DNA of 44,664 nucleotides from the IMG/VR virus record IMGVR_UViG_3300002461_000491, positions 1 through 44,664 of that record; one strand, given 5' to 3'. The notes beneath the pieces were generated by a model. It ran no database searches. It was not told the origin of the DNA and worked only from the letters and a program-made list of their open reading frames with translations. Made by a program: the position numbers and the translations under genes. The DNA comes from a virus. Below, in pieces: positions 1 through 44,664 of this stretch (positions within the stretch are counted from its first letter, which is position 1; the number at the start of each line of letters is the position of its first letter).

Positions 1-94
1 GCAGCGCGTCACCACCAATGCGCACGCCACCGGGCAGCAGGTGCACGATGGGGCGGTGCTGCGGCGCAAGCCGGGCCGGCTTGGGCACCAGGGC
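1..94. repeat. Terminal direct repeat, copy 1 (circular-assembly overlap or terminal redundancy)
   Basis: Bases 1-94 (gcagcgcgtcaccaccaatg...ttgggcaccagggc) recur base for base as the last 94 bases of the window (44571-44664). Confidence 0.9.
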
Positions 95-125
95 CAGCGC
101 CGGGGGGGCGGCCGGTGCGGTGGTG

Positions 126-662
126 TCAGGCCCGGGCACGGCGCGGCTCCGGCGTGGGGTGCGGGCTGGCTTGCGGCTGGCCTGCGTCGTCCACGTAGTC
201 CTCGAGCCGGTGCAGCACCGTCATCAGCGCGGCCACCACGTCCATGGCTTCGCGGCGGATGTGGGCCATCTGCGCCAGGGTGAAGCGCTGCTCGCGCAGC
301 CCCTCGGCCAGCGCGGCGTGGAACTGGCCCGTCTCGGCCCCCATGTCGGCCAGCAGGGTCAGCAGCTCTTCGTCACTGGCCTGGGCCTGGGCGGTGGTGT
401 CGAACGTGGCCAGGCCAAAGGTGGCGGCCAGGGCCTGCACCACGCGCATGTCGCCGGTGATCTCGGTCACCAGCACCACATCACGCAGCGTGGGCTGGTT
501 GTGGCTGTCGTCGCCCGCCTCGGCCTTGTTGTAGAGCGTGCCGGGGCGCACGCCCATGCGGGCAGCCAGGCCGGGCACGTCGCCAGACAGGATCACCGCC
601 TGGTGGAAGGCCTCGAACACATCCAGCGCGTGCCGGCGCTGCAGTGCGTATTTCTTTCGCAT
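126..662 (-). CDS. Phage regulatory protein, CII (CP76-like) family
   Basis: 178-aa ORF with ATG at 662 preceded by AGGAG (6-nt spacer). The segment GVRPGTLYNKAEAGDDSHNQPTLRDVVLVTEITGDMRVV resembles the conserved core of CP76/CII-type regulators, recalled from memory. It lies in the early operon downstream of the bro-like gene. Confidence 0.5.
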   Translation of the reverse strand: MRKKYALQRRHALDVFEAFHQAVILSGDVPGLAARMGVRPGTLYNKAEAGDDSHNQPTLRDVVLVTEITGDMRVVQALAATFGLATFDTTAQAQASDEELLTLLADMGAETGQFHAALAEGLREQRFTLAQMAHIRREAMDVVAALMTVLHRLEDYVDDAGQPQASPHPTPEPRRARA

Positions 663-689
663 GGGTCGCTCCTGCTCGGGTTTTCATTG

Positions 690-712
690 GTGCCGGGCGC
701 GGGGGCCCGGCA
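690..712. other. GC-rich stem-loop between the bro-like and cII-like genes
   Basis: GTGCCGGGC gcggg GCCCGGCAC forms a perfect 9-bp stem with a 5-nt loop. No U-tract follows on the minus strand. Its function is unknown (attenuator or RNA-processing site). Confidence 0.5.
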
Positions 713-725
713 CAGTGGCGGCATG

Positions 726-1319
726 TCAGGGCTTGCCGCTGCCGCCGTTGTTGCCAACCTCACCCAAGGTCATCTGCGCCAGGCCCGGGCACAGGCCGGC
801 CAGCGGCTGCACGGGCAGGCCCACCCAGCGGGTGAGCTGGCGCAGCTGCGCATACAGCTGCTCTGCATAGCTGCGCGCACTGCTGCTGCCCAGCGTGCCC
901 AGCTCGCGGGCGATCAGCCGGCATTCCTTCATGTAGGCCAGCCGGGTGGCGTGGCTCAGCGGCTTCATCTGCTGGGGCACGTCCAGCCCGTCCAGCACAT
1001 CCAGCACCCAGCGGCGGAAGGCGGCCGCCACGGCGGTGCGCGCCAGCATGCCCAGCAGGTGCGCGCCGCGCAGGCTGAAGATGCGCACCTGCTGGCGGCC
1101 GCCGGCGGTGGGCAGCTCGACCACCTGGGTCATGTCTTCAGAGAACTCGGCCGCGTTGCGGGTGTAGAGGTTCTTGAAGTCCTGCGCCGGGTTCTTAAAC
1201 CCCAGGGCAGTTGCAACTTGCAACCCCCGCAACCAGACCTGCCCATGCAAGTCGATCACGTTGAACTCGGTGTCCTGAAACTGCAGCGTGACTGCGCCGC
1301 TAGCGTCGGGTTTGGTCAT
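726..1319 (-). CDS. BRO-N domain protein (antirepressor-like)
   Basis: From the ATG at 1319 the product starts MTKPDASGAVTLQFQDTEFNVIDLHGQVWLRGLQVATALGFKNP...FSLRGAHLLGMLARTAVAAAFRRWVLDVL, which matches the BRO-N pattern. The upstream 36 codons of the track ORF (to 1427) look non-coding. Confidence 0.7.
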   Translation of the reverse strand: MTKPDASGAVTLQFQDTEFNVIDLHGQVWLRGLQVATALGFKNPAQDFKNLYTRNAAEFSEDMTQVVELPTAGGRQQVRIFSLRGAHLLGMLARTAVAAAFRRWVLDVLDGLDVPQQMKPLSHATRLAYMKECRLIARELGTLGSSSARSYAEQLYAQLRQLTRWVGLPVQPLAGLCPGLAQMTLGEVGNNGGSGKP

Positions 1320-1361
1320 TGGTCGTTCCAATCGGTAGTGATGACGCCGCGCGTATTCACG

Positions 1362-1418
1362 AAAAAACGCAGTCATTGCGTAGTACGTGATGACAGCAGT
1401 GCGCGGCAAACTGCCGCG
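1362..1418 (-). terminator. Candidate terminator/attenuator between the Arc-like gene and the bro-like gene
   Basis: On the minus strand a 7-bp stem-loop (CGCGGCA..TGCCGCG, 1402-1418) sits just after the stop at 1424. A second stem-loop, ACGCA atgac TGCGT, follows and is trailed by TTTTT (1362-1381). The stems are short, so the call is weak. Confidence 0.3.
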
Positions 1419-1423
1419 TTTGG

Positions 1424-1612
1424 TCAAGGCACTACGGAAACGCTGGTGGTGATGGTTGCCGTCACAGCCTTGGCGCGTGACAAGCTTTCCTCAAGACGCA
1501 AACGCATCTCTTCGCTGCGTGATCGCCCAGCGCGACGCGCTGAAGCGTCCAGCTTTTTGATCAACGGATCAGGCATCCGGGCGATCACGGGGTGGTCGTA
1601 TTGCTTCTTCAT
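1424..1612 (-). CDS. Arc-type ribbon-helix-helix DNA-binding protein (62 aa)
   Basis: The internal ATG at 1612 gives MKKQYDHPVIARMPDPLIKKLDASARRAGRSRSEEMRLRLEESLSR, a beta-strand plus two helices typical of Arc/MetJ RHH repressors. The longer track ORF (to 1867) runs through the promoter region and has poor composition. Confidence 0.7.
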   Translation of the reverse strand: MKKQYDHPVIARMPDPLIKKLDASARRAGRSRSEEMRLRLEESLSRAKAVTATITTSVSVVP

Positions 1613-1640
1613 GGCTGCGGTCTCTGTAGTGCAATTGGCA

Positions 1641-1670
1641 ATAGTACACCGCGTACTACACAGAATGCAA
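1641..1670 (-). promoter_or_regulatory. Candidate sigma70-type promoter for the minus-strand early operon
   Basis: The minus strand reads TTGCAT (1670-1665), an 18-nt spacer, then TACTAT (1646-1641), about 30 nt upstream of the ATG at 1612. The inverted repeat at 1642-1658 overlaps the -10 element. Confidence 0.4.
1642..1658. promoter_or_regulatory. Operator-like inverted repeat in the divergent RHH intergenic region
   Basis: TAGTAC accgc GTACTA has perfect 6-bp arms and is nested inside TGTAGT (1625-1630) ... ACTACA (1655-1660). Related GTAGT(AC)GTGATGAC half-sites occur at 1335-1345 and 1380-1394, upstream of the bro-like gene. Confidence 0.5.
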
Positions 1671-1694
1671 TACCCGACAGATACAGTTGTATTC

Positions 1695-2018
1695 ATGAAG
1701 AACACAACGCTTCGGGACCTGCCGCCGTTCAGCATCCGGTTGCAACCGGAACTACGTGCCGCACTTGAAAGGGAAGCCGGAATCAACGGCCGCACGCTCA
1801 GCGCGGAAATCATCCGCAGGCTCAAGGCCAGCCTGGACGAACCCCCCATGTCAGCCGTAGAGGCCATGAACCGGGGGGAGTCGGCGTTTGAGGTTGCCGT
1901 GGGTGGTGTGGTCCACCGCGTTCAGCCCCGCAACGATGCCCACCGCATGCTGCTGGCGCTGTTCGATGCGATGGGGCCCGACAAGCAGCTGGCGCTGCTG
2001 ACGGTGCTCAAGCGATGA
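1695..2018 (+). CDS. Arc/Mnt-like ribbon-helix-helix repressor with C-terminal extension (107 aa)
   Basis: The ATG at 1695 gives MKNTTLRDLPPFSIRLQPELRAALEREAGINGRTLSAEIIRRLKASL, a close match to the Arc-domain pattern, plus about 55 further residues (Mnt-like length). It is divergent from the 1424-1612 gene. The upstream 560 codons of the 18..2018 track ORF are an antisense shadow. Confidence 0.7.
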   Translation: MKNTTLRDLPPFSIRLQPELRAALEREAGINGRTLSAEIIRRLKASLDEPPMSAVEAMNRGESAFEVAVGGVVHRVQPRNDAHRMLLALFDAMGPDKQLALLTVLKR

Positions 2019-2254
2019 AGGTCGACAAGCCCTGCCCCCACTGCGGCGCAGCAGTGGCAGTTGACGCAATCGAGCAGGGTCAGCTTTTGGTCGAAGTGCG
2101 GGTTGTCTGCAGCGGCTGTAGCCGAACCGGCTCAGCGCCGCTTGCCGGCATCCCTGCGGGCGCGGTCAATGCGAAGGGCAAGTTCTCGCCGGCCCAGGCC
2201 GCACTGATCGCCGCGCACCACGCGGCATTGCAGGATCTCGCCCAACGAAAGTGA
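2015..2254 (+). CDS. Small zinc-ribbon protein (CxxC...CxxC), function unknown
   Basis: 79-aa ORF whose ATG overlaps the preceding stop (ATGA at 2015-2018). It contains CPHC and CSGC pairs. Confidence 0.45.
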   Translation: MKVDKPCPHCGAAVAVDAIEQGQLLVEVRVVCSGCSRTGSAPLAGIPAGAVNAKGKFSPAQAALIAAHHAALQDLAQRK

Positions 2255-2375
2255 ATGCCGCCTGCCCAGGCGGAACAGCAGGCGCACGCGGCGGGTGAAC
2301 TCTGCCGGCTGCACCGCGTTGCCCAGCGTGCGCTGAACGATCCTCCGGGCCTGTTGCAGACCGGCGCGGGCTTGC

Positions 2376-2534
2376 CTAGATGCAAGCCTTGGGGTCGGCC
2401 TGGCAGGCAGGCGGGCGCACATCCTGGTCGGGCTCGTCTTCGGCATCACCGCCCCCACAGCCGGCCAGCAGGGCCAGCAGGGCCATCACCAGCAGGCTGG
2501 CCAGCAGTGCCGGCAGGGTGTTGCATCGCGCCAT
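2376..2534 (-). CDS. Small lipoprotein (52 aa), candidate superinfection-exclusion or o-spanin-like protein
   Basis: Not in the ORF track because it is under 60 aa. ATG at 2534 is preceded by GGAG with a 7-nt spacer. The product is MARCNTLPALLASLLVMALLALLAGCGGGDAEDEPDQDVRPPACQADPKACI, with a signal peptide and an LLAGC lipobox. Confidence 0.6.
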   Translation of the reverse strand: MARCNTLPALLASLLVMALLALLAGCGGGDAEDEPDQDVRPPACQADPKACI

Positions 2535-2618
2535 GTGTTCGCTCCATCAAAGCGGCGCATGGTAGGCAGCGGCAGCCGGCGCGGCCGCATTGGTGGACAG
2601 GCGTGCAACGCGCGGGCA

Positions 2619-3092
2619 TCAGTCGGCCGGTGGCTCAGGCCACGTCACGGTGTGGGGGAAGCCCACCTGGTCGGGCACATCGCGCAGCGCGGCGCGGTAG
2701 GTGGCCCAGGCGGTGGGCACCGGCTCGGCCAGCTCGGTGGCGCGGGCCACCACCCAGTCGCAGGCGGCCAGGCGCTGGGTGCGGTCGGCGCGCACGTCAG
2801 CGGCCACGGCGGCCGTGGTGGGCGTGGGCACCCAGCGCCAGGTGGGCGCATCCCAGGCCCAGGTTTGCCAGCTGGTGTCGGGCGGGGCCGGGGGCTGGTA
2901 GGCCACCAGCTCGCCGGTGGGCAGGTCAATGCGCACGGCCTGGCTGTCGTGCTCACCGGCCAGTGCGCCGCAGCCCGGGGGCGTGCAGGCCAGCAGCTGG
3001 CTGGCGCTGTAGGGCACCAGCCGCACCCGCGCGCCGGTGAACACGCCGTCAGCCAGCAGGTAGAACGACCACCAGGCGGTTTCGGCGCTCAT
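2619..3092 (-). CDS. Tail fibre assembly protein / chaperone
   Basis: 157 aa with ATGA overlap to the upstream gene. The C-terminus RTQRLAACDWVV...AWATYRAALRDVPDQVGFPHTVTWPEPP matches the conserved DW...W..YR.aLRd.p...gFP..v.WP.pP motif of phage fibre-assembly proteins. It sits directly after the fibre genes. Confidence 0.6.
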   Translation of the reverse strand: MSAETAWWSFYLLADGVFTGARVRLVPYSASQLLACTPPGCGALAGEHDSQAVRIDLPTGELVAYQPPAPPDTSWQTWAWDAPTWRWVPTPTTAAVAADVRADRTQRLAACDWVVARATELAEPVPTAWATYRAALRDVPDQVGFPHTVTWPEPPAD

Positions 3093-3412
3093 CGCTTCTT
3101 CAGCACGCAGGTCATGCGCAGGTTCTTGAAGCCCACCGCGCCGATGGTGCCGTTGTAGGCGGTCTGCAGCCGCTCGGTCGACAGGGCCCAGCTGGCGCTG
3201 CCGCCGGGGTAATCAAACTCACTGGTCACCGTGGGTGTGGTGCGTTCAAGCGACGGCATGGCCACGCCGTTGACCACGCCCCGGTACAGCATGTTGGCGT
3301 TGCCGCTGGGAAAGCCCGCGTCCCGGCTGGTGCTGGTCTCGAACGTGCCTTCCAGCGTCACGATCAGCGTGCCGGCAAACGCCGATGAGAAGGTGCCTGA
3401 CAGGTGGGCCAT
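3089..3412 (-). CDS. Hypothetical beta-rich protein between the fibre and fibre-assembly genes (107 aa)
   Basis: ATG at 3412 (MAHLSGTFSS...), 8 nt after the fibre stop codon. Composition is Thr/Ser/Gly-rich. The stop overlaps the next start. Confidence 0.5.
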   Translation of the reverse strand: MAHLSGTFSSAFAGTLIVTLEGTFETSTSRDAGFPSGNANMLYRGVVNGVAMPSLERTTPTVTSEFDYPGGSASWALSTERLQTAYNGTIGAVGFKNLRMTCVLKKR

Positions 3413-3419
3413 GGGTGGG

Positions 3420-6400
3420 TCAGCTCGCGTTGCTCTCGAAGTGCCCGGTGGCGTCAAACAGCACCAAGATGTCGTGCACCGCGCCGCTGCTGATCTGCGC
3501 GGTGTTCACCGCGTCCAGCTGCGCCAGCGCGCCGGTGCTCAGGTTGGCGCCGGCCAGCCAAGAGCCCGCCACCCGCAGCCTGGTGACAGCGGGCGCGGCG
3601 CTGGTGTCTACCCACACATCGCCATCCACTGGGCTGCTGGGCGCCGTGGCGCTGTAGCTCACGCGGTTCACCGTGGCGTTGTCAGCCGGCCGGCCGCTGC
3701 CGCTCACCCCTGACCACAGTGATGTCAGCGCGGCCGCGTTGGCTTTGGCGGTTGCATCTGCCGCAGCGGCTGCCTCGGCCGCAATGCGGGCGGCATTGGC
3801 CTTGGTGGTGGCATCAGCAATGGCGCGGGCCTCTTCGTCGCTGACGATGCCGTCGGCATAGGCCTTGGCCGTCACCTCGGCCAGGCTGGCGCGGGCCTGG
3901 GCGTCAAGGGCTGCGGCTGTCTGCGCGGCGGTGTTGGCGGCATTGGCCTTGCTGGTGGCATCAGCCGCCGCAGCGGCCAGAGTGGCCACCACGATCTGGT
4001 TCAGCAGCGCCTGGCGGGTGGAATACACGGCCGCAAAACTGGCGCGGAACGTGGTGCCAGTGATCGGTGTGTCTTGGCTCAGGTCGTTCCAGGCGGGCCA
4101 CAGACTGTCCAGGTAGGTCGCCAGCGCGGTGATGGCGCTGTCGTAGGCCGACACCTCGGTGGTGATGCCGTAGGCCACCGCCCGCGCGTCAATGCCGGCC
4201 TGCTCGCCGGCAATTACCGTCCAGTCCAGGATCACGGCTGGCTTCTCGCCACGGGTTAGCACGTTGTCGCTGGCGATGTTGGCCAGCGCAGTGTTGGCGG
4301 TGTTGGCTGCGGTCTGGGCATTGCTTGCGGCGGTGGCTGCAGTGCTGGCTGCCGCCTGGGCCGCCACTACCTCGGTCACTTCCTCGAAGGTGAAGTCCTG
4401 CACCTCCCACCACCCGGACTGAAGGCTGTAGTTGTCAAGAAAATCAGGCCGTACATGCGTCACCCCCGCCTGCCAATCGCTGACATCCCATGTGAAGGAG
4501 TACTCCAGCCAGGCGTAGCTGCCGCCTGCAGCCGCCTCGTGCGCCGCGCGGCCGACGCCGCCGGGCTTGTAAGGCGATCGCCCGCCATTCACCGGTCCGA
4601 CATTGCCCACTGCATCGGTGAACTGCTGCAGGCTGAAGTACAACACGCCTGCGGCATCAGCAGACGGCCGCGCCCAGAACCGCGTGCGGTATGTCTTGCT
4701 CCGATCGATGGGCACATAGATGCCCATGTTCGGGTAGCCGCCGCCAAACAGCCGCAGCACTTCTGGCCCCACCTTGCCGTCGCTCACTGTGGCCAGCGGT
4801 TGGCCGGCCAGGGCCCACTGCGCAAATGGCAGGGCAAGGTTCTTGCCCCGCGTGGCGTTGTCCGCCGGCTTGCCCAGTCCAGTGATCGATGCCCACGCTG
4901 CCCGCGTGCCCGCCACCTGGGCCACCTTGTTCAGCAGAACCTGGCGCGCGCTGTACACGCCGGCAAACGCGGCCTGGAATGCGCTGCGGGTGATGGGCGT
5001 GTTCTGCGTCGTGTCGTCCCAAGCCGGCGTCAACCCGCCCAGGTAGCTGGCCAGGGCAGACACGGCGCTGTTGTAGGCGGTGCGCTCGGTGGTGATGTCG
5101 TAGGCCGCAGCCGCAGCGTCGATGCCCGCCTTCTCACCGGTGATGGCCGCGTGGTCGAGCTTGACGCGGGGCTTCTCTCCCCGGGTCAGCATGTTGTCGT
5201 TGGCGATGTCGCTCAGCGCGGCGTTGGCGGCGTCGGCGCTGTCTTGCGCAGCCTCGGCCGCGGCCAGGGCGGCCGCCGCGCCCACCGCGCTCAGGTCTGA
5301 CGGCGCAGCGGTGATCAGCGAGATCGACGCCCAGTCCCCCACCTTGCCCAGTGCGTTGGCCCAGCGTGCACGCACCAGGTAGTAGCGCCGGTCTTGCAGG
5401 CCCGGCAGCGCAATGCTGGTGTTGTTGGGCGCCACGTCGGCCAGGCGGCCCCAGGCGGTGTCAGCGGCCAGCCGCAGCTCGATCTGCAGGGCGCCACCCG
5501 TCAGCACGTAGGGGTCGGTGGTGGCGGCCCAGGCCAGCGTGGCGCGGCTGATCACGGTGCCGTCGTCGTCACGCACCACCACGCTTTCGTTGCTGGCGCC
5601 GGTCAGGCCCACCACCGGCTCCACCACCCACGGGTCTCGCGTGGGGGCGGTGGGTGACGGCAGCGGGCCCGGCGCGTCCACCAGGTCGTACATGCTGGCG
5701 TCATCCTGCACCAGCGTCATCATCACCGGCCCGCCAATGCGGAACTGCTTGCGCACCAGGCGGTAGATGGCGTTGTCCAGGTTCAGCAGGCTGTTGGTCA
5801 GGCTGACCCGCTGGCCCACACGCACCCGCAGTGCGCGCAGCTTGGCGGGGTACACGATCTGCTGGGCGCGCGATCGCTCCACCTGGATGCGCGCCAGCAT
5901 GGTGGTGCGCCAGTTGGTGTCGGTGAATGGCAGGTGCAACGTGCCCCACACCTCGCCACCGTCGGCCGTCACAAACGCGGCGTTGCTGTAGGGCGAGTAG
6001 TCGGTGCGCTGGCCAAACCGGTCCTTGTCGAAGAACTGTCCGCGCAGGCCGTTCACCATCTCTTGCCCGTCCGGGCACTCCACCACCTCCACGCTGCCCA
6101 TGTTGTCGGCATCGGTCAGGTACACGATGGCCGGCGACCCCCAGGCGCCGGCCTGCACATGCCACGCCCCGGTGAAGGTGGCAAACCCCGCCATGCTGTC
6201 AGCCAGGGCCACCAGGGTGTCGTCGGCGTCGGTGTCGGTGGTGAACGATCCGTTGCAGGTGTAGCGCGGGCCCGTCACCACCACGCCGGCGGTCAGCGTC
6301 ACCACCTCGTCGCACACGTTGGCGGCCGCGTCCACGCTGTCCCACAGCACCGCGTTGCTGGGCTGGCCCTTGCCGTACTCGGACACCAGAAAGTCGGCAA

Positions 6401-7370
6401 GGCACAGCGCCGGGTTGGCGCTCCAGACGGTGGTGTCGGTGCGGTGGTCGTACAGCTTCTTGCCGCGCAGCCTGGCCTGTATCAGCGGCGGGCCGCCTTG
6501 AAACTCTGGCTCGTCCAGCGTGAAGCGGAAGATGCTGTAGCACTTGCCGGCCAGCCTGTCGGTGCTGCTCCAGTCGCCCGGGCATTCGGTGATGGTCAGC
6601 GCGTCGGCCGCCTGGCCAGCGGTACCCAGGTAGCTGCGCACACGCACGCTGGCGTTGCTGCCCGTTGAACCGCCCCTGAAGAACTGCTGGAATGGCACGC
6701 GGTAGCTCACCCGCACCGTGCGGCCGGCCCACGCAGCCACATGCTCGGGCTTCACGGTCACCGTGGTGCCGCCTGACTCGATCACCTCGCTGCCAGGCAG
6801 TGTCACGTCCTGCGCAGTGGATCCGCTGCCTGTGGTGTAGCTCATGCCCAGCACCGACACCGGCACCTCGGGCAGGGTGCATGCGCCGCTGCCATCAAGC
6901 GTCACGGTGGCGGTCTCCAGGTCGGTGCCGGTCTTGAAGTACTTCCCGCTGGTGACATAGCCGTCACTGTCCAGCGCACCCAGCGGCACACCGGCCAGCA
7001 GCACATCGGGGATGCTGTGGCATTCATGGTCGGCCCACACCACCACCACGTGCTGGTACTGGTCGCGGTCGCCGCTGGTCAGCTGTGCCACCACGCGCCC
7101 GCCCACCACGGCCTCGCCGTACACCACCTGCCAGGGCGCGTTGGCGTCGGTGAAGGTCACCGTGCGGTCGGTCAGGCCGTCGTTGTAGGCGTTGCGTGCC
7201 CGCTTCTGGGCGCGGCGCTGCTTCACATGGCCGTGCACCAGCAGGCTGGCCGCTACCCAGGTGCCCAGCTTGATGCCGAGGAAGGTGGTGCCCAGAAAGC
7301 CACCGATGGCTGCACCCGCAGCACCAATGGCAGCACCCGCGCTGGCCAGGATGGGCAGTAGCACTGGCAT
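3420..7370 (-). CDS. Host-specificity / central tail fibre protein (lambda J-like, GTA g15-like), 1316 aa
   Basis: It is the largest ORF, has an ATG at 7370 and is last in the tail-tip set. The N-terminus is a Gly/Ala-rich hydrophobic segment followed by KQRRAQKRARN. The C-terminal half carries a duplicated module and Ala-rich coiled segments typical of fibres. Confidence 0.8.
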   Translation of the reverse strand: MPVLLPILASAGAAIGAAGAAIGGFLGTTFLGIKLGTWVAASLLVHGHVKQRRAQKRARNAYNDGLTDRTVTFTDANAPWQVVYGEAVVGGRVVAQLTSGDRDQYQHVVVVWADHECHSIPDVLLAGVPLGALDSDGYVTSGKYFKTGTDLETATVTLDGSGACTLPEVPVSVLGMSYTTGSGSTAQDVTLPGSEVIESGGTTVTVKPEHVAAWAGRTVRVSYRVPFQQFFRGGSTGSNASVRVRSYLGTAGQAADALTITECPGDWSSTDRLAGKCYSIFRFTLDEPEFQGGPPLIQARLRGKKLYDHRTDTTVWSANPALCLADFLVSEYGKGQPSNAVLWDSVDAAANVCDEVVTLTAGVVVTGPRYTCNGSFTTDTDADDTLVALADSMAGFATFTGAWHVQAGAWGSPAIVYLTDADNMGSVEVVECPDGQEMVNGLRGQFFDKDRFGQRTDYSPYSNAAFVTADGGEVWGTLHLPFTDTNWRTTMLARIQVERSRAQQIVYPAKLRALRVRVGQRVSLTNSLLNLDNAIYRLVRKQFRIGGPVMMTLVQDDASMYDLVDAPGPLPSPTAPTRDPWVVEPVVGLTGASNESVVVRDDDGTVISRATLAWAATTDPYVLTGGALQIELRLAADTAWGRLADVAPNNTSIALPGLQDRRYYLVRARWANALGKVGDWASISLITAAPSDLSAVGAAAALAAAEAAQDSADAANAALSDIANDNMLTRGEKPRVKLDHAAITGEKAGIDAAAAAYDITTERTAYNSAVSALASYLGGLTPAWDDTTQNTPITRSAFQAAFAGVYSARQVLLNKVAQVAGTRAAWASITGLGKPADNATRGKNLALPFAQWALAGQPLATVSDGKVGPEVLRLFGGGYPNMGIYVPIDRSKTYRTRFWARPSADAAGVLYFSLQQFTDAVGNVGPVNGGRSPYKPGGVGRAAHEAAAGGSYAWLEYSFTWDVSDWQAGVTHVRPDFLDNYSLQSGWWEVQDFTFEEVTEVVAAQAAASTAATAASNAQTAANTANTALANIASDNVLTRGEKPAVILDWTVIAGEQAGIDARAVAYGITTEVSAYDSAITALATYLDSLWPAWNDLSQDTPITGTTFRASFAAVYSTRQALLNQIVVATLAAAAADATSKANAANTAAQTAAALDAQARASLAEVTAKAYADGIVSDEEARAIADATTKANAARIAAEAAAAADATAKANAAALTSLWSGVSGSGRPADNATVNRVSYSATAPSSPVDGDVWVDTSAAPAVTRLRVAGSWLAGANLSTGALAQLDAVNTAQISSGAVHDILVLFDATGHFESNAS
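3996..4298 (-). repeat. Intragenic repeat, copy 2 (fibre aa ~1025-1125)
   Basis: TALANIASDNVLTRGEKPAVILDWTVIAGEQAGIDARAVAYGITTEVSAYDSAITALATYLDSLWPAWND...STRQALLNQ. The DNA (for example 4141-4300 against 5071-5230) is visibly similar. Confidence 0.8.
4926..5228 (-). repeat. Intragenic repeat, copy 1 (fibre aa ~715-815)
   Basis: AALSDIANDNMLTRGEKPRVKLDHAAITGEKAGIDAAAAAYDITTERTAYNSAVSALASYLGGLTPAWDD...SARQVLLNK aligns with copy 2 at both the protein and nucleotide level. Confidence 0.8.
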
Positions 7371-7379
7371 GTGGATCCC

Positions 7380-7865
7380 TTACACCCGCCAGGCGCGCAC
7401 AGCGCACGCCATGGGTGCCAACGCCAGCCCTGCAGGGCCTGGCGCCGCGGCGTCTTCGCCCAGGCACACGGCCAGCACGCACTGCAGGTCGGCGTCGGCA
7501 TCCAGGGTGTGGCGGGGTTGGGCGGGGGTGTCGGGCTGCAGCAGCACCACGTCACCGCGCTGGGCCAGGGCCGGCGGCACCGGCTGCAAGCCGGCGCGCG
7601 CCAGGGCTGCGGTGTAGCCGCCAATGCGGCGCAGCTGCCGGCGGGCCTGCAGCCTGGTGCGGCGCGTGCCGCGCAGCTCAGCCAGGGTGTCGCGGCCATG
7701 CAGTGCGGCCACTGCATCGGCCACCCAGGCGGCGCAGTCGTCATGGCCCCAGGCAAACGGGCGGGTGCCGCGCTGCGCGGCCCATTGGCCCAGGCGGGCT
7801 GGCCAGTCAGGCAGGCGCCGCGGCGGGCTGGGCTGCATGGGGCCGGCGATGTTGGGGCGGCTCAT
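7380..7865 (-). CDS. NlpC/P60-like tail-associated peptidase (GTA g14-like)
   Basis: 161 aa. The motif PFAWGHDDCAAWVADAV...ALAQRGDVVLL resembles phage cell-wall peptidases of the NlpC/P60 type. It lies immediately upstream of the J-like gene. Confidence 0.55.
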   Translation of the reverse strand: MSRPNIAGPMQPSPPRRLPDWPARLGQWAAQRGTRPFAWGHDDCAAWVADAVAALHGRDTLAELRGTRRTRLQARRQLRRIGGYTAALARAGLQPVPPALAQRGDVVLLQPDTPAQPRHTLDADADLQCVLAVCLGEDAAAPGPAGLALAPMACAVRAWRV

Positions 7866-8446
7866 ATGCGCTGGAACTTCTTGGTCAGCCAGGGCCGGGG
7901 CTGTGCGGTCAGCTGCTCGATGCGGCTCAGCCCCGTGTCACCCGGGGCCCGGCGCTGCTGCTGGGCGTTGTTCAGCCGCAGGCCCTGGGCGCCCAGGCTG
8001 CCGCGGCCGGTCAGCTCGCAGCGCAGCAGCACCTGGCCTTCCTGGCCCTCACCGTCACCGGTGCGCACCTTGATCTGGTCCATCAGCCCGGCCCAGAACA
8101 CCTCCGGGTTGCCGATGGGCCGCAGCTCGTCGTCCAGCACGGCCAGGTTCAGGGTGATCGGCCGGCGCTTGTACTGGGCCGGGCTGCCCAGGGCCACGGC
8201 AAGCAGGGCCGGGTTCGCGATGTTGAGCCCCAGCTCGAGCGCGGGGTACTGCAGCTGCTCGCTGTCGTTGATGGGCGACACCGACAGCACGGCACCCAGC
8301 CCCGACCAGGTGTGGCCAGCCCAGTCCACGCTGTGGGTCCAGTTGGTGCGGCGCATGGTCCCGCCCACAAAGCCGAACTCGATCAGCCACAGCAGCGCGG
8401 CGTGGCTGGTCTCTATCTGCCCATAGCCGGCGCCCAGGGTCGTCAT
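7862..8446 (-). CDS. Minor tail / tail-hub protein (DUF2163/g13-like by position)
   Basis: 194 aa with overlapping start and stop to both neighbours. It sits between the Dit-like and peptidase genes. Similarity to BR0599/DUF2163-type proteins is only impressionistic. Confidence 0.4.
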   Translation of the reverse strand: MTTLGAGYGQIETSHAALLWLIEFGFVGGTMRRTNWTHSVDWAGHTWSGLGAVLSVSPINDSEQLQYPALELGLNIANPALLAVALGSPAQYKRRPITLNLAVLDDELRPIGNPEVFWAGLMDQIKVRTGDGEGQEGQVLLRCELTGRGSLGAQGLRLNNAQQQRRAPGDTGLSRIEQLTAQPRPWLTKKFQRI

Positions 8447-9045
8447 GCGGGCACCTGCTCGAATGCCAGCGTCATGCCAGTGCTGCGGGCACCCTGCTGC
8501 TGCATGCTGGGCCGCTGGCTGGTCATCACGAACAGGGCCGTTGGCTTGATCAGCACCAGCGGGGTAGCCACCGGGGGCGCAGCCTGAAGGGGTGGGCGCA
8601 GCACCAGGGTGGCGCGGCCGCTGCCGTCACTGTTGGCGGTGACAACCAGTCGCTTGAGCTCGCCATTCACGCCCACATAGCTGCCGGCCTGCAGGATGCC
8701 GGCCACGCCCGGCGTCCAGCCTTCGGTGGCCAGGCTGACCCCGGCGGCTGACACACGCACCACCGGTGTGCCGGTGGCCGGGCCGATGGGGGCCTCGCGG
8801 CGCCAGTCCCAGCAGCGCACGCGGTTCACGGCGCCGTCGAGCTGGTCGACCAGCGCTTCCCACAGGGGCACCTCGTCATGCCGCACCACGCCGGTGGTGA
8901 TGCTGAACACCCAGCGCGGTGCGCCCATGGTCTGGGCCTGCACGGTGCCGTCGAAAGCGCTGCGGCCCATCATCTGCGGGATGGTCAGGCCCCAGTCCAC
9001 GGTGGCGGGGCGCAGGGCGGTGGGCCAGTCGATGATCAGGGCCAT
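8443..9045 (-). CDS. Distal tail protein-like minor tail protein
   Basis: ATG at 9045 (MALIIDWPTALRPATVDWGL...), 200 aa, and the first gene after the tape measure. The 24 upstream codons of the track ORF have poor composition. Confidence 0.4.
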   Translation of the reverse strand: MALIIDWPTALRPATVDWGLTIPQMMGRSAFDGTVQAQTMGAPRWVFSITTGVVRHDEVPLWEALVDQLDGAVNRVRCWDWRREAPIGPATGTPVVRVSAAGVSLATEGWTPGVAGILQAGSYVGVNGELKRLVVTANSDGSGRATLVLRPPLQAAPPVATPLVLIKPTALFVMTSQRPSMQQQGARSTGMTLAFEQVPA

Positions 9046-9145
9046 GGTGCCCTGCAGGTTGCCAGCGCGGCGCTGACAGGTGCAGGGGTGGGCGCAGGCC
9101 CAAACCGGGGCGGGCAATGCGGCGCGGCGCCGCGGCCGGGCCCGG

Positions 9146-11473
9146 TCAGTCCATGCGGCGGTCCATCATCTCCAGCAGCTCGACCTGGGACTGCCTGGTC
9201 ATCACCTGCATGTCGGCCAGGATCTGGGCGCGGTCACTGCGGCTGTCGATGTGGAAGATGGGCGCGTAGGTGATGCGCGGCCCACCGCCGGCCTTGGCCA
9301 GCGCGCTGACAGGTGCCATGGCCTTCATCTGCCCTTCGGTAAACACGCCTTCCTTGCGCTGCAGCACGGCGGGCACCTCGTCGGGGCCGATGCCGGTGTG
9401 AAAGCGCGGCGCGTTGCGCCAGGTCGACGACGGCATGGCGCGGGTGAAGGCGGGCCCGTCACCGCCCACCAGGCCGCCGCCGTGGAAGAACTGCCCCAGG
9501 TCCTGGTTGCCGTAGCCCGCACCGCTGCCGAACCCGATGCTGGCCAGCCCGCCAAAGGCGTTGAACCCACCGGTGAACATGCCCAGCAGGCCACCCAGCA
9601 GGCCGCCACCACCGCCTCCACCACCTGTCAGACCGCTGGCAATGGGGCTGATGATGGGGCGCAGCACGGTGCGGGCGAACTGGGCCTTCAGCTCGCGGAT
9701 GAAGATGTCGGCAAAGCTGCCGCCTTCGCGGAAGCCATTCATCAGCCCGTCCTCGATGCTTTGGGCCACGCCGTCGGTGCGGCGCTGGTTCTCCGCACGC
9801 TCACGCTCGAAGCGGTCGATGGCGGACTTGCGCTGCGCTTCGGTCTGTCCGCGCACAAACGCCTGGCCCTGCGCGGCCTTGAGCTGCTGCAGGGCGGCAA
9901 TCTGCCGCTGCAGCGCGTCGGTCTGGGCCTCGTAGCCCTGAGCGCCTTCAATCACGCTGAGCATCGCTGCGGCGTCGGCAATCTGCTGGTCGACCAGGGC
10001 TTGCCGGCGCTGCAGCAGCGCGGCTTCGTTCAGGCCGATCTCGGCGGTTTGGTTGGTCAGGGCTGCCACTTCACGCTCAGCCGCCAGGGCGTCGCGCTGG
10101 GCAGCCTGGGCGGCCCGGTCCATGGCCTTGGCCCGCTGGTCAATGGCCTGGGCGGCGGCCAGCTCCATGGCGGCATTGGTCTCGCCGGTAGCGGCCAGCT
10201 CGCTGCGGCGGAAGTCGTCACGCGCCAGGCTGCTGGGGTTGCTGCCACCGTACACGCGCTCCATCAGCGCAATGCGGTCGGCCAGCGCCTTGTCAGCGGC
10301 GGTGCCCTTCTTGCCGCGGGCGTCTTCAGCGGCGGCAATGGCCAGCTTGTCGTTCTTGGCGCGCTCTGCGTCGGCGTAGGCAGTGCGGCTGTCGATCGAC
10401 TCTTGCAGCCGCAGATTGTTGAGGTCGGCCTGCAGGCGCTTTTCTTCGGATCTGATGGCGGCCATCCGCTCGCTGTCCACCCGCGCCAGTGGAATGGCCT
10501 CCTGGAACTTGACCAGCCGGGCTTGCGCCTTCTCGATCTGCTCCTTCAGGGTGTCCTGCCGGCCGATGCCCAGCATGGCGTCCCAGGTGCCCTTGGCGGC
10601 CGATGTCACAGCGTTCCAGGCGCGCTCCAGCGTGCCGAGCCGGCCCTCAAGCTGCTCGGTGCGGGTGGCCATCACTGTGGCAAAGCCGTCTTGCGCCAGG
10701 CTGGCGGCCTCGGCGGTGCGGCCCTGCTCCATCAGAGCTCGGATCTGCCGGTACAGAGATTCGGTCAGGAAGTTGGTGCCCTCGTTGAGCTTCAGCGCGG
10801 CCTGCAGGGGGCTCTTGCCCAGCTCGGCAAACTGCTTGACGGTGGCGTCGACCGCCTGGCCGGTGGTGCGCTCCATGCGAATGGCCAGCTCGGTGAACCG
10901 CTGCAGGCTGCTGCCCGCCACCTGGCCGCTGCCCACCATCTGCGCCAGCGCGGCGCTGGCCTGGCGCTGGGTGCCGGCCACGTCGCTGATGGCCTGGGCC
11001 ATGCCCACCAGCTCACTCATCGTCACGCCGGCGGCATTGCCTGTCAGCACCATCGAGCGTGCGAATTCGTCCTGCTCGCCGCTGCCCTGGTTGTAGGCCA
11101 GCGCCAGCGCGCCAGCGGCAATGGCTGTGCCGCCCAGCGCCACGTTCAGGGGGTTCAGCAGGCTGATCAGGGCGCGGCCGGCAGGCAACACACCGCCAAA
11201 GCTGTCCTTGATCTGGCCGCCTTGCTGTATGGCCACGGTGAATGCGCTCTGCCCGCTGGCCAGGCTGGTCCAGATGTCGGTGATCTGCGCCGGCAGCTGC
11301 TGGAACGCGACGCGGGTCTGCCCGGCGCTGACACCCAGGTTGCGCAACGGGGCGTTGGCGGTGGTGGCGGCCGCACCCAGTTGCTGCACCGCAGCGGTGG
11401 TCACCTGCAGGCCCCGGCTGGTCTCCACCACTCCGTCGGCGCGCAGCCTCAGGCCAACTTCTTCAATGGTCAT
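9146..11473 (-). CDS. Tail tape measure protein (lambda-type)
   Basis: 775 aa, Ala/Gln-rich and helical. It has a Gly-rich hydrophobic block (GGGGGGGLLGGLLGMFTGGF) near the C-terminus and follows the G/GT chaperone pair. Confidence 0.85.
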   Translation of the reverse strand: MTIEEVGLRLRADGVVETSRGLQVTTAAVQQLGAAATTANAPLRNLGVSAGQTRVAFQQLPAQITDIWTSLASGQSAFTVAIQQGGQIKDSFGGVLPAGRALISLLNPLNVALGGTAIAAGALALAYNQGSGEQDEFARSMVLTGNAAGVTMSELVGMAQAISDVAGTQRQASAALAQMVGSGQVAGSSLQRFTELAIRMERTTGQAVDATVKQFAELGKSPLQAALKLNEGTNFLTESLYRQIRALMEQGRTAEAASLAQDGFATVMATRTEQLEGRLGTLERAWNAVTSAAKGTWDAMLGIGRQDTLKEQIEKAQARLVKFQEAIPLARVDSERMAAIRSEEKRLQADLNNLRLQESIDSRTAYADAERAKNDKLAIAAAEDARGKKGTAADKALADRIALMERVYGGSNPSSLARDDFRRSELAATGETNAAMELAAAQAIDQRAKAMDRAAQAAQRDALAAEREVAALTNQTAEIGLNEAALLQRRQALVDQQIADAAAMLSVIEGAQGYEAQTDALQRQIAALQQLKAAQGQAFVRGQTEAQRKSAIDRFERERAENQRRTDGVAQSIEDGLMNGFREGGSFADIFIRELKAQFARTVLRPIISPIASGLTGGGGGGGGLLGGLLGMFTGGFNAFGGLASIGFGSGAGYGNQDLGQFFHGGGLVGGDGPAFTRAMPSSTWRNAPRFHTGIGPDEVPAVLQRKEGVFTEGQMKAMAPVSALAKAGGGPRITYAPIFHIDSRSDRAQILADMQVMTRQSQVELLEMMDRRMD

Positions 11474-12241
11474 CCAGGGCCTCCACTGCAGCTTGTTCCA
11501 TGTCGACCAGGTGCATGAACACCTGGTCTTGCTCAGCCTGGCTGGCGCCGCGCATCAGGCGGGCCACCATGGCCTCTGCAGCGTCGTGCCGCAGGCCCTG
11601 CAGGTGTCCGGTTGGCGACAGGTGCCACTGCGTCTGCAGGCGCAGCCAGGCCTGCAGGGCGGGCCAGTTCTCGGGCCACACCTGCAGGGGGTCGCCCGGC
11701 TGCTCGTCGCCGGCCGCGCCGTCGTCTGGGTTGCTGCTGCCATCCTGCTCAGCCAGCCAGGCCTGCGCCTGCGCGCCGGCAATGCCCATGCGCTGCAGGT
11801 CGTCTTGACGCTCGTCTTGCTGCCCGGCACGGCGCATGGCGGCCACCCAGCGGCGCGCGGCCGCTATGCGTTTTTTCGGGCGGCCACCCCCCGCATCACC
11901 GTCATGTAGGTGGCCACGATGGCGGTGCGCACCACCGGCACGGCCAGCAGTGCGCCCAACGCCTCGGGGCTGAACGGGTGCACCACGCCTTCTTCGTCGG
12001 CCAGGTTGCGCCAGCCGGCCACCACGCGCCGGCAGATCTCGGCCTCGGTCGGCATGACATCGCCTTCTTCCAGCCCCAGCCCCTGGAACTTGTCCAGCTC
12101 TTTCTGCGGCTGCGGCTTGAACAGCATGTCGAGCGTGGCCGTGGTGTAGGTGTTGTCGCTCGGCACGGGGATGCGCACAGTCCACCAGAAGTTGGCGGGC
12201 ATGCGCAGCACGAAGGGGCTGGTCTTGTCGGTGTCGGTCAT
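11463..12241 (-). CDS. Tail assembly chaperone frameshift product (GT-like, via a -1 shift near 11870-11876)
   Basis: A -1 shift at A_AAA_AAC continues as KKRIAAARRWVAAMRRAGQQDE...PLQVWPENWPALQAWLRLQTQWHLSPTG, a DUF1799-like T segment. That frame has no credible start of its own, and its stop (11463) overlaps the tape measure start. Confidence 0.65.
11864..12241 (-). CDS. Tail assembly chaperone (G-like), 125 aa
   Basis: ATG at 12241 (MTDTDKTSPFVLRMPANFWW...). It lies between the major tail and tape measure genes and ends ...VAARKNA* directly after a slippery heptamer. Confidence 0.7.
   Translation of the reverse strand: MTDTDKTSPFVLRMPANFWWTVRIPVPSDNTYTTATLDMLFKPQPQKELDKFQGLGLEEGDVMPTEAEICRRVVAGWRNLADEEGVVHPFSPEALGALLAVPVVRTAIVATYMTVMRGVAARKNA
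11870..11876 (-). other. Programmed -1 ribosomal frameshift slippery heptamer A_AAA_AAC
   Basis: The minus strand reads CGA AAA AAC GCA TAG in the G frame. The heptamer lies 2 codons before the G stop and the -1 frame stays open for about 135 more codons. Confidence 0.7.
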
Positions 12242-12254
12242 GGGTGGTGGCGCC

Positions 12255-13187
12255 TCAGGTGTACAGGGCCGACATTTCGTCGTTGCCGGCGTTGCGGGCA
12301 ATGTGCAGGTCGCACTCGAGCATCAGCACGCCCTGTTCCACCCGGGGCTTGGGCTTCATCAGCTGCACCCGGGGCAAGGTGCGGGTGATGATGTTGCCGG
12401 CTGCCGTGCCGTGCACGATGCTCATGGCAGAAGGCGTGGCCAGCGTGCACAGGCCCGCGGCGCCCAGAAAGTCCTTCTCGGCCACCAGCGGCATCTCCAC
12501 GCTGATCTTGCCGCTCATGCTGCGGCCCACGATGGTCACATCCTCCCTGCCGGTCAGGTTGCGGTACTGCACATCGTTGTTCTGGTCGATGGTGAAGCTG
12601 CTGAGCCGCGCCGCATAGCCGCCGATCGTCAGCACGGTGTTGGCCTTGTTCATGGCCACCGGGCGGGGAATGGTGGGCAGCGTGGGCACGGGCAGCGCGG
12701 CGTCGATCATGGGCACGTTCAGGCCGATACCCTTGAAGGTGAGGCGCGGCGCCTTGCGGGCCTGCCAGTTCTCGCTGATGCTGCCGCGGATGCCCAGCAT
12801 CTTCTGCAGCACGCCGTCCACGTAGTAGTACATGCAGGCCGACTCTTCGCCCTTGCTCACCAGGTTGTAAGCGACGCTGGTGCTGGCGTTGACGGTCTGC
12901 GCCCAGCCCGATGCCCGCAGGATGGGCCCGTGGTTTGGCACCGTGCCCAGCGGTGTGCCACCGCCGCACAACAGCACATCGAAGCTGATGGTCGACCACA
13001 CCGCGCCCACGATCATTTCGTTGCTGCCGAACGTGTCGCTGACCGGCGTGTAGTCGTCGGTCTCCATCTCCAGCGGGTTGATGTCCACGTTCTGCGCCAC
13101 GATCACGTTGGCGGTGTTGGTGGGCACGCTGTCCACGCCATAGGTGGACTCCATCTTCCACAGCAGCACCTTCAGTGCGTCCTTCAT
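12255..13187 (-). CDS. Major tail (tube) protein
   Basis: 310 aa with balanced, beta-rich composition. It lies immediately upstream of the chaperone pair. The call rests on position and size. Confidence 0.6.
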   Translation of the reverse strand: MKDALKVLLWKMESTYGVDSVPTNTANVIVAQNVDINPLEMETDDYTPVSDTFGSNEMIVGAVWSTISFDVLLCGGGTPLGTVPNHGPILRASGWAQTVNASTSVAYNLVSKGEESACMYYYVDGVLQKMLGIRGSISENWQARKAPRLTFKGIGLNVPMIDAALPVPTLPTIPRPVAMNKANTVLTIGGYAARLSSFTIDQNNDVQYRNLTGREDVTIVGRSMSGKISVEMPLVAEKDFLGAAGLCTLATPSAMSIVHGTAAGNIITRTLPRVQLMKPKPRVEQGVLMLECDLHIARNAGNDEMSALYT

Positions 13188-13190
13188 GGC

Positions 13191-13400
13191 TTACTCCTGG
13201 CTGGCCGCGGGGTTGGCCGGGGCGTTGCTGTTGCTGGGGTCTGGGTCGCTGCCGGCATCACGCGTGTGCTCCACGCGCTGTGCTGTGCCATCAGGCTGAA
13301 CGGTGTAGCTGCCACCGGCCTGGCGCTGCGCCGGTGGTGCGGCCGGGGCAGCAGGGGCGGCGGGGGCGGCCAGGTCATTGGCGGTGCTGGTCTTGGGCAT
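13191..13400 (-). CDS. Small Ala/Pro-rich protein, function unknown
   Basis: 69 aa. ATG at 13400 is preceded by AGGA with a 6-nt spacer inside the end of the upstream gene. The stop is 4 nt before the major tail gene start. Confidence 0.45.
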   Translation of the reverse strand: MPKTSTANDLAAPAAPAAPAAPPAQRQAGGSYTVQPDGTAQRVEHTRDAGSDPDPSNSNAPANPAASQE

Positions 13401-13809
13401 CGTGGGTCCTTTCGGGCGGTGCGGCAGGTGTTGGCGCGGTGGGCTCGGCCGGTGCGGCCGCGTTGTTGAAGGTCACGTTGATGCCCAGGCGCTGCTTCAC
13501 CAGCAGCAGCATCAGGTCGATGAAACTGGCCGCGCCTATGCCGCTGAAGATGGCCAGCCCAAGCAGGAAGGGCAGATCGGCGCTGAATCGGCTGTACGTC
13601 ATCAAGTACACCGCCGACCCCCAGGCCGCGCTGTGCAGCAGCGTGCCCACCACCATGCGCTTGGTCAGCGCCTGGTTGCTGCGCAGCAGCATGCCCAGGG
13701 CCAGCATGCTGGCGCCGCTGCCGCCCATCACCGCAAAGATCAGCCACAGGCTGGTCTCGTTCACTGCGTCTTGCAGGTTGCGCAGGCTGATGCTTTGGGT
13801 GTCAGACAT
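13375..13809 (-). CDS. Three-TM membrane protein, holin-like
   Basis: 144 aa with strong GC3 bias. Three hydrophobic spans are predicted (about aa 20-42, 52-70 and 79-104), followed by a charged Pro/Ala-rich tail. Its size and topology fit class-I/III holins, and it is embedded in the neck/tail module. Confidence 0.5.
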   Translation of the reverse strand: MSDTQSISLRNLQDAVNETSLWLIFAVMGGSGASMLALGMLLRSNQALTKRMVVGTLLHSAAWGSAVYLMTYSRFSADLPFLLGLAIFSGIGAASFIDLMLLLVKQRLGINVTFNNAAAPAEPTAPTPAAPPERTHDAQDQHRQ

Positions 13810-14221
13810 ACAGCGCCTCCAACGCCATCACGATCCAGCCCACCGGGGCTTCCAGGCCGCGGCTGTAGGCCACGTCTCTGGGGTACACGGCATCGATCGG
13901 TGCTGGCTTGTCGGCTTGGCACCATGCCAACAGCTCGGCCTCGAGCTCGGCTTCGGCCTGCTCCACCACCACCGGTGCTGCGTCGTCTTCCACCCGCACA
14001 TAGCCCACCACGGCAAAGCGCAGCGTGCCGTACTGGCCTTCGCGGCCGGTGTACTCGGTCCAGCCGCTGGTGCCCTCGGCTATCAGCGTGAACACGCCGT
14101 CGTACAGCTTGGCGTCGCCCAGCGCGGCTGGGTCCACCATGCCGCGCAGCACCTGGCGTGCTGGGTACATAGCCTGCAGGCTGGCATGAGCGGCAGCCAT
14201 GGTGGCTTCACGGGCGCTCAT
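13802..14221 (-). CDS. Tail terminator / tail completion protein (by position)
   Basis: ATG at 14221 overlaps the upstream stop (TGATG). 139 aa, MSAREATMAAAHASL.... The N-terminal 113 codons of the track ORF are R/P/G-rich and were rejected. Confidence 0.4.
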   Translation of the reverse strand: MSAREATMAAAHASLQAMYPARQVLRGMVDPAALGDAKLYDGVFTLIAEGTSGWTEYTGREGQYGTLRFAVVGYVRVEDDAAPVVVEQAEAELEAELLAWCQADKPAPIDAVYPRDVAYSRGLEAPVGWIVMALEALYV

Positions 14222-14802
14222 CAGGCGCCCCCCCGGCCGGCATTGCGGATGCCGGTGCGCACGGCCAGAACCAGGCCATCGATGGTGCTTTGGCGCACCA
14301 CGTCGGCAGTGCGGTCCACAAACGGGTCGGCCTTGATGCCGCGGGCCTTGATGGCGCGCGACATGGCCATGTACCGGTCGCGCAGGTCGAGCTCGTGCGC
14401 AGTGGCGCGGCTGCTGCCCTTGCGGGCCCGGCGCCACCTCGGGTTGGCCAGGCGGGCGGCGTCGCCCATGCGGTCTTGCAGCCAGGCCACCACGGCAGCC
14501 GCTGCGGGGTCGAAGAAGCGGGGCAGGCCTTTGCCGGGCTTGCGGCCGGCGTGCACCCACTTGGCATAGGCCACTGTGGGCTCAACCACCAGGGTCAGGC
14601 CGTCGCTGCCTTCAGGGCGCACGGCAATGCTGTTGGCCAGTGTGGTGCGGCTGCCCTTGGGGGCTTGGCGCTTCATCTCGGCGGCGGCACGCTGGGCCAG
14701 CACGGGCAGGGTGCGCCGCAGCTCGGCGCGCACGCTGATGCCCACGCGGCCCAAGCGGGCGGCAGCCTGGTCGGCGTTGTGCTGCAGGCCGGTGGTGGTC
14801 AT
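14221..14802 (-). CDS. HK97 gp10-family head-tail joining protein
   Basis: ATG at 14802 (ATGA overlap), 193 aa. AQRAAAEMKRQAPKGSRTTLANSI resembles the Ak..aPv.tG.Lr.si signature of the gp10 family. Confidence 0.5.
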   Translation of the reverse strand: MTTTGLQHNADQAAARLGRVGISVRAELRRTLPVLAQRAAAEMKRQAPKGSRTTLANSIAVRPEGSDGLTLVVEPTVAYAKWVHAGRKPGKGLPRFFDPAAAAVVAWLQDRMGDAARLANPRWRRARKGSSRATAHELDLRDRYMAMSRAIKARGIKADPFVDRTADVVRQSTIDGLVLAVRTGIRNAGRGGA

Positions 14803-15419
14803 CGGGCAGCCTCCCACTCACCCAGCAGCTGTTGGTACAGGGCTGCTGGGGTGCTGTTGCGGGGCGTGCCGCTGTAGCCGTCACGCAAGCCCACGGGCTT
14901 GTTGATGTTGCGCATGCTCAGCTCCCGCATGGCCTCGGCCTGGGCGCGCAGCAGCAGCAGGGGGCGATCGGTGGCGGCCAGGGTGGCGGCGGCAGCGTCA
15001 GCGCCCACGCTGTGCAGCCCGAAGTACCAGAACTTGAACGTCGACCCGTAGGCGGAGATGTGCCCCCAGCTGGGCGCAGGGTCGAACACCAGCTGCCACG
15101 TGCTGCCGGACTGCGCCGCAGAAACGCGAGGCAGCGCGCCGGGGTAGTCAGGCGCCCAGGGTTTGGGCGGGCGGCTGCCCCAAACGTGGGTCTTGTACTG
15201 GGCGAAGTCGTTGCCGTGTACGGTGTAGGCGGGCACGTCGGCCTGCAGTGTCACCTGGCCCAGCAGAGTGCGCGGCCGCTTGGCCTGCATGCCAGTCAGG
15301 GCGATCGACAGGAAGCGCTTCCAGTCGGCATCAGCCGCGGCGTTGAACACCGTGGCCGAGTCATGCAGGCTGCGCTTGAGGTCTTCGATCAGATCAGCCT
15401 GGCTCATGGTGCCCGACAT
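14799..15419 (-). CDS. Head-tail adaptor/connector candidate
   Basis: 206 aa with good composition, lying between the capsid-proximal small gene and the gp10-like gene. The call is positional. Confidence 0.35.
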   Translation of the reverse strand: MSGTMSQADLIEDLKRSLHDSATVFNAAADADWKRFLSIALTGMQAKRPRTLLGQVTLQADVPAYTVHGNDFAQYKTHVWGSRPPKPWAPDYPGALPRVSAAQSGSTWQLVFDPAPSWGHISAYGSTFKFWYFGLHSVGADAAAATLAATDRPLLLLRAQAEAMRELSMRNINKPVGLRDGYSGTPRNSTPAALYQQLLGEWEAAR

Positions 15420-15465
15420 GGCCGTTGGCTCCTTTGGTGTAGCTGGTGGCTGTGGTCAGGGTGGC

Positions 15466-15903
15466 TCAGGCGCCGGTACCGGCGTCGGTGCTGGCGTCGG
15501 TACTGGCAGCCTTGGCCTGGCCACCGGTTGCGGCAGCGCTTGCCCGCGCCTCAGCGCGCTGCAGCTGCTGCGCGCCGATCGCGTTCAGAAGCGTCACGCG
15601 CGGGGTCGAGTTGGCCACCTCACCAGCGTGCAGCTCAGCCAGCGATTGGTCGCCCAGCTCGTCCACCATCGGCAGCAAAGCCCTCAGCGGCAGCTTCAGC
15701 ATCTCGGCAATGTTCGCGGCCAGGGTGGCATCGCCTGGCGCCTTGTCGTCACCACCGGCAGGCAACTCGGCCCCGGACGAATCCAACGGGGCTTCTGGCG
15801 GCAGAAACTGGGTATCAACCTCGCGCCCTTCCTGCGGCGGGATCATCACCCCGCCCACGAAGATGGTGCGGCCGCTGTCGTTGTGGATGTAGCGCTTGGG
15901 CAT
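15466..15903 (-). CDS. Hypothetical head-associated protein (145 aa)
   Basis: ATG at 15903 (MPKRYIHNDSGRTIFVGGVMIPPQEG...). It follows the capsid ORF. The upstream 57 codons of the track ORF overlap the capsid 3' end and are P/R-rich. Confidence 0.45.
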   Translation of the reverse strand: MPKRYIHNDSGRTIFVGGVMIPPQEGREVDTQFLPPEAPLDSSGAELPAGGDDKAPGDATLAANIAEMLKLPLRALLPMVDELGDQSLAELHAGEVANSTPRVTLLNAIGAQQLQRAEARASAAATGGQAKAASTDASTDAGTGA

Positions 15904-15989
15904 GGGGGGTGTCTCCTGGGTGTGGCGCACCCCGCCAGGCACGCATGGCCGGGCGGGGTGGACTGCTGGGGCCGACGGGCGGCCCTGCG

Positions 15990-18653
15990 TCAGGCAGCGC
16001 GGGCGATCCGGGCCGCAGCGCTGAACAGCACCAGGCTGGTGTTGGCGTTCTTGCGCTGGGTGGGGGTGTGGCACACGATGAACTGCTCGCCGTAGTTTTC
16101 ACGGGCGCCGACGAACATGCCGTTGTTGTCCCGCGCCTCCTCCAGGTTGTTCATCGAGAACGGCCGCATCATGCGGAAGCGGGTGTTGGCCCGCTCACCC
16201 ACCAGGATGCGCACGTCACCGGTGTTCAGGCCCGGCGCACGGGTGTTGAAGGCCGGGATGCCCTTGACCATGCCCACGCTGCCATCGGCGTTCAGACCCG
16301 ACCCGGGGCGCGACCCGTTGGCGGTGAAGGTGGTGGCCTGGCCCAAGGCGTTGTCCACCGCGCCGCTCATCAACAGCAGGTTGGCGGTGTAGTAGCGGTC
16401 GTTCTCCACCACCACCTTGCGCGCGCCGATGAAGTTGAGCACCCGGTCGTACACCGCCCCGATGGTGTCCGGCGACGCGCCAACGTCGATGTTGACCTTG
16501 CTGGCGTTGAGCGTGTAGGTGTAGGCCACGGTCAGCACCCAGCCGTTGGTGGGGGTGGCCAGAACGCCCAGCTCGTTCACAAAGCGGATCTCACCCAGGT
16601 TGTAGTCCATCACCCAGTACAGGCCGGCCGCCAGGGTGGTGCCGCTCACGTACTCGGAGCGAGCAACCGCGTTCAAGGTCACCGTGACGCCCTGCAGCGT
16701 GCTGCCAACCTGCACACCCTTCAGATCGAACACGCGGCGCGGCCGCACCACCGGGAACTGCGTCAGGATGAAGATCTTGTTGGTGCCGTTCACCTGCGCG
16801 GTCAGCGTGTCCGTGATGGTGGCGGTCAACGCCTCGTCGCTCGAGCGCAGCACCTCGTTCTGGATCACCGAGTCGGTGTCCTCACCCACGATGCGGATGA
16901 CGTTGCGGGTGTTCTCGGCCAGGGGGTCGAAGTCGATCGGGCTGCCACCCAGCAGGTACCGCATTTCGTTGCTGAGCTTGAAGCTCAGCTTCTGCGGGAT
17001 GGGGCGCGCCTCCTCGAACGTCTGGATCACGCCGGCACGCGGGATGGCCTGGTTCTCGTAGGTGCGGGCCTGGGACACGCCAGCGCCGGTGGTGTCACGG
17101 TAGCTGTACGGGATCTGCACCACCGCAGCAAAGTCCACCGTGCCCACGTTGACGAAGCTCAGGCCGACCATCTGGTACAGCGCTTCACGCAGCACAGTGC
17201 GCTCGAAGATGGCGGGCACACCCACGTCACCGCTGTTGCCGCTGCCGGCGGCCAGCATCTTGTGCTCATTGGACAGGCGGGCACCGTGAATCAGGTCAAA
17301 GTGCGCCAGCGCCTTCTCGGCAAAGGCCTTGTTGTGCGCCAGAAGCTGGCCACCGGTGCGGGCGTAGCGCTCGGCATCGGGCATGCCAACGATGCCCAGG
17401 CGCCGGTCGACCTGCTCCTGCAGAGCCTTCACCTGGTTGCCGGATTCGACCGTGATGTGCACGCTGCCGGAAGCCGGGCGAAAGCCCAGCGTGGCCAGCT
17501 GCTGGGCGGCACTGACCTGCGTGTACTTGGTGATGGCGAACTCGGCCAGGCGCTTCACCTGGTCGTCGCTCAGTTCCTTGGTCACCAGGGGCTGCAGCTC
17601 GGCCACCAGGGCGGTCTTCACCTCGTCGGCAATGCTGGGCGCGGCGGCCACGGTGTCGCTCAGCAGCTTGACCTTGCCGGCCAGGGCGGTGGCGGCCTCG
17701 GTGGCGGTGGCGGCCTGCTGGGCCAGCACGCGGCCCACCTCGGCCTGCACGGCGGTGGCGTCCATGCCTGCGCCGACCTGCAGGTTGATCACCGGGGCCA
17801 GTTGTGCACCGCCAGGGGCGGCCAGCGCCTTCAGCTGGGTGTGCAGGGCCTGGCCAGCGGCGCAGAACGTGTCCACCATCGCCAGGCACTTGGTGTCGTC
17901 AGCGGCTGCGGCTTCCAGCTGCTTCAGCGCAGCGTCGAGGATGGGTTGGCACTGCGCTTCAGTCAGGCCCAGGGCCAGCAGTTTTTCGCGCAGGGCCTTC
18001 AGGTGCTTGTTCATGGTGTCGATCTCCGTCAGGGTCTTCAGCAGGGATGGGTGGATGGCCAACTTGGCCGTGTCGTCGTCGGGGTCGGCTGTGCCGTCGT
18101 GGCTCAGCTGCACAGGGTCCAGGTTCTTGACCACGGGGCGCGTGGTCAGCCCGGCGCCCAGCAGCACGCAGCCGTGGGCGTTGCCCTTCTCGTTGTCGCG
18201 CCAGTCCTCGTGGTACTCGGCGCTCAGGTAGGAAAAACCGCGCTTCTTGACGGCATCGATCCCGAAGTCCGTCCACTCCACCAGTGCGCGCAGGCGGCCG
18301 TTGTCCACGGCCAGCTTGACCACGCGGCAGGCGGCACCGTCACTGGGCTTGTGCGCCACGTCGAAGAACACGTCCTGTCCCAGAACGCGGCCGTCGAAGT
18401 TGCTCACCATCTGCGCCAGCATGGCCGGCGTGATGTCGAAAGCCCCATACCGTGGGTCAGTGAAGGTGCCCGTCCGGGTCACCGTCACCCACGATGTCTT
18501 CGCGCCATCGGCCAGCGTGATGGGCAGGGAGAGAAACCTCACCCGGCCCGGCGCGCCGTTGTCTTCTGCCAAGAAGATGTGGCGCGCCACCGCGGGGCAG
18601 CGCGCCACGAACTCGGCAAGCCGAGGAGACATGTGCAGGGATTGGTGGTGCAT
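15990..18653 (-). CDS. Fused prohead protease (Mu gpI-like) - scaffold - major capsid protein, 887 aa
   Basis: Residues 1-200 look like the Mu-like prophage I protease family (FFDVAHKPSDGAACRVVKLAVDNGRLRALVEWTDFGIDAVKKRGFSYLSAEY...LTTRPVVKNL). Residues about 215-430 are Ala/Leu/Gln-rich coiled coil. Residues about 430-887 are capsid-like. There is no stop codon in 2.66 kb. An alternative ATG is at 18632. Confidence 0.65.
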   Translation of the reverse strand: MHHQSLHMSPRLAEFVARCPAVARHIFLAEDNGAPGRVRFLSLPITLADGAKTSWVTVTRTGTFTDPRYGAFDITPAMLAQMVSNFDGRVLGQDVFFDVAHKPSDGAACRVVKLAVDNGRLRALVEWTDFGIDAVKKRGFSYLSAEYHEDWRDNEKGNAHGCVLLGAGLTTRPVVKNLDPVQLSHDGTADPDDDTAKLAIHPSLLKTLTEIDTMNKHLKALREKLLALGLTEAQCQPILDAALKQLEAAAADDTKCLAMVDTFCAAGQALHTQLKALAAPGGAQLAPVINLQVGAGMDATAVQAEVGRVLAQQAATATEAATALAGKVKLLSDTVAAAPSIADEVKTALVAELQPLVTKELSDDQVKRLAEFAITKYTQVSAAQQLATLGFRPASGSVHITVESGNQVKALQEQVDRRLGIVGMPDAERYARTGGQLLAHNKAFAEKALAHFDLIHGARLSNEHKMLAAGSGNSGDVGVPAIFERTVLREALYQMVGLSFVNVGTVDFAAVVQIPYSYRDTTGAGVSQARTYENQAIPRAGVIQTFEEARPIPQKLSFKLSNEMRYLLGGSPIDFDPLAENTRNVIRIVGEDTDSVIQNEVLRSSDEALTATITDTLTAQVNGTNKIFILTQFPVVRPRRVFDLKGVQVGSTLQGVTVTLNAVARSEYVSGTTLAAGLYWVMDYNLGEIRFVNELGVLATPTNGWVLTVAYTYTLNASKVNIDVGASPDTIGAVYDRVLNFIGARKVVVENDRYYTANLLLMSGAVDNALGQATTFTANGSRPGSGLNADGSVGMVKGIPAFNTRAPGLNTGDVRILVGERANTRFRMMRPFSMNNLEEARDNNGMFVGARENYGEQFIVCHTPTQRKNANTSLVLFSAAARIARAA

Positions 18654-18733
18654 GGCGGGCCGATGATCGGCCGCCCACCGGTGACGTTTGAAGGGGTGGG
18701 TTATGCGCCGACAGGCCTGTGCGGCGGCCGGCG

Positions 18734-19012
18734 CTAAGGGCGCTGGTCTGCGGTCTGCACAGTGTCAGCGTAGGCGCTGTCCTGCTGGTCCCACCAGCTG
18801 GCTGGCATGGGCTGGGCTTCAGCCACGTTCTGCCAGCGCCGGCCATCCCACAGGGTCAGCACGCGCCCGCCGTCACCCAGCACGCGCCACACGGCGCCGG
18901 TGGCATGGGCCAGCATGGTGGCGGCCTGTTGCACGCGCTGCGCATCGCCCAAAGGGTAAGCGGTGCCCACACTGCGCCAGCCGCTGGTGGTGTAGTGCTG
19001 CAGGATCAGCAT
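18734..19012 (-). CDS. Hypothetical protein translationally coupled to the integrase (92 aa)
   Basis: Its ATG at 19012 overlaps the integrase stop (ATGCTGA). Composition is plausible, with no recognisable motif. Confidence 0.45.
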   Translation of the reverse strand: MLILQHYTTSGWRSVGTAYPLGDAQRVQQAATMLAHATGAVWRVLGDGGRVLTLWDGRRWQNVAEAQPMPASWWDQQDSAYADTVQTADQRP

Positions 19013-20034
19013 GCGGCTGCCTGGTCAGACATCGGCACACGCTTCCAGTCGTTGCGCGACAAGCCCCGGTCATTGAGGTAGATCTCGGTAATCTCGATGT
19101 CGCTGTGGCCCAGCAGGGTCTGCAACACCTTGCGGTCCAGGCCCTGGGCCTCGTAAGTGCGGGCAGCAAGCGACCGGGTTTCATGCAAGCTGGGCCGCTT
19201 GTGCGTGCCGGGGTCCTTGTCTCCCAGCACGGCCTTGATGTGCTGGCAGAACCTGGCCGACAGGCTGCTGATCTCAATCGGCCGGCCGCTGGCTTGGCGC
19301 AACAGCGTGGGCCCTGGCTTGGCCGACTGGCGGCAGTGCTCGATCACGTCACCCACCGTCATGCCGATGCAGTCCATGCGCAGCGTCAGCGGGATCTCTA
19401 CTCGGGCGCCGTAGCCCTTGCCGGCTTCCTTCTGTTGCTCGATGCGCAGGTGCCCGTCCACCACATCGTCGAACCGCACCTTGCCCAGGTCGGCGCGGCG
19501 CTGGCCGATGGCCAAGCCCAGCAGCAGCATCGACTCGACCCAGCGCTGCGGGCAGGCCTGGGCCAGCGTGCGCATTTGCATCCAGACCTCGAGCTCCAGC
19601 CGCTCGCGCATCACCTTGTGCTTTGGCGGCTTGATGTCGCGCGCCGGGTTTGTCTCGGCCCAGCCGTTGGCGATCGCCTCGACGTAGGCGTCGCGCAGCT
19701 CGGACAGCACGCGCACCGCCGTGCTGCTCTTCTCCTTTGGGAATGTGCGCAGCGCGCTGGCCACCGCGTGTGGCTTCAGCTCGGCGATCGGCACCGTGCC
19801 CCACAGCCGCCGGACATGCGCCAGGTTGCTGCGGCGGTTCTTGATCGTCTGGGCCTTGTAGCCCCGGGTCAGCAGGATGCCGTCGTGCATGTCCAGCCAG
19901 TCGGCCAGTGTGCGGGCCGCTGCGATCGGCTGCGCTGTCGGCACAGCCGCAGGTGCGGGCAGGCCACCAGCCGGCAGCATGCGCAGGGCCTGCGCCATCA
20001 TTTCCAGCATGCCGGCCAGGTCGGCCGGAGTCAT
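19006..20034 (-). CDS. int: Tyrosine integrase, lambda/phage-integrase family
   Basis: 342 aa carrying the catalytic signatures GQRRADL (Arg), HETRSLAAR (HxxR) and LLGHSDIEITEIYL (His...Tyr). Confidence 0.85.
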   Translation of the reverse strand: MTPADLAGMLEMMAQALRMLPAGGLPAPAAVPTAQPIAAARTLADWLDMHDGILLTRGYKAQTIKNRRSNLAHVRRLWGTVPIAELKPHAVASALRTFPKEKSSTAVRVLSELRDAYVEAIANGWAETNPARDIKPPKHKVMRERLELEVWMQMRTLAQACPQRWVESMLLLGLAIGQRRADLGKVRFDDVVDGHLRIEQQKEAGKGYGARVEIPLTLRMDCIGMTVGDVIEHCRQSAKPGPTLLRQASGRPIEISSLSARFCQHIKAVLGDKDPGTHKRPSLHETRSLAARTYEAQGLDRKVLQTLLGHSDIEITEIYLNDRGLSRNDWKRVPMSDQAAAC

Positions 20035-20055
20035 GCTGATTCTCGGGTTGGTTCC

Positions 20056-20084
20056 ATCCTTTTATTGAATCACCGCAAAAGGAT
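20056..20084. promoter_or_regulatory. Inverted repeat in the AT-rich int / small-gene divergent region
   Basis: ATCCTTTT (20056-20063) and AAAAGGAT (20077-20084) form a perfect 8-bp inverted repeat with a 13-nt spacer. It abuts a TTGACA hexamer at 20085-20090. Confidence 0.45.
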
Positions 20085-20114
20085 TTGACAACCCCCGATT
20101 TGCGTGATGCAACA

Positions 20115-20306
20115 ATGAATGACATGAACAGCGAACCAAAAAGCAAACGCGGGCGGCCCTTCAAGTCAGACGAACAGAGGCTGGTGCAACGCTCAATCAG
20201 GCTGCTGCCGTCACAGTGGGCCAAGTACGACGCGGCGGGAGGCATCGAATGGCTTCGCGGGCTGATCGATCGCTCGAAGCCGAAGACGCCGCCGGACAAG
20301 GGTTGA
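20115..20306 (+). CDS. Small basic DNA-binding-like protein (63 aa), candidate excisionase/regulator
   Basis: ATG at 20115 (MNDMNSEPKSKRGRPFKSDEQRLVQRSIRLLPSQWAKYDAAGGIEWLRGLIDRS). The track start at 20085 is a TTG that coincides with the TTGACA hexamer. It is divergent from int. No family was recognised. Confidence 0.4.
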   Translation: MNDMNSEPKSKRGRPFKSDEQRLVQRSIRLLPSQWAKYDAAGGIEWLRGLIDRSKPKTPPDKG

Positions 20307-20337
20307 AGCACTCCGGGTGCACCTATGGGGGCTTGGA

Positions 20338-20544
20338 TCAGGCTTCGGCCGGTTCGCGGTAGCCGACAGGCATGGTGTAGTGCCGCGCCAAACTGTCGTG
20401 CTGGCAGTCTTTGCCGATGCCGTAGCACAGCCAGCACTGCGAGCCGCTGCAGGCGGTGCAGCCATCCTGATTTGCGGGCGACCACTCGCACCCGCCGTAG
20501 ATCAGGCCGGGCTCATAGCCGGTCAGGTTGCTGAGGCTGTTCAT
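20338..20544 (-). CDS. Cysteine-rich small protein (68 aa, 6 Cys)
   Basis: ATG at 20544 gives MNSLSNLTGYEPGLIYGGCEWSPANQDGCTACSGSQCWLCYGIGKDCQHDSLARHYTMPVGYREPAEA. The Cys spacing is C-x9-C-x2-C-x4-C-x2-C-x6-C. It starts 27 nt after the upstream stop. Confidence 0.5.
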   Translation of the reverse strand: MNSLSNLTGYEPGLIYGGCEWSPANQDGCTACSGSQCWLCYGIGKDCQHDSLARHYTMPVGYREPAEA

Positions 20545-20570
20545 GTCGGGTGTCACCTCTGGGGATGGGG

Positions 20571-21062
20571 TCAGCCGGCCGGGTGCTTCACCGGCAGCGC
20601 GGCCAGTCGCCTGTACTTCTCGGGCGTGTCGTGGCCGTCCCACTTGCCGGTGTAGGCCGGCAGGTCGGCGAACAGGTACGCCTGCGAGTCGTGGAAGTGC
20701 CAGGACGCCTGCCCGGTCGGCAAGTCGATGTAGACGCAGCCGTGCCAGTCTTCCGACCACCCCTCGATGGCCGTCCGCGCCACGCCTGACGGGTACGCCT
20801 TCGCCAGCGCGGCCACCACCTGGTTGCGTTCGAGGTAGGCCGCATCCTTGCGGGCCTCCATGTCCTTCAGCGCGTCACCGCCTGGCGTCGGGTACAGGTC
20901 GGCGTGCAGCACGTCAGATCCGCAGCCACGGCAGCGCCACAGCGAGCGCTTGCCGCCGCGCTGGTTGATTTCGTCGCCGTGGATGTTGCGCACGAAGTCG
21001 AACTCCAGGTGCTGGCAGAGCAGGCGGCGGATGAAGGTCAGGAGGGCCATAGGCAAGTGCAC
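20571..21062 (-). CDS. Conserved phage protein with ASWH...WDGH C-terminal motif
   Basis: 159-163 aa (GTG at 21062 or ATG at 21050). The sequence includes WRCRGCGSDV, then TGQASWHFHDSQAYLFADLPAYTGKWDGHDTPEKYRRL. I recall a phage WDGH-motif domain family, but this is unverified. Confidence 0.5.
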   Translation of the reverse strand: MHLPMALLTFIRRLLCQHLEFDFVRNIHGDEINQRGGKRSLWRCRGCGSDVLHADLYPTPGGDALKDMEARKDAAYLERNQVVAALAKAYPSGVARTAIEGWSEDWHGCVYIDLPTGQASWHFHDSQAYLFADLPAYTGKWDGHDTPEKYRRLAALPVKHPAG

Positions 21063-21077
21063 CGGCAGGGGATGGGA

Positions 21078-23834
21078 TCAGACCTCGATCAGCCAGAAAT
21101 AGCTGTTCTCGTCGGCTGTGCGCACCGTGCAGACAAAGCCGGTGGCATCGGTCAGCAGGGAGCGCGGCGCAGCGCGCTTGACCCCAGCACGGTTCAGCGC
21201 CGAGACACGCGGGCGGCCCTTGGCTGTCTGCACAACCTTGAGCGTGGCCGCCACGTCGCTGGCCTGGATGGGGTAATCGCCACCTCCGCCCGCCGCGATG
21301 GTCTTGCGCGTGGCGTCGGTGAACGCCATGCCGGTGTTCTGGCTGTCGCCGGCCAGCCCAATCAGCAGCTTGCGCGACAGGCCGATGTCCAGTCCATCCA
21401 GGCTGGTGACGAACATCGATGCATCGGTGGTCAGCGCGTCGATACGCACATTGCCGAACGTCACCGGCAGCGAGGCCCCGACGTGGCTGAAAAACACCGT
21501 GCGGGCGGTGTTGATCCAGGTTTGCTTAGTGCGCCGCGACCAGCCCCATTGCAGGTTGCCGGCCACCACCACGTTGGCGCCCTCGGACCAAGTGCCTGCC
21601 GAAAGTGCGCCGCTAGCCGCGGCAAAGCTCGCGCTTGTGATCTGCACGAAGTCGCCGGTGCCCTTGGTGATCGTCAGCGGCCCGTTGCGCAGTCCGGTGC
21701 CCGGCCAAGTGCCCGAAGCCCCTGTGATGTTGGAAATGAAGATCACGTCGCCAGTCACCAGCGTGTTGCCGGTGAGCGTGAGCACCGGCGACCCTTGGGT
21801 GGCGGTGAGACCGCCCACAGTGCCGGTGAAGGCGATGGCCGCGATATTGCCGCTGTTGGCTGTCACGCTCACCAGCGTTGGGTGATCTGCCGCGATGGCG
21901 CCGGCTGCCTGCGCTTCACTGGCAAGCGTGGAGAGCTGCTTCGGATTCCAAGTTGCAGCCAGCGCGTCGTCGGTGGTGTCATCGGTCCAATCGACGCCCG
22001 CACGGCGCAGAGCCGCGATGAAGTAAAGCGGCTGCAACAGCGTGAACATTGAGCGCGCCGGCCGCGCCGTGTTCACCGGATTGGTGCCGTAGTGCCGCTC
22101 GTTCAGCAGAATCTGCTGGCGCTTGGTGACGTCCATCGGCGACACATCGCCCCGCAGCATCAGCGCGGCCAGCATCACCCGCACGAAATCGTTGGTGACG
22201 TTGCCGGGGCAGTGGTACGGCTCGATGCGGCGCAGCCGGTTGCCGTGCGTGGTCGTGTCGTTGAAGTAGTCAAGCGCAAAGACGTCACCCTGGGCAAAGT
22301 GGGTCATGTACTGGCTGTCGTGGGTGCGCGTCACTGCCGCCATCACCGGGAACTGCGCCATGTACTTGCACCAGGCCGGCCACCCGTACTCGGCAGCGAC
22401 GAAGGGTTTGTTGTTGTTCAGCAGCGACGGCATCAGCATCGCGTTTTCGTAGTCCCAGATGGGCGAATTCCCCTGTGGGGCCAGCATGGTGCTGCCGTCT
22501 GCAATGCCGTTGTTGATCACGGTGCTGTAAGCGTGCGGCGCGTAGACCTGATTGATCGGGTACTTGCCGTAGCCTCGGCCCTCCAGCAGCGTGTGATAAA
22601 TCTCCGACCACCAGGTGATGCCGGGGAATCCCAGCGCAGTGATCTGTGCACTGAAGAAAGCGGCGAGGTCATCCTCCAGGTACTGCGCGTACTTGACCGC
22701 ATCGACGGCCTGGCGCGTGGACGGAAAGCTGGTGTTGAACGGGGGAACCGTCACCGCAGCAGCGACAGCAAACGATGCGTGAGCGCTGCCCCAGGCAGTA
22801 TTGAGGGCGGCCAAGTTCGCGTAGCCGTGCGACTTGGCGGAATCGCTCAGCCACTCCACCCAGGTCTGCGCCGCAGGCGTACTGCCGCCGGTGCGAGTCA
22901 GCCAGACTGAAGGGAACTGCACCTGGGCGCAGAACGTGGTGGACTGCTCGTTGAAGACCGACACCGCCAGCATGGCGGGGTCTTGCAACATGTTCAGCCC
23001 GGTGTAGGGGTTCACACGGTTCAGCAGCGCGCTGACGCCTGCGGTCCAGTTGGCGCGAATGTTTGCCTCGGTATACATGCGAGGCTTGGCGCTGCTGGCT
23101 TCGGTGTAGGTAAACCGGTTCGTTGCGCCGTCCATGTCCAAGAACAGGTTGTAGCTCTGGACGTTGAACACCCAAAAGATGCCCACTCGCTTCAGTTCGG
23201 ACAGGAAGAAGTCGAACAGGTCCAGCCGCGCAGGATTGAAGATGGCTGCGCCATCGATCCCAGCCATGAGCCAGTTTTCGACACCATGAATGCGCAGCCC
23301 GTTGTAACCCTGCCGGGCAAGGTTCTCGGCCGCAGCAGTCACCGCTGCGCGGTCGCTCGGGATTGGCGCGAAGGTGGTGTCGGGCGCCCAGGATGCGACG
23401 TTGAAACGCACCTCGACGCCAGCCTCATGCAGCTTGGTGCCGCTGACGGTGACCCGGCCACGGCTTCCAGCTGGCGTGGCGGTGGTACGCCACGTTGACA
23501 GGTCCAGCGCCCCAAGGGGTGCAATGGCGAGGGATTCGTCCTCCAGCGGTAGCCGGGCATTGGCAAAAGTTGCGGGCGCCACCTGCTGAGAACGAATCCC
23601 ACCCTCTGACACCAGGGCTAGAGCTTGGGCGGCCTGGGCCTCAGGCATCAGCCCGTAGCGCTGACCATCCACCTCGATCACCGGGTCCTTGCCGGCCTCA
23701 TCGATGACAGTCAGCGCAGGGTTTCGCGGAAGCGCTGCGCCATCGTCGACGAAGACGCCATCCCCGGGCAGCACCATGCGGCCGTCGATCGGCCGTGGCC
23801 GGCTGGTGGTGTTGGCGACCCAGATCTTGCCCAT
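21078..23834 (-). CDS. Large clan GH-A (GH5-like) glycoside hydrolase-like protein, candidate polysaccharide depolymerase
   Basis: ATG at 23834 is preceded by AGGAG with a 5-nt spacer (the track start at 23867 is upstream of it). The sequence shows GYNGLRIHGVENW, LAVSVFNEQS (the Asn-Glu acid/base motif, Glu codon 22947-22949) and FVAAEYGW (candidate nucleophile Glu, codon 22389-22391). A beta-rich tail of about 350 aa follows. GC3 is lower than in the core genes. Confidence 0.55.
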   Translation of the reverse strand: MGKIWVANTTSRPRPIDGRMVLPGDGVFVDDGAALPRNPALTVIDEAGKDPVIEVDGQRYGLMPEAQAAQALALVSEGGIRSQQVAPATFANARLPLEDESLAIAPLGALDLSTWRTTATPAGSRGRVTVSGTKLHEAGVEVRFNVASWAPDTTFAPIPSDRAAVTAAAENLARQGYNGLRIHGVENWLMAGIDGAAIFNPARLDLFDFFLSELKRVGIFWVFNVQSYNLFLDMDGATNRFTYTEASSAKPRMYTEANIRANWTAGVSALLNRVNPYTGLNMLQDPAMLAVSVFNEQSTTFCAQVQFPSVWLTRTGGSTPAAQTWVEWLSDSAKSHGYANLAALNTAWGSAHASFAVAAAVTVPPFNTSFPSTRQAVDAVKYAQYLEDDLAAFFSAQITALGFPGITWWSEIYHTLLEGRGYGKYPINQVYAPHAYSTVINNGIADGSTMLAPQGNSPIWDYENAMLMPSLLNNNKPFVAAEYGWPAWCKYMAQFPVMAAVTRTHDSQYMTHFAQGDVFALDYFNDTTTHGNRLRRIEPYHCPGNVTNDFVRVMLAALMLRGDVSPMDVTKRQQILLNERHYGTNPVNTARPARSMFTLLQPLYFIAALRRAGVDWTDDTTDDALAATWNPKQLSTLASEAQAAGAIAADHPTLVSVTANSGNIAAIAFTGTVGGLTATQGSPVLTLTGNTLVTGDVIFISNITGASGTWPGTGLRNGPLTITKGTGDFVQITSASFAAASGALSAGTWSEGANVVVAGNLQWGWSRRTKQTWINTARTVFFSHVGASLPVTFGNVRIDALTTDASMFVTSLDGLDIGLSRKLLIGLAGDSQNTGMAFTDATRKTIAAGGGGDYPIQASDVAATLKVVQTAKGRPRVSALNRAGVKRAAPRSLLTDATGFVCTVRTADENSYFWLIEV

Positions 23835-23841
23835 TGCGGCT

Positions 23842-23876
23842 CCTGAAACGCGGGCGAAGTCCCGCACGGTTTCAGG
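23842..23876 (-). promoter_or_regulatory. 5' leader stem-loop overlapping the glycosidase Shine-Dalgarno
   Basis: The mRNA reads CCUGAAAC-cgu-GCGGG-acuucg-CCCGC-GUUUCAGG-AGccgcaAUG. This is 13 bp of stem with a 3-nt bulge, and the 3' arm contains the first three bases of AGGAG. Confidence 0.5.
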
Positions 23877-23918
23877 ATTGGGCTTGTCCTCTCAGGACAT
23901 TTGCACCCCTGCGCGCAG

Positions 23919-25517
23919 TCACGCGGCCAAGCGCTGCAGCCTCAGCTCGACGGTTCGCAGCAAGCCCGGAACGGGGAGCCATCCATGCTTGCTACGAACC
24001 GAGGTCCCATCCATCTGGATGAGGCACTCGGGCTTGTAGCTCACCACCAGGTCGACGTCGTTGACCACGATGTGGTCGACGATGGTGGCAATGAATGCTC
24101 GCAGCGTCGGCAAGTCCTTGGCGCCTGTGATCGCCTGCCGCATCAGCGAGGCTGCCTCGTCAGCTGACACCCTCGCATCACCCACCACGGGCTCCTGCTC
24201 GTCTTCGATCGCCACCAGCGCATTCTCCAGCCGGCGGATCTGTGCGCTCAGTTCATTGACTCGCGTCATCGTGGGGGCCAAATCCGGGGTATCGCGGCCA
24301 GCGGCCTCCAGGATGTCGAACAGCTTGCCGCGGCGCTGCTCAGCGCTGCGCAGCTCGAGCACCATGGCCGTGCGCCGGCTCGCACGGTCCTTCACCCAGC
24401 GCGCCGCAGCCTCATCAAGGCCGTCCAACACGCGCTGGATGACATCCACGTTCAGCACCAGGTCGAGAAGGTCGGACAGCATGCGCTGGTCGAACGCATC
24501 GGCAGGTACAGGCTTGAACGCGCATGGCTGGCCTTGGTTGTGAGCACGGCAGGCGTAGTAGTGGTAGAGCCTGCCAGCTCGGCCCGTGCCATTGGTCATT
24601 TGCAGCGACGATCCGCAGTTTCCGCACTGCATCAACCCGGCAAACACGTGCTGAGCGGTGTGCGGCGGCCTGCCCTTGCCCGGAGTGCGCCCTGTCAGCG
24701 CCGATTGCACCTGGTTGAAGTCGTCGCCCGCCAGCAAAGGCGGGTGAGCCTGCACCCGGATCCACTGGTCTTCTGCCCGCTCGGCCTTGGTCTTGCGGTT
24801 GAACCTGTTGTAGATCACGCGTCCCATGTACACCTCGTTCTTCAGCAGGTAGAGCACGCTGTTCTTGCTCCATTTCTTGCCACGCATAGTCACGCCCTGA
24901 CCGTTCAGGCCCAGCGCGATGCCATATGCCCCTTGCCCCTCCAGCGACTGCCGGAAGATCATCCGCACGATCTCGGCCTCATGGCCCAGCGGCACCAGCC
25001 GATGGCGCCGCCCATCATCAGCCTGCACAGCCTGGTAGCCAAAGGGCACCCTGCCGCCCATGAAGTACCCCTCGCGGGCCGCCTTGATCATGCTGCGCTT
25101 GGTGTCGGCCGAAACCTGGCGTGAATAGCCCTCGTCCATCACCTGCTGGATGCTGTCGAGCATCCAGCCTTCCATGGTCTCCAGGTCCAAGCTGGAGTGG
25201 GCATAGACCAGCTTGGTGCGGTGGCTGGCCAGCTCGCGCTTGTAGGTAATGGCGTCGTGCTGGTCGCGTGCAAACCGACTGCTGCTCCAGCACACCATGA
25301 AGTTAATGTCGCCGGCGCTGCAGCGGTTGATGGCAGCCCGGAAGCCCGGCCGGGCGTCGGTGGTGCCGCTGATGCCGTCGTCACGATAGACCTGCAGCAC
25401 CACCGCGCCGAGCTCGGCGGCCTTGTGCTGGCAGGCGTCAATCTGGCTGTCGATCGAAAGCCCCTCTTCGGCCTGGCGCTCAGTGCTCACGCGGGCGTAC
25501 ACGATCGCTCGCTTCAT
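23919..25517 (-). CDS. Large serine recombinase (phage serine-integrase type)
   Basis: ATG at 25517 gives MKRAIVYARVSTERQ (catalytic Ser motif), a resolvase domain, a recombinase domain, a zinc ribbon (CGNCGSSL...YYACRAH) and a C-terminal coiled-coil region. About 532 aa. Confidence 0.85.
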   Translation of the reverse strand: MKRAIVYARVSTERQAEEGLSIDSQIDACQHKAAELGAVVLQVYRDDGISGTTDARPGFRAAINRCSAGDINFMVCWSSSRFARDQHDAITYKRELASHRTKLVYAHSSLDLETMEGWMLDSIQQVMDEGYSRQVSADTKRSMIKAAREGYFMGGRVPFGYQAVQADDGRRHRLVPLGHEAEIVRMIFRQSLEGQGAYGIALGLNGQGVTMRGKKWSKNSVLYLLKNEVYMGRVIYNRFNRKTKAERAEDQWIRVQAHPPLLAGDDFNQVQSALTGRTPGKGRPPHTAQHVFAGLMQCGNCGSSLQMTNGTGRAGRLYHYYACRAHNQGQPCAFKPVPADAFDQRMLSDLLDLVLNVDVIQRVLDGLDEAAARWVKDRASRRTAMVLELRSAEQRRGKLFDILEAAGRDTPDLAPTMTRVNELSAQIRRLENALVAIEDEQEPVVGDARVSADEAASLMRQAITGAKDLPTLRAFIATIVDHIVVNDVDLVVSYKPECLIQMDGTSVRSKHGWLPVPGLLRTVELRLQRLAA

Positions 25518-25584
25518 TCCACCCACCTTATCGCCAAGCCCTGGCGCGCGCCAATGAATCGGCCGCCGGTTTCAATCAATGCAG

Positions 25585-26133
25585 TCATCCAGCCGCCCTG
25601 GCCCGACCGGCTGCAGCCAACCGCTTGATGTGCCGGTAGCTGAGCTTTTCCCCCAGGTCCTTGTGCACCATCGCGTGGATGTCGCTGGGCTTGATGCCGG
25701 CCTGCACCAGGGTGGCGATGTACCGATTTCGCTGATACCGCTCGAAGGCTCGGAAGGGCCGCAGGCGCAGCTCGATCTGGTCGTCATCGTTGCGCAAGGC
25801 CGGGTCGGCGGAAAGCAGGCGCCACATGGCCACAAACTGCTCATAGCCCAGCAGCTGCGCCACAGACAGCCACGTGGCCGACAGGCCGATTTCGGCCAAT
25901 TCGCGCAGACGCACGTCGGCGCGAAGTTCTGAAGCAGTGCATCCGTTCAGGTACCCACCTCCCCACGGACGCACCGCCATGGTGCGCTGCCGAGCCCCCA
26001 CCCCCTTTGCACCAATGCTGTGCGTTGCGCCATTTCGGTGCGTATTGGGGGGGATCAGCTCAGGGAACAGGTCCTGGTTGATGTCTGCGCTGGATCCACT
26101 GCGCGATTCAGCAGGCATGGCCGCTCCTCGCAC
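25585..26133 (-). CDS. Mor/C-like transcriptional regulator candidate (C-terminal HTH)
   Basis: 177-182 aa. ELAEIGLSATWLSVAQLLGYEQFVAMW...RPFRAFERYQRNRYIATLVQAGIKPSDIHAMVHKDLGEKLSYRHIKRL follows the layout of Mu Mor-family activators. The start is uncertain (26133 or 26118). Confidence 0.35.
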   Translation of the reverse strand: MRGAAMPAESRSGSSADINQDLFPELIPPNTHRNGATHSIGAKGVGARQRTMAVRPWGGGYLNGCTASELRADVRLRELAEIGLSATWLSVAQLLGYEQFVAMWRLLSADPALRNDDDQIELRLRPFRAFERYQRNRYIATLVQAGIKPSDIHAMVHKDLGEKLSYRHIKRLAAAGRARAAG

Positions 26134-26269
26134 CAGGTGCAGCAGGCCCGATCACTGCGTGATCTGACAGCAGGCGCAGTGCACCCTCCCGGTGCAATTT
26201 GTGTTGCCTAGATGAGTTAGCCCGGGTTGTAACAGAGTTTGGGAGTTGCTCGGAATCGTCCTGCGACAT
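26108..26269 (-). CDS. Possible small ORF (53 aa) overlapping the Mor-like gene start
   Basis: ATG at 26269 is preceded by AAGGAA with a 6-nt spacer (MSQDDSEQLPNSVTTRANSS...). It is in a different frame from 25585..26133. It could be a separate gene or a sign of a frame error. Confidence 0.3.
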   Translation of the reverse strand: MSQDDSEQLPNSVTTRANSSRQHKLHREGALRLLSDHAVIGPAAPGARSGHAC

Positions 26270-26365
26270 CGATGTTTCCTTGGTGTGCGTGAACGGAGCC
26301 CAGCACCGCTCTAGGGGTTGTGTGGCCGGCCGGGTTGCGGATGCATCCATGGATCGACCCCTGGC

Positions 26366-27373
26366 CTATAGGCGCTTGAGCACTTCGCTGACGGGGCTGG
26401 TCATCTTCGACAGCGGCCCGCTGGCGTCGAGCACCTTGGTCTTGCGGCGCATGCTCATGGCCGTGTAGATGGCTGTGCTCTTGGGGTCGACGTGGCCCAG
26501 CAGCTCCTGCCGGGTGATCAGGTCCACGTTGTCCTCGGCCAGCTCCACACCGAAAAGGTGGCGGAAGGCGTGCGGGTGCCGCTCATCGGCAGGCACCCCG
26601 GCCTTCTCGCCGTGGCGCTGGATGATCCGCCACACCGCTCCACGCGACAGGCGCACCGCCTCGCCTCGCCACAGGTGCGCGGGCACCCGGCTGTTGACGG
26701 TCTGCACGAACAGCACCTTGTCCGGGCGCCCATGCTTGTCCAGGATGTCGCGGTCGTAGGCCTTCAGGCCCTCGTGGTCCAGGTAGATGCGCAGCAGCAT
26801 CTCTGCCTCCCTAGGCACGGGCAGCATGCGCTCCTTCTCGCCCTTCTCGGTCACGCGGATCACCAGGCGCGTCTTGCCGTCGACGTCGCTGTTGCGCAGA
26901 TCTCCCTCATCCAGGCCTACCAGCCCGCCGACACGCAGGCCGCAGCCCAGCAGCAGCGACAGCAGTGCCGCATCTCGAATCCCGATGAACGTGTTGAGGT
27001 CAGGGGCCCACATCAGCTTTTCGGCGCTGGCCAGGCTCAGTGCCTGGGGCAGCGGCATGCCGGTCTTGGGGTGCTCCAGCTGGTGGGATGGGTCGTGCTC
27101 GATGTGGCCACGGCCGCGCGCCCAACCGTAGAACCCGCGCAGCGCGCTGATGTACGGCTTGCGACTGCGGGCCACCACGCCACGCTTGTGCAGCCAGATC
27201 CCGCTAAACGCCTCGAGCTCGACGGCCGTCGCCTGCACCAGGCTCTTCTCGCCGGCAAGAAACTCCTGCAGCCTGGCCAGGGCCATGCCGTAGCTCTCAA
27301 GCGTGCGCGGCCGCCGGCCGCGGCTGGTCTCCAGGTGCTGCAGGAAGCCGCGGATGGCTTCGTCGTCGGTCAT
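26366..27373 (-). CDS. Xer-type tyrosine recombinase (335 aa)
   Basis: ATG at 27373 gives MTDDEAIRGFLQHLETSRGRRPRTLESYGMALARLQEFL (SAM-like N-domain). The catalytic signatures are GCGLRVGGL (Arg), HAFRHLFG (HxxR) and LLGHVDPKSTAIYT (His...Tyr). The 70 upstream codons of the track ORF run through the repeat region and were rejected. Confidence 0.8.
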   Translation of the reverse strand: MTDDEAIRGFLQHLETSRGRRPRTLESYGMALARLQEFLAGEKSLVQATAVELEAFSGIWLHKRGVVARSRKPYISALRGFYGWARGRGHIEHDPSHQLEHPKTGMPLPQALSLASAEKLMWAPDLNTFIGIRDAALLSLLLGCGLRVGGLVGLDEGDLRNSDVDGKTRLVIRVTEKGEKERMLPVPREAEMLLRIYLDHEGLKAYDRDILDKHGRPDKVLFVQTVNSRVPAHLWRGEAVRLSRGAVWRIIQRHGEKAGVPADERHPHAFRHLFGVELAEDNVDLITRQELLGHVDPKSTAIYTAMSMRRKTKVLDASGPLSKMTSPVSEVLKRL

Positions 27374-27488
27374 CGTGGTCACAGGGTTCGGCCGGCTCGC
27401 TTGGGGGGACACAGGCATTCCACCAGTGGAAGCGTGGATCGGCAACACGTGGGGCGAAAAGCGCAATGCCGACAAGCACTTACCGCAA

Positions 27489-27781
27489 TGTGGCATCCAC
27501 GGAAAACCCGTGGATTGGCCCGCCGACCTGTGGTTACTTTTGCTTACCGTTTGTGCAACCTGTGGATGCAGCTCACTCGACACGCGGCCCTCTCTTTGCC
27601 TACTTTCCTTTTTGAATCAATGATTTAGAGAGAGAGAACAAGCGTGGGCAGCGGAATAGTCAATGTGGAGAAAAGCCGCCGACCTGTGGAAAAAATGGCC
27701 CAACCTGTGGAAGAACACTGCGCATTCCAAAGGGCTGTTTTGTTAGTAGATCAATGACTTACGGCATTTGTATCCACAGGT
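27489..27781. repeat. Noncoding array of ACCTGTGG / DnaA-box-like motifs (candidate origin, iteron set or att arm sites)
   Basis: CCGCCGACCTGTGG occurs at 27520-27533 and 27676-27689. CAACCTGTGGA occurs at 27556-27566 and 27701-27711. ATCAATGAyTTA occurs at 27616-27627 and 27750-27761. TATCCACAGGT (reverse orientation) is at 27771-27781. ATCCACGG aaaac CCGTGGAT is an inverted repeat at 27495-27515. An AT-rich stretch spans 27601-27640. Confidence 0.7.
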
Positions 27782-28101
27782 CCACGGGTTCTAGCGTGCG
27801 CCCCTGCCTTGCCATTCAAGAAAACAGCACGGTCGGCCCCCTGCCCTTCGGGTCTTCCCTGATCCAGGCCGGCAGGCTTCTGCGTGGTGGGGTGCGGGGA
27901 GCGGACGGCAGGCAACTGCCGCCGGCATCGTGTGCGGCGTGTGCCCGGGTAACCCGCGCTGGCGCTCTGGCCTGATGGCCAGATCGATCCAGGCGCGCCT
28001 AACGGCGCGCGGTCAATGGGGTGGTGGCCTGGCGGCCACCGGGCCTTGCAGGGCCGCCAACTGCGTCGGCGCCGTGCCTCGGCCGAACGGCCGCGTCGGC
28101 T

Positions 28102-29211
28102 TCAGATGCGGCCCTGGCGCGTCAGCCGCTGGCGCACGTCTGCCACCCGGCTGCGCACCATGCCGCGCGTCAGCAGGCCTTGGTCAAAGTAGGCCGCCTT
28201 GGTCGGGCCCAGCACGCCGGCGCGCAGCTCGGGCGCCAGCCTGGCCAGCGCCTGGTTGGTCGTCTCGATGCCGGCCCGGTCAGCGTCGGTCACCTCGTCC
28301 TCGAACACCGCCACCACAAAGCTCAAGGTGTTGGGGTGCGCTGGCCAGGGCGTGCGCTTGCGGTCGGGGTACACGCCAGCGCCCAGCCCGTGCAGGTTCT
28401 GGCGGGCCAGCAGGTCGCAGATGTCCGGGCGCGGGTGGCGCGGGCTCAGCAAGAACCGGAACCCCAGCACCGCACCAGACCTCTCGGCGCCGGCCATGTA
28501 CGCCTCGCCGTGGGCCCGGTTGATCTCTGTGCGCGCCACCCGCAGCGTGTTCGGCAGCGCGCCATTGTTCGGTTCCACGAGGTGGTCAGCACCGCGCAAC
28601 AGGTTGCCCACGGCTGATGCCTGCTGCGCTTGGGCGGTTGCCGCCGGCACCGCCTGCCCACGCAGCAGAAACTGCTGCGCCGCGGTGTCCGCGCTCCACC
28701 CCTGCACCACAGCCTGCTCCACCGTGCGGTGCACAGCCTCCCGGGCGCCACGGTCCACACGCCAAAGACGGTCACTCAGCACCAGGCCGTCGGCAGCCCT
28801 GAATGCCCGAACGAACTGCACCGCGTCGTCGACCAGGCGCAGCGCCTCGGCGCCGTCCAGCAGCGCCTCCACCTGGCGGCCGGTGGCCAGGATGCCGGCA
28901 GCCGTCAGCGGCCGCACGCCCAGCTCGGCCGCGCGCTCGATCGCGCCGTCCAGCAGCTGCGTGCGCAGGCTGGCCAGCGCGTCCAGCACCTGGTCGATGC
29001 GATCAAGCAACCCGCGCAGCTGGTCCAGCCGCACCTGCGCCCCACTGTCGGCCGCCTGGGCGATCGCCATGCGCACCTGCTCAGCCGCGTCTGAGTAGAT
29101 GCGCGTCAGCTCCGTCTCCGTCTCAGCATCCAGCTGCTGCATCTGGTTGCGCGCCTGCTGGCTGGCCCGGCGGATCGCCGCGCCCGTGCAGTCGGCCAGC
29201 AGCCGGGCCAT
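28102..29211 (-). CDS. Head morphogenesis protein, SPP1 gp7 / Mu F-like
   Basis: ATG at 29211 overlaps the portal stop (ATGA). 369 aa. VARTEINRAHGEAY matches the MuF-family signature. It is directly downstream of the portal gene. Confidence 0.7.
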   Translation of the reverse strand: MARLLADCTGAAIRRASQQARNQMQQLDAETETELTRIYSDAAEQVRMAIAQAADSGAQVRLDQLRGLLDRIDQVLDALASLRTQLLDGAIERAAELGVRPLTAAGILATGRQVEALLDGAEALRLVDDAVQFVRAFRAADGLVLSDRLWRVDRGAREAVHRTVEQAVVQGWSADTAAQQFLLRGQAVPAATAQAQQASAVGNLLRGADHLVEPNNGALPNTLRVARTEINRAHGEAYMAGAERSGAVLGFRFLLSPRHPRPDICDLLARQNLHGLGAGVYPDRKRTPWPAHPNTLSFVVAVFEDEVTDADRAGIETTNQALARLAPELRAGVLGPTKAAYFDQGLLTRGMVRSRVADVRQRLTRQGRI

Positions 29212-30626
29212 CAGCCTCGGCCCCGGCCGTTGTTGCTGCCCGGCACGCTGATCGATGTGGCGCTGCCCCCCTTGGGCGCATTGCCTGGCGTCACGCTCAC
29301 CCTTGGCGCGGCCGCGCCGGCCCCACCAGGTGCGGCCCCGGGGGGCGCAGCAGGCCCTGCAGGGTACGGGTTGGCGCGGGCCCCCCACGCTTCCACCGCC
29401 TTCAGGATGTGGGCAGGGTCATAGCCCATCTCCTCCCACACCAGCGGCGGCGGGAAGCCCAGCGCGCTCAACTTCAGCGCCAGATCCGCCACCTGGTTTG
29501 GCGTCTCGGTCCGGCGCTCCGAAAAGCGCAGTGTGAATTCTTCAGGCCCCGCCACGATGCCCCGCAGCAGCAGGTGGATGCGGAAACACCATTCGTACTC
29601 GAACGCCTGGCTGTCCTGCAGGTGGTCGATCTCGTCGTAATAGTCGCGCTTCAGGTCCTCGAGAACGTCGCGCGCCAGCCCGTCCACATAGCCGAACAGC
29701 CCCTTGGGCGCCGGGGTGCCTGCGAAGAAGCTGTCCAGCAGGTGCACCACGTCCTCGATGTCACCCAGGTTGGCATCACCCTGCACCGCTGTCACAGCGC
29801 CGCGCCGGTTGGCGTAGAAGTCGGTGGTGATCTCACCCTTCTCACCCTCAACAGTCTTGCGGTAGGCCTCCAGCTCGTCGCTGGTGGCGGCCTCGAGCAC
29901 GTGGCTCAAGCGCAACGGCGCGCGCTGGCGCCGGCGGATCACCAGATCCTCCTCCGTCATCACCAGCTTGCGCCAGGTCTCGCAGGTCGCGTCCAGGAAG
30001 GGCCGGCCCATCTCGCCCATGTCGTCGTAGCTCAGCGGGTCGAACCGCGCCAACTGCAGCTGCCAGGCCGCGAACGTCGCCAGCACGCCGCCCGTCAGCA
30101 CATCGCGCTGCTCATAGGCCCGGGCCGGGTCGGCAAACCGGCCGCTGTGGTCGACCAGCGGCACGATGGTTTCCGCCGGCATGCGCACCGCGGCCACCAC
30201 CCGTTGGCTGTCGTCCAGCACCAGCTGCAGCGGCAGGTTGCCCTCGGCCACCAGGCCGCGGGCGTCGCTGCGCAGCTTCTGCACCCGGTTGAGCTGCAGA
30301 CGCTGCTCAAACGCCAGCCACTCACGGCGCAGCACCGCGCTGGCCGTGCCATCGGTGAACTGCATCACAAGGCCGCCGCGCACCGTGTCGCGGCAGATGC
30401 GGCCGTGGATCGCCTTCACCCGCCCGTCCCGCGCCTCCATCTGCCGCAGCAGGATGATCTTGTCCCGCACCTCGGTGCTGATGGCGAACTGCCGGTACCA
30501 GCGCGCCAGCGCCACATCGGCCGCCACCCGGTGGCCCCGCTCGGCCGCCGGGCGCTGGTACAGCGGCGCCAGCGCGGCGCGCATCAGGTCAGTGCCGGCC
30601 GCAGCCAACGTCTTCAGGTAGCTCAT
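29211..30626 (-). CDS. Portal protein
   Basis: 471 aa, between TerL and the MuF-like gene, with an acidic core and a Gly/Pro/Ala-rich C-terminal tail. The call rests on position and size. Confidence 0.65.
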   Translation of the reverse strand: MSYLKTLAAAGTDLMRAALAPLYQRPAAERGHRVAADVALARWYRQFAISTEVRDKIILLRQMEARDGRVKAIHGRICRDTVRGGLVMQFTDGTASAVLRREWLAFEQRLQLNRVQKLRSDARGLVAEGNLPLQLVLDDSQRVVAAVRMPAETIVPLVDHSGRFADPARAYEQRDVLTGGVLATFAAWQLQLARFDPLSYDDMGEMGRPFLDATCETWRKLVMTEEDLVIRRRQRAPLRLSHVLEAATSDELEAYRKTVEGEKGEITTDFYANRRGAVTAVQGDANLGDIEDVVHLLDSFFAGTPAPKGLFGYVDGLARDVLEDLKRDYYDEIDHLQDSQAFEYEWCFRIHLLLRGIVAGPEEFTLRFSERRTETPNQVADLALKLSALGFPPPLVWEEMGYDPAHILKAVEAWGARANPYPAGPAAPPGAAPGGAGAAAPRVSVTPGNAPKGGSATSISVPGSNNGRGRG

Positions 30627-30651
30627 TGCCTGCTCCGTTCCCCAAAAAGTC

Positions 30652-32256
30652 TCACCGCAGGGCCAGCGGTGCGCCGGCCATGCCCATCAGCTCGTCACGC
30701 CCCACCTGGCGGCTGGCCACCACCGCCGGTGCGTCCTCGAGCCCGCGCGTCAGCAGCGCGTACACCGCGGCGCAGGTGGCGTCGAACAGGTCGTCACCGA
30801 TCTTCTGGTCGGCCATCTGGAAGCTGCTGTAGCTCGCCCGCGTGGGCAACGCCTTCATGTTGCCCAGCTGGCGCACCATGGCCAGCCAGTCCTCGCTCTC
30901 CAGCTCCCAGCCCGTGTCCACATAGGGCATGGCCGCCCGGCCGTGGTGGAACACCTCACGCACCGCGCTGGCCATCACGTGCTTGGACATCCCGTCGAAC
31001 CGCATCGGCGCAAATGCCCACTTGTTCCACGCCGTGGCCGTGCTCTGGCCATCGTCGACCGTCTCGCGGTTGATGTGCGTCAGCCCCTTGCGGAAAAGGT
31101 CGTCATTCACAGCTGTCAGCATGCCCACCCCGTAGGCGTCGCCAATCGCATAGTCGGGCCGGAAGTAGTCCCACAGGGATACAAGGTCGCGCCTCAGCGC
31201 CTGGTCGCTCACCCCGGGCGCCCACAGCTTGACGAACGGAAACGTCACCCAGTTGCCCAGCACCTCGGCCACCACCAGCGCGCTCTTGCTGGCGGTGGGG
31301 TTCTCGCCGTGGCCCGTGTGGTCGTAGCCGAACGACAGCATGCCGCGCCGCTTGTAGCGCTCGCCCGGCACCGGCCCGGCCCGCTGCAGCCCGGCCTGCA
31401 GGCCCACCGCGATCGCCTTGCGGATGTGCTCCTCCCACACCCAGTTGCGCGCCTGGATGTTGCGGCACAAGAACTGGCGGATGTACTCATCGGCCGGCAG
31501 CTGCACCCGCATGCTGGCAGCCCAAACCGGGTCCAGAACGCCCAGACGCAGCCCCAGGTGGATGTCCACCGTCGTCAGCGGCTGGTACTCGCCCGTGTTG
31601 ATCAGGCTCTGCAACACACCCGCACCCTTGAACACACCGCTGATGCGGATCTCGGGGCTGAACTTCGCGGTGCCGGCGTCCACGCCCAGCCGGCGCGCCG
31701 CACCCAGCATCGGCAAGAAGCGGCTCATCAGCCGCTCCTTCGGCATGTCGTCCGTCTCCTCGAGGCTGGCGATCGTGATCGAGTCACCGTCGATCTGGCT
31801 CATGATCCCGTAGGCCCCGCCCTTGCTGTGGTTGGCCAGCTCGAAGCCCGTGTCCTTCAACTGCGGGCGGCCCTGCTTGTAGGCGATGTAGGCCGTCAGC
31901 ATGGGGCTGCGGCGGATCGCCTCCAGCATGTAGTCGAGGTTGTTCTGGCTCTGCTGCATGCGCGGCGCCACGATGCCGCACTCCTGATAGGCCTCGGTCG
32001 CCAGGCGCTCCAGGTTGTACATCTCCTTCACGCTCGTCTTGCCCGTGCGCCGGCAGCTGAAGTCCACCGTGTTGCGGTGGCGGTCCATCTCCAGCATCTT
32101 CAGGCACTGGATCGGGTCGAGCTCCACGTTGTGCACATGCTTGTGCCACAGCGCATGCGGGCGCAGGCCGGTGCGGGCATCTGGCTGGGCAAAGCGGTTG
32201 ATCTCCTCCTCAGCCACGCTCGAGTGCTTCACCCGGTCAGCGGCGCTCACCCTCAC
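30652..32256 (-). CDS. terL: Terminase large subunit
   Basis: 534 aa with a GTG start overlapping the upstream stop (GTGA). It has a Walker A-like SCRRTGKTS and a Walker B-like ITIASLEETDD, followed by a nuclease-domain-sized C-terminal half. Confidence 0.8.
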   Translation of the reverse strand: MRVSAADRVKHSSVAEEEINRFAQPDARTGLRPHALWHKHVHNVELDPIQCLKMLEMDRHRNTVDFSCRRTGKTSVKEMYNLERLATEAYQECGIVAPRMQQSQNNLDYMLEAIRRSPMLTAYIAYKQGRPQLKDTGFELANHSKGGAYGIMSQIDGDSITIASLEETDDMPKERLMSRFLPMLGAARRLGVDAGTAKFSPEIRISGVFKGAGVLQSLINTGEYQPLTTVDIHLGLRLGVLDPVWAASMRVQLPADEYIRQFLCRNIQARNWVWEEHIRKAIAVGLQAGLQRAGPVPGERYKRRGMLSFGYDHTGHGENPTASKSALVVAEVLGNWVTFPFVKLWAPGVSDQALRRDLVSLWDYFRPDYAIGDAYGVGMLTAVNDDLFRKGLTHINRETVDDGQSTATAWNKWAFAPMRFDGMSKHVMASAVREVFHHGRAAMPYVDTGWELESEDWLAMVRQLGNMKALPTRASYSSFQMADQKIGDDLFDATCAAVYALLTRGLEDAPAVVASRQVGRDELMGMAGAPLALR

Positions 32257-33248
32257 TTGCGCGCCCCCGCCTTGCCCGGCTGGCCCATGCCCACCGGCAC
32301 CGTGGTGCCAGTGGCGGCTTCATGCTCCAGCAGCACCGGGTCCTTCGCAGAGTCGGCGGCTGAGTCACGCAGCAGCGTCGGCACCTTCTCCAGCATGGCC
32401 GCCATGCGGTTGGCAAAGCCGTCCAGCGTCTCGGCCGTGTTCGGCGTGGCGCCCAGGCGGCCGCGCAGCTCGCCCGCCTCGTCTTCGCTGGCCTTCACCG
32501 TCATGCCCAGGTCGCTGAGGCTCAGGCCCAGGCGCGTCACCAGGTCGGCAATCGGCTTGAAGGCCGGGTTGGCCATGTACTCGAGAACGTGGTGCACGTT
32601 GCCCTGCTCATCCGTCCAGGTCAGCGCCACGCTGCGGCCGTCCTTGTCCAGCTGCACCTTGGGCACCTTCAACACCACGCCGTCGCCCAGCACCGTCTGC
32701 AGACACATCTGCAGGCTTGCCACCAGGGCGGCATGCAGGTCTCCGTGGATGCGTGACAGCGCCTTCGGGTTGCGCTGCTCGAACGCCGCATGGTGCAGCA
32801 TGAAGATCTCGGTCTGCTTCACGCAGGCCGGCTGCTCGGCGCACCAGTAGCGGTTCACATCACAGGTCTTGCAGAACGCATAGCCGTCGGGCTTGGCCGG
32901 AAAGTAGGTGGCCGTGCGCGCGTTCAGCCCGTGCTTCATGCCGTTGAAGCGGGTGCGCAGCGCCTCCTCTGGCGTGGGGTGGCCGTCCAGGTTGGCAGCG
33001 GTGGCCGCTTTGCCCTCAGGCGTGCGCGGGCCCGTGCTCATCTGGTGGGCCTTCAGCAGGCTGCGCTCCCACGTCGCTTGCGGCTGGTGCCTCGCTTCGC
33101 ACACAGGGCAGTTGCCGAAGTAGGCCCATGGGTGGTGCTCGGCCTCGGCGTCAGGCTCCACCAGGTCGGGCGGTGCTGACCACATGTGGCGGCACACCCC
33201 GCACCTGAAGGTCACCTCGTCCAGCTTTTTCGACCAATCCTTGCGCAT
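32253..33248 (-). CDS. Hypothetical zinc-ribbon protein; small terminase candidate by position only
   Basis: 331 aa immediately upstream of and coupled to terL. It carries several Cys pairs (CGVC, CPVC, CKTC...C), which is atypical for TerS. Confidence 0.3.
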   Translation of the reverse strand: MRKDWSKKLDEVTFRCGVCRHMWSAPPDLVEPDAEAEHHPWAYFGNCPVCEARHQPQATWERSLLKAHQMSTGPRTPEGKAATAANLDGHPTPEEALRTRFNGMKHGLNARTATYFPAKPDGYAFCKTCDVNRYWCAEQPACVKQTEIFMLHHAAFEQRNPKALSRIHGDLHAALVASLQMCLQTVLGDGVVLKVPKVQLDKDGRSVALTWTDEQGNVHHVLEYMANPAFKPIADLVTRLGLSLSDLGMTVKASEDEAGELRGRLGATPNTAETLDGFANRMAAMLEKVPTLLRDSAADSAKDPVLLEHEAATGTTVPVGMGQPGKAGARK

Positions 33249-33302
33249 CGTGCCAGCAGCATGTGCTGCCGGGCTGGACAGGTGCAGGGGTGCAGCGTGG
33301 GC

Positions 33303-33542
33303 CTACTCCGCCGGCAGCTTGCCAGCAGGCCCCTGCTGCATCAACACCATGGCCGCGTGCGCCTGTGCCAGCTGCTCGGCCACCAGCAGCATCAGCGCAT
33401 GCAGGCCAACCGTGCGCACGCGGTGGTCCAACGGGGCATGGGCCATCAAGTCCATCAGTGCTTCCATTCCGAGGAAAGACGTGTTCAGGCTTGCGGCCAG
33501 CTCGCCGGCGGTTTCAGCATGCTCGGCGGGTTTCGTGTTCAT
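33303..33542 (-). CDS. Hypothetical protein (79 aa), first gene of the late operon
   Basis: ATG at 33542 (the track start at 33545 is a TTG) is preceded by GGGAG. The protein is helical and Ala/Leu-rich. Confidence 0.4.
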   Translation of the reverse strand: MNTKPAEHAETAGELAASLNTSFLGMEALMDLMAHAPLDHRVRTVGLHALMLLVAEQLAQAHAAMVLMQQGPAGKLPAE

Positions 33543-33604
33543 CAATCGGGGCTCCCTGGGCGGGCTCCAACTCGCTGCGCTGCGTTGGGCCTGGCTTCAG
33601 TCTA

Positions 33605-33695
33605 GGGGGGTGCCAAACATGCGGCACCCCATACCCACGGGGGAGAAAGAACCCGTCCTGTAAGACCTTGCAGCCACTTGAAGCGGGGGGTGCCA
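33605..33695. promoter_or_regulatory. Repeat and hairpin cluster upstream of the late/packaging operon (candidate cos or late-promoter region)
   Basis: GGGGGGTGCCA occurs at 33605-33615 and 33685-33695. A perfect hairpin, GGGGTGCC aaacatgc GGCACCCC, lies at 33607-33630. A second hairpin, ACGGG...CCCGT, lies at about 33637-33656. Confidence 0.45.
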
Positions 33696-33816
33696 TCACC
33701 GCACTGCTGCGGCGGCTTACAGTGGGGCGCAGGCCGGCGCAGTGGCGGCACACCGACCGCGCGGCGGGTGCGGGCCGGACACGCAGCACAGCAGCTGAGG
33801 CAGTGATCGCGCCGGC

Positions 33817-34176
33817 CTACCCTACCCGTTCAGGCTCAGTCACCCGAAACCCGTGCAATCGCAGCAGCCTGCATGCGGCCGCAATCTGCAGCTTGGTCTG
33901 CACGTCAGCCGCAGCGGCCAGCGCGTAGAAGGTGCGCTCACCATCGCGCAGCACCACCACACGACGCTGGCGGATGTGATTCTTCAGCAGCGGCATCACC
34001 AGGGCTGACCGGACACCAGCGGCGCCGGCCAACGTTGCAGCGGAGCACCGGCCCTGCGCTAATGCCTGCAACATGGCGGCCGTCGGTCCCAAAGCGCCAG
34101 CCTTGCGCAAAGTTGCAGTGTTTGGCTGCAGTTTCTGCAGCGCGCTGGCCATGTGTGTGAAGCCGTCCCAGCTCAT
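33817..34176 (-). CDS. Hypothetical protein (119 aa), possible winged-helix regulator
   Basis: ATG at 34176 with ATGA overlap. MSWDGFTHMASALQKL...VRSALVMPLLKNHIRQRRVVVLRDGERTFYAL. It is the last gene before the late-operon leader. Confidence 0.35.
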   Translation of the reverse strand: MSWDGFTHMASALQKLQPNTATLRKAGALGPTAAMLQALAQGRCSAATLAGAAGVRSALVMPLLKNHIRQRRVVVLRDGERTFYALAAAADVQTKLQIAAACRLLRLHGFRVTEPERVG

Positions 34177-34394
34177 CGCGGCGCCCCGGCCGTCAGGCAT
34201 CCCGCCAGTTTCCAGCTCATAAGGCAATCGGTGCACAGCAGCTGACGCTCTTGCCAAGTTCGCGGGTCGCCTTGGCAAGGCCCGCAGTTCATCGTGCACA
34301 CCTTGGTCGACGGGTCAAAGCGCGCCAGCTCGGCAGGGTCGGCTCGTGGCCAGGCCACCGGCGCTGGGGGTCGGGTGAGGCGCAGCCGGGCCAT
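34173..34394 (-). CDS. Small Cys-rich (zinc-finger-like) protein, 73 aa
   Basis: ATG at 34394 overlaps the HNH stop. It contains CTMNCGPC...CTDC. Confidence 0.4.
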   Translation of the reverse strand: MARLRLTRPPAPVAWPRADPAELARFDPSTKVCTMNCGPCQGDPRTWQERQLLCTDCLMSWKLAGCLTAGAPR

Positions 34395-34801
34395 CAGAAC
34401 AGCTCCAGCGTGTTGGCCCGGGCCCGGCGGGTGGCAGCCGCGTTGGCGGCGTGATGCTTGGCGTCGTAGCCCAGATGGTGCCGCTGGCACCAGGCGCGCA
34501 AGTTGTCGTCGGCGCAGTTCTCGGGCTGGTGGTCCAGGTGCGCGATCGTCAGCACGATCATGATCAGCTTGATGGTGCTGCCGTCGCTGCAGGCGATCTC
34601 GTGGCCAGCCTTGGCGCCCGCGTCGCGCAGCGCACGGCCCATGGGGATGAACTTGCCGTCGAAGCGCCACCACCCCACGTCACGGTGCAGCGCCTCGCAT
34701 CCGGGCCACTCACATCGCCACAGGGCGCGGCGCAGGATGCGCTCCCGCACCTGCTTCCAATCCGCCGGGTAGCGGTGCTTGTTCTCGGGCTTGATGGGCA
34801 T
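34394..34801 (-). CDS. HNH endonuclease
   Basis: 135 aa with WRCEWPGCE...IAHLDHQPENCADDNLRAWCQRHHLGYD, which is the Cys4 plus H-N-H layout. It lies close to the packaging genes, as in cos-type HNH-dependent terminase systems. Confidence 0.75.
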   Translation of the reverse strand: MPIKPENKHRYPADWKQVRERILRRALWRCEWPGCEALHRDVGWWRFDGKFIPMGRALRDAGAKAGHEIACSDGSTIKLIMIVLTIAHLDHQPENCADDNLRAWCQRHHLGYDAKHHAANAAATRRARANTLELF

Positions 34802-34810
34802 GGCGGCCTC

Positions 34811-35053
34811 CTAGAAAGGGAAGTCATCGAACCGGCCCAAGAACAAGCCGATGCGGTACCGCAAACTGCCGCGCCGGTCAGCCGCTGTCATGCGCCAGGG
34901 CAGCACCTTCGACACCCACAGCTGGTGTGATGCCCGCGTCGACGACACCCAGCGCCCGTTGATCCGCATCCTGGGCGCTTGGCAAATCCCGCAACCACAG
35001 GCGTACAGCCATGGCCAGTTCGGGCCGCACATCACGCTCGGCCGCCCTTCCAT
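34811..35053 (-). CDS. Hypothetical protein (80 aa)
   Basis: ATG at 35053 with high GC3 throughout. MEGRPSVMCGPNWPWLYACGCGICQ...RYRIGLFLGRFDDFPF. The upstream part of the track ORF was rejected. Confidence 0.4.
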   Translation of the reverse strand: MEGRPSVMCGPNWPWLYACGCGICQAPRMRINGRWVSSTRASHQLWVSKVLPWRMTAADRRGSLRYRIGLFLGRFDDFPF

Positions 35054-35099
35054 CGTGTGCAGCCGCCGTTGCGATGGCGGGCGCGGCGCTGGCGGCCTC

Positions 35100-35570
35100 T
35101 TACAGCGCCTGTGCATCGCCTGCCTCATCAATCGCACAGTACGGCCCGGGCCGCACGCTGGCCCGGTAGCCGATCGGGTAGTCCAGCTCCCGCAGCCCGA
35201 GGTCAGCCATCGGCGTGTGGAACAGCTGCAGCGCCCCCTTGCAGGCGTGGAAGGCCAGCGTGCGGGCATCGGCCAGCACCCAGGCCACAGCGCCCGTGTA
35301 CCAGGGTGAATCGCTGTCGTGCCGGCAGTCCATCAGTGTGGCCATGCCCACGATGCCGCCGCGCTCGATCACTTCTAGCTCGGGCACCAGGATGCCCATC
35401 TCCTCATGGATCGTGTCGCGCTGCTGGGCGTACTCGCCCTTGGCGGCCGTCTTGCTCGCGTGGATCAGCAGCGGGCCCCGGTAGTCGGTGGCCCACTCCC
35501 GGTTCTCCACGTCCTTGTGCCCGTGCACGATCAGCCAGGCCCAGGGCTGGCGGATGCTCAAGGTACGCAT
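35100..35570 (-). CDS. ASCH domain protein
   Basis: ATG at 35570 gives MRTLSIRQPWAWLIVHGHKDVENREW, the characteristic ASCH/PUA-like N-terminus. 156 aa. Confidence 0.7.
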   Translation of the reverse strand: MRTLSIRQPWAWLIVHGHKDVENREWATDYRGPLLIHASKTAAKGEYAQQRDTIHEEMGILVPELEVIERGGIVGMATLMDCRHDSDSPWYTGAVAWVLADARTLAFHACKGALQLFHTPMADLGLRELDYPIGYRASVRPGPYCAIDEAGDAQAL

Positions 35571-36112
35571 AGCGCGCCCTCCTCCAGTGGTTGCTGCAGT
35601 GGTTGCAGTTGCCGGTAGTTCAGCCCCCGGGCAATGCGGTAGGCCGCGCTGCGCTTGAGCCCCAGCTGCTCGGCCAGCCGGTACACCGGCACCGTGCCCA
35701 ACGCCTTGCGCAGGGCCAGCACCAGCTCGGGCGGGGTGTCCACGTGCCCGGCCGCAGCGCGGGCCTTTGCCGCGCTGATCGATCGCACCGCGCTGTGGCC
35801 GTTGTTGCAGCCTGCAGCAACTGCCAACGCGTTCACCTGCAGGCGGGTGCCTCGGCGCACGTGGGCGGGGCACACGCAGTCCTTCACCCAGCAGCCCATG
35901 TAGGCCACCTGGTCGCCCAGCGTGCTGCCGTGGGCGATGTACCACACAGCACGCGGCCCGCTCAGCACCCGCTTGTCCATGGCGTCCAGGTCGGCTGTCC
36001 AGATGCGGGGGTGGCCCTTCACCTTGGCCAGCTTCCAGTGCCAGCAGTGGGTCACCGGGTCCAGGCTGCTGCGCTCGCGCAGGTCGTCGATGGTGTTCAC
36101 GCCGCGCTTCAT
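35558..36112 (-). CDS. His-Me finger (HNH_3-like) nuclease-like protein with C-terminal HTH
   Basis: ATG at 36112 (ATGA overlap). THCWHWKLAKVKGHP...GCWVKDCVCPAHVRRGTRLQVN resembles the zinc-binding loop of homing endonucleases. The C-terminus VYRLAEQLGLKRSAAYRIARG is HTH-like. Confidence 0.45.
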   Translation of the reverse strand: MKRGVNTIDDLRERSSLDPVTHCWHWKLAKVKGHPRIWTADLDAMDKRVLSGPRAVWYIAHGSTLGDQVAYMGCWVKDCVCPAHVRRGTRLQVNALAVAAGCNNGHSAVRSISAAKARAAAGHVDTPPELVLALRKALGTVPVYRLAEQLGLKRSAAYRIARGLNYRQLQPLQQPLEEGALCVP

Positions 36113-36474
36113 GCCGCCTGCTCCGAAGGATGGCCTGCGTCGAACTCGAACGCGCTCTGGCTCTTGCCGTCGGGCAGCAGCACCGTGACCGGGCTGATGT
36201 TGAACAACCCGCCGCTTGTGTAGTTGCATGGCCCGCCAGCCTGGCCAAACGCTGCCGCGGCGGCCGCCTCGGGGTCGCCACCAAATCGGCCTACGCAGGC
36301 AAAGGCAACCGCACCGGCGGGGGCGCCCAGTGCGCGCCAATCAGCCACCGCAGCCCGGTGGCAGCAGCTCGGGCAGATGAACCGCCATTTCAGCGGGTCC
36401 TCACCAAACAGGCGGGCCGCCTCGGCCTTCCAGTCGGCGTGGGCAATGGCGCGGGGGGTGGTCTGCCTGGCCAT
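36109..36474 (-). CDS. VVA0879-family-like conserved phage protein
   Basis: MARQTTPRAIAHADWKAEAARLFGEDPLKWRFICPSCCHRAAVADW...GPCNYTSGGLFNISPV...FEFD. The pattern is recalled from the VVA0879 family and is unverified. Confidence 0.4.
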   Translation of the reverse strand: MARQTTPRAIAHADWKAEAARLFGEDPLKWRFICPSCCHRAAVADWRALGAPAGAVAFACVGRFGGDPEAAAAAAFGQAGGPCNYTSGGLFNISPVTVLLPDGKSQSAFEFDAGHPSEQAA

Positions 36475-36761
36475 CACCGCTCCCACTGCTTGTCCGACGA
36501 CACCTCGAACCAGCCACGCTCAGCCGTCCAGCGCACCAGCACAGCCGGCAGCGCCTCGGCAGTGCAGATGCGCAGGCTGGTGCGGGTGCCGCCCAGCTCG
36601 CCCAGCAGCTGGCCAGCGGCCCGTGCCTTGTCGGTCATGTCGTCGTCGGTGGCGTCGAAGGTGGCCAGGATCTTCCAGGCCCCGCTGTTGTTCAGCTCCA
36701 GGCGCACCGGCCGGGCGGCCGGCACCGTAGCAAGCGTGATCGAATCTTTCTTGTCAGCCAT
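36474..36761 (-). CDS. Hypothetical protein (95 aa)
   Basis: ATG at 36761 with a stop overlapping the next start. Composition is balanced. Confidence 0.45.
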   Translation of the reverse strand: MADKKDSITLATVPAARPVRLELNNSGAWKILATFDATDDDMTDKARAAGQLLGELGGTRTSLRICTAEALPAVLVRWTAERGWFEVSSDKQWER

Positions 36762-36764
36762 GCC

Positions 36765-37052
36765 TTACCCCTTCAGCAGGTGGCGCGTCACGCCGGTGAT
36801 CGCATTGCCCGGCTCGGCCGGGTTGTCGGCAGCCGCCGGCGGCAGTGCCGGCACGGCGGGCGTCTCCAGAAAGCGGGAACGTGATGCCGCATCTGTGGCG
36901 CGCACATAGTCCACTTCCACCTTGGCGCTGTTCACGATCACCTGGCTCAGGTCGCTGATCGTCCTGGCCTGGTCCAAACTCACCGTGCCGGCGCGCACAC
37001 CGTCGATGGTCTCGAACAGTCGGCGCCTCAAGTCGTCGATGCCATTGCTCAT
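36765..37052 (-). CDS. Hypothetical protein (95 aa)
   Basis: ATG at 37052 (ATGA overlap). MSNGIDDLRRRLFETIDGVRAGTVSLDQARTISDLSQVIVNSAKVEVDY. Confidence 0.45.
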   Translation of the reverse strand: MSNGIDDLRRRLFETIDGVRAGTVSLDQARTISDLSQVIVNSAKVEVDYVRATDAASRSRFLETPAVPALPPAAADNPAEPGNAITGVTRHLLKG

Positions 37053-37738
37053 GCTTGTTCGGCCTCCTTGGCCTTGCGATTGATCGCCCGGTTCAGCTGG
37101 CCGCGCAGGCGGGCCAGCTCGGCAAACTCGGGCGGCAGGTTGTGGATGCTGTTGCGCCTGGCGTGCTCGGCCTTGGTGATGCACTCCACCGCATCCAGGG
37201 TGATGTGCTCGAGCTCGAGCGTCTTGCGCCCAGGCTTGAACACCACCAGGTGGCCATCAGGCACCGGGCCGTTCGCCTCCTCCCACACCAGGCGGCTCAC
37301 CGGCCGCCAGCGGATGTGGTTGGGCCCGGGCAGGTCGTTCACTTTGCGCTCCAGCGCGTTGCCGCCCTGGTTGATGCGGTAACTGCCAACCGGCATCCAG
37401 GTGTGCGGCTTGTTGCCCCGCTTGAACTGCGTCAGCACCGATCGCCCGCCCACAAGCCAGCCCTTCACGCCCTTGTTGGGCGGAACCTGCCCGGGCTTGA
37501 ACTGGTGCAGCCTGAAGCCGTGGCCAGGCGCCAGCATGTTCTGCCGGGCCTCATGGGCGATCAGGGCACGGTCCTTGTGCAGGCCCATGCTGCTTGCCTT
37601 GGCCAGCACCTGCTTTGGTCCGCAGCCCACCACCCGCGCCAGGGCCGCGGTGTTGGTGGTGGCGTAGCACTGGCGCAGCAGCTGCTCGTCGACCGCGCTC
37701 CAGTAGAAGCGCGGCGTCTTGTGCTTACCTGTCGACAC
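37049..37738 (-). CDS. HNH_3-type homing-endonuclease-family protein (possibly degenerate)
   Basis: GTG at 37738. It has an N-terminal HTH-like segment, then FKPGQVPPNKG, GSYRINQGG...RK and RLVWEEANGPVPDGHLVVFKPG...LELEHITL. This layout is typical of phage HNH_3 proteins, but the first His position reads Phe. Confidence 0.45.
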   Translation of the reverse strand: MSTGKHKTPRFYWSAVDEQLLRQCYATTNTAALARVVGCGPKQVLAKASSMGLHKDRALIAHEARQNMLAPGHGFRLHQFKPGQVPPNKGVKGWLVGGRSVLTQFKRGNKPHTWMPVGSYRINQGGNALERKVNDLPGPNHIRWRPVSRLVWEEANGPVPDGHLVVFKPGRKTLELEHITLDAVECITKAEHARRNSIHNLPPEFAELARLRGQLNRAINRKAKEAEQA

Positions 37739-38159
37739 GGCAACCTCCAGCCTTGGCCAGCCGGTCGATGGCGGCCAGGTGCTCCGCCTGGTGGCGCTTG
37801 GGGCACTTCCAGGCAACCCAACCTTGCAGCTGCTCCAGCGCCTCCTGCAGCGCGACCCGCACCTGGTGTGCCGGGATGTCCGCCTGCAGCAGCAGCGCCT
37901 GCCGGTCGGGGTCGTTCAGGCCTTCGGGCAGCAGCGCCCAGCTCACCACGTCGCTGGTGGCCAGCTGCATGGCAGTCACATCACGCCACACCGGCATGTT
38001 GTCGGCGCACGTGCCTTCCAGCCAGCCCTCCAGGCTTGTGCCGTCTGCCAAGCCCAGCAACACGTTCTTGTCCGGGTCGGGCAGCGCCATCGCCACAGGC
38101 ACGAAGTGCAGCACCACCTTCATCGGCACCGCCGGCGCCACGTTCAACGGCGCGCCCAT
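37725..38159 (-). CDS. Hypothetical protein (144 aa)
   Basis: ATG at 38159 (ATGA overlap; the track start at 38162 is a TTG). Composition is acidic and balanced. Confidence 0.45.
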   Translation of the reverse strand: MGAPLNVAPAVPMKVVLHFVPVAMALPDPDKNVLLGLADGTSLEGWLEGTCADNMPVWRDVTAMQLATSDVVSWALLPEGLNDPDRQALLLQADIPAHQVRVALQEALEQLQGWVAWKCPKRHQAEHLAAIDRLAKAGGCRVDR

Positions 38160-38419
38160 CAATGCACCTGCCCTGCAGCCATCACCGTCTCACCCATGCG
38201 GGCTTCCAGGTCGAAGGCCTGCAGCTCCAGAAGCAGCGCCTGCATCAGCACATGCGCCTCTTCGCCCTGCCCTGCCACCATGCGGCGGCAGGCAACCTGC
38301 TGGATCTCGAAGGCCAGCCACCCACCCGTCATAAAGCACCGGCGCACCAGCTCCCGCAGCTCGGGCGGTGCATCGGCCGGCAGCGCCGCGCGCTGCAGCA
38401 GGTCCAGGCCCTGCGCCAT
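38159..38419 (-). CDS. Hypothetical protein (86 aa)
   Basis: ATG at 38419 (MAQGLDLLQRAALPADAPPELRELVRRCFMTGGWLAFEIQQ...). The upstream 70 track codons are R/G-rich. Confidence 0.4.
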   Translation of the reverse strand: MAQGLDLLQRAALPADAPPELRELVRRCFMTGGWLAFEIQQVACRRMVAGQGEEAHVLMQALLLELQAFDLEARMGETVMAAGQVH

Positions 38420-38430
38420 CGTGGCGGCCT

Positions 38431-38721
38431 TCACCGCGCCACCCCGCCCATCAGGTTGCCCATCGCGTCGTCGATCGCCGCGCGCAGCGTGGTGCCGCTG
38501 CCCAGCACATCGCCGTCCATGTCGCGCAGCTCGAACAGGCTGGCCCCGCCGGGCTTGGCCTCCACCCATTCGTGCACCACCAGCTCGGCCTGCGCCTCCA
38601 TCCAGTTCAGCCGCGTGCTGTCGCGGCAAGCCTCGGCCCAGTCCGCCTGGCTCACCTCCGTGCGGCCTGCTGCAGCCACGGCCAGCGCCGCGGCTGGCGC
38701 CGGTTCAATCGTCATGCCCAT
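38431..38721 (-). CDS. Hypothetical protein (about 95 aa)
   Basis: ATG at 38721 or 38715, the latter overlapping the primase stop. MGMTIEPAPAAALAV...WMEAQAELVVHEWVEAKPGGASLFELRDMDGDVLGSG. Confidence 0.4.
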   Translation of the reverse strand: MGMTIEPAPAAALAVAAAGRTEVSQADWAEACRDSTRLNWMEAQAELVVHEWVEAKPGGASLFELRDMDGDVLGSGTTLRAAIDDAMGNLMGGVAR

Positions 38722-41525
38722 GTCTTGTCCTTGGTTTGGTGCGGCGCTTTCTCCACCGGGCGCGCCGCGCTCAGCCCGTATTGCTCCAGCGCAGGCAGGC
38801 TCAGGCCCACCATGTGCGCCACCCGCTTGCCGTTGCACGTGCGCTCGATGTCGTCCTCGGCCAGCACGTTGGCCTGCATCAGCGCCCGCTTGAACACCCG
38901 GTCGCTCTTCACCGGCAGCCCGTCCCAGAACTCCCGCAGGCTCTGCTCCCGGCTGATGTGGTCCATCACGTGGCTGGTGCGCACCGCCAGAAATGGCTCA
39001 CCGTCGGCCGTCTCGTCGAAGTCAAACGGGTAGCGGTAGGTGCCGCGCGAGATCTCGCTCAGCAGCGTGTCCACGATCCACACCCACGGCTGGCGGTCGC
39101 CCTTGCTGTCGGTGATGTGCGCGTTCATCTGCGCCGTCAGGTCCCGCAAGAACCCGCCCTGCGCCACGTCGATCTCGGCAAAGTCGCACAACAGCACCCA
39201 GGCCGCCCGCACCGCCGCATAGTTGCCCAGGATGCGCACCGCGCCGGCGTCGTCTTCCTTGCCGATGCAGCTGGCCTGCATCTCGGTGATGCAGCGCTCA
39301 TGCAGCGCCTGCACCCGCGCCTTGGGCAGCTCGGCCAGGTATTCCAGCCACTGCCGCACCGGGAACACCGGCAGGTCCTCCGGCATCAGTGGCCCGCGCA
39401 TCGCCTTGCTCAGGTGGTTGCGCACCACCTTGCCCTGCAGCGTGGCCACCGGCACGTCTTCACCCGCCAGCAGCACCGGCGCGCAGATCAGAAAGTCCTT
39501 CAGCTCAGCCCCGCGCCGCGTGTGGCTGTACTGGTAGGCCTCCTGCAGGTTGTGCAGCGCCTTGTTGATCAAGTCCTGCTTGTTCGCGCTCAGCTCGCCC
39601 CAGCCCACCGGGTGGCTGGTGTAGCTCAGGCTGGTCAGGATGCGGAACTCGGTCTGCATGCTCTGCCGGCTGAACACCGTCATGCCGATCGTGCGCTCCA
39701 GCCGCTTCAGCACCGTGTCCTTGCCTGTGCCCTTGTCGGCCTGCATCACAAAGTGCGGCCAGAAGCCCAGGAAGGCTTTCAGGTGCGCCCCCAACGCCCA
39801 CACCAGCTGCTGCAGCACCCCGTTCTCGGCAAACGTGGCCTGGTAGGCCGCAATCACCTGTGCGGCCGTGCTGCGCGCCCCACTGGGGAACGTCAGCGCG
39901 CTGTACGGGCACTGCTGCGCCGGATCGGTGAAGAAGCAGTCCGGCCCTTCGTTCACCACCGGCTTGCCCTGCCGCCAGGCCAGCCCCACAAAGTTCACCG
40001 CGTCACGCGCGCCGATGTCGGCCGCCCGCTCCATCACGTTGATCATCCGGCTGAAGTTCGCCGGGCTGAACACCGGCCCCAGCTTCTTCCAGTGCTCCAC
40101 GTTGTGCAGCTGCTCGTCGGCCACCACCTTGCGCAGCAGCCGGTGGCTGTAGCGCGGCACCTGCACGCTCACCGCAAAGATCGTGGCCGGGCTTGCGTCC
40201 TTGTCGCCCGTCATCGTGCTGGTCGGGCTGGCGATCGTCACCCGGCTGATGCCCGCCACGCGAAAGCCGCACACGTTGGTCAGCGTCAGCTTCTCTTTGC
40301 CGTCGTTGTCCTCGCTGGCCTCCTCGTACTTGTCCACGAAGCTGGTGAAGTCGGGCCGCGTGCGGAACCGCCAGTACACCTGCGTGTCATGGAACGGCAG
40401 CCACAGCCGCGGCTTGCCCCGGTGCGTCTTGCCCGGCATGCCCGGTATCAGCCAGGGCTCCAGCTTCTGCAGCGCCGTGGCCAGCCGCTCGGCGCCGTGG
40501 GCCTGCAGATAGTCGTTGATGTCCTTGATCGGCTCCTCAGCGTCGTCCAGCCAGTCTTCCATGTCCACCATCAGCGCCGGCACGTCCAGGCCCATCAGCG
40601 CCTCATGCGCAGCCCAGGCCGCCTGCATGCCAGCGCAGTAGCCCGCCTTGGGGCCATGCTCAATCGGCTTGTCGTTGTCGAACGCCAGCACCACCTGCTT
40701 GCCGATGAACAACCGCCAGTCCATCCCCGCCACACTGCCCGTGCCCCGGGTGGCCACCGCCGCAGTGCCCGGCATCGCGCAGGTGTCGATGCTCAGCGCG
40801 TTGGTCGCGCTCTCCACCACGTACACCCGGCGCGCGCTGGCAAAGCGGCGCCAGTCGCTGCACCACGGGGCGCCCACCTTCTCACCCTGGCTCTGCGTCT
40901 TCAGGCCGCCGTTCAGCGCCGGGTCGATGAAGCGCATGTCCACCGCCAGCACCTGGTGCGTGTCAGGCGTGCGCACGATGGTGGCCACCGCCGGCCCGCC
41001 GTGGTTGATCTCGCCGGGCGCGAACTTCGGGTTCACGTAGTCGTTCAGCCCCAGCGTGCCCCGGTCGATCGCGTGCGCCACCGCCTTCTCGCTGATGCCA
41101 CGGCCCGTCAGGTAGCCCACCACCTGGGCGCGCTTGCCCGGGTCGCGCACGTTGGCCAGGCAGTTGTCGGCAATCCACTCGGCGCGGGTTTTCTCGCGCC
41201 GCTCGGCCGGCTGGCCATGCTGGGCCGGCCGCTCCACGCTGATGCGGTACAGCTCTCCCAGCGCCTTGGCCGCGGTGATGAAGTCGCATCCCTGCACATG
41301 CATGTACAGGTCCACAGGGCCGCCGCCCAGGTCGGTGCTGAAGTCCTTGAAGTAGCTGCGCCCGTCCTTCTTGTAGCAGCTCAGGCTGGGCATCTTGTCC
41401 GCGTGGTGCGGGCTCTTGAAGTTGCCCCTGTCGCCAGGGCGCACCAGCCCCAGCTTGATGGCCAGATCCTCGCAATCCACCCGTGCGTTGATCTCGTCGG
41501 CCAGTGATGGTCTGTTGTTCGTCAT
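38712..41525 (-). CDS. DNA primase (toprim) / helicase-type replication protein, 937 aa
   Basis: The N-terminal primase-like region is followed by a toprim-like VYVVESATNALSIDTCAMPG...VVLAFDNDK. The C-terminal NTPase has a Walker A-like ADKGTGKDTVLKRL. It is the largest early gene. Confidence 0.7.
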   Translation of the reverse strand: MTNNRPSLADEINARVDCEDLAIKLGLVRPGDRGNFKSPHHADKMPSLSCYKKDGRSYFKDFSTDLGGGPVDLYMHVQGCDFITAAKALGELYRISVERPAQHGQPAERREKTRAEWIADNCLANVRDPGKRAQVVGYLTGRGISEKAVAHAIDRGTLGLNDYVNPKFAPGEINHGGPAVATIVRTPDTHQVLAVDMRFIDPALNGGLKTQSQGEKVGAPWCSDWRRFASARRVYVVESATNALSIDTCAMPGTAAVATRGTGSVAGMDWRLFIGKQVVLAFDNDKPIEHGPKAGYCAGMQAAWAAHEALMGLDVPALMVDMEDWLDDAEEPIKDINDYLQAHGAERLATALQKLEPWLIPGMPGKTHRGKPRLWLPFHDTQVYWRFRTRPDFTSFVDKYEEASEDNDGKEKLTLTNVCGFRVAGISRVTIASPTSTMTGDKDASPATIFAVSVQVPRYSHRLLRKVVADEQLHNVEHWKKLGPVFSPANFSRMINVMERAADIGARDAVNFVGLAWRQGKPVVNEGPDCFFTDPAQQCPYSALTFPSGARSTAAQVIAAYQATFAENGVLQQLVWALGAHLKAFLGFWPHFVMQADKGTGKDTVLKRLERTIGMTVFSRQSMQTEFRILTSLSYTSHPVGWGELSANKQDLINKALHNLQEAYQYSHTRRGAELKDFLICAPVLLAGEDVPVATLQGKVVRNHLSKAMRGPLMPEDLPVFPVRQWLEYLAELPKARVQALHERCITEMQASCIGKEDDAGAVRILGNYAAVRAAWVLLCDFAEIDVAQGGFLRDLTAQMNAHITDSKGDRQPWVWIVDTLLSEISRGTYRYPFDFDETADGEPFLAVRTSHVMDHISREQSLREFWDGLPVKSDRVFKRALMQANVLAEDDIERTCNGKRVAHMVGLSLPALEQYGLSAARPVEKAPHQTKDKTWA

Positions 41526-41598
41526 GGGTGGTTGTTTCGGGGTCGGTGCTGCCGCCGTGGCCGGCGGTCGGGTTGTTCGGGGTGCTGCGCCGGTGCGG

Positions 41599-41868
41599 CT
41601 AGAAAAGCGGCGGTGTGCTCGCTTCAGCCCTGGCCAGCCTGGCGCGCTGCTTCTGCGCCACCGCCTGCACTGCGGCCTGCTTCGCGTCCAGGTAGGCCTT
41701 CAGCGCGGCAACGCTGTTCACCGCCCGCTGCTGCTTCCAGGCAGCCCACACCGCGCGCTGCAGCGGCGCCGGCACCATGCGCCAGTGGTCCACGCACATC
41801 AGGTGGCCACGGCGCACCAGGCGCTGGCAGCCCACCGCCTGGCAGCGGTACTGCGCGCTGTCCGTCAT
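41599..41868 (-). CDS. Hypothetical Cys/His-containing protein (89 aa)
   Basis: ATG at 41868 (ATGA overlap). YRCQAVGCQRLVRRGHLMCVDHW suggests a zinc-binding fold. Confidence 0.4.
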   Translation of the reverse strand: MTDSAQYRCQAVGCQRLVRRGHLMCVDHWRMVPAPLQRAVWAAWKQQRAVNSVAALKAYLDAKQAAVQAVAQKQRARLARAEASTPPLF

Positions 41869-42173
41869 GCCGCACCGCCCGGGCTGCTGGCCCGCAAGGT
41901 GGCCGGCAGGCTCAACGCCAGGGCCAGCGTGGCGCTGCAGGTCAGGCGCCAGCCTTGCGGGCCGTGCAGCGCGTCGCCCTGCTCCTGCAGGCTGTCCATC
42001 ACCACATCGGCCACCCAGAACGGCACCGCCAGCGCCACAGCCAGCGCACCGGTAGTCAGCCCGCCGTCAGCCCGGCGCTCCAGCAGCAACGCCAGGGCCT
42101 GCTGCCCCAACACCTGCACTTGGTAGATCTGCATCGTGTCTCCCATTGCCTGCATGCATGCCACCCCGCTCAT
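41865..42173 (-). CDS. Hypothetical protein (102 aa)
   Basis: ATG at 42173 overlaps the upstream stop. An alternative ATG is at 42134. Confidence 0.35.
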   Translation of the reverse strand: MSGVACMQAMGDTMQIYQVQVLGQQALALLLERRADGGLTTGALAVALAVPFWVADVVMDSLQEQGDALHGPQGWRLTCSATLALALSLPATLRASSPGGAA

Positions 42174-42628
42174 ACAGTGCTCGAAGGGTCGGGCCGCGCC
42201 CAGCCGGCCACCCAGTGCGCCGCGCGCTCCCAGCCGGCCAGGTCTTCATAGGGGATCTCCAGCTCTGCCATCACCAGCAGCTCGTCGGTGGTGGTGCCAT
42301 CGGGCGCTACCGCAGCCGGCACCCGCTCAGCCAGGCCAACGCTGAACTGCTTCAACCCCGGCTTGGTCTGACCCATTACCGCAGCGCGGCGGCAGTTGCT
42401 GGTACGCACCAGGTCGCGCATGGCGCGCCGGGCCCACAGGGTGCCGCCCAGCCGGTACTCGCGCCCCCGGGCGTTGAACAGCAGCGTGCCCGCCACCACC
42501 AGGTCGGCCAGCTCGTCGTCGACCACGCTGTCGTGCCAGCCCAGGCCGTGGGCCAGCTCGCCGCGGCCCATCCAGCCGCCGTGGGCCGCCAGCCGGCGTG
42601 TGATCTCTTGCGCGCAGCGGCTGGGCAT
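42170..42628 (-). CDS. Hypothetical protein (152 aa), N-terminal winged-helix-like
   Basis: ATG at 42628 overlaps the upstream stop. Composition is balanced. Confidence 0.4.
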   Translation of the reverse strand: MPSRCAQEITRRLAAHGGWMGRGELAHGLGWHDSVVDDELADLVVAGTLLFNARGREYRLGGTLWARRAMRDLVRTSNCRRAAVMGQTKPGLKQFSVGLAERVPAAVAPDGTTTDELLVMAELEIPYEDLAGWERAAHWVAGWARPDPSSTV

Positions 42629-42849
42629 CAGGCAGCCCCCCTGCCCTGCCGGGCCAGCGCCAGCCCCAGCGGGCGGAACAGCGGGCGCGGGGGCAGCCGG
42701 TCAGTGGCGCGCAGGCGGATCGTGGCCAGGTACAGCGCATCACCGTAGATCGCCACCGCCGTCTCGGCCGCCTGCGCGCCGGTGCAGCCCGCCAGCACCA
42801 GGCAATGGCGCCGGCGCTGCATGTCCATGTGCGTCACGCGCCAGTCCAT
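42628..42849 (-). CDS. Hypothetical protein (73 aa)
   Basis: ATG at 42849, coupled to both neighbours. Confidence 0.35.
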   Translation of the reverse strand: MDWRVTHMDMQRRRHCLVLAGCTGAQAAETAVAIYGDALYLATIRLRATDRLPPRPLFRPLGLALARQGRGAA

Positions 42850-43286
42850 GGGGCCCCCGGCGTGTTGGCGCGGTCAGCCGGCGGCACCGGCAGGCAGGCA
42901 GGCGCGGGCAGGCGGTCGGGCAGCTTCAGCAGCAGCGGCGCACGGCCAGCAGTGGGCAGGTTGGCCCTGGTGCAGGCACCCTTGCAGCCCCACAGGTGGG
43001 CCATGTGCTCCAGCCGGTGGCCAAAGTCGGTGCGGCCGTAGGCCTTGTTCAGCACATCGTGCACCTCACCGGCCAGTGCGTGCTTGGCATCGGCGCCCAG
43101 CACGTCGAAGGCAGCGCGCAGCAGGTCGCTGTCCAGCCGGCGCAGGTCAGTCAGGTTGAAGACGAATCGGGCGCCGTTGTACAGCCCCAGCAGAAAGCGC
43201 GCACACACCCCGCTCTGCCCCGTGTCTCCCTGCGCCACGTTCCAAAGCCGGCTCAGCGACAGCATCGTGTCCATGCTGCTGGCCAT
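42834..43286 (-). CDS. Hypothetical conserved protein (150 aa)
   Basis: ATG at 43286 (ATGA overlap with the recombinase stop). WNVAQGDTGQSGVCARFLLGLYNGARFVFNLTDLRRLDSDL looks like a conserved family, but I cannot name it with confidence. Confidence 0.4.
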   Translation of the reverse strand: MASSMDTMLSLSRLWNVAQGDTGQSGVCARFLLGLYNGARFVFNLTDLRRLDSDLLRAAFDVLGADAKHALAGEVHDVLNKAYGRTDFGHRLEHMAHLWGCKGACTRANLPTAGRAPLLLKLPDRLPAPACLPVPPADRANTPGAPWTGA

Positions 43287-43969
43287 CACTGCCCCCCGGC
43301 CTTGGCCAGCGTGGCGGCCAGCTGCTCGGCCACCTTGCGCGGCGTGCGGCCGCCGGCGGTGGCGTGCAGGGCCTGCACATACTCTTCACGGCACAGCTGG
43401 GTGTACAGGCCGGTGCTGGCCAGGCTGGCATGGCCCAACGCCTGCTGCGCCACCTTCAGCGGGTTGGCCGCCCGGCTGCGGCGGATGATGTTCACCCCCC
43501 GGGTGTGGCGCAGCCAGTGCGGGCTCACCTTCAGCTGCAGGCTGGCCAGGCCAGCCCACACCGCAATGCGCGCCTGGTAGCTGCGCACGCTCAGCGCCGC
43601 GCCCTGGCGGCCCCAGATCAGCGGGGGCTGCACCACCGCATCCATCGGGCTGGCCTGCATGCGCTGCAGGCGCAGCAGCTGCTCCAGCGCCTGGCGCACC
43701 GGCTCGGTCACCAGGTAGCTGTGGCCCCGGCGCTGGCCCTTGCTGTTGGCCTTGCGCTGATGAGGCGCCACCACCAGCCAGCCATGGGCCAGCGCCTGCT
43801 CAGCCTGCAGGGCGGTGAAGCTGGCCAGCTCGCTGACGCGGGCGCCGGTCTCCACCATCAGGCGCATCCACCAGTAATCGCGCTGGGCCAGCGGGTCGGC
43901 GCTGCCCTTGGCAGCCATCAGCAGCGCGCGCTGCTCGGTCTCGGTCAGGTAGCGTTTGAGCATGTCCAT
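43286..43969 (-). CDS. Short tyrosine recombinase (catalytic domain only, about 227 aa)
   Basis: ATG at 43969 is preceded by GGAG with a 6-nt spacer (the track start at 43981 is a TTG). The signatures are ETGARVSEL (Arg), SPHWLRHTRG (HxxR) and ALGHASLASTGLYT (His...Tyr). Confidence 0.7.
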   Translation of the reverse strand: MDMLKRYLTETEQRALLMAAKGSADPLAQRDYWWMRLMVETGARVSELASFTALQAEQALAHGWLVVAPHQRKANSKGQRRGHSYLVTEPVRQALEQLLRLQRMQASPMDAVVQPPLIWGRQGAALSVRSYQARIAVWAGLASLQLKVSPHWLRHTRGVNIIRRSRAANPLKVAQQALGHASLASTGLYTQLCREEYVQALHATAGGRTPRKVAEQLAATLAKAGGQ

Positions 43970-44002
43970 GGGGTTCTCCAATCGGGCGTGAAGGGGTGGG
44001 AG

Positions 44003-44206
44003 TCAGGGCGCGGGGGGCGCTGGGCAGGTGCCGGGCACGCTGGCCACGGCGGCGGTGTGGTCGGCGGTGTGGTCGGCGGGGTGGCCAGCGTCCAGCCAGC
44101 CGCCCAGGCACAGCAGGCCCAGGCCCCACACGGCAGCCACCGCAAAGGTGGCCAGGCGGCCGTTGCGCGGGCCGGCGGGGTCGGGTTCAGGCAGCAGGGC
44201 AATCAC
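44003..44206 (-). CDS. Small single-TM membrane protein (67 aa)
   Basis: The GTG start overlaps the upstream stop (GTGA) and GC3 is high. The hydrophobic span is LATFAVAAVWGLGLLCLGGWL. A tandem ADHT-ADHT is encoded by a 12-bp repeat. Confidence 0.45.
   Translation of the reverse strand: MIALLPEPDPAGPRNGRLATFAVAAVWGLGLLCLGGWLDAGHPADHTADHTAAVASVPGTCPAPPAP
44051..44086. repeat. 12-bp tandem repeat, about 3 copies
   Basis: ggcggtgtggtc ggcggtgtggtc ggcggggtggcc: two perfect copies and one with 10 of 12 matches, inside the 67-aa ORF. Confidence 0.8.
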
Positions 44207-44658
44207 GACGCTACCCCGCCAGCCGGCGTGCCCGGCACAGCAGCGCCTGCCGGGCGCACACCGTCAGCACATGCCGGCGCTGTGGGCAGCTCAGCAAATC
44301 GGCCAAGCTGGCAAACCGCCGCCTGAAAAACGGCCGCGCCAGCCAGATGCGCTGCACCTCGGCCAGCACCTCGTCGGCGCTGGGCTCCAGCGGCAGCGCC
44401 TGCTGGGCTGGCCGGGGCGCCAGTGGCGGGGCCGGCCGGGGCGCCGGGGGCTGCTGGCGCCGCGGCGGCCAGGGCTGCGGCTGCGGCAATGCGGGCTTCT
44501 GCATGGGCAACGTCCTTCTGGGCTTTGAAGTCCATCAGCGCGGGGGCCACCAGCGGCATCAGGCGGCGCAGCAGCGCGTCACCACCAATGCGCACGCCAC
44601 CGGGCAGCAGGTGCACGATGGGGCGGTGCTGCGGCGCAAGCCGGGCCGGCTTGGGCAC
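44203..44658 (-). CDS. Early-operon ORF with a credible N-terminus; its 3' half is out-competed by the frame of 44211-44510
   Basis: The GTG at 44658 equals position 88 of copy 1, and the frame stays open upstream across the circular junction. Residues 1-55 (LAPQHRPIVHLLPGGVRIGGDALLRRLMPLVAPALMDFKAQKDV) have good composition and GC3. The remainder is A/G/P/R low complexity. Confidence 0.35.
   Translation of the reverse strand: MPKPARLAPQHRPIVHLLPGGVRIGGDALLRRLMPLVAPALMDFKAQKDVAHAEARIAAAAALAAAAPAAPGAPAGPATGAPASPAGAAAGAQRRRGAGRGAAHLAGAAVFQAAVCQLGRFAELPTAPACADGVRPAGAAVPGTPAGGVAS
44211..44510 (-). CDS. Alternative-frame ORF with a credible C-terminus (99 aa)
   Basis: The C-terminal half PLEPSADEVLAEVQRIWLARPFFRRRFASLADLLSCPQRRHVLTVCARQALLCRARRLAG has strong GC3 and protein-like composition. 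The N-terminal half is Pro-rich. Confidence 0.35.
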   Translation of the reverse strand: MPMQKPALPQPQPWPPRRQQPPAPRPAPPLAPRPAQQALPLEPSADEVLAEVQRIWLARPFFRRRFASLADLLSCPQRRHVLTVCARQALLCRARRLAG

Positions 44659-44664
44659 CAGGGC
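44571..44664. repeat. Terminal direct repeat, copy 2
   Basis: Identical to bases 1-94. A minus-strand ORF beginning at 44658 (equivalent to position 88) follows directly after the gene ending at 126, so gene order is continuous across the junction. Confidence 0.9.

Follow-up and report, generated by a model that had tools for sequence, protein, structure and literature searches.

The interval between the MuF-like and protease(-capsid) genes of this phage very probably holds the lysogeny-integration cassette of the phage together with adjoining cargo, both placed at a hypervariable junction between the two head genes. The block occupies positions 18654-28101 of the window, the whole 44,664-nucleotide stretch that was analysed, and consists of two parts: a conserved cassette at ~23.9-27.8 kb and window-specific cargo at ~18.7-23.8 kb. 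The genome is that of a circular phage of 44.57 kb in its attP (excised) form, and contains three intact site-specific recombinases within the block. The boundaries and gene content first described for the block hold, and the presence of three recombinases from two families, with a fourth elsewhere, is borne out by domain profile matches. The view of the earlier note that this number greatly exceeds the needs of a single temperate phage loses some force through the family-wide conservation of three of the four (the short tyrosine, XerD-like and large serine enzymes). The flanks and the conserved part contain the following features.

28102..29388, minus strand: MuF-like head-morphogenesis gene (phrog_1657, 6.5e-32), the upstream flank of the block
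27374/27413-28101: noncoding stretch that holds the TCCACRGGT array
27415..27790, minus strand: conserved array of ~10 TCCACRGGT sites
26366..27412, minus strand: XerD/XerC-like tyrosine recombinase (Phage_int_SAM_1 and Phage_integrase)
25585..26118, minus strand: o182, a conserved helical protein of 177 aa with a C-terminal HTH-like region
23919..25517, minus strand: large serine recombinase (LSR), phage integrase (Resolvase 9.9e-27, Recombinase 1.1e-21, Zn_ribbon_recom 4.6e-9; phrog_95 integrase 3.3e-105)
23952..24000, minus strand: attP of the LSR, a 49-bp quasi-palindrome, GGTTCGTAGCAAGC ... GCTTGCTGCGAACC, within the LSR 3' end
15990..18653, minus strand: head protease(-scaffold-capsid) ORF of 887 aa (N-terminal PF10123 Mu-like_Pro 8.7e-10; phrog_328 3.5e-13), the downstream flank

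The MuF-like gene is syntenic with TerL and portal in >50 relatives. Of the protease-scaffold-capsid assignment made earlier for the 887-aa ORF, the protease is sustained by PF10123 and phrog_328; neither sequence nor a single-sequence structure model confirmed a capsid in the C-terminal half, and it is the position of the ORF that suggests a capsid part. In the distant relatives L016/17, L025, L029, L044 and L048 the MuF and protease-capsid genes are only 240-600 bp apart, showing that the block is, as proposed, inserted relative to these phages. Among relatives other than those named below for the cassette, ~25 have the two genes side by side or with unrelated inserts of 0.24-5.9 kb between them. 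The junction is thus a hot spot, since distant relatives display adjacency or other inserts at this point. Homology to relatives is absent from ~23818 to ~18700, and a search of both block edges for the short direct repeats predicted as att scars found none.

The attP lies inside the last ~25 codons of the LSR gene and is conserved in all lineages, its 14-bp arms matching at 13/14 positions around a crossover core, TGGCTCC, at 23975-23981. Free and integrated forms are homologous exactly up to this core, where the integrated LSR 3' end is joined to tRNA-Asn in relatives of six independent origins (L006/7, L010, L013, L084, L085 and L061, the last being a Paucibacter genome). The reciprocal junction (attR) is found where the provirus L056 starts and also within L075, a contig of 158 kb. 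L075 provides the only host-side flank seen; as this flank is part of a different LSR element, sitting in tandem at that tRNA-Asn site, the left half of the original attB could not be rebuilt. The target is the extreme 3' end of the tRNA-Asn(GTT) gene, which is restored by phage sequence. A GAACC motif is located 25 nt from the core start in attP vs 20 nt in attB, consistent with the 5-bp inward shift of the outer (ZD-type) motif described for the attB sites of serine integrases (PMC3783163). The site architecture and its adjacency to the gene suggest that integration is catalysed by the LSR and not by a tyrosine enzyme. Of the explanations in the earlier note, an integration module is borne out, with a demonstrable att site; the genome contains one LSR attP. 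It should also be noted that the tRNA 3' end target and the two or three tyrosine recombinases present run against the LSR as integrator; such ends are, according to the Islander study, classic tyrosine-integrase targets (PMC4383910).

As the LSR would recombine the TGGCTCC core with the tRNA-Asn 3' end, the genome would be opened at attP in the lysogen. One end would then carry TerL-portal-MuF-array-XerD-like-HTH-LSR' and the other cargo-protease/capsid-tail. The MuF-like gene falls on the LSR-side prophage end and the 887-aa ORF on the cargo-side end, and the head genes would thus be contiguous in the excised circle only, lying at opposite ends of the prophage. Integration also swaps the C-terminal tail of the LSR: viral forms always terminate in -AA, while prophage forms acquire the tRNA-encoded GPTD. 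Nine viral-form tails, and one rebuilt from the L056 attR, end in -[K/R/L]AA; the preceding residues are divergent and the Ala codons differ. When translated, 4/4 integrated forms end in DLGSNQGPTD. The -AA tail may be a protease (ssrA-like) degron, a possibility suggested by the conserved two-residue terminus, in which case the stability of the integrase would depend on the integration state.

The Resolvase, Recombinase and zinc-ribbon architecture of the LSR is that of the phiC31, Bxb1 and Listeria A118/LI serine integrases, and a quasi-palindromic attP of ~50 bp with a short common core is likewise typical of large serine integrases of phages. Unlike these enzymes, the LSR described here contains attP inside its own 3' coding end, targets a tRNA gene 3' end that the phage regenerates, and in every case comes with a XerD-like recombinase, an HTH protein and a site array. 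The attB of myxophage Mx8 reportedly overlaps tRNA gene 3' ends. Its attP, as here, is located inside the integrase gene, and integration makes a new int 3' end (PMC6070905); Mx8 Int, in contrast to the LSR, is a tyrosine recombinase. In mycobacteriophage BPs and its relatives, which have integration-dependent immunity, attP is also inside a gene, from whose product a C-terminal ssrA-like degradation tag is lost on integration; the BPs integrase has a C-terminal proteolysis signal as well (PMC4557955). The split gene of BPs is the repressor and its integrase a tyrosine enzyme, whereas here the serine integrase itself is split, and the BPs tag has as its counterpart a degron proposed from the -AA terminus. 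The integration cassette of mycobacteriophage Giles is likewise among late genes, listed between those for virion structure and those for lysis (PMC5705681). It reportedly uses a tyrosine Int with Xis and lies between tail and lysis genes, in contrast to the location between two head-assembly genes observed here.

The site array, the XerD-like recombinase, o182 and the LSR with its attP form a conserved four-part unit. The gene order MuF, array, XerD-like, o182, LSR is kept in L002-L013, L035, L055 and L061. In L022, L034, L040 and L043 the unit is instead located upstream of o331-TerL; in L084/85 it is at the prophage end, behind the primase gene; and phage yong1 has it between its lysis genes and its early genes. 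The upper half of the block is hence not the foreign rider once envisaged but a family-wide cassette, present at this locus in every close relative and elsewhere in more distant ones. Its strong conservation may indicate functions beyond integration. o182 is the neighbour of the LSR in all contexts. Its AF2 model has a pLDDT >85 over residues 60-177, and Foldseek returned local matches to HTH DNA-binding domains alone, all above E 1. Searches of Pfam, PDB sequences and Foldseek returned neither Mor, which had been suggested for this gene, nor any other family. No homologue of a known RDF is present in this phage, and o182 is a candidate directionality factor of the LSR or cassette regulator. 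A small ORF listed earlier at 26108-26350 is doubtful, with weak conservation and no GC3 signal.

The 20-28 kb region is compositionally the most deviant part of the genome. Its GC content (0.637-0.645 vs 0.67-0.71) is the lowest of the window, and tetranucleotide deviation is highest here (z 1.7-2.4). Windowed composition confirmed the lower GC3 reported at roughly 20.0-27.8 kb, a genuine but modest effect (0.76-0.83 in the o182, LSR and 918-aa genes vs ~0.87 elsewhere). This atypical composition would fit a satellite or integrative island, or two such independent mobile elements, nested in the phage, with the recombinases serving the rider. The three positions of the cassette in related phages, indicating that it relocates as a unit, and the different LSR element in tandem at the tRNA-Asn site of L075 point the same way, as does the occurrence of a second-integrase unit (see below) in phages with different head and tail genes. 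We nevertheless consider nesting unlikely. The LSR attP marks the prophage ends, and these take in the whole phage rather than the block; most relatives show no other integrase, and therefore the LSR is the phage's own; direct repeats flank neither the block edges nor the second-integrase unit; and the block lacks replication, packaging-hijack and capsid-remodelling genes.

The array comprises tandem pairs with 8-nt spacing at both ends, oppositely oriented, three direct repeats spaced 21 bp apart, a CT/AT-rich centre and the palindrome ATCCACGGGTTTTCCGTGGAT. All 6 exact TCCACRGGT matches in the window are inside it (0.69 expected), and a whole-genome search found no second array. The sites are invariant across the 10 relatives of alignment A1 although the spacers diverge, while L043, L040 and yong1 retain the architecture with a different motif. 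The XerD-like gene, which is invariably accompanied by o182 and the LSR, starts at ATG 27412 (the JGI call, 348 aa) or ATG 27373 (335 aa); a 405-aa GTG ORF was rejected as over-extending into the array. Its product matches NCBIfam XerD at 1.8e-52 and 178 bits, under the cutoff of 330, and by inspection all three tyrosine enzymes possess the R..HxxR..H..Y residues. The enzyme may act on the upstream array or be regulated through it, with dimer resolution, or a control region in the array, as possible roles, and is probably not the one that performs chromosomal integration. With its inverted core and direct accessory copies of one motif, the array presumably resembles the single-recombinase multi-site resolution sites of Tn4430 TnpI/IRS and XerCD-dif/cer/psi and the iterons of P4 ori/crr. 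The likeness would extend to the position directly upstream of a Xer-like recombinase without an arm-binding domain and to the single locus per replicon. Unlike the Tn4430, XerCD and P4 sites, however, the array has ~10 sites over 375 bp, a CT-rich centre and linkage to an LSR, and it shares no sequence similarity with dif.

A possible, if doubtful, explanation is that the array is a replication origin, with iterons for a P4-alpha-like primase-helicase, or a res/dif-like site at which the XerD-like enzyme resolves genome dimers, the LSR being a mere neighbour. The direct and inverted 9-bp repeats, the 21-bp spacing and the AT/CT-rich centre are iteron-like, the palindrome could be a recombinase core (7-7-7), and one site per genome is what a resolution site would show. 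The array of L084 comes immediately after the primase gene, but the primase is 11 kb from the array here and ~11 kb away in yong1, and it is the XerD-like gene and LSR, not the primase, with which the array always travels. The cumulative GC skew has its maximum at ~23.5 kb, ~4 kb from the array, a pattern that yong1 does not reproduce. The motif would also suit a set of operators bound by the HTH protein or by the CP76-type CII.

The integration cassette is followed, from attP to the capsid gene, by lineage-specific cargo.

21078..23834, minus strand: 918-aa cargo protein, first gene after attP, variable among relatives
20571..21050, minus strand: WDGH-domain protein, 159 aa (PF25311 7.7e-6, 0.4 bit below cutoff; phrog_16023)
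20338..20544, minus strand: six-Cys ORF, 68 aa, also called in the independent contig L066
20317-20340: third copy of a 24-nt junction motif, after the six-Cys ORF
20124..20306, plus strand: basic ORF, 60 aa, divergent from the lambda-type integrase
19006..20034, minus strand: lambda-type tyrosine integrase, 342 aa (Phage_int_M and Phage_integrase; phrog_1 4e-34)
18734..19012, minus strand: orphan ORF, 92 aa, overlapping the integrase stop in ATGcTGA

The 918-aa protein has a lineage-conserved N-terminal module (residues 1-90), common to the post-attP genes of L052, L053 and L055, and a GH5-like (clan GH-A) glycosidase-type body (residues 95-570). The description of this protein as glycosidase-like stands on transitive support: some of the ~1900 homologues of the body match Pfam GH5 inside the homologous part, whereas the direct match, to a PDB GH5 mannanase, has an E value of 0.0028. 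Variable, compositionally atypical genes beside attP, which in a lysogen come to lie at the edge of the prophage, are reminiscent of morons or cargo such as the lambda b region. In contrast to that region, the first cargo gene couples its conserved module to carbohydrate-active bodies that have been swapped, much like a modular receptor-binding or virion protein, and the cargo genes are separated by the conserved junction motif. The WDGH-domain protein has no homologue in related loci.

It was conceivable that the recombinases invert or excise the glycosidase cargo, as in a phase-variation or shufflon-like switch, given that several of them adjoin a variable carbohydrate-active gene, that the short tyrosine recombinase is of the size of the FimB/E invertases (NCBIfam PRK09870, 4.5e-8) and that the array end pairs are inverted, ~350 bp apart. 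The whole genome, however, holds one array and one attP-like site. As no second recombination site flanks the cargo, such switching, put forward at the outset, finds no support and is very unlikely. Furthermore, long inverted or direct repeats are absent around the cargo, the array has the same orientation in 10/10 relatives of alignment A1, yong1, L043 and L084 keep array features beside the XerD-like gene, and cargo differs between relatives by replacement and not by inversion.

No relative of this phage carries the lambda-type integrase. The enzyme displays 81-86% aa identity to L062/L063, and the 1.26-kb unit that it forms with the basic ORF (20300-19037) is 84% identical in nucleotide sequence to the phage L062, whose head and tail genes are different. 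The separate acquisition proposed for the block thus holds for this unit, which, judged by that identity, was acquired horizontally. The basic ORF travels with the integrase, with copies 59-83% identical beside integrase homologues in L062 and L064/65; it has no family match in the profile search and is possibly a small DNA-binding protein. The second integrase may be a passenger or offer an alternative-site option. The 92-aa ORF is the last window-specific gene, and homology to relatives resumes at ~18700.

As the sequence derives from a metagenome contig (P0121), a chimeric assembly fusing two different elements was considered, and is highly improbable. The independent ENA contig L066 repeats the order from LSR through cargo and integrase to capsid at 99.7-100% identity, the MuF-to-LSR junction recurs in >10 relatives, and the contig self-closes through a 94-bp overlap.

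The fourth recombinase lies outside the block, in the early region.

43286..43981, minus strand: short tyrosine recombinase, 231 aa (Phage_integrase 3e-18), conserved in the family

Homologues of this enzyme are present in yong1 and L084, two genes from the CP76-type CII gene.

The window comprises the entire JGI metagenome contig P0121 (44,664 bases), in which positions 1-94 are identical to 44571-44664, an exact 94-bp terminal direct overlap indicating that the genome, 44,570 bp long, is a closed circle in its free (attP) form. The GC content is 68% and the minus strand carries nearly all of the genes, whose order runs from the early genes with a P4-alpha-like primase (38712-41525) through HNH genes, TerL, portal and a MuF-like gene to the block (18654-28101), and continues with an 887-aa head protease(-capsid) ORF, neck, tail, tape measure and tail fibre genes, and anti-repressor and CP76-type CII genes. 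Scans of IMG/VR, genomes and metagenomes yielded more than 80 related loci, which were mapped by tblastn. The relatives of the window are Burkholderiales prophages (Paucibacter, Roseateles and Rhodoferax), and the sole relative in GenBank, a distant one, is the 'Microcystis phage' vB_MaeS-yong1 (MT855965, hereafter yong1); megablast of the block against GenBank phages gave zero matches. The GC content of yong1 is 66.7% and every detectable relative is a Burkholderiales prophage, which makes the Microcystis host label look doubtful; the phage could instead infect a heterotroph associated with the Microcystis culture.

An earlier note described the interval between the MuF-like gene (ending at 28102) and the protease ORF (starting at 18653) as rich in recombinases, and a XerD-like tyrosine recombinase (26366-27412, minus strand), a large serine recombinase (LSR; 23919-25517, minus strand) and a lambda-type integrase (342 aa) do lie there, with a fourth recombinase, a short tyrosine enzyme at 43286-43981, outside the block. 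The other features named in the note likewise lie where it places them. The three tyrosine recombinases match PF00589 (2e-24, 2e-13 and 3e-18 for the 405/348-aa, 342-aa and 231-aa proteins, respectively) and, as read from the translations, all retain the R..HxxR..H/W..Y residues. The short enzyme (231 aa, FimB/E-sized) is located in the early region, two genes from the CP76-type CII gene, and is conserved in yong1 and in the related prophage L084, so phages of this family carry at least three recombinases each. The distinct composition claimed for the block is also borne out: nowhere else in the genome is GC as low or the tetranucleotide deviation as high (z 1.7-2.4) as in 20-28 kb. The LSR-cargo-integrase-capsid order recurs at 99.7-100% identity in L066, which was assembled independently (ENA), demonstrating that the block is not a chimera; it is a real finding, an insertion. 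Some gene calls required revision. The XerD-like gene and its upstream noncoding DNA are present as described, but the 405-aa GTG ORF over-extends and the start is the ATG at 27412 or 27373, giving a noncoding stretch of ∼690-730 bp; an 80-aa small ORF is doubtful. The C-terminal half of the 887-aa ORF, when queried for capsid identity with phmmer against PDB and PHROGs (E up to 1), matched nothing, and a single-sequence AF2 model of this ORF was unusable (pLDDT 29). Within the block Rfam (E up to 1) identified no tRNA fragment or ncRNA and a promoter/terminator scan returned nothing beyond shuffled expectation; ARAGORN found no tRNA in the window.

The gap between the MuF-like and protease genes is 240-600 bp in many distant relatives (L016/17, L025, L029, L044, L048), presumably the ancestral arrangement. 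Other relatives contain unrelated inserts of 1.3-5.9 kb at this junction, including genes for a DnaN-like protein, a SAP-domain protein and, in yong1, a DDE transposase; the occurrence of unrelated inserts at a single junction identifies it as a hot spot. In the window's closest clade this junction is occupied, in order, by a noncoding stretch of ∼0.7 kb, the XerD-like gene, o182 (a gene for a 177-aa protein with an HTH-like C-terminal region) and the LSR. The same ordered set lies upstream of o331-TerL (o331 being the gene that precedes TerL) in L022, L034, L040 and L043, at the prophage end, behind the primase gene, in L084/85, and between the lysis genes and the early genes in yong1, showing that this is a conserved cassette whose parts have relocated together. 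DNA homology between the window and its relatives extends from MuF to ∼23818, is lost, and returns at ∼18700, the intervening 5.1 kb being window-specific. The cassette itself accepts inserts, as in L010 (13735-14547), where a MuF-like paralogue displaying 45% identity to the C-terminal two thirds is located between o182 and the LSR, and in a Paucibacter prophage (L061:8973-9977) the o182-like sequence is duplicated in tandem, both copies being read as a single 339-aa ORF. Presence/absence polymorphism of the block exists, but its junctions are imprecise, the content being swapped piecemeal. A nested integrative element or satellite is not supported by direct repeats at the block edges, where, as around the 342-aa-integrase unit, searches for direct and inverted repeats gave only chance-level matches. 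Our preferred reading of the block is a relocatable serine-integrase cassette that belongs to the phage itself, together with attP-adjacent cargo, at a hot spot; this fits the data better than elements riding inside the phage or a recombinase-controlled cargo switch.

The LSR has the architecture of a serine integrase, comprising a resolvase catalytic domain with the catalytic Ser (PF00239, 9.9e-27; N-terminal YARVSTERQ motif), a recombinase domain (PF07508, 1.1e-21) and a zinc-ribbon domain (PF13408, 4.6e-9). In the genome of Paucibacter sp. Y2R2-4 an LSR homologue reads directly into a tRNA-Asn(GTT) gene, and the same LSR/tRNA-Asn junction is present in L006/7, L010, L013, L084 and L085. Sequence shared by the free and integrated forms stops exactly at TGGCTCC, which is complementary to GGAGCCA at the 3' end of the tRNA. 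The reciprocal junction, in which host-side sequence is followed by TGGCTCCCCGTTGTGGGCAAGCTGCGAACC, forms the first base of the provirus L056 and is also found within L075, a 158-kb contig. With at least nine free attP forms for comparison, the integrated junctions, which come from six sources, and both reciprocal junctions place the crossover precisely at this core. The attP of the window (23952-24000) is a 49-bp quasi-palindrome within the last ∼25 LSR codons, and consists of 14-bp arms, GGTTCGTAGCAAGC and GCTTGCTGCGAACC, separated by 21 bp that include the core TGGCTCC (23975-23981). The pattern GGTTCnnAG..TGGCTCCCCG..CTGnGAACC is kept in all lineages regardless of the position of the cassette. 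From the start of GAACC to the start of the core there are 25 nt in attP compared with 20 nt in the tRNA attB, a comparison made for the right half, the only half of attB recovered. This 5-bp inward displacement agrees with that described for the zinc-ribbon-domain motif in attB sites of serine integrases (PMC3783163), and the arms, 21 bp apart, are too distant for the core sites of a tyrosine recombinase; integration is thus assigned to the LSR, which, from these sequences, we infer to catalyse attP x attB integration. A caveat to this assignment is that tRNA 3' ends are the classic targets of tyrosine integrases (PMC4383910).

Genome engineering seeks serine integrases with native, conserved attB sites. 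The LSR adds a new mapped attP/attB pair with natural junctions from six independent sources, the target being the conserved 3' end of tRNA-Asn in Burkholderiales. L084 and L085 (13358-13433) contain the same prophage with an identical junction, but the neighbouring host genes differ between them and their tRNA-Asn sequences vary slightly; these are independent integrations, possibly in different hosts. On contig L075 (Ga0209572_1000137) a second, unrelated LSR (1439-4543; 554 aa, 33% identical) beside a weak Rep_trans-like ORF borders the prophage attR, meeting it at the same TGGCTCC core; one tRNA-Asn site therefore apparently carries two LSR elements in tandem.

The location of attP inside the LSR gene has consequences for the protein. 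Viral-form LSRs, nine of which were read directly and one reconstructed from the attR of L056, share 31-87% identity with the window LSR, and all ten terminate in -RLAA, -LRAA, -KRAA, -KKAA, -CKAA, -ARAA or -RRAA, with varied Ala codons. The four integrated forms that were translated all end instead in the tRNA-encoded DLGSNQGPTD. Comparison of the predicted proteins shows that the C-terminal tail of the LSR is swapped on integration, and the -AA ending would be an ssrA-like degron that integration removes. This apparent rewriting would make the serine integrase an integration-state switch. In phage Mx8 attP lies inside int and integration makes a new int 3' end (PMC6070905), and the rewriting of the LSR tail parallels the integration-dependent switches of Mx8 and of the BPs type, although the LSR belongs to another recombinase family, that of the serine enzymes. 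A literature search returned no described serine integrase with its own C-terminus rewritten by integration, or with attP in its own gene. Integration also opens the genome at attP, sending MuF and the cassette to one prophage end and the cargo and protease/capsid gene to the other, and the head genes are contiguous only once the prophage is excised. Head genes at opposite prophage ends will confuse boundary and completeness callers. The cumulative GC skew of the window has its maximum at ∼23500 and its minimum at ∼44000, its sign flipping near attP and again ∼20 kb away despite the co-oriented genes. A link of the cassette to the replication terminus, considered in view of the peak at ∼23.5 kb, was rejected, as yong1 does not reproduce the pattern.

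The XerD-like enzyme consists of a SAM-like and a catalytic domain, without an arm-binding domain. It scores 178.5 bits against the NCBIfam XerD equivalog (cutoff 329.6) and 165.5 against XerC (cutoff 335), and no dif-like site is present; the enzyme thus has a Xer-like architecture without being an orthologue of the XerC/XerD chromosome-dimer resolvases. Directly upstream of its gene is an array (27415-27790) of ∼10 copies of TCCACRGGT. Exact matches to this motif number six in the genome, compared with 0.69 expected, and all fall in the array. Both array ends consist of tandem pairs with 8-nt spacing, oppositely oriented between the ends, while the interior contains three direct repeats at 21-bp spacing, a CT/AT-rich centre and the palindrome ATCCACGGGTTTTCCGTGGAT. 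Aligning ten relatives shows invariant sites separated by diverged spacers. Distant cassettes display the same layout with other motifs, ATCCCCGTGT in L043, CTTGCCCCC in L040 and GTTCCACG in yong1, and this co-variation points to a phage-encoded binding protein. The array can be read as an operator array for the cassette operon, as a res/IRS-like resolution site for the XerD-like enzyme, or as an iteron origin. Neither a second array motif nor a second attP was found elsewhere in the window genome, and the single array per genome, with no partner site, excludes an inversion/excision pair; the recombinase-run inversion or excision of cargo that had been suggested is therefore not supported.

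The o182 protein (25585-26118, minus strand) had been proposed to be a Mor-like regulator, an assignment for which no test run provided a match. Its family (11 members) matched nothing in Pfam even at E 1, the single protein had no match there at E up to 5, its profile retrieved nothing from PDB sequences, and Foldseek of an AF2 model with a confident C-terminus returned no PDB match below E 1 and no Mor. A Mor/C activator (PF08765 or the Mor fold) was thus rejected, and the only hint of Mor is the GenBank label of the yong1 homologue, 'middle operon regulator'. Structure comparison revealed no recognisable relatives of the protein, which is helical, its C-terminal helices matching HTH DNA-binding domains weakly and locally. 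Residues 1-56 are predicted to be disordered, yet GVGxRQ and GGGGY are (nearly) invariant across homologues that are 34-86% identical, which suggests a conserved interaction or modification site.

Integration modules and morons are known kinds of phage element. What is unusual here is the position between head genes, the attP within the gene of a serine integrase that targets a tRNA and has its C-terminus swapped, and the conserved combination of a XerD-like enzyme, an HTH protein and a site array; a literature search for a described pairing of tyrosine and serine recombinases in phages yielded nothing specific. It is possible, if rather unlikely, that the array, the XerD-like enzyme, the HTH protein and the LSR with its internal attP form an undescribed, self-contained relocatable cassette of Burkholderiales siphophages, in which the LSR, unstable in the viral form (-AA degron), would become stable in the prophage through its own tRNA-Asn integration, and the XerD-like enzyme and array would serve a second dedicated function, either cassette moving or dimer resolution. 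If this were true, placement in the head operon would make the continuity of the capsid genes dependent on excision. The uncharacterised partnership of XerD-like enzyme, co-varying array, HTH protein and LSR could point to an accessory role, so far unrecognised, of the integration modules of temperate phages.

The cargo gene that comes first after attP codes for a 918-aa protein. Its residues 1-90 are common to the first post-attP genes of L052 (505 aa), L053 and L055 (578 aa), the bodies of which differ, whereas residues 95-570 have ∼1900 homologues to which varied N-termini are fused. The protein has no direct Pfam match; it matches a GH5 mannanase in PDB at residues 210-308 (E 0.0028), and some homologues of its body match Pfam GH5 inside the homologous segment (P0328: PF00150, 4.5e-7). 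This modular pattern resembles that of virion depolymerases or receptor-binding proteins and would be equally compatible with a lysogenic-conversion enzyme. PADLOC gave no defence-system matches for the cargo ORFs. A 24-nt motif starts at the stop codon of three consecutive cargo genes (3/3), as follows.

Copies of the motif TGAYCCNAYCCCC..GGTGMAC in the cargo
21057-21080, minus strand, first copy
∼20548-20573, minus strand, second copy
20317-20340, minus strand, third copy

Similar 26-34-nt motif matches are found at the ends of cargo genes in L052, L063 and L064/65, and the motif could mark a junction for module exchange or be a stop/RBS linker that the genes share. The third copy abuts a 1.26-kb unit (20300-19037) comprising a small basic ORF and the 342-aa integrase. 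For this integrase no attP is definable in the window; regarding integrated forms of its family, in L064 (an 83-kb contig) phage genes lie on both sides of the integrase, and in L068 the integrase is near a host-like GGDEF gene, with no definable junction. The unit, which is absent from all relatives of the window phage, displays 84% DNA identity to one in L062, and the integrase protein is 65-86% identical to those in L063-L065. On this basis we read it as a probable second-hand integration unit. The capsid genes of phages L062-L065 are of HK97 type and their tail genes are lambda-like; there too the unit is located within the structural cluster, downstream of cargo that encodes an esterase or lysozyme.

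Follow-up and report, generated by a model that had tools for sequence, protein, structure and literature searches.

A chimeric phage protein with a predicted clan GH-A glycosidase fold is a candidate virion-anchored exopolysaccharide depolymerase

Why should a phage carry a gene for a large glycosidase-like protein between its head genes, and what would the product do there? The DNA analysed here is IMG/VR record IMGVR_UViG_3300002461_000491, positions 1-44,664; this whole stretch of 44,664 nucleotides is called the window below. The original prediction had described in it a GH-A-like gene preceded by a leader hairpin. That observation was confirmed, and the interpretation attached to it, which offered an exopolysaccharide (EPS) or capsule depolymerase or a lysogenic-conversion enzyme under translational control, was supported in part. 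An open reading frame is present at 21078-23867(-). The sequence AGGAG at 23840-23844 lies 5 nt 5′ of ATG 23834, and because the N-terminus MGK(I/T)WV is seen again in homologues, this ATG is the likely start, giving the 918-aa product that had been proposed. All three motifs named for the product were found: GYNGLRIHGVEN (residues 176-187), LAVSVFNE (with the N295 codon at 22950-22952 and the E296 codon at 22947-22949) and AAEYGW (with the E482 codon at 22389-22391). The two Glu residues first numbered E307 and E493, from a GTG start, correspond to E296 and E482 from the ATG, and their spacing is 186 aa as reported. As had been noted, the gene shares the orientation of the late operon without belonging to the tail module: the tail genes occupy 3.4-13.2 kb, and the GH gene is located between the MuF-like and head protease genes. 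It is not "just upstream of the capsid gene", since the interval to the 887-aa gene (15990-18653) contains a tyrosine integrase gene, the WDGH-domain gene and small ORFs. The features of the locus are collected in Table 1.

Table 1. Coordinates in the window of the GH gene, its parts and its neighbours, with the evidence for each.
Feature	Coordinates	Strand	Evidence
887-aa head protein, putative capsid, with Mu gpI-type protease N-terminus	15990..18653	(-)	PF10123, phrog_328
Tyrosine integrase 1, window-specific block	19006..20034	(-)	Pfam and PHROG matches
WDGH-domain protein, 163 aa, window-specific block	20571..21062	(-)	PF25311, E 8e-6, 26.5 bits, just under the cut-off of 27
21-nt motif TCCCATCCCCTGCCGGTGCAC directly after the GH stop codon, candidate cassette boundary	21057..21077	(-)	Repeated at other loci
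Whole gene, 918 aa, chimeric virion-enzyme candidate	21078..23834	(-)	ORF, SD and ATG, 73 full-length homologues, AF2 pLDDT 88
C-terminal region, residues 571-918: mixed α/β segment, then β-rich domains	21081..22124	(-)	DSSP, Foldseek GH164 alignments, colinearity with P0149
Conserved family start and (β/α)8 catalytic domain, about residues 96-570	22125..23549	(-)	DSSP strand order, Foldseek GH5, profile against 8gf3
Predicted nucleophile E482 in β7	22389..22391	(-)	Invariant, strand position
Predicted acid/base dyad N295-E296 after β4	22947..22952	(-)	Invariant in 47 sequences, aligned to GH5 NE
N-terminal backbone module, codons 1-80	23595..23834	(-)	DNA identity to L051; stand-alone and fused versions in sister phages
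13-bp interrupted hairpin, 3′ arm over AGG of AGGAG	23842..23876	(-)	-19 kcal/mol, z -4.25
6-bp inverted repeat TGTCCT-GAG-AGGACA, beside invariant TGCAAATG in the recombinase-to-N-module spacer	23885..23899	(-)	z -2.75
Large serine recombinase, directly upstream	23919..25526	(-)	Resolvase, Recombinase and Zn_ribbon_recom; phrog_95 integrase, E 3e-105; kept in sister phages
182-aa protein	25585-26133	(-)	Backbone gene common to sister phages
Tyrosine integrase 2	26366-27583	(-)	Backbone gene common to sister phages
MuF-like head morphogenesis gene, final canonical head gene ahead of the recombinase/enzyme block	28102..29388	(-)	phrog_1657, E 6.5e-32

The AF2 model of the 918-aa protein (pLDDT 88.2, pTM 0.87) contains the (β/α)8 barrel expected of clan GH-A. 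GH5 mannanases and mannosidases led the Foldseek search: the best PDB match was 8gf3 (E 2e-8, TMt 0.61), and the first 13 PDB matches were all GH5 enzymes (E 2e-8 to 3e-6, probability 1.00). A profile of the family matched the GH5_7 mannanase 8gf3 at E 2.4e-8 over β1-β4 only, with the NE of GH5 mannanases aligned to N295-E296. By DSSP, N295-E296 follow strand β4 (288-292) of the model and E482 lies within strand β7 (478-484). Six residues, R181, N295, E296, H434, Y436 and E482, do not vary across 47 homologues that are 32-66% identical; both candidate Glu residues are among them, and such invariance is far beyond chance. The six were compared with the GH5 residue set R, H, N, E, H, Y, E, W, in which equivalents of the β3 His and the β8 Trp were not identified. 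The 186-aa spacing of E296 and E482 is due to an insert of ~110 aa between β4 and β5 of the catalytic domain. The C-terminal third is β-rich, as had been predicted, with strands from 661 to 917 in the model. Fold, strand positions and the invariance of both Glu residues strongly support the call of a clan GH-A (β/α)8 glycosidase, and E296 is predicted from the model to be the acid/base and E482 the nucleophile of a retaining β-glycanase.

No Pfam model matched the 918-aa protein at E <= 1, PF00150 (GH5) included, and searches with PHROG and NCBIfam models gave no match either. The PF26410 match precomputed for a small number of homologues did not reappear at E <= 0.1. The protein did not match PF02449 (GH42); second-tier relatives pass the Pfam GH42 threshold with 22-37 bits over part of the model and barrel, and showed no GH42-level similarity to solved structures. 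With the GH5 mannanases and mannosidases (BlMan5_7 8gf3, Thermotoga petrophila 3pz9, Cellvibrio mixtus Man5A 1uuq), its best matches by sequence profile and by fold, the window protein shares the (β/α)8 barrel, an N-E acid/base after β4, H-x-Y at β6 and a Glu nucleophile in β7. Unlike them, it is only 10-13% identical, is matched by profile in β1-β4 only with Pfam GH5 silent, has its Glu residues 186 aa apart and carries ~350 aa of extra C-terminal domains. GH42 and GH164 (Bs164, 6t5o) enzymes are laid out as a barrel, a mixed α/β segment and β-rich domains, and the domain order in the AF2 model of the window protein resembles theirs. GH164 chains gave long Foldseek alignments (~850-890 columns) but low TM-scores (0.3-0.4), and in the comparison with GH164 and GH42 no solved structure was related at sequence level. 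A BFVD viral fold search gave weak matches, to putative phage glycosidases.

The profile search recovered about 5,000 cluster representatives, and most of those examined had no name from any source. A scan of GTDB genomes gave one true match and INPHARED gave one, Microcystis phage Mel-JY34 (homologue XAI96492.1), on which a literature search found no paper; a prophage of Paucibacter sp. O1-1 also encodes a homologue (PEC18_12110). Residues ~96-918 belong to a rare and unnamed GH family that occurs almost exclusively in phage contigs. A small autonomous element was rejected as the meaning of the many contigs of ~3.2 kb; they more likely reflect a selection effect, being short assemblies that barely hold the full-length gene.

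The 82% DNA identity to the closest sister phage, L051, is unbroken from 28500 to 23594 and then ends, at codon 80 of the GH gene. In sister phages the corresponding N-terminal module (N-module) exists as stand-alone proteins of 111-159 aa (P0079-P0081) or as the front part of longer proteins: L038 joins it to a CE4-like body (PF01522, E 0.0045, under the Pfam cut-off), L041 to another body, of 577 aa. In L052 the N-module is succeeded by a separate O-acetylesterase-like protein, at least 835 aa long, which contains a GQSN motif and matches PDB 2apj, 'Putative Esterase' (E 5e-5); the carbohydrate-esterase similarity of the L038 and L052 proteins is weak. In-frame fusions link the N-module to three unrelated bodies (in the window, L038 and L041), and the window protein is a chimera of a phage-backbone N-module (residues 1-80) and a horizontally exchanged GH body (residues ~96-918). 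No known anchor domain was detected in residues 1-90 with Pfam or PHROGs, no signal peptide or transmembrane segment could be read from the translated N-terminus, and the pLDDT of the N-terminal part of the AF2 model is below 50. The fusion of a backbone module with an exchanged body had been overlooked in the original prediction.

Modular tailspikes and depolymerases are represented by the P22/Sf6 gp9-type proteins, K1F/K5 and CBA120. Like these, the window protein combines a conserved lineage-specific N-terminal module with an enzymatic body that is exchangeable among sisters; in the tailspikes the anchor either belongs to the enzyme chain or is a distinct adaptor protein, a further likeness. 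Unlike them, it has no β-helix and its gene is outside the tail module. Because sister phages encode the N-module alone or joined to other bodies, these ~80 residues of the siphophage lineage probably serve as an anchor or adaptor by which a variable enzyme is attached to the particle. Conservation of the N-module could also mark a mere junction where recombination joined a cargo gene to a small backbone gene.

The locus is exchange-prone and variable among the sister phages. GC content falls from ~0.72 at the MuF-like gene to 0.59-0.68 across 19.7-28.1 kb, and backbone homology to L038 resumes at 18698, just upstream of the 887-aa head gene, whose C-terminal half gave no PDB match. The motif TCCCATCCCCTGCCGGTGCAC occurs in a single copy in the window, with 0 expected; an identical copy follows unrelated genes in L038 and L017, and GH homologues in L002, L004, L010, L011 and L030 are followed by a nearly identical one. 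Tyrosine integrase 1 is 59%, 49% and 37% identical to integrases that adjoin GH homologues in L033, L054 and L005, respectively, and the WDGH-domain protein was seen in the window and L007 only. A simple recent insertion of the whole block was rejected, as the genes for tyrosine integrase 2, the 182-aa protein and the serine recombinase belong to the conserved backbone of the sisters; no att-like direct repeats were found flanking the stretch from the GH gene to the integrase. A prophage-type junction is located at the recombinase 3′ end in L047, roughly 90 nt from the leader stem, and the locus beside the recombinases probably adjoins attP. The three recombinases had not been remarked on before.

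The leader had been read as a hairpin that occludes the ribosome-binding site, which suggested translational control of the GH gene. The stem (8+5 bp with a 3-nt bulge) is stable, folds as stable being obtained in 1 of 200 shuffles, and the accompanying inverted repeat TGTCCT/AGGACA is present. Among the N-module sisters the stem is kept, nearly identical in L051-53 and shortened in L038, including sisters without the GH gene; GH homologues elsewhere abut their upstream gene and have no such hairpin. The hairpin is part of the backbone spacer between recombinase and N-module rather than of the GH family. Neither an intrinsic terminator (no T-run, no terminator call) nor a member of a known RNA family (no Rfam match) was recognised in the leader. 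We consider it doubtful that the stem is a translational attenuator hiding the SD of the GH gene. It covers three of the five SD bases, and in the minimum-free-energy folds of the window, L038 and L041 leaders the AUG region is also base-paired with upstream nucleotides, through a different sequence in each. Against this, the stem is a spacer feature that precedes whatever follows the N-module, no covariation was found in the leader (RNAalifold term +1.78, 4 distinct sequences), longer leaders fold little better than shuffles (z -1.5 to -2.9, in 65% GC DNA), and an att-related or read-through-insulating role is equally possible in view of the L047 junction.

Every homologue with enough flanking sequence sits in a phage structural operon. 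At the 16 distinct loci with a conserved upstream partner of ~220 aa, only 29-44 aa precede the conserved start, the exception being L026 (3′-truncated, weak partner match) with 1 aa; where the partner is missing, 71-143 aa precede it in 8 of 9 distinct loci. The partner is an all-β protein with weak lectin-like and tail-fibre-CBD-like fold matches, and has no homologue in the window. In L054, whose GH homologue is 36% identical to the window protein, the partner and a head-decoration/cement domain form a single chain (PF09956, E 2e-14; phrog_122, E 7e-17).

The nearest cellular relative found, P0149/P0286 (MBH1981176.1), is colinear with the window protein (E 2e-31) through the DxQNTGM motif of the C-terminal region; P0149 is ~23% identical to it and keeps the catalytic motifs. 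Its N-terminus has a signal-peptide-like segment, and it sits in an exosortase-type EPS biosynthesis cluster, its neighbours being EpsH, EpsI, glycosyltransferase, pyruvyl-transferase and UDP-Glc dehydrogenase genes. The depolymerase half of the earlier interpretation gains independent support from this cluster, and other bodies at the locus in sister phages also favour it. From the neighbourhood of this one relative and the mannanase-like fold neighbours, we infer EPS as the substrate class. PslG of Pseudomonas aeruginosa is a GH39 (clan GH-A) glycanase encoded in an EPS locus. P0149, a GH-A protein with a signal peptide whose gene lies within an EPS cluster, follows the pattern of PslG and BcsZ; unlike PslG, it is of a different GH family, and the phage protein has a phage-specific N-terminus and no signal peptide. 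The GH5 cellulase gp095 of Erwinia phage S6 is directed against cellulose, the first receptor of that phage (PMC9544554). It resembles the window protein as a phage clan GH-A enzyme with an N-terminal non-catalytic region, encoded in a polymorphic genome region and directed at host exopolysaccharide (PMC9544554). Unlike gp095, a bona fide GH5 enzyme of an N4-like phage (PMC9544554), the window protein is of an unmodelled family, with its gene between head genes and a putative link to the virion.

The reading that we favour, and hold to be rather likely, is that the window protein is an EPS depolymerase anchored to the virion and encoded, next to the recombinases, at a locus prone to exchange. 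The GH-A β-glycanase (E296 acid/base, E482 nucleophile) would most likely depolymerise host exopolysaccharide during infection, and the phage probably uses it to cut through the host slime layer. Residues ~96-918 would be a horizontally exchanged cassette, related to the secreted glycanase-like protein of a bacterial EPS cluster and placed in the variable locus beside the recombinases and the probable attP, with the conserved 21-nt motif as its 3′ limit. In the phage copies, an N-terminal extension or a separate lectin-like partner would take the place of the signal peptide.

A soluble depolymerase, made late, absent from particles and freed when the cell lyses, so that the EPS of cells nearby is thinned, is unlikely but keeps some weight, as does the accompanying idea that the N-module is a leftover of a small backbone gene where the cassette inserted. 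A free enzyme would agree with the lack of a recognisable virion-anchor domain, the low model confidence of the N-terminus, the position outside the tail module and the non-structural-looking cargo (reverse-strand ORFs) at the locus in the related phage L044. It would hardly account for the complementarity between N-terminal extension and upstream partner or for the cement-domain fusion of the partner, and is also at odds with an N-module in frame with three unrelated bodies and with the start/stop overlaps of GH homologues with structural genes in other phages. A rather unlikely variant of virion anchoring is that the enzyme is displayed on the capsid and not on the tail, the N-module here and the partner N-terminus elsewhere docking on the head shell. 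In L054 the partner N-terminus would be a copy of the phage's own cement protein, and the head would carry a lectin-like binder and/or a GH-A glycanase digesting EPS around the particle. This would amount to a natural 'phage display' of an enzyme captured from the EPS locus of the host and exchanged as a cassette, with the 21-nt motif as its boundary and, in many cases, a tyrosine integrase as its companion. The partner-cement fusion is known from the single phage L054 and not from the window phage, and no decoration/cement domain was found in the window protein with Pfam or PHROGs.

Lysogenic conversion, the other role originally offered, is very improbable. Prophage expression would here remodel the lysogen's own EPS, together with neighbouring cargo. 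In P22 and Sf6, conversion genes lie beside the recombinase/attP position, the same as that of the present gene beside its recombinases and probable attP, and in L033 an Acyl_transf_3 gene and an integrase come after the GH homologue. The option is disfavoured because the window protein has no signal peptide (or transmembrane segment) whereas its cellular homologue has a signal peptide; the gene, moreover, runs in the same direction as the late operon, and a search of 18.5-28.5 kb gave no sigma-70-like promoter. Phage receptor-binding proteins sometimes reuse enzyme folds, but an inactive glycan-binding receptor-recognition protein that merely keeps the GH-like fold is the least credible reading, with the N-E dyad, H-x-Y and nucleophile Glu invariant in homologues of 32-66% identity and the catalytic residues kept even in the ~23%-identical cellular relative.

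Most of the phage depolymerases known are β-helix tailspikes. If the depolymerase reading is true, the protein would add to them a family with a TIM barrel, one that escapes the current models of Pfam, PHROG and NCBIfam altogether. The family appears to be related to a host EPS-locus enzyme, with particle-anchoring parts taking the place of the signal peptide, and the locus offers a clear natural example of the swapping of enzyme modules at one position in phages. If display on the capsid is true, it would be a new way for phages to carry enzymes. The family provides candidate enzymes against the EPS of Burkholderiales-type bacteria; we infer that bacteria with exosortase-type EPS clusters may include floc formers of water treatment.

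The gene for the large glycosidase-like protein (GH gene) was confirmed as real, and its coordinates are listed in the table with those of the other features. Its ATG at 23834 is preceded by AGGAG at 23840-23844 with a spacer of 5 nt. The N-terminal sequence MGK(I/T)WV was found again in related proteins, which argues that the 918-aa form starting at this ATG is the likely product. All three motifs quoted in the original prediction were found in the protein by a codon-by-codon check, and the glutamates it numbered E307 and E493 from a GTG start are E296 and E482 in the ATG numbering used here. No match to the protein was found among Pfam, PHROG and NCBIfam models.

A homologue search over 5.8 billion proteins gave 73 full-length homologues, nearly all metagenomic. 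Only two of them were named, each as 'hypothetical protein', one being from Paucibacter sp. O1-1. In an alignment of 47 homologues (32-66% identity), R181, N295, E296, H434, Y436 and E482 were invariant. The profile of this alignment matched GH5 mannanases in the PDB (8gf3, E 2.4e-8), the N-E dyad of the family aligning with that of the mannanases. The AlphaFold2 model (pLDDT 88.2, pTM 0.87) placed N295-E296 immediately past strand 288-292, H434 and Y436 on strand 434-436 and E482 within strand 478-484, predicted positions which correspond to the canonical beta4/beta6/beta7 layout of clan GH-A. In the model a helical insert separates beta4 from beta5, which accounts for the 186-residue spacing of E296 and E482. 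Foldseek against the PDB returned GH5 mannanases and mannosidases as top matches (E 2e-8 to 1e-6, TMt about 0.6) and long, low-TM alignments to GH164 chains. The clan GH-A assignment of the original prediction is therefore well supported, as the invariant residues, the GH5 profile match, the modelled fold and strand layout and the Foldseek matches agree; specific membership of GH5 or GH42 is not supported.

Exhaustive profile searching retrieved 5,089 cluster representatives (E <= 1e-3); full-length relatives made up only about 11 of those clusters. The next tier of matches (E 1e-73 to 1e-51) had the catalytic domain alone in common. Nine proteins of this tier showed sub-threshold GH5 Pfam matches, some also with partial GH42 Pfam matches above threshold, which places the group between GH5 and GH42, without a model of its own. 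The nearest cellular relative among those examined, P0149/P0286 from a Burkholderiales MAG, was colinear with the phage protein over about 800 residues (E 2e-31) and kept every catalytic motif, with a signal-peptide-like segment at its N-terminus directly ahead of the conserved start. Its exopolysaccharide (EPS) cluster contains genes for EpsH, EpsI, a pyruvyl transferase, GT2 and GT4 glycosyltransferases, an asparagine synthase, a heparinase II/III-like protein and UDP-glucose dehydrogenase. This setting is the strongest clue to the substrate class of the phage enzyme, and P0149/P0286 possibly represents an EPS-processing glycanase family without prior characterisation.

All homologues with enough flanking sequence to judge were located in phage structural operons, usually between the portal and capsid genes or right behind the capsid gene. 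The carrier phages are diverse, including siphophages, podophages with T7-type or P22-type portals and a Mu-like myovirus prophage. At 16 distinct loci a conserved partner of about 220 aa is encoded directly upstream of the GH gene, often with overlapping stop and start codons. In these loci only 29-44 GH residues precede the conserved start (1 in L026, a truncated locus with a weak partner match), while 71-143 extra N-terminal residues were present in eight of the nine distinct partnerless loci, the exception being Mel-JY34. The partner was predicted to be all-beta (pLDDT 86), with weak fold matches to the carbohydrate-binding domain of a cyanophage short tail fibre, legume lectins and the CBM2 of phage J-1 Dit. 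Its N-terminus differs between phages. In L054, a lambda-like phage, the N-terminus consists of a complete head-decoration/cement domain (PF09956, E 2e-14; phrog_122, E 7e-17), 34% identical to the separate cement protein of the same phage. Our interpretation is that the enzyme is attached to the particle either by the partner or by an N-terminal extension, and in at least one phage it would be anchored on the capsid.

In the siphophage locus L033 a GH homologue, an Acyl_transf_3 gene and a tyrosine integrase gene are consecutive between the capsid and head-completion genes. This row resembles the order of tailspike, O-acetylase and integrase genes in Sf6. In the window, residues 695-828 of the 1316-aa J-like central tail fibre matched a PHROG annotated glycerophosphodiester phosphodiesterase, so the tail tip may carry a second enzyme.

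The late operon of the window runs on the minus strand from the large terminase, portal and MuF-like head genes through tyrosine integrase 2, a 182-aa gene and a serine recombinase to the GH gene, followed by a WDGH-domain gene, tyrosine integrase 1, an 887-aa Mu-gpI-type protease protein and the tail genes. GC falls from about 0.72 to 0.59-0.68 across 19.7-28.1 kb. Shortly after its 5' end, the 887-aa protease gene contains a terminator-like hairpin (13 bp, GC-rich). Sister phages, which share the backbone, were recovered with the 887-aa protein and codons 1-80 of the GH gene (N-module) as queries. Their gene order is likewise MuF, integrase 2, small gene and serine recombinase, and the gene after the serine recombinase always starts with the N-module; the remainder varies. 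The module also occurs as stand-alone proteins of 111-159 aa. In sister phage L052 a 139-aa N-module protein precedes an independent ORF (at least 835 aa, GQSN motif), which we read as O-acetylesterase-like (PDB 2apj 'Putative Esterase', E 5e-5). The module is fused to a CE4-like body in L038 (PF01522, E 0.0045, below the Pfam cut-off) and to another body of 577 aa in L041, whose C-terminus weakly matched a PHROG annotated 'virion structural protein'. DNA identity of the window to L051 (82%) extends from 28500 to 23594 and ends at codon 80, and homology to L038 picks up again at 18698. These two limits define a window-specific block made up of the GH body, the WDGH gene, small ORFs and tyrosine integrase 1, and the GH protein is a chimera at a variable locus.

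Coordinates of the features in the window and in the compared loci
Feature	Location	Strand	Remark
GH gene ORF	window 21078-23867	-	confirmed as real
Tyrosine integrase 1	window 19006-20034	-	
Large serine recombinase	window 23919-25526	-	
Tyrosine integrase 2	window 26366-27583	-	
21-nt motif TCCCATCCCCTGCCGGTGCAC	window 21057-21077	-	directly after GH stop codon
TCCCATCCCCTGCCGGTGCAC, identical	L038:5352-5372; L017:2187-2207		
TCCCATCCCCTGCCGGTGCAC, near-identical	L002:12588-12608; L004:12533-12553; L010:6582-6602; L011:5551-5571; L030:3669-3689		after GH homologues
TCCCATCCCCTGCCGGTGCAC motif	L003 at 12690, 13239, 13645		
P0149/P0286 gene, cellular GH homologue	L057/L058:10001-12262		inside exosortase-type (EpsH/EpsI) EPS biosynthesis cluster
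GH homologue, Acyl_transf_3, integrase	L033:10001-15113		
J-like central tail fibre	window 3420-7370	-	
Terminator-like hairpin	window 18579-18608	-	
Imperfect inverted repeat, 28 nt	window 27673-27700 / 27763-27790		
tRNA 3' half, truncated	L047:8549-8587		at contig end
C4 antisense RNA (RF01695)	L038:1643-1732		62 bits
C4 antisense RNA (RF01695)	L047:6113-6203		57 bits

The three recombinase genes occupy the stretch from the head-morphogenesis gene to the head-protease gene. The 182-aa gene and two of the recombinase genes are kept at the same position in sister phages; relatives of the third, tyrosine integrase 1, travel with GH homologues in other phages, directly downstream of them in L033, L054 and L005 (59%, 49% and 37% identity), at least two of these loci belonging to phages with clearly distinct backbones. 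L047/L044, the two ends of one IMG/VR contig from a sister phage, end in a truncated tRNA 3' half (T-arm, acceptor strand, CCA) that runs antisense to the serine recombinase gene at its 3' end, equivalent to about 23963-23985 of the window. This end suggests a prophage junction with integration beside the serine recombinase gene and an attP about 90 nt upstream of the leader hairpin, in which case the enzyme locus would be attP-adjacent. The 28-nt inverted repeat falls in the gap of lowest GC (0.585), upstream of tyrosine integrase 2, and may mark a regulatory or att region. In L038 and L047 the C4 antisense RNA is part of an insert of about 1.2 kb that separates the 182-aa gene from the serine recombinase gene and that is absent from the window.

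The 21-nt motif occurs once in the window, with 0 copies expected by chance. One identical copy follows the CE4-like gene of L038, which is unrelated to the GH gene, and there the flanks of the motif on either side are unrelated as well; the other follows a 42%-identical GH gene (L017). The gap to the next ATG is often just 0-12 nt. The motif may serve as a linker at the module boundary, as a site for a recombinase or as a translational element.

The leader hairpin predicted originally is a stable stem (-19 kcal/mol, z -4.25) with the AGG of the Shine-Dalgarno sequence inside it, but the translational control proposed for it is unproven. It occupies the spacer from the serine recombinase gene to the N-module. 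A nearly identical hairpin was present in L051-53 with no GH gene downstream; it was shortened in L038 and replaced by a different hairpin in L041. The stem gained no support from covariation, the RNAalifold term being positive (unfavourable) over only four distinct sequences, and no Rfam family matched the leader. GH homologues elsewhere are without any such leader. These observations argue that the stem is a feature of the backbone; it could be a translational attenuator, a read-through insulator of the prophage state or an att-related element.

The depolymerase idea of the original prediction was strengthened, and its other option, a lysogenic-conversion enzyme, was judged unlikely. The GH gene encodes, at an exchange-prone locus beside recombinases, a clan GH-A glycanase whose family has no model and is nearly confined to phage contigs. 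The most probable function is depolymerisation of EPS by an enzyme that a lineage-specific N-module ties to the virion, with display on the capsid as a possibility.

Follow-up and report, generated by a model that had tools for sequence, protein, structure and literature searches.

SaPI Rep proteins read sets of 6–12 iterons located just downstream of rep, around an AT-rich centre with opposed iterons on both sides, and in SaPI5 the pri and rep genes are fused (PMC9371898). The origins of Gram-negative PICIs likewise consist of an AT-rich region between two iteron sets; these pri-rep origins are adjacent to Pri-Rep and have been functionally tested as replicons (PMC6092414). Here we describe a comparable layout in a viral genome, IMG/VR record IMGVR_UViG_3300002461_000491, analysed as a single stretch of 44,664 nucleotides (hereafter the window). 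We propose, with a probability of roughly 0.8, that positions 27418–27901 represent the phage's own iteron replication origin, of the type served by a primase and self-loading helicase. An iteron-type replication origin had been the first option of a first-pass annotation made from the sequence of this region, and the comparative evidence presented below supports it.

Organisation of the region between the MuF and Xer genes

The first-pass annotation had described 27374–28101 as lacking any credible ORF and as showing a sharp fall in GC content. The former holds, while the latter applies to one part only: GC is 0.54 in 27374–27800 and ~0.68 over the whole window, but 27801–28101 is GC-rich (0.72), so the drop is limited to the Xer-proximal 430 bp. 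Within it, the AT-rich stretch reported at 27601–27640 is evident (GC 0.30). The three motifs said to occur twice in the same order were also recovered, CCGCCGACCTGTGG at 27520 and 27676, CAACCTGTGGA at 27556 and 27701, and ATCAATGAYTTA (the ATCAATGAyTTA motif) at 27616 and 27750, as were TATCCACAGGT at 27771 and the inverted repeat formed by ATCCACGG at 27495 and CCGTGGAT at 27508. The third of these motifs fits the IHF consensus, WATCAANNNNTTR. What could not be sustained is the view of these motifs as a decayed duplication of ~150 bp: once the motifs were masked, the two halves showed no residual similarity (local score 6.0; shuffle mean 5.7 ± 0.9), and relatives have the same layout made of predicted binding sites that are conserved independently of each other.

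We describe the repeats as ~12 copies of the iteron word ACCYGTGGAW (Table 1). Of the twelve sites in 27418–27789, seven lie between the AT-rich centre and Xer and five between the centre and MuF, and both strands are represented in each set. Motif density exceeds that of the window as a whole, GTGGA/TCCAC occurring at 25.8 per kb in the region and 2.7 per kb in the window. The 427 bp of 27374–27800 hold 11 copies (shuffles: mean 0.89, maximum 5), a ~10-fold enrichment, and CYGTGGAW, which matches 11 times over the 44.6 kb, has 6 of these matches inside 290 bp. The GC hairpins noted after the MuF stop are present as well (27993–28010, 28023–28040 and 28080–28093), and RNA folding of 27795–28105 was no better than that of shuffles (z = −1.4); positions 27902–28101 probably lie outside the origin. 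Scans of the window for tRNAs and Rfam families returned no match, a consensus promoter and terminator scan of 27300–28200 returned nothing, and blastn of the region found no match among plasmids and, among phages, only the Xer gene of yong1.

Table 1. Positions in the window of the predicted origin module, its parts and the genes discussed with it
Feature	Position	Strand	Sequence or remark
Xer-like tyrosine recombinase	26366–27373	−	First gene of the Xer-p182-LSR cassette; Pfam and NCBIfam matches
Xer-proximal iteron cluster	27418–27439	.	Palindromic pair plus tandem copy
Palindromic pair	27418–27427; 27422–27431	−; +	TTCCAC-CA-GTGGAA; from the site list
Tandem iteron	27430–27439		AAGCGTGGAT; 8 bp on from the plus site of the palindromic pair
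Inverted iteron pair	27495–27515 (27495–27504; 27506–27515)	−; +	ATCCACGG-AAAAC-CCGTGGAT
Two single iterons	27526–27567	+	ACCTGTGGTT, 27526–27535 (variant); ACCTGTGGAT, 27558–27567
AT-rich centre, predicted DNA-unwinding zone	27590–27638	.	GC 0.30 at 27601–27640
Polypyrimidine tract	27590–27613		Part of AT-rich centre
IHF-consensus box	27615–27627		AATCAATGATTTA; no other perfect WATCAANNNNTTR match in the window
Polypurine tract	27628–27638		GAGAGAGAGAA; part of AT-rich centre
Phased array of three iterons	27661–27712	+	GTGGA exactly 21 bp apart; CAATGTGGAG, 27661–27670; ACCTGTGGAA, 27682–27691; ACCTGTGGAA, 27703–27712
Second IHF-like box	27749–27761	+	GATCAATGACTTA, core ATCAANNNNTTR
Opposed overlapping iteron pair	27772–27789	−	8 bp apart; ACCTGTGGAT, 27772–27781; ACCCGTGGAC, 27780–27789
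Conserved GC stem, then T-run	27810–27870	−	…GGATCAGGGAAGACCCGAAGGGCAGGGGGCC…GTTTTCTTGAATGG; block in alignment A1
C-box	27887–27901	−	CTCCCCGCACCCCAC; family consensus CCCCCGYACCCCC; outer edge of conserved module
GC-rich 3' flank of MuF gene	27902–28101	−	Short hairpins; poorly conserved
Pri1, putative iteron-binding initiator	38712–41525	−	937 aa; Pfam and NCBIfam matches

Conservation in relatives and the link to the primase

We found this architecture again in ~50 related phages and prophages. Its layout at fixed offsets, comprising the tandem pair, the inverted pair, single iterons, a 21-bp array of 3–4 copies, the opposed pair, the AT-rich CT/GA centre and the IHF-like boxes, was found in ~30 of 39 viral loci and in most of 20 bacterial-genome loci, with iteron cores invariant and spacers variable in the alignment of relatives. 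In most relatives the tandem pair, with its copies 8 bp apart, is placed at about −64/−56 relative to the start of Xer, and footprinting alignment A4 shows no change in the cores of the Xer-proximal cluster. The inverted pair is kept at about −140/−126 with a spacing of 13–15 bp, equivalent inverted pairs made of other words being present in KL3, Menos and L067, and the single iterons at 27526 and 27558 are the counterparts of the relatives' −160 and −192 sites. Most relatives have 3–4 copy arrays with 21-bp phasing at −337/−316/−295(/−274), whose cores are again invariant and whose spacers vary, and the opposed pair, invariant in alignments A1 and A4, corresponds to their −411/−403 sites. A centre composed of a CT-tract, (A)TTCATTGA and a GA-tract is also found in yong1, KL3, phi52237, YO009_3 and the Photobacterium prophage, and counterparts of the second IHF-like box are GATCAATCACTTA in yong1, AATCAACGACTTA together with AATCAAAGACTTA (reverse complement) in KL3, and AATCAATGACTTA in YO009_3. 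At the position of the GC stem, KL3, L033 and L062 have a GC hairpin followed by a T-run, which is terminator-like in several relatives. The C-box is unchanged in all close relatives aligned (8/8). There is about one copy per locus, in a constant orientation, 515–545 bp upstream of the Xer gene. Pri1-type loci such as KL3, phi52237 and YO009_3 carry it, as do Photobacterium prophages, and all four Pri2-type loci examined (see below) lack it.

In most relatives the region is found directly 3' of the Pri1 stop codon. The P2-like myoviruses KL3, phi52237, Menos and YO009_3, Burkholderia and Ralstonia phages among them, carry the architecture immediately downstream of a Pri1 homologue, and a genome-wide comparison identified Pri1 as the sole protein common to the window and KL3/YO009_3, the latter phage using the same iteron word as the window. 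This word clusters at one place per genome only. Every siphovirus-group locus has the region next to Xer, in one of three contexts (behind the primase, MuF or the lysis genes). A scan of viral contigs seeded with the primase gave 6 loci only. In the window, the predicted origin lies between the MuF gene and the Xer-p182-serine-recombinase cassette, at a distance of 10.6 kb from the stop codon of Pri1; the gap that follows this stop (38190–38711), which we checked as a second origin or crr, is coding and has no iterons. The predicted origin is thus separated from its primase gene in this phage lineage, unlike in the canonical arrangement. Because it stands directly 3' of Pri1 in most relatives as well as in KL3, phi52237, Menos and YO009_3, the separation seems to be a lineage-specific rearrangement.

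The N-terminal part of Pri1 combines a CHC2 zinc finger (residues 10–98) and a Toprim domain (234–346) in one polypeptide, with profile matches to the DnaG primase 2AU3 and to TIGR01391; sequence and profile searches against the PDB detected only this N-terminal primase. For the C-terminal 587 aa (residues 351–937), an AF2 model of moderate quality (mean pLDDT 69, the ATPase core partly below 50) gave 5DGK (Cch) as its top Foldseek match, aligned over the full length (E = 1.2e-5, probability 1.0), followed by the winged-helix DNA binders 5VFX and 1F4K. The C-terminal end of the model forms a unit of three successive helices and a beta-hairpin that resembles winged-helix DNA binders. The Walker A and B motifs show no variation in alignment A2, and an HHpred note in the Menos record independently agrees on a Cch-like helicase. 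As a whole, Pri1 is predicted to be a three-part fusion: a DnaG-type primase, a Cch/SaPI-Rep-like AAA+ helicase and, at the C-terminal end, a winged helix. The C-terminal query has more than 1,000 database homologues.

Loci with another iteron word offer a natural comparison. In 4 of 4 loci with the word GGGTGCAAG, Pri1 is replaced by Pri2, an unrelated 1024-aa protein of primase type (BLASTP E = 1.3), and the Xer proteins of GGGTGCAAG-word and GTGGA-word loci are 84–85% identical. The mosaic boundary, where DNA homology between such pairs sets in, is no more than 4 bp away from the Xer ATG, and the homology extends over Xer, p182 and LSR. Judging from these sequence comparisons, the iteron word tracks the primase type and not the adjacent recombinase, and Xer is a neighbour of the predicted origin rather than the iteron binder. 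The module swapped between word classes also holds several small genes that precede the primase, so a separate small origin-binding protein might conceivably be involved in the Pri1/Pri2 contrast. The primases of KL3 and YO009_3 are 76% identical and go with different words; their most diverged part is residues ~721–760, not the predicted winged helix (~850–910). Only 2 alignment columns are specific to word class, and a sliding identity profile of the Pri1 of the window did not tell relatives with the same word from those with another.

Alternative explanations

The first-pass annotation had likened the TGTGGA-type sites to DnaA boxes, a reading in which host DnaA would bind them and the origin would be DnaA-dependent. 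Indeed, the 427 bp of 27374–27800 contain six sites that agree with TTATCCACA in at least 7/9 positions (shuffle mean 0.96, P = 0.002), three of them in 8/9, but a perfect box is absent from the region. Moreover, the dominant word of the relatives, ACCCGTGGA, has a C where the DnaA box needs a T and does not keep the 3' TAA, and the conserved 5' ACC flank is foreign to the DnaA box. The geometry is shared by whole lineages whose words are unrelated (GGGTGCAAG, GCCACGAGT and CATGGAT), and the choice of word follows the primase type of the phage, a pattern that a universal host protein would not give. With boxes that are both imperfect and unconserved, DnaA dependence appears very unlikely, and the case illustrates how DnaA-box resemblance can mislead origin annotation. 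The other option raised at first pass was an attP with arm-type sites. That the region could be an attP or a recombination site for the Xer-like tyrosine recombinase or the large serine recombinase (LSR) is suggested by its position next to both genes, by the inverted pair at 27495–27515, which with its 6–8 bp gap resembles a tyrosine-recombinase core, and by the IHF boxes, known from attP sites too. However, prophages in large chromosomal contigs contain the region intact and end just past LSR, where host genes begin, while in free forms LSR is followed by p331 and TerL. The Xer protein has no arm-binding domain, Xer proteins 84–85% identical to each other and with homologous p182 and LSR stand beside entirely different words, the inverted pair included, and the P2-like phages possess the architecture without any Xer or LSR. 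We consider a recombination site highly improbable on these grounds. Two related candidates, core and accessory sites for the Xer-like recombinase (of the FRT, TnpI-IRS or attI type) and an invertible switch between the inverted AAAACCCGTGGA copies, were both rejected, since the word does not follow Xer and all ~50 loci show a single orientation.

It is also conceivable that the repeats are an operator array for the Xer-p182-LSR operon, read by a regulator from the replication module or by Pri1, and not an origin. The tandem iterons are just 45–65 bp from the Xer ATG, and the region abuts the Xer start throughout the siphovirus group in all three genomic contexts. Yet in P2-like phages the same architecture is followed by unrelated xis/int genes or by a hypothetical gene, the mosaic boundary assigns the whole region to the primase module and not to the Xer cassette, no sigma-70-like promoter was found in the scan of 27300–28200, and an AT-rich centre with phased iterons and IHF boxes is the layout of an origin. 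An operator in place of an origin is therefore unlikely in our view, but an operator role could coexist with origin function, and since the region always lies beside Xer in the siphovirus group, an added regulatory role for the Xer operon is possible. Short phased repeats, direct and inverted, in arrays would also suit a plasmid-type partition (centromere) site or an incompatibility array. Against this, ParA, ParM or ParB-type genes were not found next to the region, the relatives are integrated prophages, and an origin accounts better for the AT-rich centre and for the link with a primase-helicase; we give this explanation almost no credence.

Proposed mechanism and comparison with known systems

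For the replication origin that we favour, we infer the following sequence of events, including the binding of iterons by Pri1, melting of the AT-rich centre and the use of IHF. Pri1 would bind the ~12 ACCYGTGGAW iterons flanking the centre, with host IHF probably bending the DNA at both WATCAANNNNTTR boxes; the AT-rich centre would then melt, allowing Pri1 to load itself as helicase and subsequently to prime synthesis. A more speculative and, in our opinion, doubtful extension combines two ideas, namely that the origin is a portable cis-module coupled to the Xer-p182-serine-recombinase cassette and moving with it among the three genome positions named above, and that the C-box CCCCCGYACCCCC is a new cis-signal. 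Were this the case, binding of the initiator to the promoter-proximal iterons would couple recombinase expression with replication, and the C-box, which may be a cis-signal of the Pri-Rep family because it is kept across iteron-specificity classes, could serve for example as a primer start or loading signal.

The predicted origin and initiator are concrete and testable, and concern a large family of Burkholderiales temperate phages and prophages that takes in P2-like Burkholderia and Ralstonia phages under study for therapy and biocontrol; a literature search found no origin description for these P2-like phages. At least three natural iteron-specificity classes with matched initiators, including the 76%-identical pair, would offer ready material for finding out how origins are recognised by self-loading helicases.

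Among origins of iteron plasmids and of the oriC type with DnaA boxes, those of pSC101 and RK2 and P1 oriR share with this locus phased iterons of ~21–22 bp, an AT-rich region and an IHF site, but a RepA/Rep_3-type initiator is absent here and the resemblance to DnaA boxes is partial and unconserved. P4 offers another parallel, which we draw by analogy. Its alpha protein binds short octamer iterons in direct and inverted orientation through a polypeptide whose helicase is of the SF3 class and not Cch/MCM-like, and P4 requires a second distant site, crr. The alpha protein reportedly unites primase, helicase and a C-terminal origin-binding domain in one polypeptide, as Ziegelin and Lanka are said to have set out in 1995. 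No second iteron cluster that might correspond to crr exists within the window, and no P4 alpha structure was among the 50 Foldseek matches listed or among the Pri1 sequence matches.

The closest likeness is to the SaPI pri-rep-ori systems (including PriRep5) and SCCmec Cch, which share a primase with a self-loading AAA+ initiator-helicase carrying a C-terminal winged helix, here predicted. Also shared with SaPIs are an iteron number in the 6–12 range, an AT-rich centre, flanking iterons that are partly opposed, a word specific to the cognate initiator (here by comparative inference) and, in most relatives, an origin immediately downstream of rep; the window differs in the last respect, with a distance of 10.6 kb. 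In contrast to SaPIs, we are dealing with a complete temperate phage and not a satellite, and with Gram-negative hosts (Burkholderiales); the iterons are longer (~10 bp), and IHF-consensus boxes, a polypyrimidine/polypurine centre and the C-box are additional. Similarity between Pri1 and Cch or Rep is not detectable in the sequences, and the likeness lies only at the level of the fold, in a model of moderate quality. PICIs of the EcCICFT073 type share by layout the fused Pri-Rep and the two iteron sets around an AT-rich region, whereas our element is a phage and carries structural genes of its own. In summary, the proposed design is one already known as 'pri-rep-ori' from SaPIs, PICIs and, by analogy, P4 and introduces no new principle; it had not previously been pointed out in this phage group, where our comparisons trace its architecture through ~50 related phages and prophages.

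Repeats of the noncoding region and their conservation

The window, a phage genome of ~68% GC, has almost every gene on the minus strand, and scans for tRNAs and Rfam families found neither in it. Between the MuF gene and that of the Xer-like tyrosine recombinase (Xer), at 27374-28101, every motif listed by the first-pass annotation was located again where it had been placed. The sharp GC drop it described holds for 27374-27800 (0.54, with 0.30 at 27601-27640) but not for 27801-28101, which is not GC-poor because GC there is 0.72. In 427 bp there are 11 copies of GTGGA/TCCAC, a density far above chance (shuffle mean 0.89, maximum 5), and 6 of the window's 11 CYGTGGAW matches fall inside 290 bp; the annotation's observation is thereby confirmed, and the pattern is highly non-random. 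The suggested decayed duplication was not borne out: with the motifs masked, the two halves reached a score of 6.0, shuffles averaging 5.7 +/- 0.9. The third motif of the annotation matches the IHF consensus WATCAANNNNTTR: the box at 27615 is the sole perfect match in the window and that at 27749 matches the core.

We compared 39 viral contigs and 20 bacterial-genome loci encoding Xer relatives (42-79% identity; hosts mainly Burkholderiales, the closest being Roseateles and Pelomonas), most of which carry AACCYGTGGAW at constant distances from the start of Xer. Footprinting within the close clade found the iteron cores invariant and the spacers free; the noncoding region is a conserved module. 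Microcystis phage vB_MaeS-yong1 (yong1; L001, MT855965) likewise has an Xer / ~180 aa / large serine recombinase (LSR) cassette as in the window, preceded by a noncoding stretch of the same layout. This GenBank 'cyanophage' has 36-55% amino-acid identity to Burkholderiales prophages and shares with them primase, terminase, portal, MuF, capsid protease, recombinase cassette and origin architecture; its assigned host, Microcystis, may deserve a second look.

A short block conserved within the close clade, 27471-27482 (GACAAGCACTTA on the plus strand, TAAGTGCTTGTC on the minus), lies with the inverted iteron pair on one side and the Xer-proximal tandem pair on the other; it may belong to the Xer promoter or be a site for another protein. 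The GC hairpins reported after the MuF stop are present, but the folding of this stretch does not exceed that of shuffled sequence (z = -1.4). One of them, at 27993-28010 (GCGCGCC-(4 nt)-GGCGCGC), is kept in three close relatives; its loops on the minus-strand transcript are of GNNA type (GUUA, GAUA, GUGA), and it is probably an mRNA 3'-end element.

Features of the window and of related loci (Pri1, primase-type protein; offsets are from the Xer start)
Feature	Position	Strand	Description
Pri1	38712-41525	minus	937 aa, primase-type; first gene reading right to left
Pri1 residues ~721-760	about 39246-39365	minus	hypervariable; in the model, helices just after the ATPase core
Large terminase, portal, MuF genes	MuF stop at 28102		after Pri1, reading right to left
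C-box CCCCCGYACCCCC	27887-27901	minus, CTCCCCGCACCCCAC	mirror-symmetric, C-rich
C-box in relatives	L041:6939, L042:6936, L070:5148		most relative loci; ~515-545 bp upstream of Xer
Iterons (12 in all), MuF side	27661-27670, 27682-27691, 27703-27712, 27772-27781, 27780-27789	+, +, +, -, -	
Iterons, Xer side	27418-27427, 27422-27431, 27430-27439, 27495-27504, 27506-27515, 27526-27535, 27558-27567	-, +, +, -, +, +, +	
Opposed pair	-411/-403		most relatives
Phased array	-337/-316/-295		3-4 copies exactly 21 bp apart; most relatives
Single iterons	-160, -192		most relatives
Inverted pair	-140/-126		most relatives
Tandem pair	-64/-56		8 bp apart; most relatives
Xer	26366-27373		SAM_1 and catalytic domains, without arm-binding domain
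p182	25585-26133		182 aa (~180 aa in relatives), zero family matches
LSR	23919-25526		large serine recombinase
929-aa protein	21078-23867		zero matches
WDGH-domain protein	20571-21062		
Second tyrosine integrase, then protease/capsid gene			beyond the WDGH-domain protein, reading right to left

DnaA boxes, attP and the recombinase cassette

The repeats had been read as a DnaA-dependent or iteron-type origin, or else as an attP for an adjacent recombinase. Only three sites match the DnaA box TTATCCACA at 8/9 positions, and the region holds no perfect box; relatives mostly carry ACCCGTGGA, with the 3' TAA not retained, and the same geometry is built from other words (iteron core sequences) in L030, L032, L060 and L067 (GGGTGCAAG), in Photobacterium (CATGGAT) and in the P2-like phages KL3, phi52237 and Menos (GCCACGAGT). 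Since the words differ by lineage, a universal host protein does not explain the repeats; the imperfect matches, the unkept TAA and the lineage-specific words rule out DnaA boxes, and it is the iteron-type half of the proposal that stands, on its conserved layout and linkage to Pri1. As for attP, prophages in large chromosomal contigs retain the noncoding region unsplit and end just past LSR, where host genes follow (those in Paucimonas encode a Yip1-domain protein and an aminotransferase, for instance). Free forms run on from LSR to p331, the protein preceding TerL, and TerL itself. The integration site therefore lies downstream of LSR, which is likely the integrase and sits at the prophage end, and the attP reading is rejected.

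Xer, p182 and LSR (23919-27373) form a three-gene cassette conserved across most relatives, and no Xer-linked conserved site was found upstream of the Xer ATG. The ~9 kb between MuF and the protease/capsid gene (19006-28101), within the head-morphogenesis module, hold the origin, three recombinases, the 929-aa protein and the WDGH-domain protein; yong1 has a DDE transposase at the equivalent position, which suggests an insertion hot spot.

Linkage of the repeats to the primase

In distant relatives the gene order is Pri1, noncoding region, Xer, p182, LSR, p331 and TerL, the noncoding region often starting directly at the Pri1 stop, and three independent lines of comparison tie that region to Pri1. 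One comes from the P2-like myoviruses KL3, phi52237, Menos and Ralstonia phage YO009_3, whose integrases are unrelated and which lack the Xer cassette. They encode a Pri1 homolog ~53% identical to the window's, the sole protein common to both in a genome-wide comparison, and the ~200-850 bp noncoding gap between it and the next gene repeats the window's architecture: a C-rich box and IHF boxes, a centre of the form CT-tract/ATTCATTGA/GA-tract, iterons in 21-bp phase and an inverted pair. The YO009_3 word is identical to the window's, and in YO009_3 and KL3 the words cluster beside the primase gene only.

Another line is covariation: all four GGGTGCAAG loci encode, in Pri1's place, a 1024-aa protein (Pri2) with CHC2 zinc finger, Toprim and Walker A, the same domain logic as Pri1 and no similarity to it detectable by BLASTP (E = 1.3). 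The third is that Xer of these loci is 84-85% identical to Xer beside GTGGA words (L032/L065, L060/L027), DNA homology in such pairs beginning <=4 bp from the Xer ATG and running through Xer, p182 and LSR. Near-identical Xer proteins beside unrelated words, with homology starting at the ATG, exclude these three proteins as the binder, and the boundary makes the whole noncoding region part of the replication module. The module swapped between word classes also carries small genes upstream of the primase, and a separate small binder could account for the Pri1/Pri2 contrast taken alone; the P2-like comparison argues for Pri1 itself as the putative binder.

Pri2 origins (L067:9400-10000 with its gene at L067:6210-9284, and likewise in L030, L032 and L060, at the same position as Pri1) carry GGGTGCAAG 8-11 times, together with an A/T-rich centre and a hairpin, GCGCCGAAGGCGC, that is conserved; the loci represent a natural swap of origin and initiator among otherwise similar phages. 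The C-box, present about once per locus with its strand fixed and frequently directly after the primase stop codon, is kept across Pri1 loci whose iteron words belong to different classes and is absent from 4/4 Pri2-type loci; it may serve as a signal for priming or loading, as a site for a regulator or as a piece of a terminator.

Pri1 and the resemblance to known replicons

Pfam, NCBIfam and PDB profiles recognised only an N-terminal DnaG-type primase in Pri1. An AF2 model of residues 351-937 (mean pLDDT 69, the C-terminal ~230 residues confident) matches, along its entire length, the structure of SCCmec Cch (5DGK; E = 1.2e-5, probability 1.0), which an independent HHpred note in the Menos record also names. 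The helix-helix-helix and beta-hairpin unit at the end of the model has its matches among winged-helix proteins whose structures were determined on DNA. The YO009_3 and KL3 primases, 76% identical with different words (GTGGA and GCCACGAGT), are least alike at residues ~721-760 (45-50% identity vs 75-92% elsewhere) rather than in the predicted winged helix, making ~721-760 a candidate specificity determinant.

We consider it likely (probability about 0.8) that the noncoding region is an iteron-type origin of the already known pri-rep-ori kind. Pri1 would bind the iterons flanking 27590-27638 on both sides, IHF would bend the DNA at 27615-27627 and 27749-27761, the AT-rich polypyrimidine/polypurine centre would melt, and Pri1 would load itself as helicase and then prime synthesis.

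In SaPIs, Rep is an initiator-helicase that loads itself, and its C-terminal winged helix recognises 6-12 iterons just downstream of rep; SaPI origins have an AT-rich centre with opposed iterons on both sides, and in SaPI5 pri and rep are fused (PMC9371898). Gram-negative PICI origins, with an AT-rich region between two iteron sets, function as replicons (PMC6092414). This published layout fits Pri1 and the window's origin. The Photobacterium prophages place the origin next to Xer, and the flank fetched for them contains no Pri1. Unlike the canonical arrangement, however, the origin lies >10 kb from the Pri1 gene in the window, L002-L012, L050, L051 and yong1, where it travels with the Xer cassette (the DNA after Pri1 in the window is coding, with zero iterons), and a C-box marks the outer edge of the module.
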